The notes beneath the pieces were generated by a model that worked only from the letters and a program-made list of their open reading frames with translations, was not told where the DNA came from and searched no databases. A program made the position numbers and the translations under genes. Shown piece after piece: positions 1-64,000 of a DNA stretch of 64,000 nt. This DNA comes from Squalus acanthias (taxonomy: Eukaryota). The DNA is taken from the NCBI GenBank assembly GCA_030390025.1, contig CM059432.1, forward strand, positions 98,830,001 to 98,894,000. Direction: 5' to 3'. Position 1 is the first letter of the stretch; every line of letters begins with the position of its first letter.

Positions 1-472
1 ACTTCCTGCACTGAAACCAGAAATGTTGAACAATGCTCCTGCTGCTGACCTTCTTAGCCACCTCCAGCCATGCCTTCTTTGTACCAGCAGTAGGTTTCTT
101 CCTCCCATTGTTGGGGAAGAGTATCTCTCTGCTGCTCCTCACTGTCCACAGCAGTTCATCAAGGGAAGCGTCATTAAAGCGGGACGCAGCCTTTGTCCAT
201 CCTGAATCCATTCTGAAACTTCTTCCTCTCTGACTTCCAACTCCCAACTTCTCCAAATCCCATCTTTGGATTGACCCTTTAAATACTGGAGTTGAGATCG
301 CATCATGTGGGTCCGCACCATCCCCGCTGCCACGCATTAGATGTCAATCCTGGAAGTAAAATGATAATGAGGTGGCTGCGTTAAAATGCCCGAGACAGAT
401 GCGCTGAAATAACATCCGGGTTTCCCATGTGATATCAGAACCCCAACGCCTCTCGCAGTTAATATCGAGGCC
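1..472 (-). mobile_element. End of a Harbinger-type element containing exon 1 of a Myb/SANT-like DNA-binding ORF (ATG at 211, runs off the window start)
   Basis: Reverse strand of 1-211 translates to MDSGWTKAASRFNDASLDELLWTVRSSREILFPNNGRKKPTAGTKKAWLEVAKKVSSRS...QCRK, a Myb/SANT-like (NAIF1/MSANTD-type) domain homologous to the ORF at 62596. A TIR-like AATATCGAGGCC ends at 472. Confidence 0.7.
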
Positions 473-962
473 ATTGTTACCATTATGTCAATTATTCCCC
501 AACAATTTACGTGCTAAAATTTCCAATGTGTAAGTGCTAAGAGTGGTAAATTTGACCTTTACTGCCTAACCTTAACAGACAAATGTTCACTTTTGTAAAT
601 CCAATAAAAGATTAAATTATGCAAATGAATAAGTATAACAATAAGAAATGAGCCACTTGATTAAGTCAGGTGTTATTTCTGCTGTGAGTAATTTGAGTGT
701 TAGGAAATGAACACTCAGAAGGAACAATCCATATTTCTGTGATGCAAACCATGACATTTTAGTTCAGTGTGGAGACCACTTTCAAGTTGGCCTTGAAAGC
801 TCAAATACCTTTGAACCAAGCAACATATAAATTAGTTTAATTATTTCTCATCCAACTCCAATCCGCTCTCAGATGTCATTATTACAAAGATATCTGTCAA
901 CTTTAATCCAGATTCAGTGGATTAACCTTTTAGAAACTTCCAGCTACATGGCACCATTTCAC

Positions 963-1862
963 AATTTGACGATGACACGAAACTCGGAAGTGTAGTAAAC
1001 AGTGAGGAAGATAGTAATAGATTTCAAGAGGACATAGACAGGCTGGTGGAATGGACAGACTATTGGCAGATGAAATTCAATGCAGAAAAATGTGAGGTGA
1101 TACATTTTGTTAGGAAGAATGAGGAGAGACAATAAAAGCTAAATGTTACAATTTTAAAGGGGGTGCAGTAACAGAGAAACCGGTGGGTTTTTGTGCACAA
1201 ATCTTTGAAGGTGGCAGGACAGGTTAACAAAGCAGTTAATAAAGCATGTGGGGTCCTGGGCTTTATAAATAGAGGCAGAGAGTACAAATGCCAGGAAGTT
1301 ATGCTAAATCTATATAAAACACTAGTTTGGTCCCAGCTGGAGTATTGTGTCCAATTCTGGGCACCACACTTTAGGAAGGACATGAAGGCTTTGCAGAGGG
1401 TACAGAAGAGATTTACTAGAATGTTACCAGGGATGAGGGATTACAGTTACGTAGATAGACTGGAGAAACTGGAGTTGTTCTCCTTAGAGCAGAGAAGGCT
1501 AAAAGGAGATTTGATGGAGGTGTTTAAAATCATGAAGAGTTTAGATGGAGTAAATAAAGAGAAACTATTTCCAATGGCCAAAGGGTCGATAACCAAAGGG
1601 CACAGATTTAAGGTGATTGGAAAAAAGAACAAGAGGAAACATGCGGAAAAACTTTTTTACACAACGAGTGGTTAAGATTTGGAATGCACTATCTGATAGG
1701 GTGGTGGATACAGATTCAATAGCAGCCTTCAAAAGCGAATTGGATAAATACTTGAAGGAGAAAAAATTGCAGGGATATGAGGAGAGAGCAGGGCGCTGTC
1801 TCGATCGGGCCGAATGGCCTCCTTCTGTGCTGTACTATCCCATGATTCTATGATTCTGTGAT
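963..1862 (+). mobile_element. CR1 LINE, 5'-truncated 3' fragment (degenerate RT C-terminus and tail)
   Basis: DDTKL, LEYCVQFWAPH and NFFTQRVVKIWNAL motifs with stops and frameshifts; ATTCTATGATTCTGTG tail. Confidence 0.9.
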
Positions 1863-1939
1863 GACCATGCAATGCTTCAAGGCAATACACAGGAAGTTAC
1901 GATAGTTAGCCTTGCAACACTGTAACATCAGTTCCGCTT

Positions 1940-3325
1940 CCCTGACATCAGTAGTAGGAAAAATGCTGGAATCCATTATTAAGGAAGTGGTAACGGGGCA
2001 CTTAGAAAATCATAATATGATTAGGCAGAGTCGACATGGTTTTATGAAATGGAAATCATCTTTAACAAATTTATTAGAGTTTTTTGAGGATATAACTAAC
2101 AGGGTAGATAAAGGGGAACCAGTGGATGTAGTATATTTGGATTTCCAAAAGGCATTCGATAAGGTGCCACATAAAAGGTTGCTATGCAAGATAATGGCTC
2201 ATGGGGTTGGGGGTAATATATTAGCATGGATAGAGGATTGGTTAATGGACAGAAAACAGAGAGTAGGGATAAACGGGATATTTTCTGGTTGGCAGGCTGT
2301 AACTAATGGGGTGCCACAAGGATCAGTGCTTGGGCTTCAGTCTATACAATCTATATTAATGACTTAGATGAAGGGACCGAGTGCAATGTATCCAAGTTTG
2401 CTGCCGAAACAAAGCTCGGTGGGAAAGTAAGCTGTGAGGAGGACACAAAGAACCTTCAGAGGGATATAGACAGGTTAAGTGAGTGGGCAATAAGTTGGCA
2501 GATGGAGTATAATGTGAGGAAATGTGAGGTTATTCACTTTGGTAGGAAGAATAGAAAAACAGGATATTCTTTAAATGGTGAGAAACTATTAAATGTTGTG
2601 TTCAGAGAGATTTAGATGTCATCATACAGGAAACACAGAAAGTTAACATGCAGGTACAGCAAGCAATTAGGAAGGCAAATGGCATGTTGGCCTTTATTGC
2701 AAGGGGGTTGGAGTACAACAGTAAGGAAGTCTTGCTACAATTGTACAGTGCTTTGGTGAGAACACACCTGGAGTGCTGTGCACAGTTTTGGTCTCCTTAT
2801 CTGAGAATGGACATACTTGACTTAGAGGCAGTGCAACGAAGGTTCACTAGATTGATCACTGGGATGAGAGGGTTGTCCTATGAGGAGAGATTGAGTAGAA
2901 TGGGCCTATACTCTTTGGAGTTTAGAAGAATGTGAGGTTATCTCATTGAAACATAAGATTCTGAGGAGGATTGACAGGGTAGATGCTGAGAGGTTGTTTC
3001 CCCTGGTTGGAGAGTCTTGAACTAGAGGGCATAGTCTCAGGATAAGAGGTCGGACATTTAAGTCTGAGATTAGGAGGAATTTCTTCACTCAGAGGGTTGT
3101 GAATCTTTGGAATTCTCTGCCCCAGAGGGCTGTGAATGCTGAGTCATTGAGTATATTCAAGGCTGAGATAGATTTTTGGACTCTAGGGGAGCCAAGGAAT
3201 ATGGGGATCGGGCAGGAAAGTGGAGTTGAGGTCAAAGATCAGCCATGATCTTATTGAATGGCAGCGCAGGCTTGAAGGGCTGCATGGACTACTCCTGCTC
3301 CTAATTCTTATATTTTTATTTTCTG
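1940..3325 (+). mobile_element. CR1 LINE fragment (degenerate RT domain and 3' end)
   Basis: SLTSVVGKMLE, YLDFQKAFDKVPH and GVPQGSVLG motifs; disrupted ORFs 1912-2367 and 2648-2935. Confidence 0.9.
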
Positions 3326-5689
3326 ATGTTTCCACATTTCTGACAGATGGTGGAAGAATTGAAAGAATCTTGAGTGCCCCTCTAGCTGACATGTCATTCT
3401 GAATAATAATAATGCCTTCATTAGAAACGTCACTGTCAGCAGTTGAGAGCTTAAATTATTCAGGCAGTAGTGAAGATAATTATCAGTCCAATATATTTAA
3501 CTTTTAATATTGTAAATGTGTCTCCTTACCTTTTATAATTAAAACATAATTAAATAACATGTATCCGTTTATCACTTTTTATCAAGTTCTTTTCTCATTG
3601 CAATCTGTTGTAGACTAATTGATAGTGATTGATTGCTATGTTCAGTCAACAATTCCATTATCACTGTATCATGTGCCTACTTGGTTGGTAGAAGGTGAAC
3701 TAGATGGACCGTGGTCTTTCTTCATCTAGCAATTCCTATTTACCTATGTTCCAATCAAAATACTCATTTATAAAATGAAAGTAGTACAAACAATCAATGT
3801 GAAGACACACTGCTGTTATATATGAAACATACATTAAATTCTTCCTGATGAACAGCATTTTAATTCTTGGTGTGGCTTGTCACACAGGTTGCGCTTTCCC
3901 TGTAAGAATGTTCTCTACTAATCATATGTGTATAGATGTAGGCCTGACCTGTGCCAGGTAATTCATCAAATGAGTGTGACATTTCCTTCAGAAATGATTG
4001 AACTCTGTACCTTTAAGGATAGTAATGTGTATATTCCAGTAATAGCCCTTGCACTGCAGCAAATTTAATTAAATCATGAATTGCTTATGAATCATACAAT
4101 GCTTTAGGCACTCCCTGACAGTCATTTTAAATGATTTCCTATATTACAATAAAAAACCATCTCTGTTATTATTACCACCTAAAGTAACACAGAAGATTTG
4201 TCTGTGCAACCTTTTATGGCAGAGTGGAAATATTAAACCATAGCTCAGACATTTCTCATACTTACACCATGTCAAGCATTCATAAATTTATTCTAAATTG
4301 CGCTACCCCCTAATTATACAATTCATTGTTTATTTAATCTATTGGTAACTATTACTAGCTACAATCAACCTACAACGCAAAATCCAAACATATGGTAAAT
4401 CTATTCAAATTGAATTAGTGCCCCAAATTTCATTTGACATCAGGCAGCAAACAACATCACACATTGGAAAATTGTCCCAAGTGTTTCATTTTTTTTTACA
4501 TATTAAACAAAATAAGATAACACATACTGATGAAATTAATATTAACCAGTTAACTGCACCAGCAGCAACCAGAATCTTCATTCAGAGAAGTGCGAAGAAT
4601 GTAATATCGATGTTCCACAATAACAGCATTAACAAAGACTAATATAATCTTCTCATAGGGTGGTGGCTGTGGCAAGAACTACAATGTAATTAAAATAAAC
4701 ATTGTAATTATAAAACTATTATACAGGATACTCTTAATTCAAGTTGCTGAATTCAAATAATTTGATAATTCAAGTCTTTTTAGTGCAAGAAATGACTAAA
4801 TTAACTAGAGTAATAGGGAAAGCTTTGTGTATTGTGACTGGATGATAAACAAAAGGAAATACTCAGAACCACAGGCATTCCTCGGGCGTAATGACACTTC
4901 TCCAGTCTAATAGACTGCCTGTTCAGTCATCATTATCTACCCTTGTGTACAACCACATTAATCATGCACTGAATGAGAGCCACAGCATGATCTGAAATGA
5001 ATCTAATACATCTAAAGTAGCTTGGGCTTGTTTGTAGCTTAATGTCTGATATCATCAGCCCATCTTTAATGTTAGCTGCTATCTGAAGAACATTTAACTC
5101 AGGAAGTAAAAGTGCTTGTATAGTGGGATTGAAGGCAGAATGGGAGACATGTGACATCTGCAGGAACTGTTGACAGCTCTTCATGCTAATAGCTCCCAAT
5201 ATGTATTCAGGCTAGTTCTTGCAGTAAATCTCTTTAACTAAAATGCAATCTAACCGGAAAAGAGAGTTGTAAACTGTGACAAAATAGGGAAATCTGAATC
5301 TTGGAGCTTATGAAATCTTCAAGCTTGAATGAGACCATATCCGTTTTCATGTCTCGTAGACTGTCACATCTTTATTTGCCATAGCATATCTGATCCTGCA
5401 TTGCATTCAATACTACTGATACTGCTGGATCATGATGCCTAACCCCAACCCTGTCCAGGGAATCCACAATTGATATTTGCAGTATATATTTCTATTTTTT
5501 TCAAATGTGATCTCTGCACTCATTACTCTGCATCATTCCTTTGTAAATTTGGACCTGACGTTTATTGTGATCTCTTGTACTACTATCATATGTCTTACAA
5601 AGGTGTTATTGCACAGTAATTATTAACATACAGTTAATCTGCTTCCTCTACACCAGAGTCTTTAGCAGTTCTCCTAAAAATTCTTACAC

Positions 5690-6808
5690 AAGTAGCAGAA
5701 TGGATTGCTGGCTGGCTTCAAGACAGAAAGCAGAGAGTGGGAGTAAAGGGTAGCTATTCACAGTGGCAGAAGGTGGGTAGTGGTGTTCCACAAGGATCAG
5801 TGCTTGGACCACTGTGGTTCACAATTTACATTAACGATTTAGACTTTGGAATCAAAAACACAATTTCTAAATTAGCGGATGACACCAAATTGGGGGGAAT
5901 AGTCAATACTAAGGAGGACTGCAACAAATTATAGGAGGACATTAATAAACTTGCAGAATGGGCAAATAATTGGCAAATGAAGTTCAACACAGACAAATGT
6001 AAGGTATTACATTTTGGTAGGAAGAATAGGGAGGTCAATTATCACTTGGAGGGTGCGAGTCTAGGTGGATTAGAGGAACAAAGGGATCTCGGAATACAAA
6101 TACACAAATCACTAAAAGTTGCGTCACAGGTTAACAAGGCCATTAACATTGTAAACCAAGCACTAGGGTTTATTTCTAGAGGGATAGAATTGAAAAGTAG
6201 AGAAGTTATGCTAAATCTGTATCGAATCTTGGTTAGACCACACTTAGAGTACTGCGTGCAGTTCTGGTCACCATATTATAAAAAGGATATAGAGGCACTG
6301 GAGGGGGTGAAAAGAAGATTTACAAGGATGATACCAGAAATGCGAGGGTATACATGTCAGGAAAGGATGAACAGGCTGGGTCTCTTTTCTCTTGAAAAAA
6401 GAAGGCTGAGGGGTGACCTAATAGAGGTCTATAAAATTATGAATGCTTTTGATAGAGTGGATACAGAGAGAATATTTCCACTTGTGGGGAGGGGCATAAC
6501 TAGAGGCCATCAAAATAAGATAGTCACCAGGAAAGGCAATAGGGAATTCAGAAGAAACTTCTTTACCCAAAGAGTGGTGAGAATGTGGAACTCACTACCA
6601 TAGGGAATGGTTGAAGCAAATAGTACAGATGCATTTAAGGGGAGGCTAGACAAGCATATGAGGGAGAAGGGAATAGAGGGTTACGCTGATAGATTTGGAT
6701 GAGGAAAGACGGGAGGAAGCTCGAGTAGAGCATAAACACCAACATGGACTGGTTGGTCCGAATGCCCTGTTTCTGTGCCATTTATATTCTATGTTATGTA
6801 ATCCTATG
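5690..6808 (+). mobile_element. CR1 LINE 3' fragment
   Basis: GVPQGSVLGP, ADDTKLGG and LEYCVQFWSP motifs with in-frame stops; CTATG-type tail. Confidence 0.9.
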
Positions 6809-7024
6809 TACACCAGCAGTCAGGAATTGGGGGTGGGGTGGTGGGGGGAGTCTCTTATAAAGAAACCAAACTGGAAATATGTCTGCATAACCTGCCCACA
6901 TTATACACTATTTTCACAGGATGACTCATATTTTTGGAACATAGGAGCAGGAGTAGGTCATTCAGCCCCTCGAGCCTGTTCCATCATTCAATTAGATCAT
7001 GACTGAACTAGTCATAGAGTCATA

Positions 7025-7915
7025 GGGAGAGAAATTCAGTATCGCCCCATTTGGGGCGCAATTATCGGCCGGGCGCAAAGATTAGCGCCTGGCGCTAATT
7101 ATCGCCACCGACTGCAAACTTGACTTTTATCGCCCCTGGAGGTGATTGGAGCACTAAATCAGGCGCTTCACACCTGTCTTAAGGCGCAAAGGCCGAGCAG
7201 CGAGGCGCTACCTCAGAGCGCTGGCGAAGCTCATGTGATGTCAGTCAGCAATAGAACACACACACAATGGCACCGGCCAGTTCTTAAAGGGGAGGGTTGA
7301 TCTTGCTTTCCATCCACATCCTGCTCATTGCAGCCTTGAATCCCGGCCTGGAGACACCTGCACATCAAATCTGCTGGAAAGAACAATGGAGAGTACCAGG
7401 GAAAGAGCTTAGAGTGCAGCCCCCACAGTCTCTTCTAAATCGATACAAGGAATGGCAAATCAAAATGAACCTGCAAAGTGCTGCTCAGCACCCAAAACTC
7501 CTTCACACAGCGTTGAATCTCTCCAGAAGTCTCTCTCTCTCTCTCAGAATGCGTGGTTCAAAAATGGCACCAACAATAAAAGGCAGGAAGCGGTCACCTT
7601 TAAATAGCGCTCCCCCAGTCCCTTCATGACTGCAAAACGCTCCCCTCAACCTGTCGTTGCTAGCGTCAGGCGGTAAGGCAGGGGGCGCCACTCAATATCT
7701 GCACTGGGATGATACCGGGGCGTTGCGCACTCGACTGATGTCACGATCTGCCGGCGCAGGAGATCGTGGCGGTAGTGTTTAGCGCCACCGCAAAATGTCT
7801 AGTTAATTTCGTGAGCGGCGCAAACATCGCCGCGCCTGGGCGCTAGATGCTTTGCTCCCCATTAGCGCCCTCTTAAGGCGCTAACGGGAGGCGCAACCAA
7901 CTGAATTTTTCCCCC
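7025..7915. mobile_element. Non-autonomous (internally deleted) Harbinger element, oriented opposite to 8061-12244
   Basis: TIRs GGGAGAGAAATTCAGT / ACTGAATTTTTCCCCC; 3-bp TSD ATA inside a CR1 tail; both subterminal regions match the ends of 8061-12244. Confidence 0.85.
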
Positions 7916-8546
7916 ATAGAGTTATACAGCACAGAAAGAGGCCCTTCGGCCCATCATGTCCGCGCCTTAACTTGGGTGCTTGAATTAACCAAAAGGATTG
8001 ATGGATTTTAAACCTGCATACTAATCAAACAGTAGCCACAAATTAGCTTTTGCATATTGTGGGGGAAAAATTCGGTTGGTTAGTGCCACCCATTAGCGCC
8101 TCTGGGAGGGTGCTAACGGGGCGCTAATGACTTAGCGCCCGAGCGTGGTGATTTTAGTCCTGCCCGCGAAATTGACCTGCCGGTTTACGGTGGCGCTAAA
8201 CACTACCGCCACGATCTCCTGCACCCGGAGATCATGACATCATCGAAGCGCGCATTGCCCCGGACCGGAAATTGATTCTCGCCCCCTGCCTCAGTGCCTG
8301 GCATTAGGAATGACAGGTAGAGGGGGACAGTTTGCAGTCGGCTGGGAGCTGGGGGAGCTCTATTTAAAGGCGTGCGCTTCCTGCCTTTTTCTGTCAGCAA
8401 TCAATTCTGCATACGCAAGTTGAGAGAGGGAGAGAGGTATCTGGAGACATTTAACGCTATCCTACTTGAAGGAGTTTTGTTGGTCAGCCAGACTTTTCAG
8501 GTTCCCATTTCTGTAAGCTTTATTACTACCACATTTAGAAGATTTA

Positions 8547-9670
8547 ATGGGGGCTGTACTGGCACAGGGCCTCGTCCTCCAGCTTCACCGTTGGAGGCAG
8601 CGGAGGCGGAGAGAGAGATTGGAAAACATGACCAGAGGGAGGAGGGCCAACAGGGCTCTGCACACGAGACCTTACCCTCCCAGGTTATTCCGGGAGCAAT
8701 TCTCATATATCCATCTGTCCGAGGAGCAGTGTTTCAGAAGACTCCGCTTCAGCAAGGAGATGGTCACAGAGCTCTGCCACCTCCTGCAGCCAGAGCTCCA
8801 GCCTCAGCTCAGGACATCTGTCAGTGGCAGTGAAGGTGACAGTGGCTTTCAATTTCTATGCCAGAGGCTCCTTCCAGGCTTCAACAGGGGATATTGCGAA
8901 CATCTCAGCTCACAAATGCTCTCTACAAAAGGAGAAGGGAGTACATCTCATTCCCCATGACCCAAGACAAACAGTGTGAATGCGCATGTGGCTTTGCTAG
9001 GATAGCGGGCTTCCCCATGGTTCAGGGCGCCATTGACTGCACGCTTGTGGCATTGCGGACACCTCATGAAAATTCAGAGGTTTTCTGCAACCGCAAAGGC
9101 TTCCACTCTTACAACGTCCAGTTGGTGTGCGACCACAGACAGCGCATCCTTGACGTCAATGCCCGCTATCCTGGCAGCAGCCACGATGCATTTATCCTGT
9201 GCCAGACTGGTGTCCCAGACCGGTTCCAACCATCATGTCAACCTAGTGGTTGGCTCCTCGGGGACAAGGGTTATCCACTCTGCACCTGGCTGATGACACC
9301 GCTCCGTAACCCCAATAATTCTGTTGAGTTCGCATACAATGAAAGCCATAGCGCCACTAGGAACCTCATTGAACAGACGATCGGCGTGTTGAAGCAACGG
9401 TTCCGGTGTCTTAACCACTCTGGAGGAGCCCTGCAATATTCCCCCGATCGAATATCGGTTTTCATTGTTGTGTGCTGCATGTTTCACAACCTCGCAACTC
9501 TGAGGACCCAGCCATTGCCACCAGGGATTGGTGCACCACCTCAGGAGCAGGAGGAGGCAGAGGAGGAGGTTGAAGAGGAGGATGAGCAGCAGCAACGTGG
9601 GAAGGAGGCGCTCAATGTTTCTTCTGCAAGGGCCGTTCGTGAATGCCTCATAAGACACCGCTTCAGATGA
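8547..9670 (+). pseudogene. Harbinger (HARBI1-like) DDE transposase, frameshifted
   Basis: N-terminus in ORF 8547 and DDE core in ORF 8858-9670 (GAIDCT, LLGDKGY, LIEQTIGVLKQRFRCL); deletions and frameshifts around 8815-8910. Confidence 0.9.
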
Positions 9671-9974
9671 ATGACAGAGAAGATGGCTTTTGGGATCAAC
9701 AAGCACATCTTTACAGCCATCCCGCAGCCCCTATTACCAGCCAAAGTTCCAATGAGTAACATGAGGAAATTTGTAACGTTTCAATAAAATTTTTATTTTC
9801 CTTAACAACTGTGTCTTATTAAGCACAACCAATAACAAACAAACACAACAATTTATTAGCAAACAAAACTGGTTCTTACCACATCGAAATAAGTGTTAAC
9901 AGAGTGAACAATATATTTACATACACATCCAACTTTGGGACAAACATTCCCCCCATATGTTAGAGAAAATGTAG

Positions 9975-11888
9975 TTATTTGCCCTTCGAGGATGATCTCC
10001 CTCCCCTTCGCACTTCCCCCCTTCCCACCCTACTGCTCCTCCGGAATGGGGCCCCAGTGGCTGCAGCAAGGCTGGCGGAAGGCTGCTGAATCTCGGATCC
10101 AGAGACTGCAGATGCCCCTGAAGGACGCCCTCGACCAGCTCTGGGCCTGGAGGGCCCGGCTGTAGACTGCACCAACTCTGCATGGGCGGCAGCAGTCTGG
10201 GCTGGCTGGGTTACAGGCTGTGGCAAGTGCAATGGCAGAGTGGCAGTGGTGGCAGCAGGAATGCTGTCATCCTGAGAGAGGACGGCACCTTCCTGCTCGA
10301 CCGACACACTGCCATTCCCCTGGGGCAGAACCTCAGCATCCGGAGCAATCTGCTCGAGTACAGATTGCTGGCCTGCTGCAGCACCGTGAGAGCCCCGGTG
10401 GACTGTGGACGACCCAACGATGATGGCAGCAGTCAGCGCTTCCATGGCATCTATCTGAGACTGCATGAGAGCAGTCTGAGACTGGATGAGAGCAGCCTGA
10501 GACTGGATGGCATAAACCAATGACTCGATTGCAGCACTAAGCCATTGTGTTGCCTCAGCCTGTGCTGCAATACATGCTGCCACCTCACCCATTACACGCG
10601 GCATGGGGTCTGGGTCCCCAAGGTCTCTCTGCAAGTCAACCATCCTCTGCAACGAGGCAAGGATGGGTTTGAGGATTTGTGCACAGATGACAGCTGTGCT
10701 GGCAGCGGACTCCTCCATGCTCCTAGCCAGTGCATCCATGGTGCCGGGCACCCTTGCCATTGGACCCATGAGCTCAGTGTGCATGCTCATTGCCTGAGTA
10801 TTCATGGCCACTATATCGAGGTCCTCATCCGAGTCCTGTGCAGCAGAACTTGTGCGCGCACTCACCCTCCTGGGAGATGGCCCCCGAGCTTCCCTTTCCC
10901 CATTGCATTGCTGCAACCTGCTGGGTCCCAGAGCTTCACCCACTTCAGAGCCATTTCCTCTGCTCCCCTCCAGTGACCGCGTGGCCCCAGTATCGGATGT
11001 CTCGCCCTTGGGAGACGCAGGCAATGAGGCTCCGGATTCATGTTCCTCCTCCTCTCCCAGGTCACTGCCACTGGTTGGTTGAGGGACAGGCTGGTCAACT
11101 GGTGGCTCACTATCTGAACGCAGGAAGGTACAAGAGTGGCTTTAACATGAGGGCAGTGGGGCAGGAAGGGAGCAAGGAATGAAGACAGTATTGTTAGATG
11201 GAAAGTGGGAAAGGCTCGTGTTGTGAGGGAGAAGTGGTATGAGAGGAGAGAGAAATGATGAACATACCGTTGCTGTCCTCAGAGGGGTCGACCTCTCCAC
11301 CGGCCACGGCGCCTACGATTAGTCTGTGAACTCGCTCCGCCAGCTTTGTGAGGGGGTGCAGCTCTGCCTGACCTCTTCCGGTGCGTTGTTGCTCCCTCCT
11401 GTTATGTGAAAGCTTGGCCTGCAAGAAACAGGACAGCGTGTGAGTCAGTGTGCAGCCATGTTTCTGGCAGATTTGCCTACCATAGTTTAATAGCCATTAA
11501 TGTCTGCAAGGTGTGAGAAGTGGATGTGACTTTTAGTAGATGGGCATAGTTGTTGGGTGATTGTTGGGGATTTGGCACTTTATACCGTCTGTGCACAGTG
11601 AGGTTGAGATGGTGGGATGTAGAGGTTTTTCAAGCATCTACTCACCCTGACCACCTGAGTGAGGTCATTGAACTTCCTGCGGAACTGCATGTGAGTCCTT
11701 TAGACCAGGCTCCTGGGCGATACGTAATGGGCAACCTCCCTCCACACCCTTGTAAACTCCTGGGGCAACGGCCTCCTGCCAGTCTCTGGGAGCAGCACTG
11801 CCTGTCGGCATTCCACAGCGCCAACCAGAGCCACCAATGCCTGGTCGCTAAACCAGCAAGCTCTCTCCCTGGGCCTCTGAGTAGCCAT
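9975..11888 (-). pseudogene. Harbinger Myb/SANT-like accessory protein gene, 3 exons (11888-11646, 11418-11268, 11113-9975)
   Basis: Exon 1 MATQRPRERACWFSDQAL...WREVA...RKFNDL has one in-frame stop. Canonical GT-AG junctions; exon 3 is in frame with the 349-aa ORF 9975-11024. Confidence 0.85.
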
Positions 11889-12262
11889 GATTATCATTGT
11901 TGAAGATTTGCACCTCCTTGCAAGCCCAGGTCAAATGCTGCAATGAGCAGGGTGAGGCTGTGCAGCAAGATGGGCCCTCCCCTTTAAGAACTGGACGGCG
12001 CCAGTCTGTCTGAGTACAAGGTAATTGACAGCGCCTGAGCTTGAGTCGCGCTCTGAGGTAGCGCCTCGTTCCCCGATGTTAGCGCCCTAAGAGAGGTGTG
12101 TAATGCTTGATTTAGCGCTCCAATCACCTCCAGGGGCGATGGAGACTAATTACCCGGTCACCGGCGATAATTTGCGGCGGGCGCTAAATTTTGCGCCCTG
12201 CTGATATTAGAGCCCCAAATTGGGCGATACCGAATTTTTCCCCCTGTAGATTTTAAGTTTTA

Positions 12263-14659
12263 GGGAGTGAAATTGGGTATCGCCCCGTCTGGGGCGGTAA
12301 CTTTTGAAATTTTGAAAATTTAGCACCAGACGCTAAGGATTCTGAACTTCTACTAAATTGGTTGTTAGCACCCCAGGAAGGAAGTGGGGCACTAAATCAA
12401 GCGCTAATGACCTCAGCAGAGCACTACTGAATTTCAAGTGCATTGCATTCAGCATTGATCCTTCACACTGGTTCCTTCCAGCTCTTAAAGGGAAGGTTGC
12501 ATTATTATGCAGATGCTCATTTTCAGCATTGTTGGCTTTGAGGTGACCTGTGAGCAACTGAATCCCCTGATGGCTGTGGCTGTTCCCACTCCCAGGGACA
12601 GAACTGGTCGAGGGCGTCCTGCAAGGCCATCTGAAGTCTGTGGCACCGACACTCAGCAGCCTTCGACCAGCCCTGCTGCAGCCACTGGGGATGCACTACG
12701 TAGAAGCAAAGATTAGAAAAGGGGAGTGTAAAGAGGGGAGGCAATGATTTGCACAAGGGTGATCAGTCAATATTGTTCTTGTATATATGTGGTTAATGGT
12801 TTTTGATAAATTTATTACTGGAATGTTGCAGATTTGGTGCTGTGTCTCATTTCAGTTCTGGGGTGTGGTATGGAATCACAAAGTGATGGAATGATGGCGA
12901 CGTGCTCAGCAATCGGAAAGAGGACTGGAAGTCACTGGAAACGAAGTCTGATGAGATGGTCACGGACCAACCTTGCAGAATGCCGATAGAGTAGCTGCCT
13001 CCTCCGTCGCTGCTGTTCGTCCTCCTGTTCCTCCAGCTCCTCTTCTTCCTTCTCCTCCGCCTCCTCCTCCTCTTCTTCCTCCTCTTCCTCCTCCTCTTCC
13101 TCCTCCTTGTCCTCGTCCTCATCTTCCTCCTCCTGAGGTGGTGCGGCTATGCCTGGTGGCAATGGCTGCGCCCTCATAATGGCCAAGTTGTGCAGCATGC
13201 AGCAGACGATGATGAAAAGTGACACCTGCTCAGCCGAGTACTGGAGGGCTCCTCCCGAGTGGTCAAGGCAGCGGAACCATTGCTTGAGCACTCCGATGGT
13301 CTGCTCAATGATGTTCCTGGTGGCAGCATGGCTCTCATTATATGAGTGCTGGGCACGAGTGTTGGGGTTGCGGAGGGGAGTCATGAGCCAGGTGAAGAGT
13401 GGATAGCCCTTGTTTCCCAGCAGCCAACCGCAAGCTTCATGTGGTGGCTGGAATAGAGATAGCACACCGGTCTGGCGCAGGATGAAGGCATCGTGGTTGC
13501 TGCCAGAATAGCAGGCATTGACGGTCAGGATTTGCCATGTGTGGTTGCACACTATCTGTACATTAAGTGAGTGGTAGCCTTTGCAGTTACGGAATACCTC
13601 AGGATTGTTCTGAGGTGCCCGCAAAGCGACGTGTGTCCAGTCAATGGTGCCCTGCACCATGGAGAAGCCCGCTATCCTAGCAAAGCCGCATGCACGCTCG
13701 CGCTGCTTCTCTCTGGTCATGGGGAAGGAAATGTAATCCCTTCTCCTTCTGTACAGAGCATCTGTGACCTGGCAGATGGAGCAATGGACGGCAAACTGGG
13801 AGATGTTGGAGATGTCGCCTGTCGCACACTGGAATGATCTGCTGGCGTAGAAATTGAGGGCAACGGTGACCTTGACTGCCACTGAGAGAGCCGTGGTGGT
13901 CCTGATCTCAGGCTCGAGGTCTGGCTGCAGGAGGTGGCAGAGCTCTGTGACCATATCCTTGTTGAAGCGGCGCCTTCTAACACACTGGTCCTCAGTGAAA
14001 TTCAAGTAGGAGAACTGCCGGAATACCCTGGGTGGATAAGGCCTCCTGTTGAGAGCCCTGTTGGCCCCTCTACCTCTGGCCACATTTTGCACTCTTTCTC
14101 TGTGCCTCAGTTGCCTCCAACGTTGACGCTGGAGGATGAGGTCCAGTGCCAGTACAGCCCCCATGAAAGGATACAAATATTGCACTTTCAAATTTCCCCT
14201 CAATGAAACTCAATACGCTTTATGTGTCACAACACTTGTTAAAATGCAAAACGCTCAAATTGGTCCAAAGGCCTCTTTGCCAATGTGAAATTAACAATGC
14301 AGCATTGTTGACCGACAAAAACTACACCGGAAGTGGACGCCTTTGAGGAGCACTCCTCCAGGGGACATCCGACTGAAAGCCGCCTCCTATACCTGTCGTT
14401 GTTAACAGCAGGTGCACAAGCAGGGGGTGAGGGGGAATTTTTTATCCAGGGCGCAACCAGGGCGCTGCGCACGGCAATGACGTCACCATCTCCAGGCGCA
14501 GGAGATTGAGGCGCAACGTCTTACCACCGCCGCAAACCTTCCGCCGAATTCAGCGGGAGGTGTTGATATCGCCGCACCCAGTCGCAAACTCATTTGCACC
14601 CCGTTAGCGCCCCCCCGGAGGTGCTAATGGGAGGAGCAAAAGAACCCAATTTCTAGCCC
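12263..14659 (-). mobile_element. Harbinger element with open transposase ORF but deleted Myb gene
   Basis: TIRs GGGAGTGAAATTGGGT / ACCCAATTTCTAGCCC, flanks TTA/TTG; only a 3' remnant of the Myb gene remains (~12540-12760). Confidence 0.85.
12932..14164 (-). CDS. Harbinger (HARBI1-like) DDE transposase, uninterrupted ~410 aa; second catalytic Asp replaced by Asn; poly-Glu C-terminal tract
   Basis: ORF 12932-14203, ATG at 14164 by homology to 8547; motifs GTIDWTHV, LLGNKGY (vs LLGDKGY), IIEQTIGVLKQWFRCL. Confidence 0.85.
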   Translation of the reverse strand: MGAVLALDLILQRQRWRQLRHRERVQNVARGRGANRALNRRPYPPRVFRQFSYLNFTEDQCVRRRRFNKDMVTELCHLLQPDLEPEIRTTTALSVAVKVTVALNFYASRSFQCATGDISNISQFAVHCSICQVTDALYRRRRDYISFPMTREKQRERACGFARIAGFSMVQGTIDWTHVALRAPQNNPEVFRNCKGYHSLNVQIVCNHTWQILTVNACYSGSNHDAFILRQTGVLSLFQPPHEACGWLLGNKGYPLFTWLMTPLRNPNTRAQHSYNESHAATRNIIEQTIGVLKQWFRCLDHSGGALQYSAEQVSLFIIVCCMLHNLAIMRAQPLPPGIAAPPQEEEDEDEDKEEEEEEEEEEEEEEEAEEKEEEELEEQEDEQQRRRRQLLYRHSARLVRDHLIRLRFQ

Positions 14660-14702
14660 TTGATCTGTCTGAGGTATTCACCAAAATCACCCAAGGGAGA
14701 TA

Positions 14703-14738
<36 letters not shown>

Positions 14739-14807
14739 TCCGTCTAGATCATCTTCTACCATCCTGGTAGTCGCATGTTACAGTGATAATGTAGTTACTG
14801 ACTAATT

Positions 14808-15530
14808 ACAACAACAACAACTTGTATTTATATAGCGCTTTTAACATAGTAAAACGTCCCAAGGTGCTTCACAGGAGTATTATAAGACAAAAATTTGACA
14901 CCAAGTCACATAAGCAATTAGGGCAGATGGCCAAAAGCTTGGTCAAAGAGATAGATTTTAAGGAGCATCTTAAAGGAGAAAAGAGAGGCAGCGTGGCAGA
15001 GAGGTTTAGGCAGGGAATTCTAGAGCTTAGGGCCGAGGCAGCTGAAGGCATGGCCACCAATGGTTGAGCGATTATAATCAGGGCTGCTCAAGAGAGCAGA
15101 ATTAGAGGAGCGCAGATATCTCGGGGGGTTGTGGGCCTGGAGGAGATTACAGAGATAGGGAGGGGCGAGGCCATGAAGGATGAGAAATTTTGAAAACAAG
15201 GATGAGAATTTTGAAGTCGAGGCATTGCTTAACCGGGAGCCAGTGTAGGTCAGCAAGCACAGGGGTGATGGGTGAACAGGACTTGGTGCAAGTTAGGACA
15301 CGGGCAGCTGAGTTTTGGATGACCTCAAGTTTACGTAGGGTAGAATGTGGGAGACCAGCTAGGAGAGCATTGGAATAGTCAAGTCTAGAGGTAACAAAGG
15401 CATGGATGAGGGTTTCAGAAGCAGATGAGCTGAGGCATGGCGGAGATGAGCAATGTTACGTGTGTGGAAATATGCGGTTTTAGTTATGCTGCGGATATGT
15501 GGTCAGAAGCTCATTTCAGGGTCAAATAAG
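14808..15530 (-). mobile_element. L2 LINE 3' fragment
   Basis: Reverse translation LHGLAPPYLCNLLQAHNPPRYLRSS...AFSCLGPKL; (TTG)n tail. Confidence 0.85.
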
Positions 15531-16735
15531 ATCGTGGGGAGGTCGTCCCGGAATCGGAGGGAGGTTAGGGCCAGGATCGTAGAGAGGTCGGGGCCAGGAT
15601 CGGGAGGGAGATTGAGGCCAGGATCGGGGGAGTGGGGGTCGGAGCCAGGATCGGGGGGAGGTCGGGGCCAGGATCGGGGGGAGGTCAGGGCCAGGATAAG
15701 TGGGAGGTCGAGGCCAGGATCGGGGGGAGGTCGGGTCAGGATTGGGGGGAGGTCAGGGCCAGGATCGGGGAGAGGTCGGGGCCAGGATCGAGGAGAGGTC
15801 GGGGCCCCGATCAGAGAGAAGTCGGCGCCAGGATCAGGGAGAGGTTGGGGCCAGGATCGGGGTGAGGTCGGAGTCAGGATTGGGGAGAGGTCGGGACAAG
15901 GATCAGGGGGAAGGTCGGCCCAAGATCGGTGGGGGGGGGGGTCGGGGCCAGGATCGGGGGGAGGTCGGGGCCAGGATCGGGGGGAGGTCAGGGCCAGAAT
16001 AAGTGATAGGTCGAGGCCAGGATCGGGGGGAGGTCGGGTCAGGATTGGGGGGAGGTCGGGGCCAGGATCGGGGTGAGGTCGGGGTCAGGATTGGGAAGAG
16101 GTCGGGACAAGGATCAGGGGGAAGGTCGGCCCAGGATCGGGGGGGGGGGGGGGTCGGGGCCAGGATCGGGGGGAGGGGGGGGTCGGGGCCAGGATCGGGG
16201 GCCTGGAGGTCGGGGCCAGGATCGGGGGGCGGGGGGGGGGGGGGGTCGGGGCCAGGATCGGGGGGAAGGTCGGGATCAGGGGCCTGGAGGTCGGGGCCAG
16301 GATCGGGGGGAGGCGGGGGGAGTGGCCAGGTTCGGGGGGGAGGTCGGGGCCAGGGTCGGCGGGAGGGGGGGAAGGGCCAAGATCGGGGGAGGGGGAGGGG
16401 CCAGGATCGGGGGGAGGGGGGGAGTGGCCAGGTTCGGGGGGGGAGGTCGGGGCCAGGGTCGGGGGGAGGGGGGGGAAGGGCCAAGATCGGGGGAGGGGGA
16501 GGGGCCAGGATCGGGGGCCTGGAGGTCGGGGCCAGGATCGGGGGGAAGGTCGGGATCGGGGGCCTGGAGGTCGGGGTCAGGTTCGGGGGGGAGGTCGGGG
16601 CCAGGTTCGGGGGGGAGGTCGGGGTCAGGTTCGGGGGGGAGGTCGGGGCCAGGTTCGGGGGGAGGTCGGGGCCAGGTTCGGGGGGAGGGGGGGAGGGGCC
16701 ATGTTCGGGGGAGGCCTGGAGGTCGGGGCAAGGAT
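15531..16735 (+). repeat. G-rich minisatellite, ~22-23-bp unit GGGGCCAGGATCGGGGGGAGGTC
   Basis: Dozens of degenerate tandem copies are directly visible, with strong G/C strand skew. Confidence 0.95.
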
Positions 16736-17099
16736 CCGGACTGGATCAGAGCGGGCCTAGAGTTCGGAGTCAGGAATGAGGTTGGAGATGATAATGGTAA
16801 ATACTTACCTTTTTTTAATTTGGCGCTTTTAGCGTTTGTTTACTCGGAGGCAGACACAAGCCAAATTTGTAAGAGAGAGCAGAAGCAGGTCTTAGGCCCC
16901 TTATTTGAATATGTTAATGGCCTAATGCCTGGTTCAGACAAAGGTAAACAATGCCTCTTGTTTTGACCTCACCAAAATGGCGTTCGGCGTGGCCAGCAGC
17001 GGGATTGGGTGGAAGCGAGGGGGATGCCATTTCTTCCACAAAACTGGCCATAACAGCTGGCACTAAGGTGCCAAATTTCAGGCCCAGCATTTTTTATCG

Positions 17100-17215
17100 C
17101 AGCATCTGTGAAGAGAGAAAGAGATGATCATTGGCCTGAAACGTTAACTCTGTTTCTCTCTCCACAGATGCTGCCTGACCTGCTGAGTATTGCCAGCATT
17201 TTCTATTTCCTTTTA
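17100..17215 (+). mobile_element. Penelope-type terminal fragment with a short inverted partial copy; hammerhead core truncated
   Basis: CCTGAAACGTTAACTCTGTTTCTCTCTCCACAGATGCTGCCTGACCTGCTGAG matches 30983-31035; preceded by inverted CAGCATCTGTGAAGAGAGAAAGAG. Confidence 0.65.
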
Positions 17216-17342
17216 TTTTGTTGCATTGTTCCTCACTGTCAGCTATACCTCCCAGTTTGGTATCATCTGCAAATTTTGATATTAAGTTTCTTGTTCCTAA
17301 GTCCAAATTAATTATGAATAAAAGTGGTCCTTGTGGAACACC

Positions 17343-18265
17343 TGTAGGGAGTGGTTGTGGTAGAAGTCAGCCTTTCCCCTGACTCAGTGAGCGGTTCAAA
17401 TCGCTCCCACGCCCCAGGTTCAAAACTTGGACTTATTTAGGGGTTATGAATAAAGATGCAGTAGACCACAGGTTCCAATGAAAGAACTATAACTTTTATT
17501 AAAATTAAAAGGTAATAAACTTAAACACACTTCACACTTAAACAGGTTTGGGGAACACACGGTTACAGGCGAGGAAAAATAACAGTATACAAGAAAAAAA
17601 AAACTTTATCCCTCCCAAAAATCCCACTTCTAGCTAGGTTTCGGTTTCAGGAGATCAGGGATAATGCTCACCAAACAGGGGTATTAACAGTACGAAATCC
17701 AGCCAGGTAAGTCGATGGTGATTCTGGTCATCGAATGTCTTCCTTTACCATGTGGCTTCTGGGCAGTGCTGAGAGAGAGCCTTGTCCCAGCGTAGTCGGT
17801 GAGTCAAAAGAGAGAGAGCTCTTGGGTCCTGCTACAGATATAGTCCTTTTTTGCTCCCCACCCCCCCGCCCCCCCACAAAACTCCTCACGAAAAACTGGT
17901 TTCGTAATTCAGTGAGTTTTCAGGTGAGGCCTGTTTGTTGTCTTGTTTAAATTTTGATGGGCTTTCAACTATGCTAAACCAAATCAAATGGCTTACATCC
18001 TGTTGCACTGTTGTTCCATGGAAGCTTGCATTGTTCTCCTGCTTTGGGTTCCTTGCTGGGCCTAGCATTCCTATGGGCTCTGTGTTTTGGGTGGGGCGGC
18101 CTTTTCCCAGGGCCTATTGTCCAAATGTTAATGTTTGCTGGGCTTTGAATTCCCAGACCATCCACGTGCCGTACATGTCCAGACATGTTCCTTTAAAGTT
18201 CCAAAGTCCTTATTTTTTTCCTTTCGATATATTTTTGGGGATCTGCAAATTTTGGAAATCTTACA
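17343..18265 (-). mobile_element. Solo LTR (923 bp) inserted in a CR1 remnant
   Basis: TGTAGG...CTTACA termini; perfect 4-bp TSD CACC (17339-17342 / 18266-18269); TTTATT near 17495 gives the orientation; interrupts the CR1 GVPQG-coding region. Confidence 0.85.
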
Positions 18266-19689
18266 CACCGTTTTCTGCCTTCCTCCAATCTGAATAGCTA
18301 CCCTTTACCCCGACTCCTTGCTTCCTAATCATAGCAATCAATCTCTACCAATTAGTCTACAACAGGCCCAGATATGTGGAAACCCCCCGGTGGTGGAGAG
18401 CTTTGGGAACCATAGGTCCAAAGTCACCTGTTTCTCCCAAGCCTGCTACATTTACCACATCATATCTCAAATTACTCACATACTGTATCCTAAAAAGTTA
18501 TTTTCTGAAAGAAATCTATCTAATGTGCAAAGCTAGACAGTTGTCTCCCCTCTACCATGCTTTTTAAAATTTAATTATCAATTCAACAAATTTCCAGTTT
18601 TTATATTTGTTAATATCTGGCAATACCTGTCCGTCCTCTCAAATCCACAAATAATCTGAGGTAGCAACTGTTAAGAAAACCCCTTCCCATGAAAAATGAG
18701 AACTGCACATAAAAAAACCAAAGAACCATAGCAAGTCCAGTTAGATCGCATGAAGCGCAGTGACACTTTTAAAGTAATCAAATAAATGTGATGGAGAAGC
18801 CTATTAGTCTATAAGCACTGACGGGGGAAAAAAGTCCTCTTATATGATTGGTCCCTTTTACACACAATGGGGCCAATTTTGATATTACCCCTTTCATTCG
18901 GCAAGAGGCAGGCAGAGTGAGCCTGCTGCCCACACGATGAAAGTGATTGGAGATTGCCAGGCGTCATTGCCATATTCACACCGAGCTGCCCATGCATTCA
19001 GAGCAGCTCACCATTGGAGGTAGGAGTTGAGGGAATTCCACAAATTGCTGCAAGGAGCCGAGCGGTCGTGGAGAGGCAATCATGGGGCGGGGGCCTGCTG
19101 AGGTTCGGGAATTGGCCAGGTACTTCATGTACAGCCAGGTGGAGCCACGTTTGTGGAACAGACTCCAGCAGCCCTTTAAGGACAGCATGGCATAGTCTTC
19201 CCCTTGGTACTTGAAAATTGCATTGAGTTTCTATTGGCATTTTAGGGCCTCGATTTGCACTGTATAACAAAGCAACTGTCTGTTTCTGCTGGGCACCTTA
19301 GCCTCCTATTTGAAAGTCCCAGTCAAAATAGTAGGTGGAACAATGGTGGGATTAGTGCAATTTTTGAGTACACTATCGTCCCATTCCCACCTGAAACCGG
19401 GGATGAAAATCAGAGCCATGGAGTTTCAACGAGATGGAATACTGCACATTATGGGAACACTGAAAAAAACGCTACAAAATATCAAAGAACTAAAATCAAA
19501 ACTTCACCACTGTACAAGCTGTGCAACGCAAAGTTAGGTCACTTCGTAAAACCGTGTCTGAGATGGTTTGCTTCTTGCTGACAGAACATTTTCCCTCAAA
19601 ATTGTCAATTCTATTCAGCACAGAGAAAAGTCCCATTGGGAGAATTGGCTACTTTTTCAGCAATCACACAGAAACGGATGCAACGACTC

Positions 19690-20110
19690 TGGTGGGGGAA
19701 TAGTTCCTCTACCTTTGTCTGCTCACTGAATCCACCTCCTGCACAGTATCAAGAATTTCCATATCAGTCAGCAATCGAGATGTCAGGATATCAACTTCAA
19801 CAATGGATCCAAAACTCAAGTCTTTTGGCAGTTACAAAAGGGGAGTCACGTACTCAACAAAGCTCGTTGCTTCAGAATTGACCATGAGTGCCTGTGTGGG
19901 ACCCTGGACTATTTCAGATACAGCTGCTGGTGGCATTAGTTTACAGTGCCAGAAACAGTTGGCAATAGATTTGCTTTCAGCTCCTCCTATGATAAATGGA
20001 TTTTGTAGATTATCTGCAGATAATCAATCAAAATGGTACACGCGTAGCAATAACATTTTGCACCAAACATTTATTCTAGCGATGTTAAACTTCTGCATCA
20101 CCACTTTCGT
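19690..20110 (-). pseudogene. Highly degenerate Tigger/pogo-like transposase remnant (copy 2: ~39164-39584)
   Basis: Reverse-strand pieces KCLVQNVIA, AESKSIANCFWHCKL and EVDILTSRLLTDMEILDTV resemble pogo C-terminal motifs in the expected order; recognised by eye only. Confidence 0.45.
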
Positions 20111-20387
20111 TGGTTTTTTGTTCCCTTCAATTTTCTTCCATGATCTTTCCTCTCGTCTCTCCTGAAGATCTTGACTTCCTCGCTGGGATACATTTCCATC
20201 AGTGGCAGTGGTTCAGCGAGTGTCAGCAGGCTATGTAACCTGGACAACATCAAAGCCCAGAATGATCCTGCGCTCATCCTTTATCTATCCACCCAAATTT
20301 CCAGTAGGGGGTCAATAAATAGCAAGCAGGTATGAGAATCCTGACTGATGCGACCTACTTTGATCCATCCGGGGTACTGCGGGCAAT

Positions 20388-20797
20388 TACATAGGATATA
20401 CAGCACAGAAACAGGCCATTCGGCCCAACCAGCCCATGCCAGTGTTTATGCTCCACTTGAGCCTCCTCCTGTCTTTCTTCATCTAAATCTAAATCTATCA
20501 GCATAACCCTCTGTTCCCTTTTCCTTCATATGCTTGTCTAGCCTCCCCTTAAATGCATCTATACTATTCGCTTCAACCACTCCCTGTGGTAGCGAGTTCC
20601 ACATTCTCACCACTCTTTGGGTAAAGAAGTTTCTTCTGAATTCCCTATTGGATTTCTTGGTGACTATCCTATATTGATGGCCTCTAGTTATGCTCTTCCC
20701 CACAAGTGGAAACATCATTTCTGTATCCACTTTATCAAAATTTTTCATAATTTTAAAGGCCTCTATTAGGTCACCACTCAGCCTTCTTTTTTCTCTC
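20388..20797 (-). mobile_element. CR1 3' fragment, same family as 5690-6808 (copy 2: 39862-40271)
   Basis: ORF 20479-20799 EKRRLSGDLIEAFKIM...RRNFFTQRVVRMWNSLP. Confidence 0.9.
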
Positions 20798-21942
20798 ACT
20801 GCTGGCCCGGCTAAAATAAATTAATGTTCTTAATGTGAGCCATCACCAGATATCGTTCAATACCTTCGCTTCAGCCTGAATTTAATACTTAGTTCCATAT
20901 GATAGAAACAATATAAATCTGAAGGGTTTTTGCTGAGAGACAAAGACAGCAAAGGACATGCCCGGCTAATCCCAAAAACTTCAGTAAAATAATTTACAAG
21001 ACCTAGAGGAATGAAGGAGATATTTCAGCAGTTGAAGCAATAAATGTGATCTGCATTAACTTAAACTCATGGTATTGCAGGACTTTAATGGAATGTTTAA
21101 CATTTGATATTTTGTGGATACAATTTGCATCTTAATATTTAATCTTCATAGTTTAATGCATAATATTTGTGAGGTAATGTTTATTGCATAAAGACTAGCA
21201 ATTAGTATTTAATGCATTAGTATTTAAGAAGGTTTACTGGTTAATATTTAATATTATTCAATATTTGATGACTTATTTTTAATATTTAATACAAAGCTTT
21301 AGGTCATTTCAGCTAACTATTTAAGATATAGTAAGAGAGCATTATTCAACTTCTGTAATTCAAAACTAACAAAATCATAGAAAAATGTGTAGATTCTGAA
21401 ATTGCAATTTCATTATCTGGTATATAATTATACAGATTCAGCCTGTGGGCCACTAATTGGCCCCCCTAACTATCTGGATATGATCATCTATCACATTGCA
21501 TGCTTTTGGTTACATTCCTTTTCCAGTAATTGAGGATATTTGCTCCTAACATCATTTTACGACATCGGCGAGTGATTTTCTTTCGCTCTATTTCATCTAC
21601 TTATGGTAATGGGTCTTGGTAATTTCTCAGATAACAAAAAAAATGTTGTTAGAGGAAGGTATAAAATAAGGAAAACCAGCTCCCAAAGAGTGTTTACACA
21701 GACTTAGTTCTGAGTAGAGACCCTAAGTTCTCACACAAGCTAAAAGATAGAAATGGAACTGTGCTTCTCATATTCTGTCACATCTGTAAGGCTGCTCAAT
21801 GTAATCAAAATAAAACATTCTCTCTTTTTGTCTTGCCAGTGTGGCAAGACAAATTGTAGGCACTGGAGGATTAAATAAGTGATATTGGCAGAGATTATGA
21901 AAAGGTGATGTAAGGAATATGTGAGGATTTCCCTACTTAATA

Positions 21943-22240
21943 CAACAAAAACAACTTGTATTTATATAATGTAGTAAAACCTCCCAAGGCGCTTCACAGG
22001 AGCGTTATAAAACAAAATTTCACACCAAGCCACATAAGGAGAAATTAGGACAGATGACCAAAAGCTTGATCAAAGAGGTAGGTTTTAAGGAGCATCTTAA
22101 AGGAGGAAAGAGTGTTAGAGCGATTAAAATCAGGGGTGCTCAAGAGGGCAGAACTAAAGGAGCGCAGATAGCTCAGGGGGTTGTGGGGCTGGAGGAGATT
22201 ACAGAGATAGGGAGGGGCGATGCCATGGAGGGATTTGAAA
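21943..22240 (-). mobile_element. L2 3' fragment (copy 2: ~41417-41714)
   Basis: Homologous to the start of 14808-15530. Confidence 0.75.
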
Positions 22241-22526
22241 TACGAGCAGAATGTGCCCTCAAGGATTTCTCTCTGACATCAGTGAAATGTATCCTTTTCT
22301 ATTTGTTTCACTGAGATGTTAGGCAGCCAAAACATGGTGGAGGAGCTGTTTAAGATAGAATTATAATATTTTTTCCTACTAAGTTACTCATGAGATGCTA
22401 ATCGTGTTAAATATGCTTCCGCCAACAGTTTCCTTGTCCTTTCATGAAGCTGCTTGTTTTTGTTTTGTCACTTATTTTGGACCTGCTACTCATTTAAAGT
22501 GTTACCCATCCTCTAGAACAGAATAC

Positions 22527-23243
22527 GTCCACCTCCATAATATCGCCCATCACCACCAGTGTTCCCTGTAAGCTGCGCTTCGTTCTGCGCAGCCTGTTTC
22601 TTTCAATGCGCGGTCCCTTTAAATATCTGTGCATGCGCAGTATTTCCAATGTAAAAGCTTGTGAGTGGCCTACACAGGACCTTGCAGATCACTGCCCGGC
22701 CGCTTAGAGGGAACATTGGTCACCACCCCTGTCTCAGTCCGCTGCTGCTGAAATTCTCATCAATGCTTATGTTACCTCCAGACTCGACTATTCCAATGCT
22801 CTCCTGGCCTGCCTCCCACCTTTCACCCTCCATAAACTTGACCTCATGCAAAACTCTAGTGCTCGTATCCTAACGCTCAGCATGTCCTGTTCAACCATCA
22901 CCCCTGTGCTCGCCAACCTATATTGGCTCCTGGTCCAGTAAAGCATCAAATTTAAAATTCTTATTCTTGTTTTTAAATCCCTCCATGGCCTCATTCTTCC
23001 CTATCTCTGTAAACTCCTCCAGCCCTACATCCCTCCAAGATCTCTCTGCTCCTCTAATTCTGGCCTTTTGCTCATCCTTGATTTCCATCGCTCCACCATT
23101 GGTGGCCGTGCCTTCAGCTGCCTTGGCTTTCAGTTCTAGAATTTCCTCCCTAAACCCCTCTATCTCTCTTTCCTTCTTTCCTTCTTTTATCACACTCCTT
23201 AAAACCTACCTCTTTGACAAACTTTTTGGTCACCTGTCCTAAT
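22527..23243 (+). mobile_element. L2 3' fragment, interrupted by a hAT MITE and resuming after 28792 (copy 2: 42001-42717)
   Basis: TSRLDYSNALLA- and FKILILVFKSLHG-type L2 motifs. Confidence 0.8.
22557..22718. mobile_element. hAT-type MITE, 162 bp (copy 2: 42031-42192)
   Basis: TIRs CAGTGTTCCCTGTAAG / CTTAGAGGGAACATTG; 8-bp TSD ATCACCAC / GTCACCAC. Confidence 0.85.
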
Positions 23244-25469
23244 GGCTCAGAAATTGCTGGGAAAATAATGGGGAGTTTAATGGCGCATGCCGGTATTAGT
23301 GTGTAAACTGTCTAGCAATTTGTGGTGAGGAAGAGATAGCCCATGAGTTGCGAATCACCACAAATTGCTGGCGATTTGCGCCGCTCTGCCTTTAGCCTCA
23401 CAAAAACGGGAACTCGCTGTCAACCTCCTTGTAAGTTTTAAGAAATATCTGCATTTGTGTAGTAAATATGAATTAAACTCGCCACAGCAAGTTAGGGCTG
23501 ATACTTAACAGAGTAAGAACCCTTTTATTGACAACATTTATGTTCCTGCAATGCCACTCAACCTCTCTGGCCCAGAAAGGCAACAATTGAAACTGTGGAG
23601 TCTCATTTCTACAGGTAGTAAATTATTCTAAGAGGATTTTAAAATGTAAAATTTTAAAGTTAAAAAAAAATAACTTACTTTTCCTTTCTGTCTCTTTTTC
23701 TCTCTCTTGTAATCCAATTTTTCTTTCCCTCTCTTTATTTCTCTTCCTGTATCTAATTGGACTTTAATTCACCCTATTTCATAGAGTTATAGATTTATTC
23801 AGCACAGAAAGAGGCCCTTCGGCCCATCATATCCGCGCCAGCCATCAAGCCCTGTCTATTCTAATCCCATTTTCCAGCACTTGGTCCGTAGCCTTGTATG
23901 CTATGGCATTTCAAGTGCTCATCTAAATGCTTCTTGAATGTTGTGAGGGTGCCTGCCTCTACCACCCTTTCAGGCAGTGAATTCCAGATTCCAACCACAC
24001 TCTCGGTGAAAAGGTTTTTCCTCAAATCCCCTCTAAACCTCCTGCCCCTTATCTTGAAACTATGCCCCCTGGTTATTGACCCCTCTAGTAAGGGGAAAAG
24101 TTCCTTTCTATCTACCCTATCTATGCCCCTCATAATTTTGTACACCTCAATCAGGTCCCCCCTCAGCCTTCTCTGCTCTAAGGAAAACAACCCCAGCCTG
24201 TCCAGTCTCTCTTCATAGCTGAAGCACTCCAGCCCAGGTAACATCCTGATGAATCTCCTCTGCACCCTCTCCAATGCAATCACATCCTTCCTATAGTGTG
24301 GCGACCAGAACTGCACACAGTATTCCAGCTGTGGCCTAACTAGCATTTTGTACAGCTCCATCATAACCTCCCTGCTCTTATATTCTATGTCTCAGCTAAT
24401 GAAGGCAAGTATCCCATATGCCTTTTGAACCACCTTATCTACCTGTCCTGCTGCCTTCAGGGATCTATGTACATGCACACCAAGGTTCCTCTGATCCTCT
24501 GTCCTTCCTAGGGTCCTACCATTCATTGTGTATTCCCTTGCCTTGTTAGTCCTCCCAAAATGCATCACCTCACACTTTTCAGGGTTAAATTCCATTTGCC
24601 ACTGTTCTGCCCATCTGACCAACCCGTCTATATCGTCCTGTAGCCTGAGGCTTCCCTCCTCGCTATTTACCACTCCACCAATTTTCGTGTCATCTGGGAA
24701 CTTACTGATCATAGCTCATACATTCATATCTAAATCATTAATGTACACTACAAACAGCAAAGGACCCAGCACCGATCCCTGCAGTACACCACTGGACACA
24801 GGCTTCCAGTCACAAAAACAACCTTCGACCATCACCCTCTGCCTCCTGCCACTAAGCCAATTTTGGATTCAATGTGCCAAATTGCCCTGGATCCCATGGG
24901 CTCTTATCTTCTTGACCAGTCTCCCATGCGGGACTTTGTCAAGAGCCTTACTGAAGTCCATGTAGACTACATCAACTGCACTACACTCATCCACACACCT
25001 AGTCACCCCCTCGAAAAATTCAATCAAATTGGTTAGACATGATCTCCCCCTGACAAAGCCATGCTGACTATCCTTGATTAATCCTTGCCTCTCCAAGTGG
25101 AGACTAATTCTGTCCCTCAGAATTTTTTCCAATAATTTCCCTACCACTGATGTTAGGCTCACTGGCCTGTAATTCCCTGGTTTATCCCTACTACCCTTCT
25201 TAAATAATGGTACTACGTTAGCTATCCTCCAGTCCTCTGGCACCACCCCTGTGGCCAGAGAGGTTCTGAAAATCTGTGTCAGAGCCCCTGCAATCTCCTC
25301 CCTTGCCTCACACAGCAGCCTGGGATACATCTCATCTGGGCCTGGGGATTTATCCATTTTTAAGCCCGCTAAAACCGTTAGTACCTCCTCCTTCTCAATA
25401 TTAATTTGTTCAAGTATATCACAATCCCCCTGCCTGATTTCTATGCCTACATTGTCCTTCTCCATAGTG

Positions 25470-25748
25470 GCCATGATGCGGAGATGCCGGTGTTGGACTG
25501 GGGTGGACAAAAATGAGAAGTCGCACAACACCAGGTTATAGTCCAACAGTTTTATTTGAAATCACGAGCTTTCATAGCGCTGCTCCTTCATCAGGTAAAG
25601 TGAAGGAATACAAATCAGCAAAGCATATATATATGCTTTGCTGATTTGTATTCCTTCACTTTACCTGACAAAGGAGCAGCGCTCCGAAAGCTCGTGATTT
25701 CAAATAAAACTGTTGGACTATAACCTGGTGTTGTGCGACTTCTCATTT
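25470..25748. mobile_element. Penelope-type insertion: two termini inverted into a long palindrome, each with a hammerhead-like core
   Basis: 12-bp TSD TTCTCCATAGTG (25458-25469 / 25749-25760); palindrome 25509-25750; CTGANNA-A-GGAGC-AGC-GCTCC-GAAA core. Confidence 0.8.
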
Positions 25749-25942
25749 TTCTCCATAGTGAACACAGATGCAAAATATTCATTTAAAACCTCACCCACAT
25801 CTTCTGGCTCTACACACAGATTGCCACTTTGGTCCCTAATGGGCCCTACTCTTTCCCTGGTTATCCTCTTGCCCTTAATATACTTCTAAAACACCTTGGG
25901 ATTTTCCTTTATTTTGCCCGCCAGTGTTTTTTCATGTCCCCT

Positions 25943-27348
25943 TGTAAAGGAATAGCCATATTTCAGAAAAATACACCATCCTATGAACAGAATTCTGATT
26001 TTATTAAAACATGACAAACTGGGGTTAAAAATCTAAAAGCCTCAATGACACAAGCTGTAAATACAGGCTTCTGAGATAAGATGAAGTGTTAACACAAAAG
26101 CTGTAAACACCATACAAGCTTTTGAAATGGGAAATGGTTGTAAATACTAAGACAATGGCCTCATTGAAACAGATGGTTGTAGGTTCCAAGGAGTCTGCAG
26201 TTTGGAACCAACACAATAGCAATGCCCAAGTAAAGTGTTAAAAAATGACACCTTGAACAGAAAAACAGAACATTAAAAAACCATGTGCCTTTGTACAAGT
26301 AACATCAAATGAAACAGGAAACACGATTATAAATACAACCAATTGAAGTTGTAAAAGATACCTACAGAAGACTTTGAAAATATTACATCAATAGATGTAC
26401 CAAACAATCACATTGTTTATGTGTTGAACTTGGGACACAAGGAGACGAGAAGTCTGTAATACAAGCAGTTAAGCCAATATTAAGAATTGAATTGAAGACC
26501 TTTGAAAGAATGGCATCAAAGAGATAAATCTGTAATAACCATTTTATATGATAAGTTTTTGAAACACCTATACCGCAGACAGGATTCTAAAAGTTAACAG
26601 CTGAATTGACAGTAAGAATAGAAAAGAATTCAATTGAGAATGACTAAAGAAAATTAGCTTACATCAGCAGAAAACTTCAAAGGATAAGCCACTGCAAAAA
26701 AGGTATAAAAATAGAGCTTTTCAGATAGAGAGTCAGAAGTCACTGGAATGGGCCAAGTGATTCTCTCACTCTTCAGATGCAGGCTCTGTAAGTTTTTAAC
26801 TCTTTGAGTGTTGGGTAATCAAGGTATTTGATTTTGGTGGATATTCTGGATTAAGATTAAGTAGAAGTGTGGAAATGTAACTAAATTAAGATTTGAGAGT
26901 AAGGATCTCTGATAAGAAATGTAAGCTATTTGTATTTTGAACTGTTAAAGTTGCGATTGAATCAACAGCTGTTAGCTGAATGTCGGTTCTTTAATAAATC
27001 GATATATTTTTAGAATTATCTCACAGAGTAATTTTGTATCAACCTCGCAAACTCAATTTCTGTACACTCTTTTGTGAGGAATTGCAGAATTCTGGCGGGG
27101 GGGGGTTTCCAGACCCTCATAATATCCGGAAGGTTACAGTCTAGTTAAACTTATTAAAAGTGCTATCTGGAGGACGGTAACATCTTCAAGCCGTTCCTTT
27201 CCTTTAGGGAGAGGTAGTCTGACCTTTGGACCCAATTAAGCATTTCTAGGATTTGGCTACCGCTAACTTTAGTTGAAGGTGAACATCTGGGGAATACGCC
27301 TGATATGGGGTAGCCCGAAAATGGCTAGGACTAGTAATTATCCCTTCA
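25943..27348 (+). mobile_element. Solo LTR (~1.4 kb) (copy 2: 45417-46831)
   Basis: TG...CA termini; 4-bp TSD CCCT/CTCT; TATAAAA ~26704 and AATAAA ~26993; cleanly interrupts CR1 ORF2. Confidence 0.75.
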
Positions 27349-28816
27349 CTCTCTTCGCTCTCCTAATTTCTTTTTTAAGTGCCCCCCTATACTCCTCTAG
27401 GGCTTCCACTGTTTTTAGTCCTTTGTATCTGCCAAAAGCCTCCTTTTTTTCCTACTCCATTCTTGCATATCCCTTGACACTCAGGGTTCCCTGGGCTTGT
27501 TGGTCCCACCCTTGACCTTTATGGGAACATGTTGGCATTGTACTCTCTCTATTTCCTTTCTGAAAGACTCCCACTGCTCTGATGTGGATTTTCCTACAAG
27601 TAGCTTATTCCAATCCACTTTGGCCAGATCCTGCCTTATCATATTAAAATTTGCCTTCCCCCAATTTAGAACCTTTATTTCCAGTCCATCTTTGTCCTTT
27701 TCCATGACTACCTTAAATCTCACCGAATTATGGTCACTGTCACCAAAATGCTCTCCTACTGACACTTCTACCACTTGCTCGACTACTTTCCCTAGAATTA
27801 AGTCCAGTACCACCCCCTCTCTTGTAGGACTTTCTACATGCTGGCTCAAAAAGCTCTCTTGGATGCACTTTAAGAATTCCACACCCTCTAAGCCTTTCAC
27901 ACTCTGACTATCCCAGTTAATATTGGGGAAGTTGAAATCCCCTACTATTATTACCCTATTATTTCTACACTTCTCTGAGATTTTCCTACATAGCTGTTCC
28001 TCTCTCTCCCCCATACTGTTTGGGGGCCTATAGTACACTCCCAGCAAAGTGCTTACCCCCTTTTTGTTTTTAAGTTCTACCCATATGGCTCATTAGAGCA
28101 ACCTGCTAAGATATCATCCCTCCTTACAGCAGTAATTGGCTCCTTGATTAATATTGCAACACCCCCTCCTCTTTTACACCCCCCTCTGTCTCGCCTGAAG
28201 ATTCTATACCCCGGAATATTGAGCTGCCAGTCCTGCCCCTCCCTCAACCATCTCTCTGTGATAGCAACAATATCATACACCCATGTGTTCATCAACACCT
28301 TTAATTCATCTGCCTTACTCGCAAGACTTCTTGCATTAAAATAACTGCCATCCAGCCTTGCCATACTCCCTTGTGCCATTACATATTTGCTCTGCCTTCC
28401 AGGCTGACTTGGTTTTTCCTCTATATTTAGCTGTGCATCACCCCCTACTATAGCTCCACTCTGTATCCCATCCCTCTGCCAAGTATATATAGCGCATTTA
28501 ATGTAATAAAATGTCCCAAGATGCTTAACAAGAGTGATATCCTTTTCCTTTTCCATTATTCCTCTGTTTCTTTCCCTATCCGTAAATTTCATTGGTTAAG
28601 GAGATAGAATAATGGTCTCATCGTTGACCAAGCTCTCAGATGCCCCGTTGCTCTCACTAAGCCATTAATAGCTCGCACTTCCAGCAACTTGTGGCCCCCA
28701 AATTTTTTGAGCTGAAGGGTGAGAAAAAAATCTAACTGACAAGGCACACCGCTAGATCCCCCACTCTTGCAAAATTTTGCAAAATGTGGGCCAATATCTC
28801 TTTATGATAGTTATGA

Positions 28817-29155
28817 TTCCCTAAGCTCTGAAATTCCCTCCCTAAACCTCTCCGCCTCTCTACCTCTCCTTTTTTAAGATGCTCCTTAAAACCTACCTCT
28901 TTGATCAAGCTTTTGGTCATTTGTCCCGATATCTCCTTCTGTGGCTCAGTGTCAAAAATGTTTTTTATTGATATCACTCTTGTTAAGCATCTTGGGACAT
29001 TTTATTACATTAAATGCGCTATATAAATGTAAGTTGTTGCTGTTTGTGTTTTTATGTGGCTCGGTGTCAAATTTTGTTTGATAACGCTCCTGTGAAGTTC
29101 CTTGGGACATTTTACCATGTTAAAGGCGCTATATAAATGCAAGTTGTTTTTGTTG
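28817..29155 (+). mobile_element. Two tandem L2 3' tails
   Basis: GCGCTATATAAATG(T/C)AAGTTGTT tail occurs twice; homologous to the reverse complement of 14808-15030. Confidence 0.75.
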
Positions 29156-30573
29156 AATATCCAGTTCTAAACTTTCTTGTATCAAAATATGTTTCTTAGA
29201 TTCTCTGGGAAGAAATCTATTTGGAAACAAACTAATTAATGTGGCCTGGGACTCCTGACAAAAACCTTTAACATGCACAAATATAGTTTGTGCTTTCCTT
29301 TATATGACATTGACATGGTTCAAACAGTTTTGAAACCAACATATTCTTCAGTATTTGATCATTTATGTACATATTTATCATATAACCTTCAATCCCATAC
29401 TTAACTGGTATTAGTCCTGCTCTTAAATAAAAAGGCATTAACTGCTAAGTAGTGTTTGAAGATAAAGTCGTCATTTTCAGATTGAAGCATTATTTTATGA
29501 TAGTTAAGTGATGGCCAACAACCAGCTTGTAGGTCTTAAATATTACATTGTCATAACGGATTGCCAGCATTTCCATTTATTCATGAAACATGCATCAACA
29601 GCTAACTGAATGTTCACAATTCCCAAAGCCACATGCTACATTAATTAAATAGAGTTTTTATGTGCCTTACATTCATTTACTTTAACTGTCAATTATTCTC
29701 ACTAATGCAATTGAAGACACAGTGTAGCACATAAATATAATGTGTGAAATGTTGCAATCCCATGTAACTGAGATATTGGCAAAGAATCAAATTTGCTTGT
29801 GCCAGCTGATGGAATTGGTCCTATACGTCTTTTCAGAACCTGTGGTGCTAAAGCAGGGACCGAGGTACTGCTGTTGATTGTATTAATATCCTTCATGGAA
29901 AAGATTTCATTGGTAATGTTTAATTTGTTTCAATCAGCTTTGATTTTGATAATTACCCCTGAAATAATACCTTCACTTTCACTTTTGATTTATTTTTCCT
30001 GTCATTCTTTGAAAATGTCCATTTATAGCCCAGACCTGAATCTTTCCCTCAGCTCAATAATCTCCTTCACTGCCCCTAACTATCCTGAATTGCCTGTTCA
30101 TTTAAACACATACAGACCCACTTTTGATCATATACTCTCTCACAAGTATGAACTCTCAGTCCCAGCCTGCCCCATGCTTATTTGGACTCATATTGAAGGC
30201 AATTAGAACTTGCTAACTTTTTGCAAATGAATATAAAGTACATAAAACTCACCATACTTAGAACATTAATTATTTTAATTCTGTTTGCCCTTACATCAGA
30301 TAGTGAAATGGCATAAATAGACATTTTAGCAACAGCATTTTTCATTTATATTTATCAATATCAACCCTTAATCGGCTGGCAGTTTACAGAAACTCTTGTC
30401 TCCCTATTCCAATTGGTTTTATTTGTTTTTCACATGTGTGCTAAATGAACAGTAACATTGTTAAAATATTAATCTTGGATTTATTCCTTTTAAGATTTTA
30501 CTCCCCGCTGCCCTCCGCCACCAACACACTCCGCTGCCCCCCCTCCACCCCGCCAAATAGAGCGGTCTCTAAT

Positions 30574-30908
30574 AGGTGTCAGCCTTGACTCAGTGGTAGT
30601 ATTTTTGCATCTGAGTCAGATGGTTGTGGGTTCAAGTCCCACACCAGAGACTCAAGCACATAATCTAAGCTGACAATTCAGGGCAGTACTGAGGGATACT
30701 GCCGCATTGTCAGAGGTACCGTCTTTCCGTTGTGACGTAATACTATTTGCCTTCTCAGGTAGATGTAAAAGATCCCATGGCACTTTTTGATAAGAGCAGG
30801 GGAGTTCAACTCGGTGTCCTGACCAACATTTATCCCTTAACCAACATAACTAAAACAGATTATCAGGTCATTATCACTTTGCTGATTGTGGGGCTTGTGC
30901 AAACTGGT
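30574..30908 (+). mobile_element. tRNA-derived DeuSINE (SacSINE1/AmnSINE1-like) (copy 2: ~50057-50391)
   Basis: A box TGACTCAGTGG and B box GGTTCAAGTCC, followed by a Deu-domain-like GTAAAAGATCCCATGGCAC...AAGAGCAGGGGAG...ACAGATTATC. Confidence 0.7.
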
Positions 30909-30959
30909 AGTCATGGAGTCTTTGTGGAAGCTAACGGGAATGGTAGCATAGTAGTTATG

Positions 30960-31098
30960 ACGTTCTGACGAAAGGTCATCGACCTGAAACATTAACTCTG
31001 TTTCTCTCTTCACAGATGCTGCCTGACCTGCTGAGTATCTCCAGCATTTTCTGTTTTTATTTCAGATTTTCAGTATCTGCAGTATTTTCTTTTTGTTG
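30960..31098 (+). mobile_element. Penelope-type short terminal insertion with a minimal hammerhead core (copy 2: 50443-50581)
   Basis: 11-bp TSD TAGTAGTTATG (30949-30959 / 31099-31109); CTGACGA-A-AGGTC-ATC-GACCT-GAAA-CATTAAC-TC at 30965-30998. Confidence 0.75.
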
Positions 31099-33514
31099 TA
31101 GTAGTTATGCTACTGGACTAGTAAACCAAAGGCCTGGATGAAAGATCCACAGATGGGAATTCAAATCCCACCATGGCAGCTGGGGAATTTAAATTCAGTT
31201 AATTAAATTAATCTGGAATAAGAAGCTAGTATCAGTAATGGTGACCATGAAACTATCAGATTGTCACAAAAACCCATCTGGTTCACTAATGTCCTTTAGG
31301 GAAGGAAAGCTGCCGTCCTTACCTGGTCTGGTCTATATGTTACTCCAGACACACAGTAATATGGTTGACTCTTAACTGCCCTCTGAAATGGCCGAGCAAG
31401 CCACTCAGTGAGTATGACTATGCCAGGCTGTTGCTTGAGTAGCTACAAAAAGCAAGAATAAGAATAAAACCGGATGGACCACCCAGCATCACCAAGGCAC
31501 CAACTTCGGACACAAAAACGGCTCACCCAGCCCAGTCGACCCTGCAAAGTCCTCCTTACTAACATCTGGGGACTTGTGCCAAAATTGGGAGAGCTGTCCC
31601 ACAGACTAATCAAGCAACAGCCTGACATAGTCATACTCACAGAACTATACCTTTCAGCCAATGTCACAGGCTCCTCCATCACCATCCCTGTCCTGTACCA
31701 CCGGCAGGACAGACCCACAAGAGGTGGCAGCACAGTGGTATACAGTCGGGAAGGAGTGGCCCTGGGAGTCCTCAACATTTACTCCAGACCCCATGAAGTC
31801 TCATGGCTTCAGATGAAGCATGGGCAAGGAAACCTCCTGCTGATTACCACCTACCGCCCTCCCTCAGTGAATGAATCAGTACACCTCCATGTTGAACACC
31901 ACCTGGAAGAAGCACTGAGGGTAGCAAGGGCACAGAATGTACTCTGGGTGGGGGACTTCAAAGTCCATCACCAAGAGTGGCTTGGTAGCACCACTACTGA
32001 CCGAGCTGGCTGAGTCCTGAAGGACACAGCTGCCAGACTAGGACTGGTGAGAAAGCCAACACAAGGGAAAAACATACTTGACCTCATCCTCACCAATCTA
32101 TCTGTCGCAGATGCATCTGTCTATGACAGCATTGGTAGCAGTGACCACTGCACAGTCATTGTGGAGACAAAATCACGTCTTCACACGGAGGACACCCTCC
32201 ATCGTGTGTTGTGCTAAATGGAATAGATTCAGAACAGATCTAGCAGCTCAAAACTGGGCATCCATGAGGGGCTGTGGGCCATCAGCAGCAGCAGAATTGT
32301 ATTCCACCACAATCTGTAACCTCATGGCCCAGCACATCCCTCACTCTACCATTACCATGAAGCCAGGGGACCAACCCTGGTTCAATGAGGAGTGTCGAAG
32401 AGTATGCCAGGAGCAGTACCAGGCGTACCTAAAAATGAGGTGTGTAAGTATACACAGGCCCTTAATTTTTAATTTTGGCATATATTAAAATGTTTTGCCA
32501 GGCCAAAAGGTTTTTTCGAAGTGTAACAGACTGTCTTTCACTGATAAGTAGACATGGAATGTGCTTTGATGTGCTTTACTAAAAGACAGCAGACATTTGG
32601 GAGCAAATGTGCTTTCAAAAGGAACTGTTGTATTTGCAAGTTGCGTTGTGATGGAGATATTTCAAGAGCTGGGTGTTGGATAGTAGATACTGACAGAACA
32701 AATGGTTGTGGCTGCAGGGGGTATTCATAGACAACATAGATAAACAAACCCCCTTAGATTTGCAGACATTGGGCTCGATTTTGCCAGGCCCGAGGAGGCG
32801 GGAATGGAGGCGTGTGGGTTGTTAAAAATGCAAAAAATGGCAGGCGGGCCCGACCCCGCCTCCATCCCGCCTTCGAGCAATTTTCCCAAATGCGTGGTTT
32901 CTGATCCCGTCTCCGTCCCACCTCCAAGAGGCGGGATAGGCCCTTAAGGCCCTTAACAACCACTTAATTGCCTCTATAATCCCATTTTGAGAGGCCTTTC
33001 TGATTTTAAGACTTTTCCCACGTGATGCACGCCTCCTCTGAAACACGACGGTGAAACCTGGTGGTAGCACACTTGGATTGCTGACTACCAGCTGCAGGTC
33101 CACCATTAAGAAGGAGATTTGATCAATCATCATTCAGGGGGAACTTTTAGCAGTCATAACCATTGTTGTGGAAGTTTGGAGCCTGGAGTAGTAGTAGTAG
33201 TGGTGGTGGTGGTGGTAAAAAAAATCTGGGAGCAGACTTAGGTCTCCTGCTGCTCATTTTACCTCCAGGTCCCTCTCACAGCAAAGGCCAAAAGCTTCCC
33301 AATCTTTGCAGACCTTAAATGCAGCAGCAATGATGACATCATCAGAGGCGACTTTCAGACTGAAAAAACTAATTGGGTCATGGGTTCCCACATGCTGGAA
33401 CTCAATTGCCCAATTAGGGGAAAATCAAATAATTCTCCCACATCCAATTGGAGTTGGGTGGCTAACACGAAAAGTGGATGACACGACCCCAGCCCACCCC
33501 AATGACAAAATCGA

Positions 33515-35418
33515 AGCCCAGGCTGCAAGATTCTCAGTTCAGCTCAGCTCAGCTCAGTTCAGTTCAGTTCAGCTTGGTGCTTGGTGCTGTGTGAATGGGT
33601 GAGCTCCACACCCCGGCTGCTTGCGGGGAATGCTAGTGTGGAGGGCCCAGTGCAGAAGGCCCGGGGAGGAAAGGCTGTGAGATTCTCAACTCAGCTCAAC
33701 TCAGTGCTGTGTGAACGGGCTGCTCCACACCCCGGCTGCTCGCGGGGCATGCCGGTGCGGAGGGCCCGGTCAGAAGGCCCAAGGTGGAAGACCCGGAGGA
33801 GAGTGGCCTAGGCAGGAGGCCCAGCACGGAGAACCCCAGGCGGGGGGGCCCAGGGCGAGGCAGCTGGTCGGCAGAGGTGGAGTCGGGAGATGCGGTTGGT
33901 GAGCATTGCTGCACTGGTTCTAAAAGTTGCAGAATGATCTCGGGCCTGAATGAGTTCCAACGGCCCAGCATGTGCTCTGTCTGGCGGCAGCTGTGAGGCT
34001 TTTTCTTGGTCATGGGACCAGTTTATGCGTCGCCATATTGGCGGGGGAATGACAAACTGTTTCCATCTGTAATGTGGCGCGTGAGCGGTTACAAGATGGA
34101 AAATGTGAAGGGTTAAAAGACGGAAAATAAAAGGAAAGTAAAAGACAAAGCAAAGTAATATCGGTAAGGAATGATGAGTATTCTTTGATGGTTGGGTCCT
34201 GTGAGCGATAACAGCAAGCAGAAGAAGATTTGAGTGTTCGGTCTTTTACGGGATTTCAGGAAGTGGATGGCTTCTTTTTCCATGGAAGGGCTGAAGACTG
34301 TGGACAAGGACTATGACTTTACATGGTTCGACAACATCAAATGATATTCGTTAATGGATTGCCAATAGGACTGGCGTAGAACTGGTATTTAATTGTTTTG
34401 TTGGGAAGGTTTCAGGTTTTCTGTTTGAAAGCAGTTTACTTGAAGCTTAATTGATTTTCTGATAAGAACTGTGGGAATTTGCACATGGTGATGTATTGGT
34501 GGTTATGTAGGAATTTACTTTGAGGTTATTGTCTAGTGTTGGTGTGTTTGAAAAGATAAAGTAAATTAATATTGGTAATTTATTGAACGAACGGACGCTC
34601 GAGTGAACGAACGGATGAACGATTCGAACGAACGCATTCATGCATATTGGAACTTACACTCGATCAAACGAATGATCACTTGTGCAGTGATAGAATGAAC
34701 GATTCGCGCGAACGCACGCAGGCGCGCACTTAGACAAATGCTACGCACGCACGCATTCAGACATGCATATTGGAACTTACACTCGATCAAACGAACGACC
34801 TCATGGGGTAGTGGTCGAACGAACGATTCGCGCGAACGCACGCAGGCGCGCACTTAGACAAATGCTACGCACGCACGCATTCAGACATGCATATTGGAAC
34901 TTACACTCGATCAAACGAACGACCTCATGGGGTAGTGGTCGAACGAACGATTCGCGCGAACGCAAGCATGCACATTGGAACTTACACTCGAGTGAACGAA
35001 TGATCGCGTGGTGAACGATCAAACGAACGATAATCGAGCGAACGCATACAAGCGCGCACTTAGACAAATGATACGCACGCACGCACTCATACATACATAT
35101 TGGAACTTACGCTCAATTGAACGAACGAACGCTTGAATGAACGAACGAACAATTGAATGAATGATCAAATTATCGAACGAACAATGCCAGTAGGACTGGC
35201 GTAAAACGAGTTTTTTTTCTTGGTTTATTGGAATAAGTGTTATCTGTAGCATTTAATTGGATTATGATGGTGCTATGTGTTTGTACACTGTGGTGTTGAA
35301 ATGGTTTTTGTTTTATGTGGAGTTAACTTTGAGATTTATTATTTTAAATCTAAAAAGTTGTGTGATATTGTTTAAGAGTATTTGTACTGTAAACATTATT
35401 GATTATTTGTAAAAAAAA
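33515..35418 (+). mobile_element. Unclassified 1.9-kb poly(A)-tailed non-coding insert flanked by a 14-bp direct repeat (copy 2: 52998-54900)
   Basis: AATGACAAAATCGA at 33501-33514 and 35419-35432; A-run at 35411-35420; two ~150-bp GC-rich 5' monomers; T/G-rich 3' region. Confidence 0.55.
34585..35185 (+). repeat. CpG-rich tandem array, ~124-bp period, built on GAAC/GCAC motifs (copy 2: ~54067-54667)
   Basis: TGGAACTTAC(A/G)CTC at 34648, 34771, 34895, 34976 and 35101 (spacings 123, 124, 81, 125). Confidence 0.9.
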
Positions 35419-35949
35419 AATGACAAAATCGAAATCCATAAAGCTGTTTTTTAAGGCTTTATTGTTTATTGTGATCAAGGAATGAAAAGGTTTACTATGT
35501 AATTGATGAGTTGTATAAGTACTATTGTACTTGAATAAAAGATTAATGACAAAATCGAGCCCTCTGTGTCTACAACAAAACAGGCCACAAGGTTGTAGAA
35601 CGACTTTTGGCAGCTAAAGGGGAGGAGTCAAACCTTTGAAGTTCTGAAATACTGGATGCAAAGTAAGACGTGAAATGTGACCAAGTGGTTAACTGCCACT
35701 TTTGTAAACTTTTATGTGTGAATGAACAATTTTGGGCTTTGATAAAGGCAGCTAACGGATAGCCACACAGGATGTGTGAGTGTGAAAGTTTTACAGCTCA
35801 AACAACTTAGGTCGAATATTAAAAGAACATTTCACAATCTCTGAATGATTGATTTACTGAAAAAGGCAAGGACAACTGTATAAAAAACCAGTGACTAAAA
35901 ATATCAGCACTGCAGTCGGAAGGCGGGGCCTGGCTGATCATCCCAACTC

Positions 35950-36137
35950 GAAGAGCTGCAGTCGGAAGGCGAAAAGCTGCAGTCGGAAGGCGAAGAGCTG
36001 CAGTCGGAAGGCGAAGAGCTGCGGTCGGAAGGCGAAGAGCTGCGGTCGGAAGGCGAAGAGCTGCAGTCGGAAGGCGAAGAGCTGCAGTCGGAAGGCGAAG
36101 AGCTGCAGTCGGAAGGCGAAGAGCTGCAGTCGGAAGG
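35950..36137 (+). repeat. 21-bp minisatellite GAAGAGCTGCAGTCGGAAGGC x ~9 inside the LTR (copy 2: 55432-55619)
   Basis: Directly visible near-perfect tandem copies. Confidence 0.95.
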
Positions 36138-37914
36138 ACGTGGCCTACAATCAATGCTGGACTGATAATCTGCGGGTGGTTGTATGTATGATTTCCTGTA
36201 ACATTATTGGTGTGCTGCTCAAACAGTGGTTGGGGTTTTGAACCTGTCTTGGGAACAATAAAATATTAAAGACAGAACCCGTGTGTCTGGTGTAATTTCT
36301 CATTTGTCTCAAGTCCGAACTCTATAACCTGTTGGACGGGGTGAGGGGCAATTCCGCTCGTCCTACATGTGCCAACCTGGGGAAGCTGCAACACAGGACT
36401 ACATGCATGCTAAACAGCAGAAGCAGCATGCTATAGACAGAGATAAGCGATACCACAATCAACAGATCAGATCAAAGCTCTGCAGACCTGTCATATCCAG
36501 TCGTGAATGGTGGTGGACAATTAAACAACTAATGGTAGGAGGAGGCTACATGAATATCCCCATCCTCAATGATGGCAGAGTCCAGCACGCCCGTGCAAAA
36601 GACAAGGCTGAAGCATTTGCAACCAGCTTCAGCCAGAAGTGCCAAGTGGATGATCCATATCAGCTTCCTCTTGAGGACCCCGCCATCACAGAAGCCAGTC
36701 TTCAGCCAATTCGAATCACTCCACACCAACCTCAATACAGCCTTGGTCCAAGCATGGACAAAGGAGCTGAATTCCAGAGGTGAGGTGAAAGTGAATGCCC
36801 TTGACATCAAGGCAGCATTTGACGGAGTGTGGCATCAAGGAGCCCTAGTAAAATTGAAGTCAATGGGAATCGGGGGGGAAAACTCTCCACTGGCTGGAGT
36901 CATACCTAGCACAAAGGAAGATGGTTGTGGTGATTGAAGGTCAATCATCACAGCCCCAGGACATCGCTGCAGGAGTTCCTCAAGGCAGTGTCCTAGGCCC
37001 AACCATCTTCAGCTGCTTCATCAATGACCTTCCCTCCAACATAAGGTCAGAAATGGGGATGTTCGCTGATGACTGCACAGTGTTCACTTCCATTCGCAAC
37101 TCCTCAGATAATATAGCAGTCCATGCCCGCATGCAACAAGAACTGGATGACGTTCAGGCTTGGGCTGATAAGTGGAGGTAACATTTGCACCACAGAAGTG
37201 CCAAGCAATGACTATCTCCAACAAGCGAGAGTCTAAACACCGCCCCTTGACATTCAATGGCATTACCATCACCAAATCCCCCACCATCAACATCCTGGGG
37301 GTCACCATTGACCAGAAACTTAACTGGACCAGCCACATAAATACTGTGGCAACAAGAGCAGGTCAGAGGCTAGGTATTCTGTGGTGAGTGTCTCACCTCC
37401 TGACTCCCCAAAGCCTTTCCACCATCTACAAGGCACAAGTAAGGAGTGTGATGGAATACTCTCCACTTGCCTGGATGAGTGCAGTTCCAACACCATTCAA
37501 GAAGCTCAACATCATCCAGGACAAAGCAACCCATTTGATTGGCATCCTTTCTACCACCTTAAACATTCACTCCTTCCACCACCGGCGTACCGTGGCTGCA
37601 GTGTGTACCATCTACAAGATGCACTGCAGCAACTCGCCAAGGCTTCGTCGGCAGCACCTCCCGAACCCGCGACCTCTTCCACCTAGAAGGACAAGAGCAG
37701 CAGACGCATGGGAACACCACCACCTCCAAGTTCCCCTCCAAGTCACACATCATCCTTACTTAGAAGTGTATCACCGATCCTTCATCGTCGCTGGGGCAAA
37801 ATCCTGGAGTTCCCTACCTAACAGCACTGTGGGAGTACCTTCACCACACGGACTGCAGCGGCTCACCACCACCTTCTCAAGGGCAATTAGGGATGGGCAA
37901 TAAATGCTGGCCTT

Positions 37915-40900
37915 GCCTGCTACATTTACCACATCATATCTCAAATTACTCACATACTGTATCCTAAAAAGTTATTTTCTGAAAGAAATCTATCTAATGT
38001 GCAAAGCTAGACAGTTGTCTCCCCTCTACCATGCTTTTTAAAATTTAATTATCAATTCAACAAATTTCCAGTTTTTATATTTGTTAATATCTGGCAATAC
38101 CTGTCCGTCCTCTCAAATCCACAAATAATCTGAGGTAGCAACTGTTAAGAAAACCCCTTCCCATGAAAAATGAGAACTGCACATAAAAAAACCAAAGAAC
38201 CATAGCAAGTCCAGTTAGATCGCATGAAGCGCAGTGACACTTTTAAAGTAATCAAATAAATGTGATGGAGAAGCCTATTAGTCTATAAGCACTGACGGGG
38301 GAAAAAAGTCCTCTTATATGATTGGTCCCTTTTACACACAATGGGGCCAATTTTGATATTACCCCTTTCATTCGGCAAGAGGCAGGCAGAGTGAGCCTGC
38401 TGCCCACACGATGAAAGTGATTGGAGATTGCCAGGCGTCATTGCCATATTCACACCGAGCTGCCCATGCATTCAGAGCAGCTCACCATTGGAGGTAGGAG
38501 TTGAGGGAATTCCACAAATTGCTGCAAGGAGCCGAGCGGTCGTGGAGAGGCAATCATGGGGCGGGGGCCTGCTGAGGTTCGGGAATTGGCCAGGTACTTC
38601 ATGTACAGCCAGGTGGAGCCACGTTTGTGGAACAGACTCCAGCAGCCCTTTAAGGACAGCATGGCATAGTCTTCCCCTTGGTACTTGAAAATTGCATTGA
38701 GTTTCTATTGGCATTTTAGGGCCTCGATTTGCACTGTATAACAAAGCAACTGTCTGTTTCTGCTGGGCACCTTAGCCTCCTATTTGAAAGTCCCAGTCAA
38801 AATAGTAGGTGGAACAATGGTGGGATTAGTGCAATTTTTGAGTACACTATCGTCCCATTCCCACCTGAAACCGGGGATGAAAATCAGAGCCATGGAGTTT
38901 CAACGAGATGGAATACTGCACATTATGGGAACACTGAAAAAAACGCTACAAAATATCAAAGAACTAAAATCAAAACTTCACCACTGTACAAGCTGTGCAA
39001 CGCAAAGTTAGGTCACTTCGTAAAACCGTGTCTGAGATGGTTTGCTTCTTGCTGACAGAACATTTTCCCTCAAAATTGTCAATTCTATTCAGCACAGAGA
39101 AAAGTCCCATTGGGAGAATTGGCTACTTTTTCAGCAATCACACAGAAACGGATGCAACGACTCTGGTGGGGGAATAGTTCCTCTACCTTTGTCTGCTCAC
39201 TGAATCCACCTCCTGCACAGTATCAAGAATTTCCATATCAGTCAGCAATCGAGATGTCAGGATATCAACTTCAACAATGGATCCAAAACTCAAGTCTTTT
39301 GGCAGTTACAAAAGGGGAGTCACGTACTCAACAAAGCTCGTTGCTTCAGAATTGACCATGAGTGCCTGTGTGGGACCCTGGACTATTTCAGATACAGCTG
39401 CTGGTGGCATTAGTTTACAGTGCCAGAAACAGTTGGCAATAGATTTGCTTTCAGCTCCTCCTATGATAAATGGATTTTGTAGATTATCTGCAGATAATCA
39501 ATCAAAATGGTACACGCGTAGCAATAACATTTTGCACCAAACATTTATTCTAGCGATGTTAAACTTCTGCATCACCACTTTCGTTGGTTTTTTGTTCCCT
39601 TCAATTTTCTTCCATGATCTTTCCTCTCGTCTCTCCTGAAGATCTTGACTTCCTCGCTGGGATACATTTCCATCAGTGGCAGTGGTTCAGCGAGTGTCAG
39701 CAGGCTATGTAACCTGGACAACATCAAAGCCCAGAATGATCCTGCGCTCATCCTTTATCTATCCACCCAAATTTCCAGTAGGGGGTCAATAAATAGCAAG
39801 CAGGTATGAGAATCCTGACTGATGCGACCTACTTTGATCCATCCGGGGTACTGCGGGCAATTACATAGGATATACAGCACAGAAACAGGCCATTCGGCCC
39901 AACCAGCCCATGCCAGTGTTTATGCTCCACTTGAGCCTCCTCCTGTCTTTCTTCATCTAAATCTAAATCTATCAGCATAACCCTCTGTTCCCTTTTCCTT
40001 CATATGCTTGTCTAGCCTCCCCTTAAATGCATCTATACTATTCGCTTCAACCACTCCCTGTGGTAGCGAGTTCCACATTCTCACCACTCTTTGGGTAAAG
40101 AAGTTTCTTCTGAATTCCCTATTGGATTTCTTGGTGACTATCCTATATTGATGGCCTCTAGTTATGCTCTTCCCCACAAGTGGAAACATCATTTCTGTAT
40201 CCACTTTATCAAAATTTTTCATAATTTTAAAGGCCTCTATTAGGTCACCACTCAGCCTTCTTTTTTCTCTCACTGCTGGCCCGGCTAAAATAAATTAATG
40301 TTCTTAATGTGAGCCATCACCAGATATCGTTCAATACCTTCGCTTCAGCCTGAATTTAATACTTAGTTCCATATGATAGAAACAATATAAATCTGAAGGG
40401 TTTTTGCTGAGAGACAAAGACAGCAAAGGACATGCCCGGCTAATCCCAAAAACTTCAGTAAAATAATTTACAAGACCTAGAGGAATGAAGGAGATATTTC
40501 AGCAGTTGAAGCAATAAATGTGATCTGCATTAACTTAAACTCATGGTATTGCAGGACTTTAATGGAATGTTTAACATTTGATATTTTGTGGATACAATTT
40601 GCATCTTAATATTTAATCTTCATAGTTTAATGCATAATATTTGTGAGGTAATGTTTATTGCATAAAGACTAGCAATTAGTATTTAATGCATTAGTATTTA
40701 AGAAGGTTTACTGGTTAATATTTAATATTATTCAATATTTGATGACTTATTTTTAATATTTAATACAAAGCTTTAGGTCATTTCAGCTAACTATTTAAGA
40801 TATAGTAAGAGAGCATTATTCAACTTCTGTAATTCAAAACTAACAAAATCATAGAAAAATGTGTAGATTCTGAAATTGCAATTTCATTATCTGGTATATA

Positions 40901-43900
40901 ATTATACAGATTCAGCCTGTGGGCCACTAATTGGCCCCCCTAACTATCTGGATATGATCATCTATCACATTGCATGCTTTTGGTTACATTCCTTTTCCAG
41001 TAATTGAGGATATTTGCTCCTAACATCATTTTACGACATCGGCGAGTGATTTTCTTTCGCTCTATTTCATCTACTTATGGTAATGGGTCTTGGTAATTTC
41101 TCAGATAACAAAAAAAATGTTGTTAGAGGAAGGTATAAAATAAGGAAAACCAGCTCCCAAAGAGTGTTTACACAGACTTAGTTCTGAGTAGAGACCCTAA
41201 GTTCTCACACAAGCTAAAAGATAGAAATGGAACTGTGCTTCTCATATTCTGTCACATCTGTAAGGCTGCTCAATGTAATCAAAATAAAACATTCTCTCTT
41301 TTTGTCTTGCCAGTGTGGCAAGACAAATTGTAGGCACTGGAGGATTAAATAAGTGATATTGGCAGAGATTATGAAAAGGTGATGTAAGGAATATGTGAGG
41401 ATTTCCCTACTTAATACAACAAAAACAACTTGTATTTATATAATGTAGTAAAACCTCCCAAGGCGCTTCACAGGAGCGTTATAAAACAAAATTTCACACC
41501 AAGCCACATAAGGAGAAATTAGGACAGATGACCAAAAGCTTGATCAAAGAGGTAGGTTTTAAGGAGCATCTTAAAGGAGGAAAGAGTGTTAGAGCGATTA
41601 AAATCAGGGGTGCTCAAGAGGGCAGAACTAAAGGAGCGCAGATAGCTCAGGGGGTTGTGGGGCTGGAGGAGATTACAGAGATAGGGAGGGGCGATGCCAT
41701 GGAGGGATTTGAAATACGAGCAGAATGTGCCCTCAAGGATTTCTCTCTGACATCAGTGAAATGTATCCTTTTCTATTTGTTTCACTGAGATGTTAGGCAG
41801 CCAAAACATGGTGGAGGAGCTGTTTAAGATAGAATTATAATATTTTTTCCTACTAAGTTACTCATGAGATGCTAATCGTGTTAAATATGCTTCCGCCAAC
41901 AGTTTCCTTGTCCTTTCATGAAGCTGCTTGTTTTTGTTTTGTCACTTATTTTGGACCTGCTACTCATTTAAAGTGTTACCCATCCTCTAGAACAGAATAC
42001 GTCCACCTCCATAATATCGCCCATCACCACCAGTGTTCCCTGTAAGCTGCGCTTCGTTCTGCGCAGCCTGTTTCTTTCAATGCGCGGTCCCTTTAAATAT
42101 CTGTGCATGCGCAGTATTTCCAATGTAAAAGCTTGTGAGTGGCCTACACAGGACCTTGCAGATCACTGCCCGGCCGCTTAGAGGGAACATTGGTCACCAC
42201 CCCTGTCTCAGTCCGCTGCTGCTGAAATTCTCATCAATGCTTATGTTACCTCCAGACTCGACTATTCCAATGCTCTCCTGGCCTGCCTCCCACCTTTCAC
42301 CCTCCATAAACTTGACCTCATGCAAAACTCTAGTGCTCGTATCCTAACGCTCAGCATGTCCTGTTCAACCATCACCCCTGTGCTCGCCAACCTATATTGG
42401 CTCCTGGTCCAGTAAAGCATCAAATTTAAAATTCTTATTCTTGTTTTTAAATCCCTCCATGGCCTCATTCTTCCCTATCTCTGTAAACTCCTCCAGCCCT
42501 ACATCCCTCCAAGATCTCTCTGCTCCTCTAATTCTGGCCTTTTGCTCATCCTTGATTTCCATCGCTCCACCATTGGTGGCCGTGCCTTCAGCTGCCTTGG
42601 CTTTCAGTTCTAGAATTTCCTCCCTAAACCCCTCTATCTCTCTTTCCTTCTTTCCTTCTTTTATCACACTCCTTAAAACCTACCTCTTTGACAAACTTTT
42701 TGGTCACCTGTCCTAATGGCTCAGAAATTGCTGGGAAAATAATGGGGAGTTTAATGGCGCATGCCGGTATTAGTGTGTAAACTGTCTAGCAATTTGTGGT
42801 GAGGAAGAGATAGCCCATGAGTTGCGAATCACCACAAATTGCTGGCGATTTGCGCCGCTCTGCCTTTAGCCTCACAAAAACGGGAACTCGCTGTCAACCT
42901 CCTTGTAAGTTTTAAGAAATATCTGCATTTGTGTAGTAAATATGAATTAAACTCGCCACAGCAAGTTAGGGCTGATACTTAACAGAGTAAGAACCCTTTT
43001 ATTGACAACATTTATGTTCCTGCAATGCCACTCAACCTCTCTGGCCCAGAAAGGCAACAATTGAAACTGTGGAGTCTCATTTCTACAGGTAGTAAATTAT
43101 TCTAAGAGGATTTTAAAATGTAAAATTTTAAAGTTAAAAAAAAATAACTTACTTTTCCTTTCTGTCTCTTTTTCTCTCTCTTGTAATCCAATTTTTCTTT
43201 CCCTCTCTTTATTTCTCTTCCTGTATCTAATTGGACTTTAATTCACCCTATTTCATAGAGTTATAGATTTATTCAGCACAGAAAGAGGCCCTTCGGCCCA
43301 TCATATCCGCGCCAGCCATCAAGCCCTGTCTATTCTAATCCCATTTTCCAGCACTTGGTCCGTAGCCTTGTATGCTATGGCATTTCAAGTGCTCATCTAA
43401 ATGCTTCTTGAATGTTGTGAGGGTGCCTGCCTCTACCACCCTTTCAGGCAGTGAATTCCAGATTCCAACCACACTCTCGGTGAAAAGGTTTTTCCTCAAA
43501 TCCCCTCTAAACCTCCTGCCCCTTATCTTGAAACTATGCCCCCTGGTTATTGACCCCTCTAGTAAGGGGAAAAGTTCCTTTCTATCTACCCTATCTATGC
43601 CCCTCATAATTTTGTACACCTCAATCAGGTCCCCCCTCAGCCTTCTCTGCTCTAAGGAAAACAACCCCAGCCTGTCCAGTCTCTCTTCATAGCTGAAGCA
43701 CTCCAGCCCAGGTAACATCCTGATGAATCTCCTCTGCACCCTCTCCAATGCAATCACATCCTTCCTATAGTGTGGCGACCAGAACTGCACACAGTATTCC
43801 AGCTGTGGCCTAACTAGCATTTTGTACAGCTCCATCATAACCTCCCTGCTCTTATATTCTATGTCTCAGCTAATGAAGGCAAGTATCCCATATGCCTTTT

Positions 43901-46900
43901 GAACCACCTTATCTACCTGTCCTGCTGCCTTCAGGGATCTATGTACATGCACACCAAGGTTCCTCTGATCCTCTGTCCTTCCTAGGGTCCTACCATTCAT
44001 TGTGTATTCCCTTGCCTTGTTAGTCCTCCCAAAATGCATCACCTCACACTTTTCAGGGTTAAATTCCATTTGCCACTGTTCTGCCCATCTGACCAACCCG
44101 TCTATATCGTCCTGTAGCCTGAGGCTTCCCTCCTCGCTATTTACCACTCCACCAATTTTCGTGTCATCTGGGAACTTACTGATCATAGCTCATACATTCA
44201 TATCTAAATCATTAATGTACACTACAAACAGCAAAGGACCCAGCACCGATCCCTGCAGTACACCACTGGACACAGGCTTCCAGTCACAAAAACAACCTTC
44301 GACCATCACCCTCTGCCTCCTGCCACTAAGCCAATTTTGGATTCAATGTGCCAAATTGCCCTGGATCCCATGGGCTCTTATCTTCTTGACCAGTCTCCCA
44401 TGCGGGACTTTGTCAAGAGCCTTACTGAAGTCCATGTAGACTACATCAACTGCACTACACTCATCCACACACCTAGTCACCCCCTCGAAAAATTCAATCA
44501 AATTGGTTAGACATGATCTCCCCCTGACAAAGCCATGCTGACTATCCTTGATTAATCCTTGCCTCTCCAAGTGGAGACTAATTCTGTCCCTCAGAATTTT
44601 TTCCAATAATTTCCCTACCACTGATGTTAGGCTCACTGGCCTGTAATTCCCTGGTTTATCCCTACTACCCTTCTTAAATAATGGTACTACGTTAGCTATC
44701 CTCCAGTCCTCTGGCACCACCCCTGTGGCCAGAGAGGTTCTGAAAATCTGTGTCAGAGCCCCTGCAATCTCCTCCCTTGCCTCACACAGCAGCCTGGGAT
44801 ACATCTCATCTGGGCCTGGGGATTTATCCATTTTTAAGCCCGCTAAAACCGTTAGTACCTCCTCCTTCTCAATATTAATTTGTTCAAGTATATCACAATC
44901 CCCCTGCCTGATTTCTATGCCTACATTGTCCTTCTCCATAGTGGCCATGATGCGGAGATGCCGGTGTTGGACTGGGGTGGACAAAAATGAGAAGTCGCAC
45001 AACACCAGGTTATAGTCCAACAGTTTTATTTGAAATCACGAGCTTTCATAGCGCTGCTCCTTCGTCAGGTAAAGTGAAGGAATACAAATCAGCAAAGCAT
45101 ATATATATGCTTTGCTGATTTGTATTCCTTCACTTTACCTGACGAAGGAGCAGCGCTCCGAAAGCTCGTGATTTCAAATAAAACTGTTGGACTATAACCT
45201 GGTGTTGTGCGACTTCTCATTTTTCTCCATAGTGAACACAGATGCAAAATATTCATTTAAAACCTCACCCACATCTTCTGGCTCTACACACAGATTGCCA
45301 CTTTGGTCCCTAATGGGCCCTACTCTTTCCCTGGTTATCCTCTTGCCCTTAATATACTTCTAAAACACCTTGGGATTTTCCTTTATTTTGCCCGCCAGTG
45401 TTTTTTCATGTCCCCTTGTAAAGGAATAGCCATATTTCAGAAAAATACACCATCCTATGAACAGAATTCTGATTTTATTAAAACATGACAAACTGGGGTT
45501 AAAAATCTAAAAGCCTCAATGACACAAGCTGTAAATACAGGCTTCTGAGATAAGATGAAGTGTTAACACAAAAGCTGTAAACACCATACAAGCTTTTGAA
45601 ATGGGAAATGGTTGTAAATACTAAGACAATGGCCTCATTGAAACAGATGGTTGTAGGTTCCAAGGAGTCTGCAGTTTGGAACCAACACAATAGCAATGCC
45701 CAAGTAAAGTGTTAAAAAAATGACACCTTGAACAGAAAAACAGAACATTAAAAAACCATGTGCCTTTGTACAAGTAACATCAAATGAAACAGGAAACACG
45801 ATTATAAATACAACCAATTGAAGTTGTAAAAGATACCTACAGAAGACTTTGAAAATATTACATCAATAGATGTACCAAACAATCACATTGTTTATGTGTT
45901 GAACTTGGGACACAAGGAGACGAGAAGTCTGTAATACAAGCAGTTAAGCCAATATTAAGAATTGAATTGAAGACCTTTGAAAGAATGGCATCAAAGAGAT
46001 AAATCTGTAATAACCATTTTATATGATAAGTTTTTGAAACACCTATACCGCAGACAGGATTCTAAAAGTTAACAGCTGAATTGACAGTAAGAATAGAAAA
46101 GAATTCAATTGAGAATGACTAAAGAAAATTAGCTTACATCAGCAGAAAACTTCAAAGGATAAGCCACTGCAAAAAAGGTATAAAAATAGAGCTTTTCAGA
46201 TAGAGAGTCAGAAGTCACTGGAATGGGCCAAGTGATTCTCTCACTCTTCAGATGCAGGCTCTGTAAGTTTTTAACTCTTTGAGTGTTGGGTAATCAAGGT
46301 ATTTGATTTTGGTGGATATTCTGGATTAAGATTAAGTAGAAGTGTGGAAATGTAACTAAATTAAGATTTGAGAGTAAGGATCTCTGATAAGAAATGTAAG
46401 CTATTTGTATTTTGAACTGTTAAAGTTGCGATTGAATCAACAGCTGTTAGCTGAATGTCGGTTCTTTAATAAATCGATATATTTTTAGAATTATCTCACA
46501 GAGTAATTTTGTATCAACCTCGCAAACTCAATTTCTGTACACTCTTTTGTGAGGAATTGCAGAATTCTGGCGGGGGGGGGGGGGGGGGTTTCCAGACCCT
46601 CATAATATCCGGAAGGTTACAGTCTAGTTAAACTTATTAAAAGTGCTATCTGGAGGACGGTAACATCTTCAAGCCGTTCCTTTCCTTTAGGGAGAGGTAG
46701 TCTGACCTTTGGACCCAATTAAGCATTTCTAGGATTTGGCTACCGCTAACTTTAGTTGAAGGTGAACATCTGGGGAATACGCCTGATATGGGGTAGCCCG
46801 AAAATGGCTAGGACTAGTAATTATCCCTTCACTCTCTTCGCTCTCCTAATTTCTTTTTTAAGTGCCCCCCTATACTCCTCTAGGGCTTCCACTGTTTTTA

Positions 46901-49900
46901 GTCCTTTGTATCTGCCAAAAGCCTCCTTTTTTTCCTACTCCATTCTTGCATATCCCTTGACACTCAGGGTTCCCTGGGCTTGTTGGTCCCACCCTTGACC
47001 TTTATGGGAACATGTTGGCATTGTACTCTCTCTATTTCCTTTCTGAAAGACTCCCACTGCTCTGATGTGGATTTTCCTACAAGTAGCTTATTCCAATCCA
47101 CTTTGGCCAGATCCTGCCTTATCATATTAAAATTTGCCTTCCCCCAATTTAGAACCTTTATTTCCAGTCCATCTTTGTCCTTTTCCATGACTACCTTAAA
47201 TCTCACCGAATTATGGTCACTGTCACCAAAATGCTCTCCTACTGACACTTCTACCACTTGCTCGACTACTTTCCCTAGAATTAAGTCCAGTACCACCCCC
47301 TCTCTTGTAGGACTTTCTACATGCTGGCTCAAAAAGCTCTCTTGGATGCACTTTAAGAATTCCACACCCTCTAAGCCTTTCACACTCTGACTATCCCAGT
47401 TAATATTGGGGAAGTTGAAATCCCCTACTATTATTACCCTATTATTTCTACACTTCTCTGAGATTTTCCTACATAGCTGTTCCTCTCTCTCCCCCATACT
47501 GTTTGGGGGCCTATAGTACACTCCCAGCAAAGTGCTTACCCCCTTTTTGTTTTTAAGTTCTACCCATATGGCTCATTAGAGCAACCTGCTAAGATATCAT
47601 CCCTCCTTACAGCAGTAATTGGCTCCTTGATTAATATTGCAACACCCCCTCCTCTTTTACACCCCCCTCTGTCTCGCCTGAAGATTCTATACCCCGGAAT
47701 ATTGAGCTGCCAGTCCTGCCCCTCCCTCAACCATCTCTCTGTGATAGCAACAATATCATACACCCATGTGTTCATCAACACCTTTAATTCATCTGCCTTA
47801 CTCGCAAGACTTCTTGCATTAAAATAACTGCCATCCAGCCTTGCCATACTCCCTTGTGCCATTACATATTTGCTCTGCCTTCCAGGCTGACTTGGTTTTT
47901 CCTCTATATTTAGCTGTGCATCACCCCCTACTATAGCTCCACTCTGTATCCCATCCCTCTGCCAAGTATATATAGCGCATTTAATGTAATAAAATGTCCC
48001 AAGATGCTTAACAAGAGTGATATCCTTTTCCTTTTCCATTATTCCTCTGTTTCTTTCCCTATCCGTAAATTTCATTGGTTAAGGAGATAGAATAATGGTC
48101 TCATCGTTGACCAAGCTCTCAGATGCCCCGTTGCTCTCACTAAGCCATTAATAGCTCGCACTTCCAGCAACTTGTGGCCCCCAAATTTTTTGAGCTGAAG
48201 GGTGAGAAAAAAATCTAACTGACAAGGCACACCGCTAGATCCCCCACTCTTGCAAAATTTTGCAAAATGTGGGCCAATATCTCTTTATGATAGTTATGAT
48301 TCCCTAAGCTCTGAAATTCCCTCCCTAAACCTCTCCGCCTCTCTACCTCTCCTTTTTTAAGATGCTCCTTAAAACCTACCTCTTTGATCAAGCTTTTGGT
48401 CATTTGTCCCGATATCTCCTTCTGTGGCTCAGTGTCAAAAATGTTTTTTATTGATATCACTCTTGTTAAGCATCTTGGGACATTTTATTACATTAAATGC
48501 GCTATATAAATGTAAGTTGTTGCTGTTTGTGTTTTTATGTGGCTCGGTGTCAAATTTTGTTTGATAACGCTCCTGTGAAGTTCCTTGGGACATTTTACCA
48601 TGTTAAAGGCGCTATATAAATGCAAGTTGTTTTTGTTGAATATCCAGTTCTAAACTTTCTTGTATCAAAATATGTTTCTTAGATTCTCTGGGAAGAAATC
48701 TATTTGGAAACAAACTAATTAATGTGGCCTGGGACTCCTGACAAAAACCTTTAACATGCACAAATATAGTTTGTGCTTTCCTTTATATGACATTGACATG
48801 GTTCAAACAGTTTTGAAACCAACATATTCTTCAGTATTTGATCATTTATGTACATATTTATCATATAACCTTCAATCCCATACTTAACTGGTATTAGTCC
48901 TGCTCTTAAATAAAAAGGCATTAACTGCTAAGTAGTGTTTGAAGATAAAGTCGTCATTTTCAGATTGAAGCATTATTTTATGATAGTTAAGTGATGGCCA
49001 ACAACCAGCTTGTAGGTCTTAAATATTACATTGTCATAACGGATTGCCAGCATTTCCATTTATTCATGAAACATGCATCAACAGCTAACTGAATGTTCAC
49101 AATTCCCAAAGCCACATGCTACATTAATTAAATAGAGTTTTTATGTGCCTTACATTCATTTACTTTAACTGTCAATTATTCTCACTAATGCAATTGAAGA
49201 CACAGTGTAGCACATAAATATAATGTGTGAAATGTTGCAATCCCATGTAACTGAGATATTGGCAAAGAATCAAATTTGCTTGTGCCAGCTGATGGAATTG
49301 GTCCTATACGTCTTTTCAGAACCTGTGGTGCTAAAGCAGGGACCGAGGTACTGCTGTTGATTGTATTAATATCCTTCATGGAAAAGATTTCATTGGTAAT
49401 GTTTAATTTGTTTCAATCAGCTTTGATTTTGATAATTACCCCTGAAATAATACCTTCACTTTCACTTTTGATTTATTTTTCCTGTCATTCTTTGAAAATG
49501 TCCATTTATAGCCCAGACCTGAATCTTTCCCTCAGCTCAATAATCTCCTTCACTGCCCCTAACTATCCTGAATTGCCTGTTCATTTAAACACATACAGAC
49601 CCACTTTTGATCATATACTCTCTCACAAGTATGAACTCTCAGTCCCAGCCTGCCCCATGCTTATTTGGACTCATATTGAAGGCAATTAGAACTTGCTAAC
49701 TTTTTGCAAATGAATATAAAGTACATAAAACTCACCATACTTAGAACATTAATTATTTTAATTCTGTTTGCCCTTACATCAGATAGTGAAATGGCATAAA
49801 TAGACATTTTAGCAACAGCATTTTTCATTTATATTTATCAATATCAACCCTTAATCGGCTGGCAGTTTACAGAAACTCTTGTCTCCCTATTCCAATTGGT

Positions 49901-52900
49901 TTTATTTGTTTTTCACATGTGTGCTAAATGAACAGTAACATTGTTAAAATATTAATCTTGGATTTATTCCTTTTAAGATTTTACTCCCCGCTGCCCTCCG
50001 CCACCAACACACTCCGCTGCCCCCCCTCCACCCCGCCAAATAGAGCGGTCTCTAATAGGTGTCAGCCTTGACTCAGTGGTAGTATTTTTGCATCTGAGTC
50101 AGATGGTTGTGGGTTCAAGTCCCACACCAGAGACTCAAGCACATAATCTAAGCTGACAATTCAGGGCAGTACTGAGGGATACTGCCGCATTGTCAGAGGT
50201 ACCGTCTTTCCGTTGTGACGTAATACTATTTGCCTTCTCAGGTAGATGTAAAAGATCCCATGGCACTTTTTGATAAGAGCAGGGGAGTTCAACTCGGTGT
50301 CCTGACCAACATTTATCCCTTAACCAACATAACTAAAACAGATTATCAGGTCATTATCACTTTGCTGATTGTGGGGCTTGTGCAAACTGGTAGTCATGGA
50401 GTCTTTGTGGAAGCTAACGGGAATGGTAGCATAGTAGTTATGACGTTCTGACGAAAGGTCATCGACCTGAAACATTAACTCTGTTTCTCTCTTCACAGAT
50501 GCTGCCTGACCTGCTGAGTATCTCCAGCATTTTCTGTTTTTATTTCAGATTTTCAGTATCTGCAGTATTTTCTTTTTGTTGTAGTAGTTATGCTACTGGA
50601 CTAGTAAACCAAAGGCCTGGATGAAAGATCCACAGATGGGAATTCAAATCCCACCATGGCAGCTGGGGAATTTAAATTCAGTTAATTAAATTAATCTGGA
50701 ATAAGAAGCTAGTATCAGTAATGGTGACCATGAAACTATCAGATTGTCACAAAAACCCATCTGGTTCACTAATGTCCTTTAGGGAAGGAAAGCTGCCGTC
50801 CTTACCTGGTCTGGTCTATATGTTACTCCAGACACACAGTAATATGGTTGACTCTTAACTGCCCTCTGAAATGGCCGAGCAAGCCACTCAGTGAGTATGA
50901 CTATGCCAGGCTGTTGCTTGAGTAGCTACAAAAAGCAAGAATAAGAATAAAACCGGATGGACCACCCAGCATCACCAAGGCACCAACTTCGGACACAAAA
51001 ACGGCTCACCCAGCCCAGTCGACCCTGCAAAGTCCTCCTTACTAACATCTGGGGACTTGTGCCAAAATTGGGAGAGCTGTCCCACAGACTAATCAAGCAA
51101 CAGCCTGACATAGTCATACTCACAGAACTATACCTTTCAGCCAATGTCACAGGCTCCTCCATCACCATCCCTGTCCTGTACCACCGGCAGGACAGACCCA
51201 CAAGAGGTGGCAGCACAGTGGTATACAGTCGGGAAGGAGTGGCCCTGGGAGTCCTCAACATTTACTCCGGACCCCATGAAGTCTCATGGCTTCAGATGAA
51301 GCATGGGCAAGGAAACCTCCTGCTGATTACCACCTACCGCCCTCCCTCAGTGAATGAATCAGTACACCTCCATGTTGAACACCACCTGGAAGAAGCACTG
51401 AGGGTAGCAAGGGCACAGAATGTACTCTGGGTGGGGGACTTCAAAGTCCATCACCAAGAGTGGCTTGGTAGCACCACTACTGACCGAGCTGGCTGAGTCC
51501 TGAAGGACACAGCTGCCAGACTAGGACTGGTGAGAAAGCCAACACAAGGGAAAAACATACTTGACCTCATCCTCACCAATCTATCTGTCGCAGATGCATC
51601 TGTCTATGACAGCATTGGTAGCAGTGACCACTGCACAGTCATTGTGGAGATGAAGTCCCGTCTTCACACGGAGGACACCCTCCATCGTGTGTTGTGCTAA
51701 ATGGAATAGATTCAGAACAGATCTAGCAGCTCAAAACTGGGCATCCATGAGGGGCTGTGGGCCATCAGCAGCAGCAGAATTGTATTCCACCACAATCTGT
51801 AACCTCATGGCCCAGCACATCCCTCACTCTACCATTACCATGAAGCCAGGGGACCAACCCTGGTTCAATGAGGAGTGTCGAAGAGTATGCCAGGAGCAGT
51901 ACCAGGCGTACCTAAAAATGAGGTGTGTAAGTATACACAGGCCCTTAATTTTTAATTTTGGCATATATTAAAATGTTTTGCCAGGCCAAAAGGTTTTTTC
52001 GAAGTGTAACAGACTGTCTTTCACTGATAAGTAGACATGGAATGTGCTTTGATGTGCTTTACTAAAAGACAGCAGACATTTGGGAGCAAATGTGCTTTCA
52101 AAAGGAACTGTTGTATTTGCAAGTTGCGTTGTGATGGAGATATTTCAAGAGCTGGGTGTTGGATAGTAGATACTGACAGAACAAATGGTTGTGGCTGCAG
52201 GGGGTATTCATAGACAACATAGATAAACAAACCCCCTTAGATTTGCAGACATTGGGCTCGATTTTGCCAGGCCCGAGGAGGCGGGAATGGAGGCGTGTGG
52301 GTTGTTAAAAATGCAAAAAATGGCAGGCGGGCCCGACCCCGCCTCCATCCCGCCTTCGAGCAATTTTCCCAAATGCGTGGTTTCTGATCCCGTCTCCGTC
52401 CCACCTCCAAGAGGCGGGATAGGCCCTTAAGGCCCTTAACAACCACTTAATTGCCTCTATAATCCCATTTTGAGAGGCCTTTCTGATTTTAAGACTTTTC
52501 CCACGTGATGCACGCCTCCTCTGAAACACGACGGTGAAACCTGGTGGTAGCACACTTGGATTGCTGACTACCAGCTGCAGGTCCACCATTAAGAAGGAGA
52601 TTTGATCAATCATCATTCAGGGGGAACTTTTAGCAGTCATAACCATTGTTGTGGAAGTTTGGAGCCTGGAGTAGTAGTAGTAGTGGTGGTGGTGGTGGTA
52701 AAAAAAATCTGGGAGCAGACTTAGGTCTCCTGCTGCTCATTTTACCTCCAGGTCCCTCTCACAGCAAAGGCCAAAAGCTTCCCAATCTTTGCAGACCTTA
52801 AATGCAGCAGCAATGATGACATCATCAGAGGCGACTTTCAGACTGAAAAAACTAATTGGGTCATGGGTTCCCACATGCTGGAACTCAATTGCCCAATTAG

Positions 52901-55900
52901 GGGAAAATCAAATAATTCTCCCACATCCAATTGGAGTTGGGTGGCTAACACGAAAAGTGGATGACACGACCCCAGCCCACCCCAATGACAAAATCGAAGC
53001 CCAGGCTGCAAGATTCTCAGTTCAGCTCAGCTCAGCTCAGTTCAGTTCAGTTCAGCTTGGTGCTTGGTGCTGTGTGAATGGGTGAGCTCCACACCCCGGC
53101 TGCTTGCGGGGAATGCTAGTGTGGAGGGCCCAGTGCAGAAGGCCCGGGGAGGAAAGGCTGTGAGATTCTCAACTCAGCTCAACTCAGTGCTGTGTGAACG
53201 GGCTGCTCCACACCCCAGCTGCTCGCGGGGAATGCCGGTGCGGAGGGCCCGGTCAGAAGGCCCAAGGTGGAAGACCCGGAGGAGAGTGGCCTAGGCAGGA
53301 GGCCCAGCACGGAGAACCCCAGGCGGGGGGCCCAGGGCGAGGCAGCTGGTCGGCAGAGGTGGAGTCGGGAGATGCGGTTGGTGAGCATTGCTGCACTGGT
53401 TCTAAAAGTTGCAGAATGATCTCGGGCCTGAATGAGTTCCAACGGCCCAGCATGTGCTCTGTCTGGCGGCAGCTGTGAGGCTTTTTCTTGGTCATGGGAC
53501 CAGTTTATGCGTCGCCATATTGGCGGGGGAATGACAAACTGTTTCCATCTGTAATGTGGCGCGTGAGCGGTTACAAGATGGAAAATGTGAAGGGTTAAAA
53601 GACGGAAAATAAAAGGAAAGTAAAAGACAAAGCAAAGTAATATCGGTAAGGAATGATGAGTATTCTTTGATGGTTGGGTCCTGTGAGCGATAACAGCAAG
53701 CAGAAGAAGATTTGAGTGTTCGGTCTTTTACGGGATTTCAGGAAGTGGATGGCTTCTTTTTCCATGGAAGGGCTGAAGACTGTGGACAAGGACTATGACT
53801 TTACATGGTTCGACAACATCAAATGATATTCGTTAATGGATTGCCAATAGGACTGGCGTAGAACTGGTATTTAATTGTTTTGTTGGGAAGGTTTCAGGTT
53901 TTCTGTTTGAAAGCAGTTTACTTGAAGCTTAATTGATTTTCTGATAAGAACTGTGGGAATTTGCACATGGTGATGTATTGGTGGTTATGTAGGAATTTAC
54001 TTTGAGGTTATTGTCTAGTGTTGGTGTGTTTGAAAAGATAAAGTAAATTAATATTGGTAATTTATTGAACGAACGGACGCTCGAGTGAACGAACGGATGA
54101 ACGATTCGAACGAACGCATTCATGCATATTGGAACTTACACTCGATCAAACGAATGATCACTTGTGCAGTGATAGAATGAACGATTCGCGCGAACGCACG
54201 CAGGCGCGCACTTAGACAAATGCTACGCACGCACGCATTCAGACATGCATATTGGAACTTACACTCGATCAAACGAACGACCTCATGGGGTAGTGGTCGA
54301 ACGAACGATTCGCGCGAACGCACGCAGGCGCGCACTTAGACAAATGCTACGCACGCACGCATTCAGACATGCATATTGGAACTTACACTCGATCAAACGA
54401 ACGACCTCATGGGGTAGTGGTCGAACGAACGATTCGCGCGAACGCAAGCATGCACATTGGAACTTACACTCGAGTGAACGAATGATCGCGTGGTGAACGA
54501 TCAAACGAACGATAATCGAGCGAACGCATACAAGCGCGCACTTAGACAAATGATACGCACGCACGCACTCATACATACATATTGGAACTTACGCTCAATT
54601 GAACGAACGAACGCTTGAATGAACGAACGAACAATTGAATGAATGATCAAATTATCGAACGAACAATGCCAGTAGGACTGGCGTAAAACGAGTTTTTTTT
54701 CTTGGTTTATTGGAATAAGTGTTATCTGTAGCATTTAATTGGATTATGATGGTGCTATGTGTTTGTACACTGTGGTGTTGAAATGGTTTTTGTTTTATGT
54801 GGAGTTAACTTTGAGATTTATTATTTTAAATCTAAAAAGTTGTGTGATATTGTTTAAGAGTATTTGTACTGTAAACATTATTGATTATTTGTAAAAAAAA
54901 AATGACAAAATCGAAATCCATAAAGCTGTTTTTTAAGGCTTTATTGTTTATTGTGATCAAGGAATGAAAAGGTTTACTATGTAATTGATGAGTTGTATAA
55001 GTACTATTGTACTTGAATAAAAGATTAATGACAAAATCGAGCCCTCTGTGTCTACAACAAAACAGGCCACAAGGTTGTAGAACGACTTTTGGCAGCTAAA
55101 GGGGAGGAGTCAAACCTTTGAAGTTCTGAAATACTGGATGCAAAGTAAGACGTGAAATGTGACCAAGTGGTTAACTGCCACTTTTGTAAACTTTTATGTG
55201 TGAATGAACAATTTTGGGCTTTGATAAAGGCAGCTAACGGATAGCCACACAGGATGTGTGAGTGTGAAAGTTTTACAGCTCAAACAACTTAGGTCGAATA
55301 TTAAAAGAACATTTCACAATCTCTGAATGATTGATTTACTGAAAAAGGCAAGGACAACTGTATAAAAAACCAGTGACTAAAAATATCAGCACTGCAGTCG
55401 GAAGGCGGGGCCTGGCTGATCATCCCAACTCGAAGAGCTGCAGTCGGAAGGCGAAAAGCTGCAGTCGGAAGGCGAAGAGCTGCAGTCGGAAGGCGAAGAG
55501 CTGCGGTCGGAAGGCGAAGAGCTGCGGTCGGAAGGCGAAGAGCTGCAGTCGGAAGGCGAAGAGCTGCAGTCGGAAGGCGAAGAGCTGCAGTCGGAAGGCG
55601 AAGAGCTGCAGTCGGAAGGACGTGGCCTACAATCAATGCTGGACTGATAATCTGCGGGTGGTTGTATGTATGATTTCCTGTAACATTATTGGTGTGCTGC
55701 TCAAACAGTGGTTGGGGTTTTGAACCTGTCTTGGGAACAATAAAATATTAAAGACAGAACCCGTGTGTCTGGTGTAATTTCTCATTTGTCTCAAGTCCGA
55801 ACTCTATAACCTGTTGGACGGGGTGAGGGGCAATTCCGCTCGTCCTACATGTGCCAACCTGGGGAAGCTGCAACACAGGACTACATGCATGCTAAACAGC

Positions 55901-57399
55901 AGAAGCAGCATGCTATAGACAGAGATAAGCGATACCACAATCAACAGATCAGATCAAAGCTCTGCAGACCTGTCATATCCAGTCGTGAATGGTGGTGGAC
56001 AATTAAACAACTAATGGTAGGAGGAGGCTACATGAATATCCCCATCCTCAATGATGGCAGAGTCCAGCACGCCCGTGCAAAAGACAAGGCTGAAGCATTT
56101 GCAACCAGCTTCAGCCAGAAGTGCCAAGTGGATGATCCATATCAGCTTCCTCTTGAGGACCCCGCCATCACAGAAGCCAGTCTTCAGCCAATTCGAATCA
56201 CTCCACACCAACCTCAATACAGCCTTGGTCCAAGCATGGACAAAGGAGCTGAATTCCAGAGGTGAGGTGAAAGTGAATGCCCTTGACATCAAGGCAGCAT
56301 TTGACGGAGTGTGGCATCAAGGAGCCCTAGTAAAATTGAAGTCAATGGGAATCGGGGGGGAAAACTCTCCACTGGCTGGAGTCATACCTAGCACAAAGGA
56401 AGATGGTTGTGGTGATTGAAGGTCAATCATCACAGCCCCAGGACATCGCTGCAGGAGTTCCTCAAGGCAGTGTCCTAGGCCCAACCATCTTCAGCTGCTT
56501 CATCAATGACCTTCCCTCCAACATAAGGTCAGAAATGGGGATGTTCGCTGATGACTGCACAGTGTTCACTTCCATTCGCAACTCCTCAGATAATATAGCA
56601 GTCCATGCCCGCATGCAACAAGAACTGGATGACGTTCAGGCTTGGGCTGATAAGTGGAGGTAACATTTGCACCACAGAAGTGCCAAGCAATGACTATCTC
56701 CAACAAGCGAGAGTCTAAACACCGCCCCTTGACATTCAATGGCATTACCATCACCAAATCCCCCACCATCAACATCCTGGGGGTCACCATTGACCAGAAA
56801 CTTAACTGGACCAGCCACATAAATACTGTGGCAACAAGAGCAGGTCAGAGGCTAGGTATTCTGTGGTGAGTGTCTCACCTCCTGACTCCCCAAAGCCTTT
56901 CCACCATCTACAAGGCACAAGTAAGGAGTGTGATGGAATACTCTCCACTTGCCTGGATGAGTGCAGTTCCAACACCATTCAAGAAGCTCAACATCATCCA
57001 GGACAAAGCAACCCATTTGATTGGCATCCTTTCTACCACCTTAAACATTCACTCCTTCCACCACCGGCGTACCGTGGCTGCAGTGTGTACCATCTACAAG
57101 ATGCACTGCAGCAACTCGCCAAGGCTTCGTCGGCAGCACCTCCCGAACCCGCGACCTCTTCCACCTAGAAGGACAAGAGCAGCAGACGCATGGGAACACC
57201 ACCACCTCCAAGTTCCCCTCCAAGTCACACATCATCCTTACTTAGAAGTGTATCACCGATCCTTCATCGTCGCTGGGGCAAAATCCTGGAGTTCCCTACC
57301 TAACAGCACTGTGGGAGTACCTTCACCACACGGACTGCAGCGGCTCACCACCACCTTCTCAAGGGCAATTAGGGATGGGCAATAAATGCTGGCCTTGCC
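37915..57399 (+). repeat. Tandem segmental duplication, copy 2 (~19,482 bp); contains second copies of all elements in 18441-37914
   Basis: Junction ...GGCCTT-GCC-TGCTACATTT at 37915; identity ends at GGCCTTGCC (57399). Confidence 0.97.
44944..45222. mobile_element. Second copy of the Penelope-type palindrome; right arm has an intact hammerhead core (45139-45175)
   Basis: CTGACGA-A-GGAGC-AGC-GCTCC-GAAA-GCTCGTGATTTC; same TSD as copy 1. Confidence 0.8.
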
Positions 57400-57436
57400 A
57401 GCGATGCCCACATCCCATAAAAACAAATTAAAAAAA

Positions 57437-58685
57437 TATATAGAAACGGCTGAGCGCACTGGACACAGCAAAGGGTATGGGCCCCGAGAAAGTCCCAGCT
57501 GCTGTGCTGAAGACTTGTGCTCCAGAACTAGCCATGCCTCTAGCCAAGCTGGTCCAGTACAGCTACAACACTGACATCCACCCGACAATGTGGAAAACTG
57601 CCCAGCTATGTTCTGTCCACAAATAGCAGGACAAATCCATTCTGGCTGATTACCGCTCCATCAGTCTACTCTCAATCTAGGGATGGACAATAAATGCCGG
57701 CCTTGCCAGCGACGCCCAGATCCCATAAGCGAATAAAAAAAAAAATCAGCAAAATGATGAAAGGTGTCATCGACAGTGCTATCAACCGACACTTACTCAC
57801 CAATAACCTGCTCACCGATGCTAAGTTTGGGTTCCGCCAGGATCACTCGAGTCCAGACCTCATTACAACTGTGCTCCAAACATGGACAATAGAGCTGAAT
57901 TCCAGAGATGAGGTGAGAGTGACTGCCCTTGACATCAAGGCAGCATTTGACAGAGTGTGGTTTCAAGGAGCCCTAGTAAAACTGAGTGTCAATGGGAATT
58001 AGCGGGAAAACTCTCCACTGGCTGGAGTCATACCTAGCACAAAGGAAGATGATTGTAGTTGTTGGAGGTCAATCATCTCAACCCAGGACATCGCTGCAGG
58101 AGTTCCTCAAGGCAGTGTCTTCAGCACAACCATTTTCAGCTGCTTCATCAAAGACCTTCCCTCCATCATAAGTTCAGAAGTGGGGATGTTCGCTGATGAT
58201 TGCACAGTGTTCAGTTCCATTCGCAACTCCTCAGATAATGAAGCAGTCCATGCCCGCATGCAACAAGACCTGGACGACATTCAGGCTTGGGCTGCTAAGT
58301 GGCAAGTAACATTCGTGCCACAGAAGTGCCAGGCAATGACTATCTCCAACAAGCTATAGTCTAACCACCGCTTCTTGACATTTAATGGCATTACCATCAA
58401 CGAATCCCCCACTATCAACATCCTGGGGGTGTCACCATTGACCAGAAACTTAACTGGACCAGCCACATAAATACTGTGGCAACAATAGCCGGTCAGAGGC
58501 TAGATATTCTGCGGCGAGTGTCTCACCTCTTGACTCCCCAAAGCCTTTCCACCATCTACAAGGCACAATTCAGGAGTGTGATGGAATACTCTTCACTTGC
58601 CTGGATGAGTACAGATCCAAGAACACTCAAGAAACTCAACACCACCCAAGACAAAGCAGCCCGCATGATTGGCACCTCATCCATT
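57437..58685 (+). mobile_element. Continuation of the tRNA-headed LINE RT region, degenerate, with a short same-family tail inserted at ~57678-57745
   Basis: FGFRQDHS, ALDIKAAFDRVW and FADD motifs; truncated by the Harbinger at ~58690. Confidence 0.85.
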
Positions 58686-59075
58686 GGTGAGGGCAAGAGC
58701 AAGGCGGGATGTCTGTGCACCGGCAGTATGCAGAGTAGGGAGATCATGACGTCAGTCAGCGTGCAATGCTGATTTGACACACGACCTGCCATTTTGAACG
58801 TCACCGTTCCAATCAAAGCCCTCTTCTAAACACAGACAGCTGAACGTGCACTCAACTGCATGAGAGACCCCCCACCTGCACTAATTAAAGGGATACTTCC
58901 AATTTGCAGGTATGTTGATTATTTCTCTTGTAATGGCTCTTGCAGAGCTTATATGAATACTGGCTTGCTGCAAGATGTTTATAACGTTATTAAAGCATAC
59001 GGGGAGTGCTGCTGGACTTTGGGAAGGCGTTGGCTCCTACTGGAAGGCCTCTGACTACACCACTTGATCCTAGTC

Positions 59076-60148
59076 ATGGGGCTCTACATCCATTTGCCCT
59101 CGCGCTGCAGCATGACAGGGAGATGGAACATAGGCAGCAAAGAAGACAAGCTGCTCGCAGAGGGAGGAGGCAGGAGGAAGGAGGGCTCTCAGCAGGAGAC
59201 CCACCTCGGGTCTTCAGGGAGCAACTCTCCTACCTGCACCTAAGGCAAGAGCAGTGTGTTCAGCAGCTCCACTTCAACAAGGTGACTATGGCCCTGAGTT
59301 TTTTCGCCATCAGAGCCTTCCAGGCTGGAACAGGGGACATAGCAAACATCTTGCAGTTCGCCGTCCATCGCTGTATCCCAGAGGTCACAGAGGCTCTGTA
59401 CTCCAGGAGAAGGGACTTCATTGTCTTCTCTTTAAAAAGAGAGAAGCAGGAGGAGTGTGCACGTGGCTTTGCCAGGATATCGGGCTTTTCCATGGTGCAG
59501 GGTCCCATCCACTGTACACACGTGGCTTTGCGGGTGCCGCATATCAATACTGAGATGTACTGTAACCATAAAGGGTAACACTTAATGCACAGTTGGTGTG
59601 CGACCACACCCATCACATCATGATGGTGAATGCTGGCAGCAGTCATGATGCCTTCATCATGCGCCAGTCCGCTGTGCCAGCAATCTTCCAGCCACCATGT
59701 TGAACCTGAGGGTGGCTGCTCGGCAACAAGGGCTATCCGCTCTACATGTAGCTGATGACTCCGCTCCAAAACCCCACCACTTCTGGCCAGCAATGATATA
59801 ATGACAGCCATGCTGCCACAAGGAACTTCATCAAAGGAGACCATTGGGGAGCTCGAAACAATGGCTCCGCTGTATGGGCCACTCCGGAAGAGCTCTCTAG
59901 TACTCACCGGAGCGAGTGTCCCAATTCGTGGCGGTCTGCTCCATCCTCCACAACTTGGCCATCATGAGAGCGCAGCTCTTGCCACCATGGGTTCCCCGAC
60001 CACATCAGAGGAGGAGAAAGAGGAAAAGAAGGAAGAAGAGGAAGAGTAGGAAGAAGAGGAGGAGGAGGAGGAAGGGAGGAAGCAGACTGCAAATCCCCAT
60101 TCCGGATGGGCTTTCCATGAATGCCTCATTAGACTCCGATTCCAGTGA
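59076..60148 (+). pseudogene. Harbinger transposase pseudogene
   Basis: CARGFARISGFSMVQGPIHCTHVALR and ILHNLAIMRAQ motifs with stops, frameshifts and deletions; ends LIRLRFQ*. Confidence 0.9.
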
Positions 60149-60301
60149 ATGAAACCCCAGATGCCTGTTGCTCACCACTTCCCCATCATACCATCCCTCT
60201 GTCACGGAACATCACAGCATCCTCATGGGAGCCACCACAAAACACACATTCCAAACAAAAATCATAAATTTATCCGAATCCAATCAACATTACAATATCA
60301 A

Positions 60302-62215
60302 CTAATCACTCTTGTGCAATCCCTTAGTGCCTGTCGTTCGTGTGCCTTTACCAACTCTGGTGCTCCTATGCAGTGCTCCCCCAGTGGCTGCAGCATGGCT
60401 GGTGGAAAGCTGCTGACTTTCAATGGGGGAAACTACAGATGGCCTTGCACAACGACCTAGACCAGCTGTGGACCTAGAAGGCCCGACTGTAGACTGCACC
60501 ACCTTGGCGTGGGCAGCAGCAGTCTGGGCTGGCTGGCTGACAGACAGCGGCAAGGGCACTGGCGGATTGGCAGTGGTGGGAGTAGGAATGCTGTCATCCT
60601 GAGAGAGGACAGCAGGTTCTTGCTCCACAGACCCATTGCCATTCCCCCGGGGCAGCGCCTCAGCATTCCTAGCCATCTGTTGGAGGACAGATTGCTGGGC
60701 TGCTGCAATACCCTGCAAGCCGCTTTCTAGACCATAAACCCAGCGACGATGGCAGCAGTCTGAGGTTAGGGCAGCAAGCTCAGCCTGCAGGAAAGCAGTC
60801 TGCGCTTCCATTACAGCATTGAGATGTTGGGTCACTTCTGCCTGTACTGCAAATGAAGTTACAACATCACCCACCACACGCAGCATCATGGCTGGGTCCA
60901 CAAGGTCTCTCCTGGAGTTGTCCATCATTTCCATCCTGGAAATCATGGGCTCCAAGCTCTGTGCAAAGCCCCATGCAAATTTGGAGCTGGACTCCTCCAT
61001 GGTCCTTGACTTTGACAAGAGTCTCTCTGACAGTCTTGCCATTGCACCTAGCATTTTGCTGTATAGGCACATTACCCATCTTCCGAAGGCTGCCCCATCG
61101 AGGTCATCATCTGAGTCCTGTGCAGCAGAACTCGTGCACGAACTCGCCCTCCAGGGAACTGGCCCCCGAGCTATCCATTCCCCTGCCCTTTCTGCAGCCT
61201 ACTCGTGCCCGTTGCCTCACCGTGTGCAGATCCCACCTCTATACTACCCTCTAAATTCCGAGTATGTTCCATTTTCTGACCTGGTGTCTGTGAGTGTCAG
61301 ATGCAGTGACAATGTGTCGTCTTCTTCTCCTGCATCACTCTCCTCCACAAATTCAGGGACAGGCTGTGCTGGTGACATTTCTTGGGTATCTGAAAGCAGA
61401 AAGGCACAGGGATCAGGTTGTGGTGTGGGAAGGGGGGGGAAGCAAGCACCATCAGCAGCTTGTAAGTGCGAAGAGATTGTGGGATGAGGGGGAAGTGGGA
61501 TGTGAGAAGAAGGATTAGGTATGACCATACCATCGTTATCAGCAACAGCTTCAAATTCTCCCATTGCCACGGCCTCGGTCACTGCCCCTCCAATGATGTC
61601 GAGGGCGGATTCCTCCAGTTCGCTGAGGTTCTGTACAGCGGCTTGGCCGCCTCCCGTCTGCCGCTGCTCCATCTTGTTCTGTGCCACCTTTGCCTGCAAG
61701 AGAAAGGGAAGTGTGTCAGTGACTGTAGTGCAATGTGTTTGGGTGATGTGCCTTCTATAATTGAATAGCTGGCGGTATGTGCAAGGTGTGAGATGTGGGT
61801 GTGAGGGTTGCAGCAGTGGTAATGTTGTGAGGGTGATTTGAGGCTATGACTGTGAGGTATGAGTGGTGATAGGTAGAGATTGTTGGTAGGTGATTGATGG
61901 GGGTGTGCTGCATTGAGCAGTGCGTGAGGCTTGTGGTGCAGATGGTGGGATATGGCATTGCGCAAGCCTTCACTCACCTTGACCTGCCGTGTGAAGTCAT
62001 TAAACATTTTTTAGCACTGGATCCAGGTCCTTGGGACCACACCTGTGACCATGACGGAGTTAGCTATCTCCTCCCAGAGCATTCTGCAAGTGCCCTTGGA
62101 TGGCTTCCTTCCAGCCTGCGGGAACAGTACTGCCTGCCTTCTTTAAATGGCCACAAACAAGGCCTCCAATGCAGCATCCGAGAACCTTTGTGCTTGCTCC
62201 CTAGGTTGCTGAGCC
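60302..62215 (-). pseudogene. Harbinger Myb/SANT-like gene, 3 exons, degenerate
   Basis: FNDFTRQVK|gtgagt (61978); AKVAQNKMEQRQTGGG exon; C-terminal ORF 60302-61072 homologous to 9975-11024. Confidence 0.8.
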
Positions 62216-62595
62216 AAGTCTTCAGCCTGACTGACAATGAGGTGCTGCTGCAACAAAGCAGCTCCACTTTAAGTAGTGCAGAGAGCCCAGATGAAACTGG
62301 CCATTAGACTGCACTCGATATTGGCCCACCTGTTCAGCGCTAAGCCAGTCAGCAGCACGTTTAGCGCTGAGATCAGCGCCCCAATCATTATAATAAGCAG
62401 GCAGCACGAATTTTGCATGTTACCTGGACCACTTTCAACGGACACAGGCAAATAGCGCTTGCCCTTGACACCGCCTGTTTTCGGGCCTAATCCAACTTCT
62501 CGGCCTTTTTATCTCCAAGCTGAGCAACGGGTGGGATGCACATTTGCATTGTGTTTAAAAAGACAATTCACAAAGGAAAATTGGAGGTGTTCAGG

Positions 62596-64000
62596 ATGGA
62601 TGGTGGACACAGCAAGGGTAGCACTCAGACTCAATGACACCTCACTGGAATTACTGCTGGGTGCAGTCAGGAGGGACATACTTTTCCCCAGCAATGGAAG
62701 TAATAAACCTGCGGCTCTCACCAAGAAGGCGTGGTTGGAGGTAGCTGAGGAGGTGAGCAGCAGAAGCGTTCTGCCCGGGTCATAGATGCAATGTAGGAAG
62801 TGGTTTAATGACCTAACCAGGTCAGGAAAAGTGGATACATTTGCTGATTCAACTGCATCCTGTGATTTAAGCACCCCCCCCTGCCCCACCCCTTTCACTC
62901 TGTCTTGCTAAGCGTACCACATCACATCACATCACTCCTCATACCCATTTAAGTTTCAGCAGCACCCAGACTTCACTTTCTATGCAGTTATCCATCCACC
63001 GTTGCCACTCACCCCATTCCTTATGCAATGTGATGCATCTGCCTCATAGTCACCCTTACCGAATGCATTGTATCCATCGGGCAAATACCTCACCTTCACT
63101 TACTCACAGGCCTGTCTTTTTGCCCCTTGTGAGAGAAGAGAGTGCACAGCACAAGGGAGAGGGAACAGACTGGAGGTGCCCCACCACAAATAGTGCAGCT
63201 CACTGATGCAGAGGATGAGATAAGTAACACATTCCATCCCTCTCAGTCAGAAATGGAGAGACAGGGAGCTCGCAGATAGCTGGCGACTGAATTAGAAATA
63301 TCTCTAACCCACATATGCTGACTTTATTTCATCAATGAATGAACTATGAGAAGACTGAGTATGGTGATTGTTAAGATTGTGACTTTGCCACGACTAAATC
63401 ACATCACTTTTTTTTTGTCTTTGAGGGCCTTCACGCATTCAACAAGTGTTGCAGGACATCCATGAGGATGATTCCTCAGAGAACCTCATTCTTTCTGAGG
63501 ATGCACCCTCACAGCATGTACAGCCATGCACCAGCACAAATACTCGCACTTTGGTGGGTTCACTTAGGCAGTTATTTGGGTTTTCACCTGGTGATTCACA
63601 ACTCACAAGTGAGCAGGAGCAGACACTGGTGGCAGGGACAGCTGCGGAGAGTCTGTGTTGGGAGGCAAAATCCTCTCCAACCTCTGCTCAGCTGGACACA
63701 GATGCTAAACTCCCGGGGCCTATCATTGAGAAGGAGAATGCTAGAGGTACATTAGCAATTTTGCGAGGTACTGACAGACGTGCCATGCACACTCTCCACA
63801 ATCGTGGAGAGGGTGGAGGAGTCCAACTCAATCGCTGGTTGGTTGGTGGCGCGGGGAATTGCGAGAATGTCTGAAAGAGTGGCCACCTCCATGGAACTTC
63901 AAGCACAGCTCTCAAATGAGTCCATGCAGGCCATGACCGCAGCCATGCAGAATTTGGATGCCAACTTGTCGGCTGCCTCAAACAGGATGACAGATACCTT
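62596..64000 (+). pseudogene. Myb/SANT-like Harbinger accessory gene of a second family, degenerate, runs off the window end
   Basis: RLNDTSLELLLGAVRRDILFPSNGSNKPAALTKKAWLEVAEEVSSRS...*MQCRKWFNDLTRSGK; homologous to 1-211. Confidence 0.75.

Follow-up and report, generated by a model that had tools for sequence, protein, structure and literature searches.

The window analyzed here, 64,000 nucleotides of Squalus acanthias DNA, contains a composite of a MITE and pieces of a retroposon that occurs there in two versions (subfamilies). As the explanation that we consider likely, pieces of both subfamilies entered a Harbinger-type MITE within the inner part of its right TIR, probably by TPRT with Tx1 machinery and probably under a weak favor for this site. 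This explanation rests on the dispersal of the retroposon, its ~14-bp TSDs, the lack of an ORF, the presence of different RNAs at one nick, and the rebuilding of the MITE end.

All parts of the composite lie on the plus strand. The left TIR, GGGCTCGATTTTG, occupies 32771-32783 and is preceded by ATT (32768-32770); the MITE body (subfamily A, ~750 bp), as delimited by genome copies, extends from 32771 to the end of the first 14-mer at 33514. This 14-mer, AATGACAAAATCGA, is present exactly three times, at 33501, 35419, and 35545, as the initial annotation had stated. Copy 1 (33501-33514) serves as the 5' TSD. Only the last copy continues into GCCC (35545-35562, followed by TCT), which yields a complete right end that complements the left TIR at 32771; the 14-bp duplication rebuilds the MITE right end. 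The 3-bp flanks of this MITE copy are unequal (ATT left, TCT right). A 5-nt leader remnant, AGCCC, is found at 33515-33519 and is followed by the non-coding main-subfamily retroposon (33520-35409), assigned by subfamily divergence, free of Pfam and Rfam families and missing its own last ~140 nt. Its 5' CTCAG microsatellite and ~120-bp GC-rich monomers (33533-33789) form a putative promoter region, and an internal minisatellite block of 124-bp units and GAAC-rich repeats (34584-35185) differs among copies. The 1.9-kb piece terminates in a T and 10 A (35410-35420) with no AATAAA just upstream. The second 14-mer (35419-35432) stands in for ~27-31 nt present in both subfamilies, and the 112-bp piece that follows (35433-35544) represents the 3' end of the C-type, or sister, subfamily; it contains AATAAA at 35534-35539 and terminates in AATAAAAGATT.

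Results showed that the 1.9-kb piece is 97% identical to the main subfamily and the 112-bp piece 99% identical to the sister subfamily. Positions 33800-34580 differ by 2.8-3.2% from the main type and by 11.9% from the C-type, while the 112-bp piece shows 1 difference in 108 positions from the C-type copy L177 and 1 in 112 from L152, versus 10-11% from the main type. Since the two pieces derive from two subfamilies, the data support two retro-events at this locus, in keeping with the initial annotation's impression that the site was hit twice. Allowing up to two mismatches, AATGACAAAATCGA has six matches in the window (shuffle mean 0.45; none of 100 shuffles reached six). The remaining three (52984, 54901, and 55027) lie inside a 19.5-kb tandem duplicate, 18441-37920 being repeated as 37915-57402 with 99.9% identity, so that the second copy of the whole composite (52254-55044, plus strand) is not an independent event. 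This duplication was absent from the initial annotation.

The 14-mer belongs to a Harbinger-type MITE of ~750 bp and forms the inner portion of its right TIR, where the initial annotation had placed it. A genome search returned 4766 candidates, and all 40 scored copies were 94-100% identical over about positions 1-748. Empty MITEs are common: 27 of 30 fetched copies are empty and 632 exact empty right ends were counted. Among the empty copies, identical 3-bp flanks occur in 21 of the 26 with an intact right end (the end is broken in 1 of 27), and these flanks show a palindromic preference. PIF/Harbinger elements are described as having short TIRs, ~15 bp long, and TSDs of 3 bp (PMC9710019). 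By its TIR length and 3-bp TSD, the MITE would be of PIF/Harbinger type, with other 3-bp-TSD superfamilies possible as well. In PIF/Harbinger systems, an autonomous element with the same TIRs encodes a Harbinger transposase and a Myb/SANT protein. At L178, L179, and L190, the same retroposon is preceded by the end of a sister MITE, ...AAAATCCAGCCC-AGG. The AGCCC at 33515-33519 was likely carried over from such a sister (subfamily B) end, and the extra A at 33515, taken in the initial annotation as part of a variant TIR at 33501-33519, is likely the start of this leader.

The retroposon is ~2 kb long, non-coding, and present in more than 900 copies across the genome; its 3' end was found at least 931 times in exact form, compared with two matches for the reversed control. 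In a sample of the first 30 copies by coordinate, 27 have unrelated flanks and three end in the TIR (L126, L139, and L144). Truncation at the 5' end is variable and the 3' end fixed, most of the 30 copies spanning 60-700 bp. TSDs of at least 10 bp were called in 22 of 30 copies (median 14 bp) and no TSD in five; three copies are longer than the 1.45-kb flank examined, and a call of 34 nt at L121 is an artefact caused by a local repeat. Because of this 5' truncation with a fixed 3' end, the ~14-bp TSDs, the A-rich or tagged tail, and the lack of an ORF, the element is a non-autonomous non-LTR retroposon and likely a product of TPRT, as had been proposed for the 1.9-kb piece.

In a check of coding capacity, eight of 31 frames of at least 50 aa were scanned and matched no Pfam family at cut-off, nor did a 292-aa antisense frame in L275. 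There was no Tx1-ORF2 match of 38% or more within the window, and an ORF with APE endonuclease and RT was not found in the retroposon, which was therefore rejected as a Tx1-clade LINE in its own right. Its identity as a classical SINE or SINEU was likewise rejected for want of an RNA-gene-derived head: with tRNA, 5S, 7SL, U1, and U2 in view, just two Rfam matches were obtained (E 0.65 and 0.99), both far under the gathering scores. No long copy joining the retroposon 3' end to an RT ORF was seen among 40 scored candidates or within 1.5-kb flanks. Although we found no published description of the retroposon in the literature, it may be catalogued in Repbase or Dfam. Contigs of four sequencing runs from other organisms cover parts of it and were not used as evidence; among those listed, none crosses the MITE-retroposon junction, and the listing named no RNA run that contains the retroposon.

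In contrast to the 632 empty exact ends, 15 TIR ends are altered, and all 15 are retro-inserts at the same nick. L239 is an intact MITE with AAT/AAT flanks holding a fragment of a Tx1 ferritin tail between AATGACAAAATCG copies; L245 is a 5'-truncated main-type copy whose tail tag is unrelated to the TIR; and L236, identical with L177, is a full-length C-type with its own 5' end. In addition, L192 is truncated at 35392 and has an exact TSD; L189 carries retroposon and ferritin tail at the nick; and L187 is a tandem insert. In L188, the nick lies 11 nt upstream, in MITE-B, and the MITE-B junction was seen in 8 of 20 rows. L180 and L103 are perhaps truncated TIR hits but could be deletions between 14-mers; L293 and L296 were rejected as TIR inserts. 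For 1300 inserts and 4766 ends, the expected number of TIR hits is 0.0008 at random and 0.02-0.09 when only motif-bearing sites are counted. At least seven TIR events look independent versus fewer than 0.1 expected, the count being a reading of junctions and the Poisson figure derived from rough inputs. Independent 5'-truncated inserts are also above chance, albeit in small numbers (L245, L192, L239, and perhaps L103 and L180). Window-type inserts occupy at least three MITE haplotype classes that exist empty too, and none of 99 distinct 3' flanks, a sample enriched for composites, enters the MITE beyond its last ~30 bp. The weak preference of the retroposon for the TIR site is real.

The insertion machinery was probably that of a Tx1 LINE, judging from a ferritin-tailed family (Pfam Ferritin) that is contiguous with Tx1 ORF2 in L225. 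The ORF2 of L223 is 46% identical to Xenopus Tx1 ORF2 over residues 1-1292 (RT part, 60%); both the L223 and L225 copies contain stops. An interpretation of "Family Y" as cellular ferritin retrocopies was rejected, since Tx1 ORF2 lies directly upstream and an in-frame stop is common to the copies. The ferritin-tailed family has a median TSD of 13 (called in 13 of 29 copies), and TSD medians of 14, 13, and 15 point to a common insertion signature. It forms chimeras with the retroposon, or neighbors it, at L067, L189, L218, and L299, and it shares the target, L239 and L189 being at the same TIR nick. None of 22 tested Tx1-tail copies ends in the TIR, i.e., a full-length Tx1 was not found there. 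The retroposon gave no DNA alignment longer than 18 nt with two long Tx1 copies (13-18-nt matches, with only the terminal AATAAAAAGA alike), making the Tx1 partner circumstantial. Thus, of the initial annotation's proposal that Tx1-like machinery acts on the TIR, the part that holds is a site hit above chance and by a Tx1-clade family as well, but a shared tail was not found.

Tails provide a further record of insertion. The TSD start follows the RNA tail: in a Tx1 family with a GGACC tail, 10 of 13 TSDs begin with ACC, whereas AA is the usual start for poly(A)-tailed copies. Where an A-run stands between tag and target, the tags agree with sequences that flank resident copies. In the mechanism we propose, a loosely specific endonuclease would make ~14-nt staggered cuts at pyrimidine/AA-type sites and cut the TIR above its share. 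With the poly(A) signal placed last in the element, transcripts would take up the first few bases of the flank as a tag of their source; the last bases of the RNA might then pair with the nicked strand, so that the tag would bias the next target. TIR-resident copies could be transcribed from inside the MITE; their RNA would then be bounded on either side by target sequence, making it easier to re-insert at the ends of other MITEs. Some full-length composites may also be copied as DNA by transposase. More speculatively, the two elements might be partners in both directions, Tx1 cutting the TIR and the duplication rebuilding its end while the retroposon rides the MITE as DNA and borrows its promoter. 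An equally tentative part of the same reading is that a source copy writes its landing site into the RNA tail, which would amount to heritable, RNA-encoded retargeting with the enzyme unchanged.

The initial annotation had proposed a site-specific retroelement, and strict specificity like that of Tx1L in Tx1D would fit the single nick shared by 15 of 15 altered ends. For this family, however, it is refuted, since 27 of the 30 sampled copies lie elsewhere, and off-target sites match the 22-nt TIR site in 9.2 letters on average compared with 8.8 for shuffled sequence (best 12/22). Furthermore, only 20 tail-TIR junctions stand against at least 931 tails, a rough ratio given that the search patterns differ, and just 1 of 15 altered ends is Tx1-derived, making an unseen, TIR-confined autonomous family unlikely. 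A preference made by RNA alone, in which an endonuclease with no liking for the site made a chance first insertion and TIR-carrying transcripts then paired with other TIRs, is improbable, but it accounts for several observations. Dispersed copies (L080, L091, L120, and others) end in AATGAC or in the whole 14-mer and an A-run; among 100 listed 5' junctions, 88 carry a MITE-derived leader, which is no longer than 29-45 bp in 7 of 19 fetched; inserts at the TIR (L016, L014, L185, L186, and L234) have tagged tails of varying length; and L1 is described as choosing targets in a pairing-dependent manner (PMC4014453). Yet the ferritin-tail fragments L239/L189, the C-type L177, and the foreign-tagged L245 reached the same nick without a TIR-derived tail.

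Slightly less improbable, but still unlikely, is a history of 2-4 chance insertions followed by hitchhiking, the composites being copied by transposase and varied by deletion, slippage, or gene conversion between 14-mers. For plain full-length copies, hitchhiking probably holds in part: composites L006, L016, L018, and L022 keep both TIRs with mostly matching 3-bp flanks, and 11 of 15 altered TIR ends are full-length, whereas among 27 dispersed copies only one exceeds 1.45 kb, an excess that suggests composite copying and fewer independent hits. The AU test is compatible with a single origin of the MITE parts in window-type composites (p = 0.127; L176, a long, interrupted row, was removed beforehand), and MITE and insert parts are similarly diverged (p = 0.14 at AT sites and p = 0.04 at GC sites, with a single ill-fitting row responsible for the latter value). 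The trees of MITE parts (52 rows) and inserts (36 rows) are star-like. Nevertheless, L239, L245, L177, L188, L189, and the MITE-B junction differ in RNA, tag, or nick and are not mutual DNA copies, several MITE haplotypes are filled, and the expectation is ~0.02 even for the two hits of the ferritin-tailed family. The related suggestion that the segments are a constant internal part of one DNA transposon fails as an origin, although composites, once formed, may have been copied as DNA. A likelier alternative, with odds somewhat short of even, concerns the middle 14-mer only: a full-length, L177-like C-type may have been hit at its TT/AATCC site by a main-type RNA ending in a TIR tag and have lost its upstream part to replacement, leaving the 112 bp, or a single event may have joined both pieces by a template switch. 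The two pieces are nearly colinear (gap of ~27-31 nt, with the L176 row disregarded in the alignment), other copies (L299 and L089) entered a related 3' end at this very position, and a template-switch chimera within one TSD exists (L067). On the other hand, a MITE with the 112-bp piece only, as a plain double hit predicts, exists at one locus (L180, with a tagged tail), and two retro-events with TIR sequence are needed in every version.

The preferred explanation, weakly favored insertion by Tx1 machinery, has its closest known case in the crocodilian SINEU/Tx1-Mar system. According to Kojima (2015, PMC4494074), SINEU-1, -2, and -3 and Tx1-Mar LINEs of crocodilians sit in Mariner-N4_AMi, and 90%, 23%, and 13% of near-full-length SINEU copies prefer one site. 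As described there, SINEU and our retroposon are alike in being non-autonomous, in preferring, to differing degrees, a single site of a DNA transposon that is itself non-autonomous, in tandem inserts that sandwich a TSD, and in 5' extensions taken from the host transposon; in both, a Tx1 driver is deduced from the shared target and truncated copies test hitchhiking. Unlike SINEU, the retroposon measures ~2 kb, lacks a head of U1/U2 or any other Rfam type, ends at a poly(A) signal with read-through tags, shows a weaker preference (3/30, with only a handful of truncated hits), and targets the TIR itself instead of an internal site. A Harbinger-targeting Tx1 family such as Tx1-9_AMi shares the preference of Tx1 machinery for a Harbinger-type transposon, but it is described as autonomous and at an internal site, whereas the right TIR is occupied in our case by a non-coding element and a Tx1 fragment, and duplication restores the end. 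Xenopus laevis Tx1L sits in Tx1D, a non-autonomous piggyBac (PMC4494074, PMC1950540); both cases nest a retroelement in a DNA transposon, and the ORF2 of the candidate driver is a close relative (46% over 1292 residues). However, the Tx1L endonuclease is reported to nick almost only its target, whereas about nine in ten copies or more are elsewhere here. In L1 3' transduction, a terminal poly(A) signal lets the flank travel along. Target choice by human L1 ("snap-velcro" priming) needs RNA-target pairing besides a nick (PMC4014453); unlike L1 as described there, many retroposon copies were primed by a carried flank without an A-tail, and each source copy would set its own bias.

Tx1 systems are already known from frogs and crocodiles to nest in other transposons, and the present case is a weak form of this habit. 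What is new is an element and a target, the TIR of a Harbinger-type MITE, caught while the preference is weak and leaky. Annotators should enter the MITE and the retroposon of the 2.8-kb unit separately rather than treat the whole as one DNA transposon. Source tags render the pedigree of copies readable, and the family is thus a natural test of RNA-target pairing versus endonuclease in site choice and of how strict specificity might begin.

An exact search confirmed the three positions reported in the initial annotation for the 14-mer AATGACAAAATCGA, the inner right terminal inverted repeat (TIR) of the MITE: 33501, 35419, and 35545; shuffled sequences gave a mean of 0.45 matches at ≤2 mismatches and never reached six. 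Three further copies lie within a 19.5-kb head-to-tail duplication (18441-37920 = 37915-57402, 99.9% identity), and therefore the window contains a single event present twice. The duplication is either very recent or an assembly artefact. The MITE extends from its left TIR, starting at 32771, to the regenerated right end, finishing at 35562. Its 3-bp flanks disagree at two of three bases (ATT, 32768-32770; TCT, 35563-35565) and each matches the flank preference on its own; this copy is possibly a recombinant of two insertions. The window also contains a near-perfect 252-bp palindrome (96-98%; 25504-25755 and 44978-45229), a 239-bp element bounded by 38-nt inverted repeats (92%; 31405-31643) that is probably another MITE, and a 21-bp unit repeated nine times with 97% similarity (35949-36137).

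Using 32772-33519 as the query, 4766 candidate matches were obtained in the 3.7-Gb genome, and the 40 that were scored had identities of 94-100%. Among 30 copies fetched, 27 were empty and three were filled, two of these being the window's own. In 21 of 26 empty MITEs with an intact right end the two 3-bp flanks were identical, and the bases surrounding them showed a palindromic preference. Short TIRs and a 3-bp target site duplication (TSD) are PIF/Harbinger traits (PMC9710019), and this MITE would fit such an assignment. In its sister subfamily, MITE-B, the end reads ...ATCAAAATCCAGCCC, the window's copy being MITE-A.

The inserted element is a retroposon with copies dispersed through the genome. 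Its exact 19-nt 3'-end pattern had 931 genome matches, compared to 2 for a control, and this is a lower bound since the pattern misses tails with a shorter A-run, including the window's. Among the first 30 copies by coordinate (contigs C1 and C2), TSDs of at least 10 were called in 22 (median 14); 3 extended beyond the flank and 5 had no TSD call. Only 3 of the 30 ended in the TIR, while the other 27 lay at unrelated flanks, most being short and 5'-truncated. Off-target sites matched the 22-nt TIR site at a mean of 9.23 letters (maximum 12; shuffled, 8.76), a score equalled by 7 of 200 shuffles, and had in common only a loose pyrimidine/AA start. Given the unrelated flanks and this weak likeness, strict site specificity fails, and the initial proposal of a site-specific retroelement was not borne out. 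Neither an ORF nor an RNA-gene head was found in the element.

Parts of the element are also represented in contigs of four other organisms (runs X1, X2, X9, and X11), mostly at 90-99%, which makes it likely that the family extends beyond the S. acanthias genome. The beginning of its AT-rich 3' block is duplicated internally (34360-34404 and 35185-35229), and an antisense frame (33808-34310, minus strand), interrupted in the window but uninterrupted over 200-290 codons in several copies (loci L274 and L275), had no Pfam match. Reverse nesting was also seen, with another 3-bp-TSD element at a common spot, element position 35338, in L102 and L107/L185, and a MITE-B at element position 34315 in L174. 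A large fraction of the full-length copies bearing a MITE-derived 5' leader occurs in one amplified context, often in tandem arrays, with a GC-rich stretch carrying GCGCAGGCGC/GCATGCGC motifs downstream of the copy (L020, L023-L029, L273, L303-L305, and numerous small contigs); L273 terminates in a C2H2 zinc-finger-like frame. These copies likely spread with duplicated gene clusters.

The two inserted pieces belong to different subfamilies. The 112-bp piece (35433-35544) differs from C-type copies at 1/108 and 1/112 positions and from main-type copies by 10-11%, whereas the upstream piece differs from main-type by 2-3% and from C-type by 9-12%; both subfamilies have other sequence in place of the window's middle 14-mer. 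In L177, a MITE holds a full-length C-type insert, complete with the insert's own 5' end, at the window's nick, and L180 is a MITE holding the 112 bp only. Together, these observations indicate that two retro-events are recorded, and to that extent the double hit initially proposed stands. Successive insertion is one possible route to it, as are replacement of a longer C-type insert and a template switch.

Exact empty right ends numbered 632, and 15 ends were altered in two upstream bases. All 15 were retro-inserts at one common nick. Ten were full-length window-type rows (2 of them this window's), one was a full-length C-type, and the remaining four were short. On our reading, in which events are independent if not derivable from one another by DNA copying or deletion, independent TIR insertions number 7-8: full-length C-type L177, the main-type insert in MITE-B (junction common to 8/20 rows), the 1.9-kb piece in the window, L188 (with its nick displaced 11 nt upstream), L189 (main-type, then ferritin tail), L245 (truncated, with a foreign tag), L239 (ferritin-tail fragment alone), and probably L192 (truncated at 35392). 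Additional events may be represented by five full-length copies with tags, by L103 and L180, and by the tandem L187. Repeated entry is favored by the occurrence of window-type inserts across three or more MITE haplotype classes that are also present empty. In contrast, the full-length share (11/15 altered ends versus 1/27 dispersed copies) speaks against many independent events, as does a single origin of the 12 window-type MITE parts, which was not rejected (p-AU 0.127). From rough inputs of ~1300 inserts and 4766 ends, 0.0008 TIR insertions would be expected for random targets and 0.02-0.09 for insertion restricted to motif sites; the TIR is struck above chance. None of 99 distinct 3' flanks (123 tails at 120 loci, a composite-enriched sample) entered the MITE interior, to which only chance matches of 11-15 nt, away from the junction, were seen.

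The last feature of the element is AATAAA, and many copies continue with a few flank bases from a resident copy, an A-run, and their own TSD. These tags were AATGAC or the entire 14-mer (L080, L091, L120, and L132), GAACCATG (L147, from arrays like L273), CAAC.. (L102 and L127, like L274), and CTCC(AGTC) (L071, L072, and L134, like L275). Copies without an A-run join the target via several bases common to tail and target. TSDs of poly(A)-tailed copies mostly start with AA, and for a Tx1 family whose tail ends in GGACC, with 13 TSDs called across 22 loci, 10 start with ACC. Such tracking of tails fits the pairing-dependent priming described for L1 (PMC4014453). At 5' junctions, the 14-mer plus a non-G base had 129 matches, with an AGCCC-AGG leader in 88 of the 100 listed; upstream of the leader, 12 of 19 fetched loci had a long MITE, which was reduced to 29-45 bp in the remaining 7. 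Such leaders make a transcription start within the MITE likely, and AGCCC would indicate insertion into MITE-B first and MITE-A later.

The foreign tail of L189 (355 candidates) is ferritin-derived and lies downstream of a Tx1 ORF2 end. Against Xenopus Tx1 ORF2, L223 aligned over residues 1-1292 (46%) and L225 over 371-1212, reaching the ferritin tail; the RT part of the Tx1 copy is 60% identical to Xenopus Tx1, with RVT_1 present and zf-RVT slightly below cut-off. The ferritin-tailed family (median TSD 13; 13/29 called) uses the same TIR nick as the element (L239 and L189) and is joined to or neighbors it in L067, L218, and L299. However, the element had no alignable DNA in common with the Tx1 copies L223 and L225, and 0 of 22 plain Tx1 tail copies ended in the TIR, which leaves the link only probable. 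The L1/Tx1-like machinery initially proposed is retained in weaker form: the driver is probably a Tx1 LINE, and a family other than the ferritin-tailed one could fill that role. In the ferritin-tailed Tx1 subfamily (L195, L224, L225, and L239) the ferritin mRNA end carries an in-frame stop, and in L254 and L255 a plain Tx1 3' fragment with a 12-bp TSD lies within the ferritin tail.

Kojima (2015; PMC4494074) describes crocodilian SINEU families favoring Mariner-N4_AMi (90%, 23%, and 13%), with tandem stacks around the TSD and host-derived 5' extensions, and linked to Tx1-Mar through their common target; Tx1-9_AMi favors Harbinger transposons. The logic equals that of the shark element, which works like SINEU-2, yet is no SINEU, being without an snRNA head, and differs from a Tx1 LINE in having no ORF. 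Compared with the crocodilian system so described, the shark target is the TIR itself, whose end is rebuilt, the preference is weak, and read-through tags record target choice and may steer it. No description of the element was found in the literature, Repbase and Dfam lying outside this comparison. The locus is real, with a targeting logic already known from crocodilian SINEU/Tx1-Mar in an apparently undescribed element; a bolder reading, doubtful at present, is that of a hitchhiking partnership with RNA-encoded retargeting.
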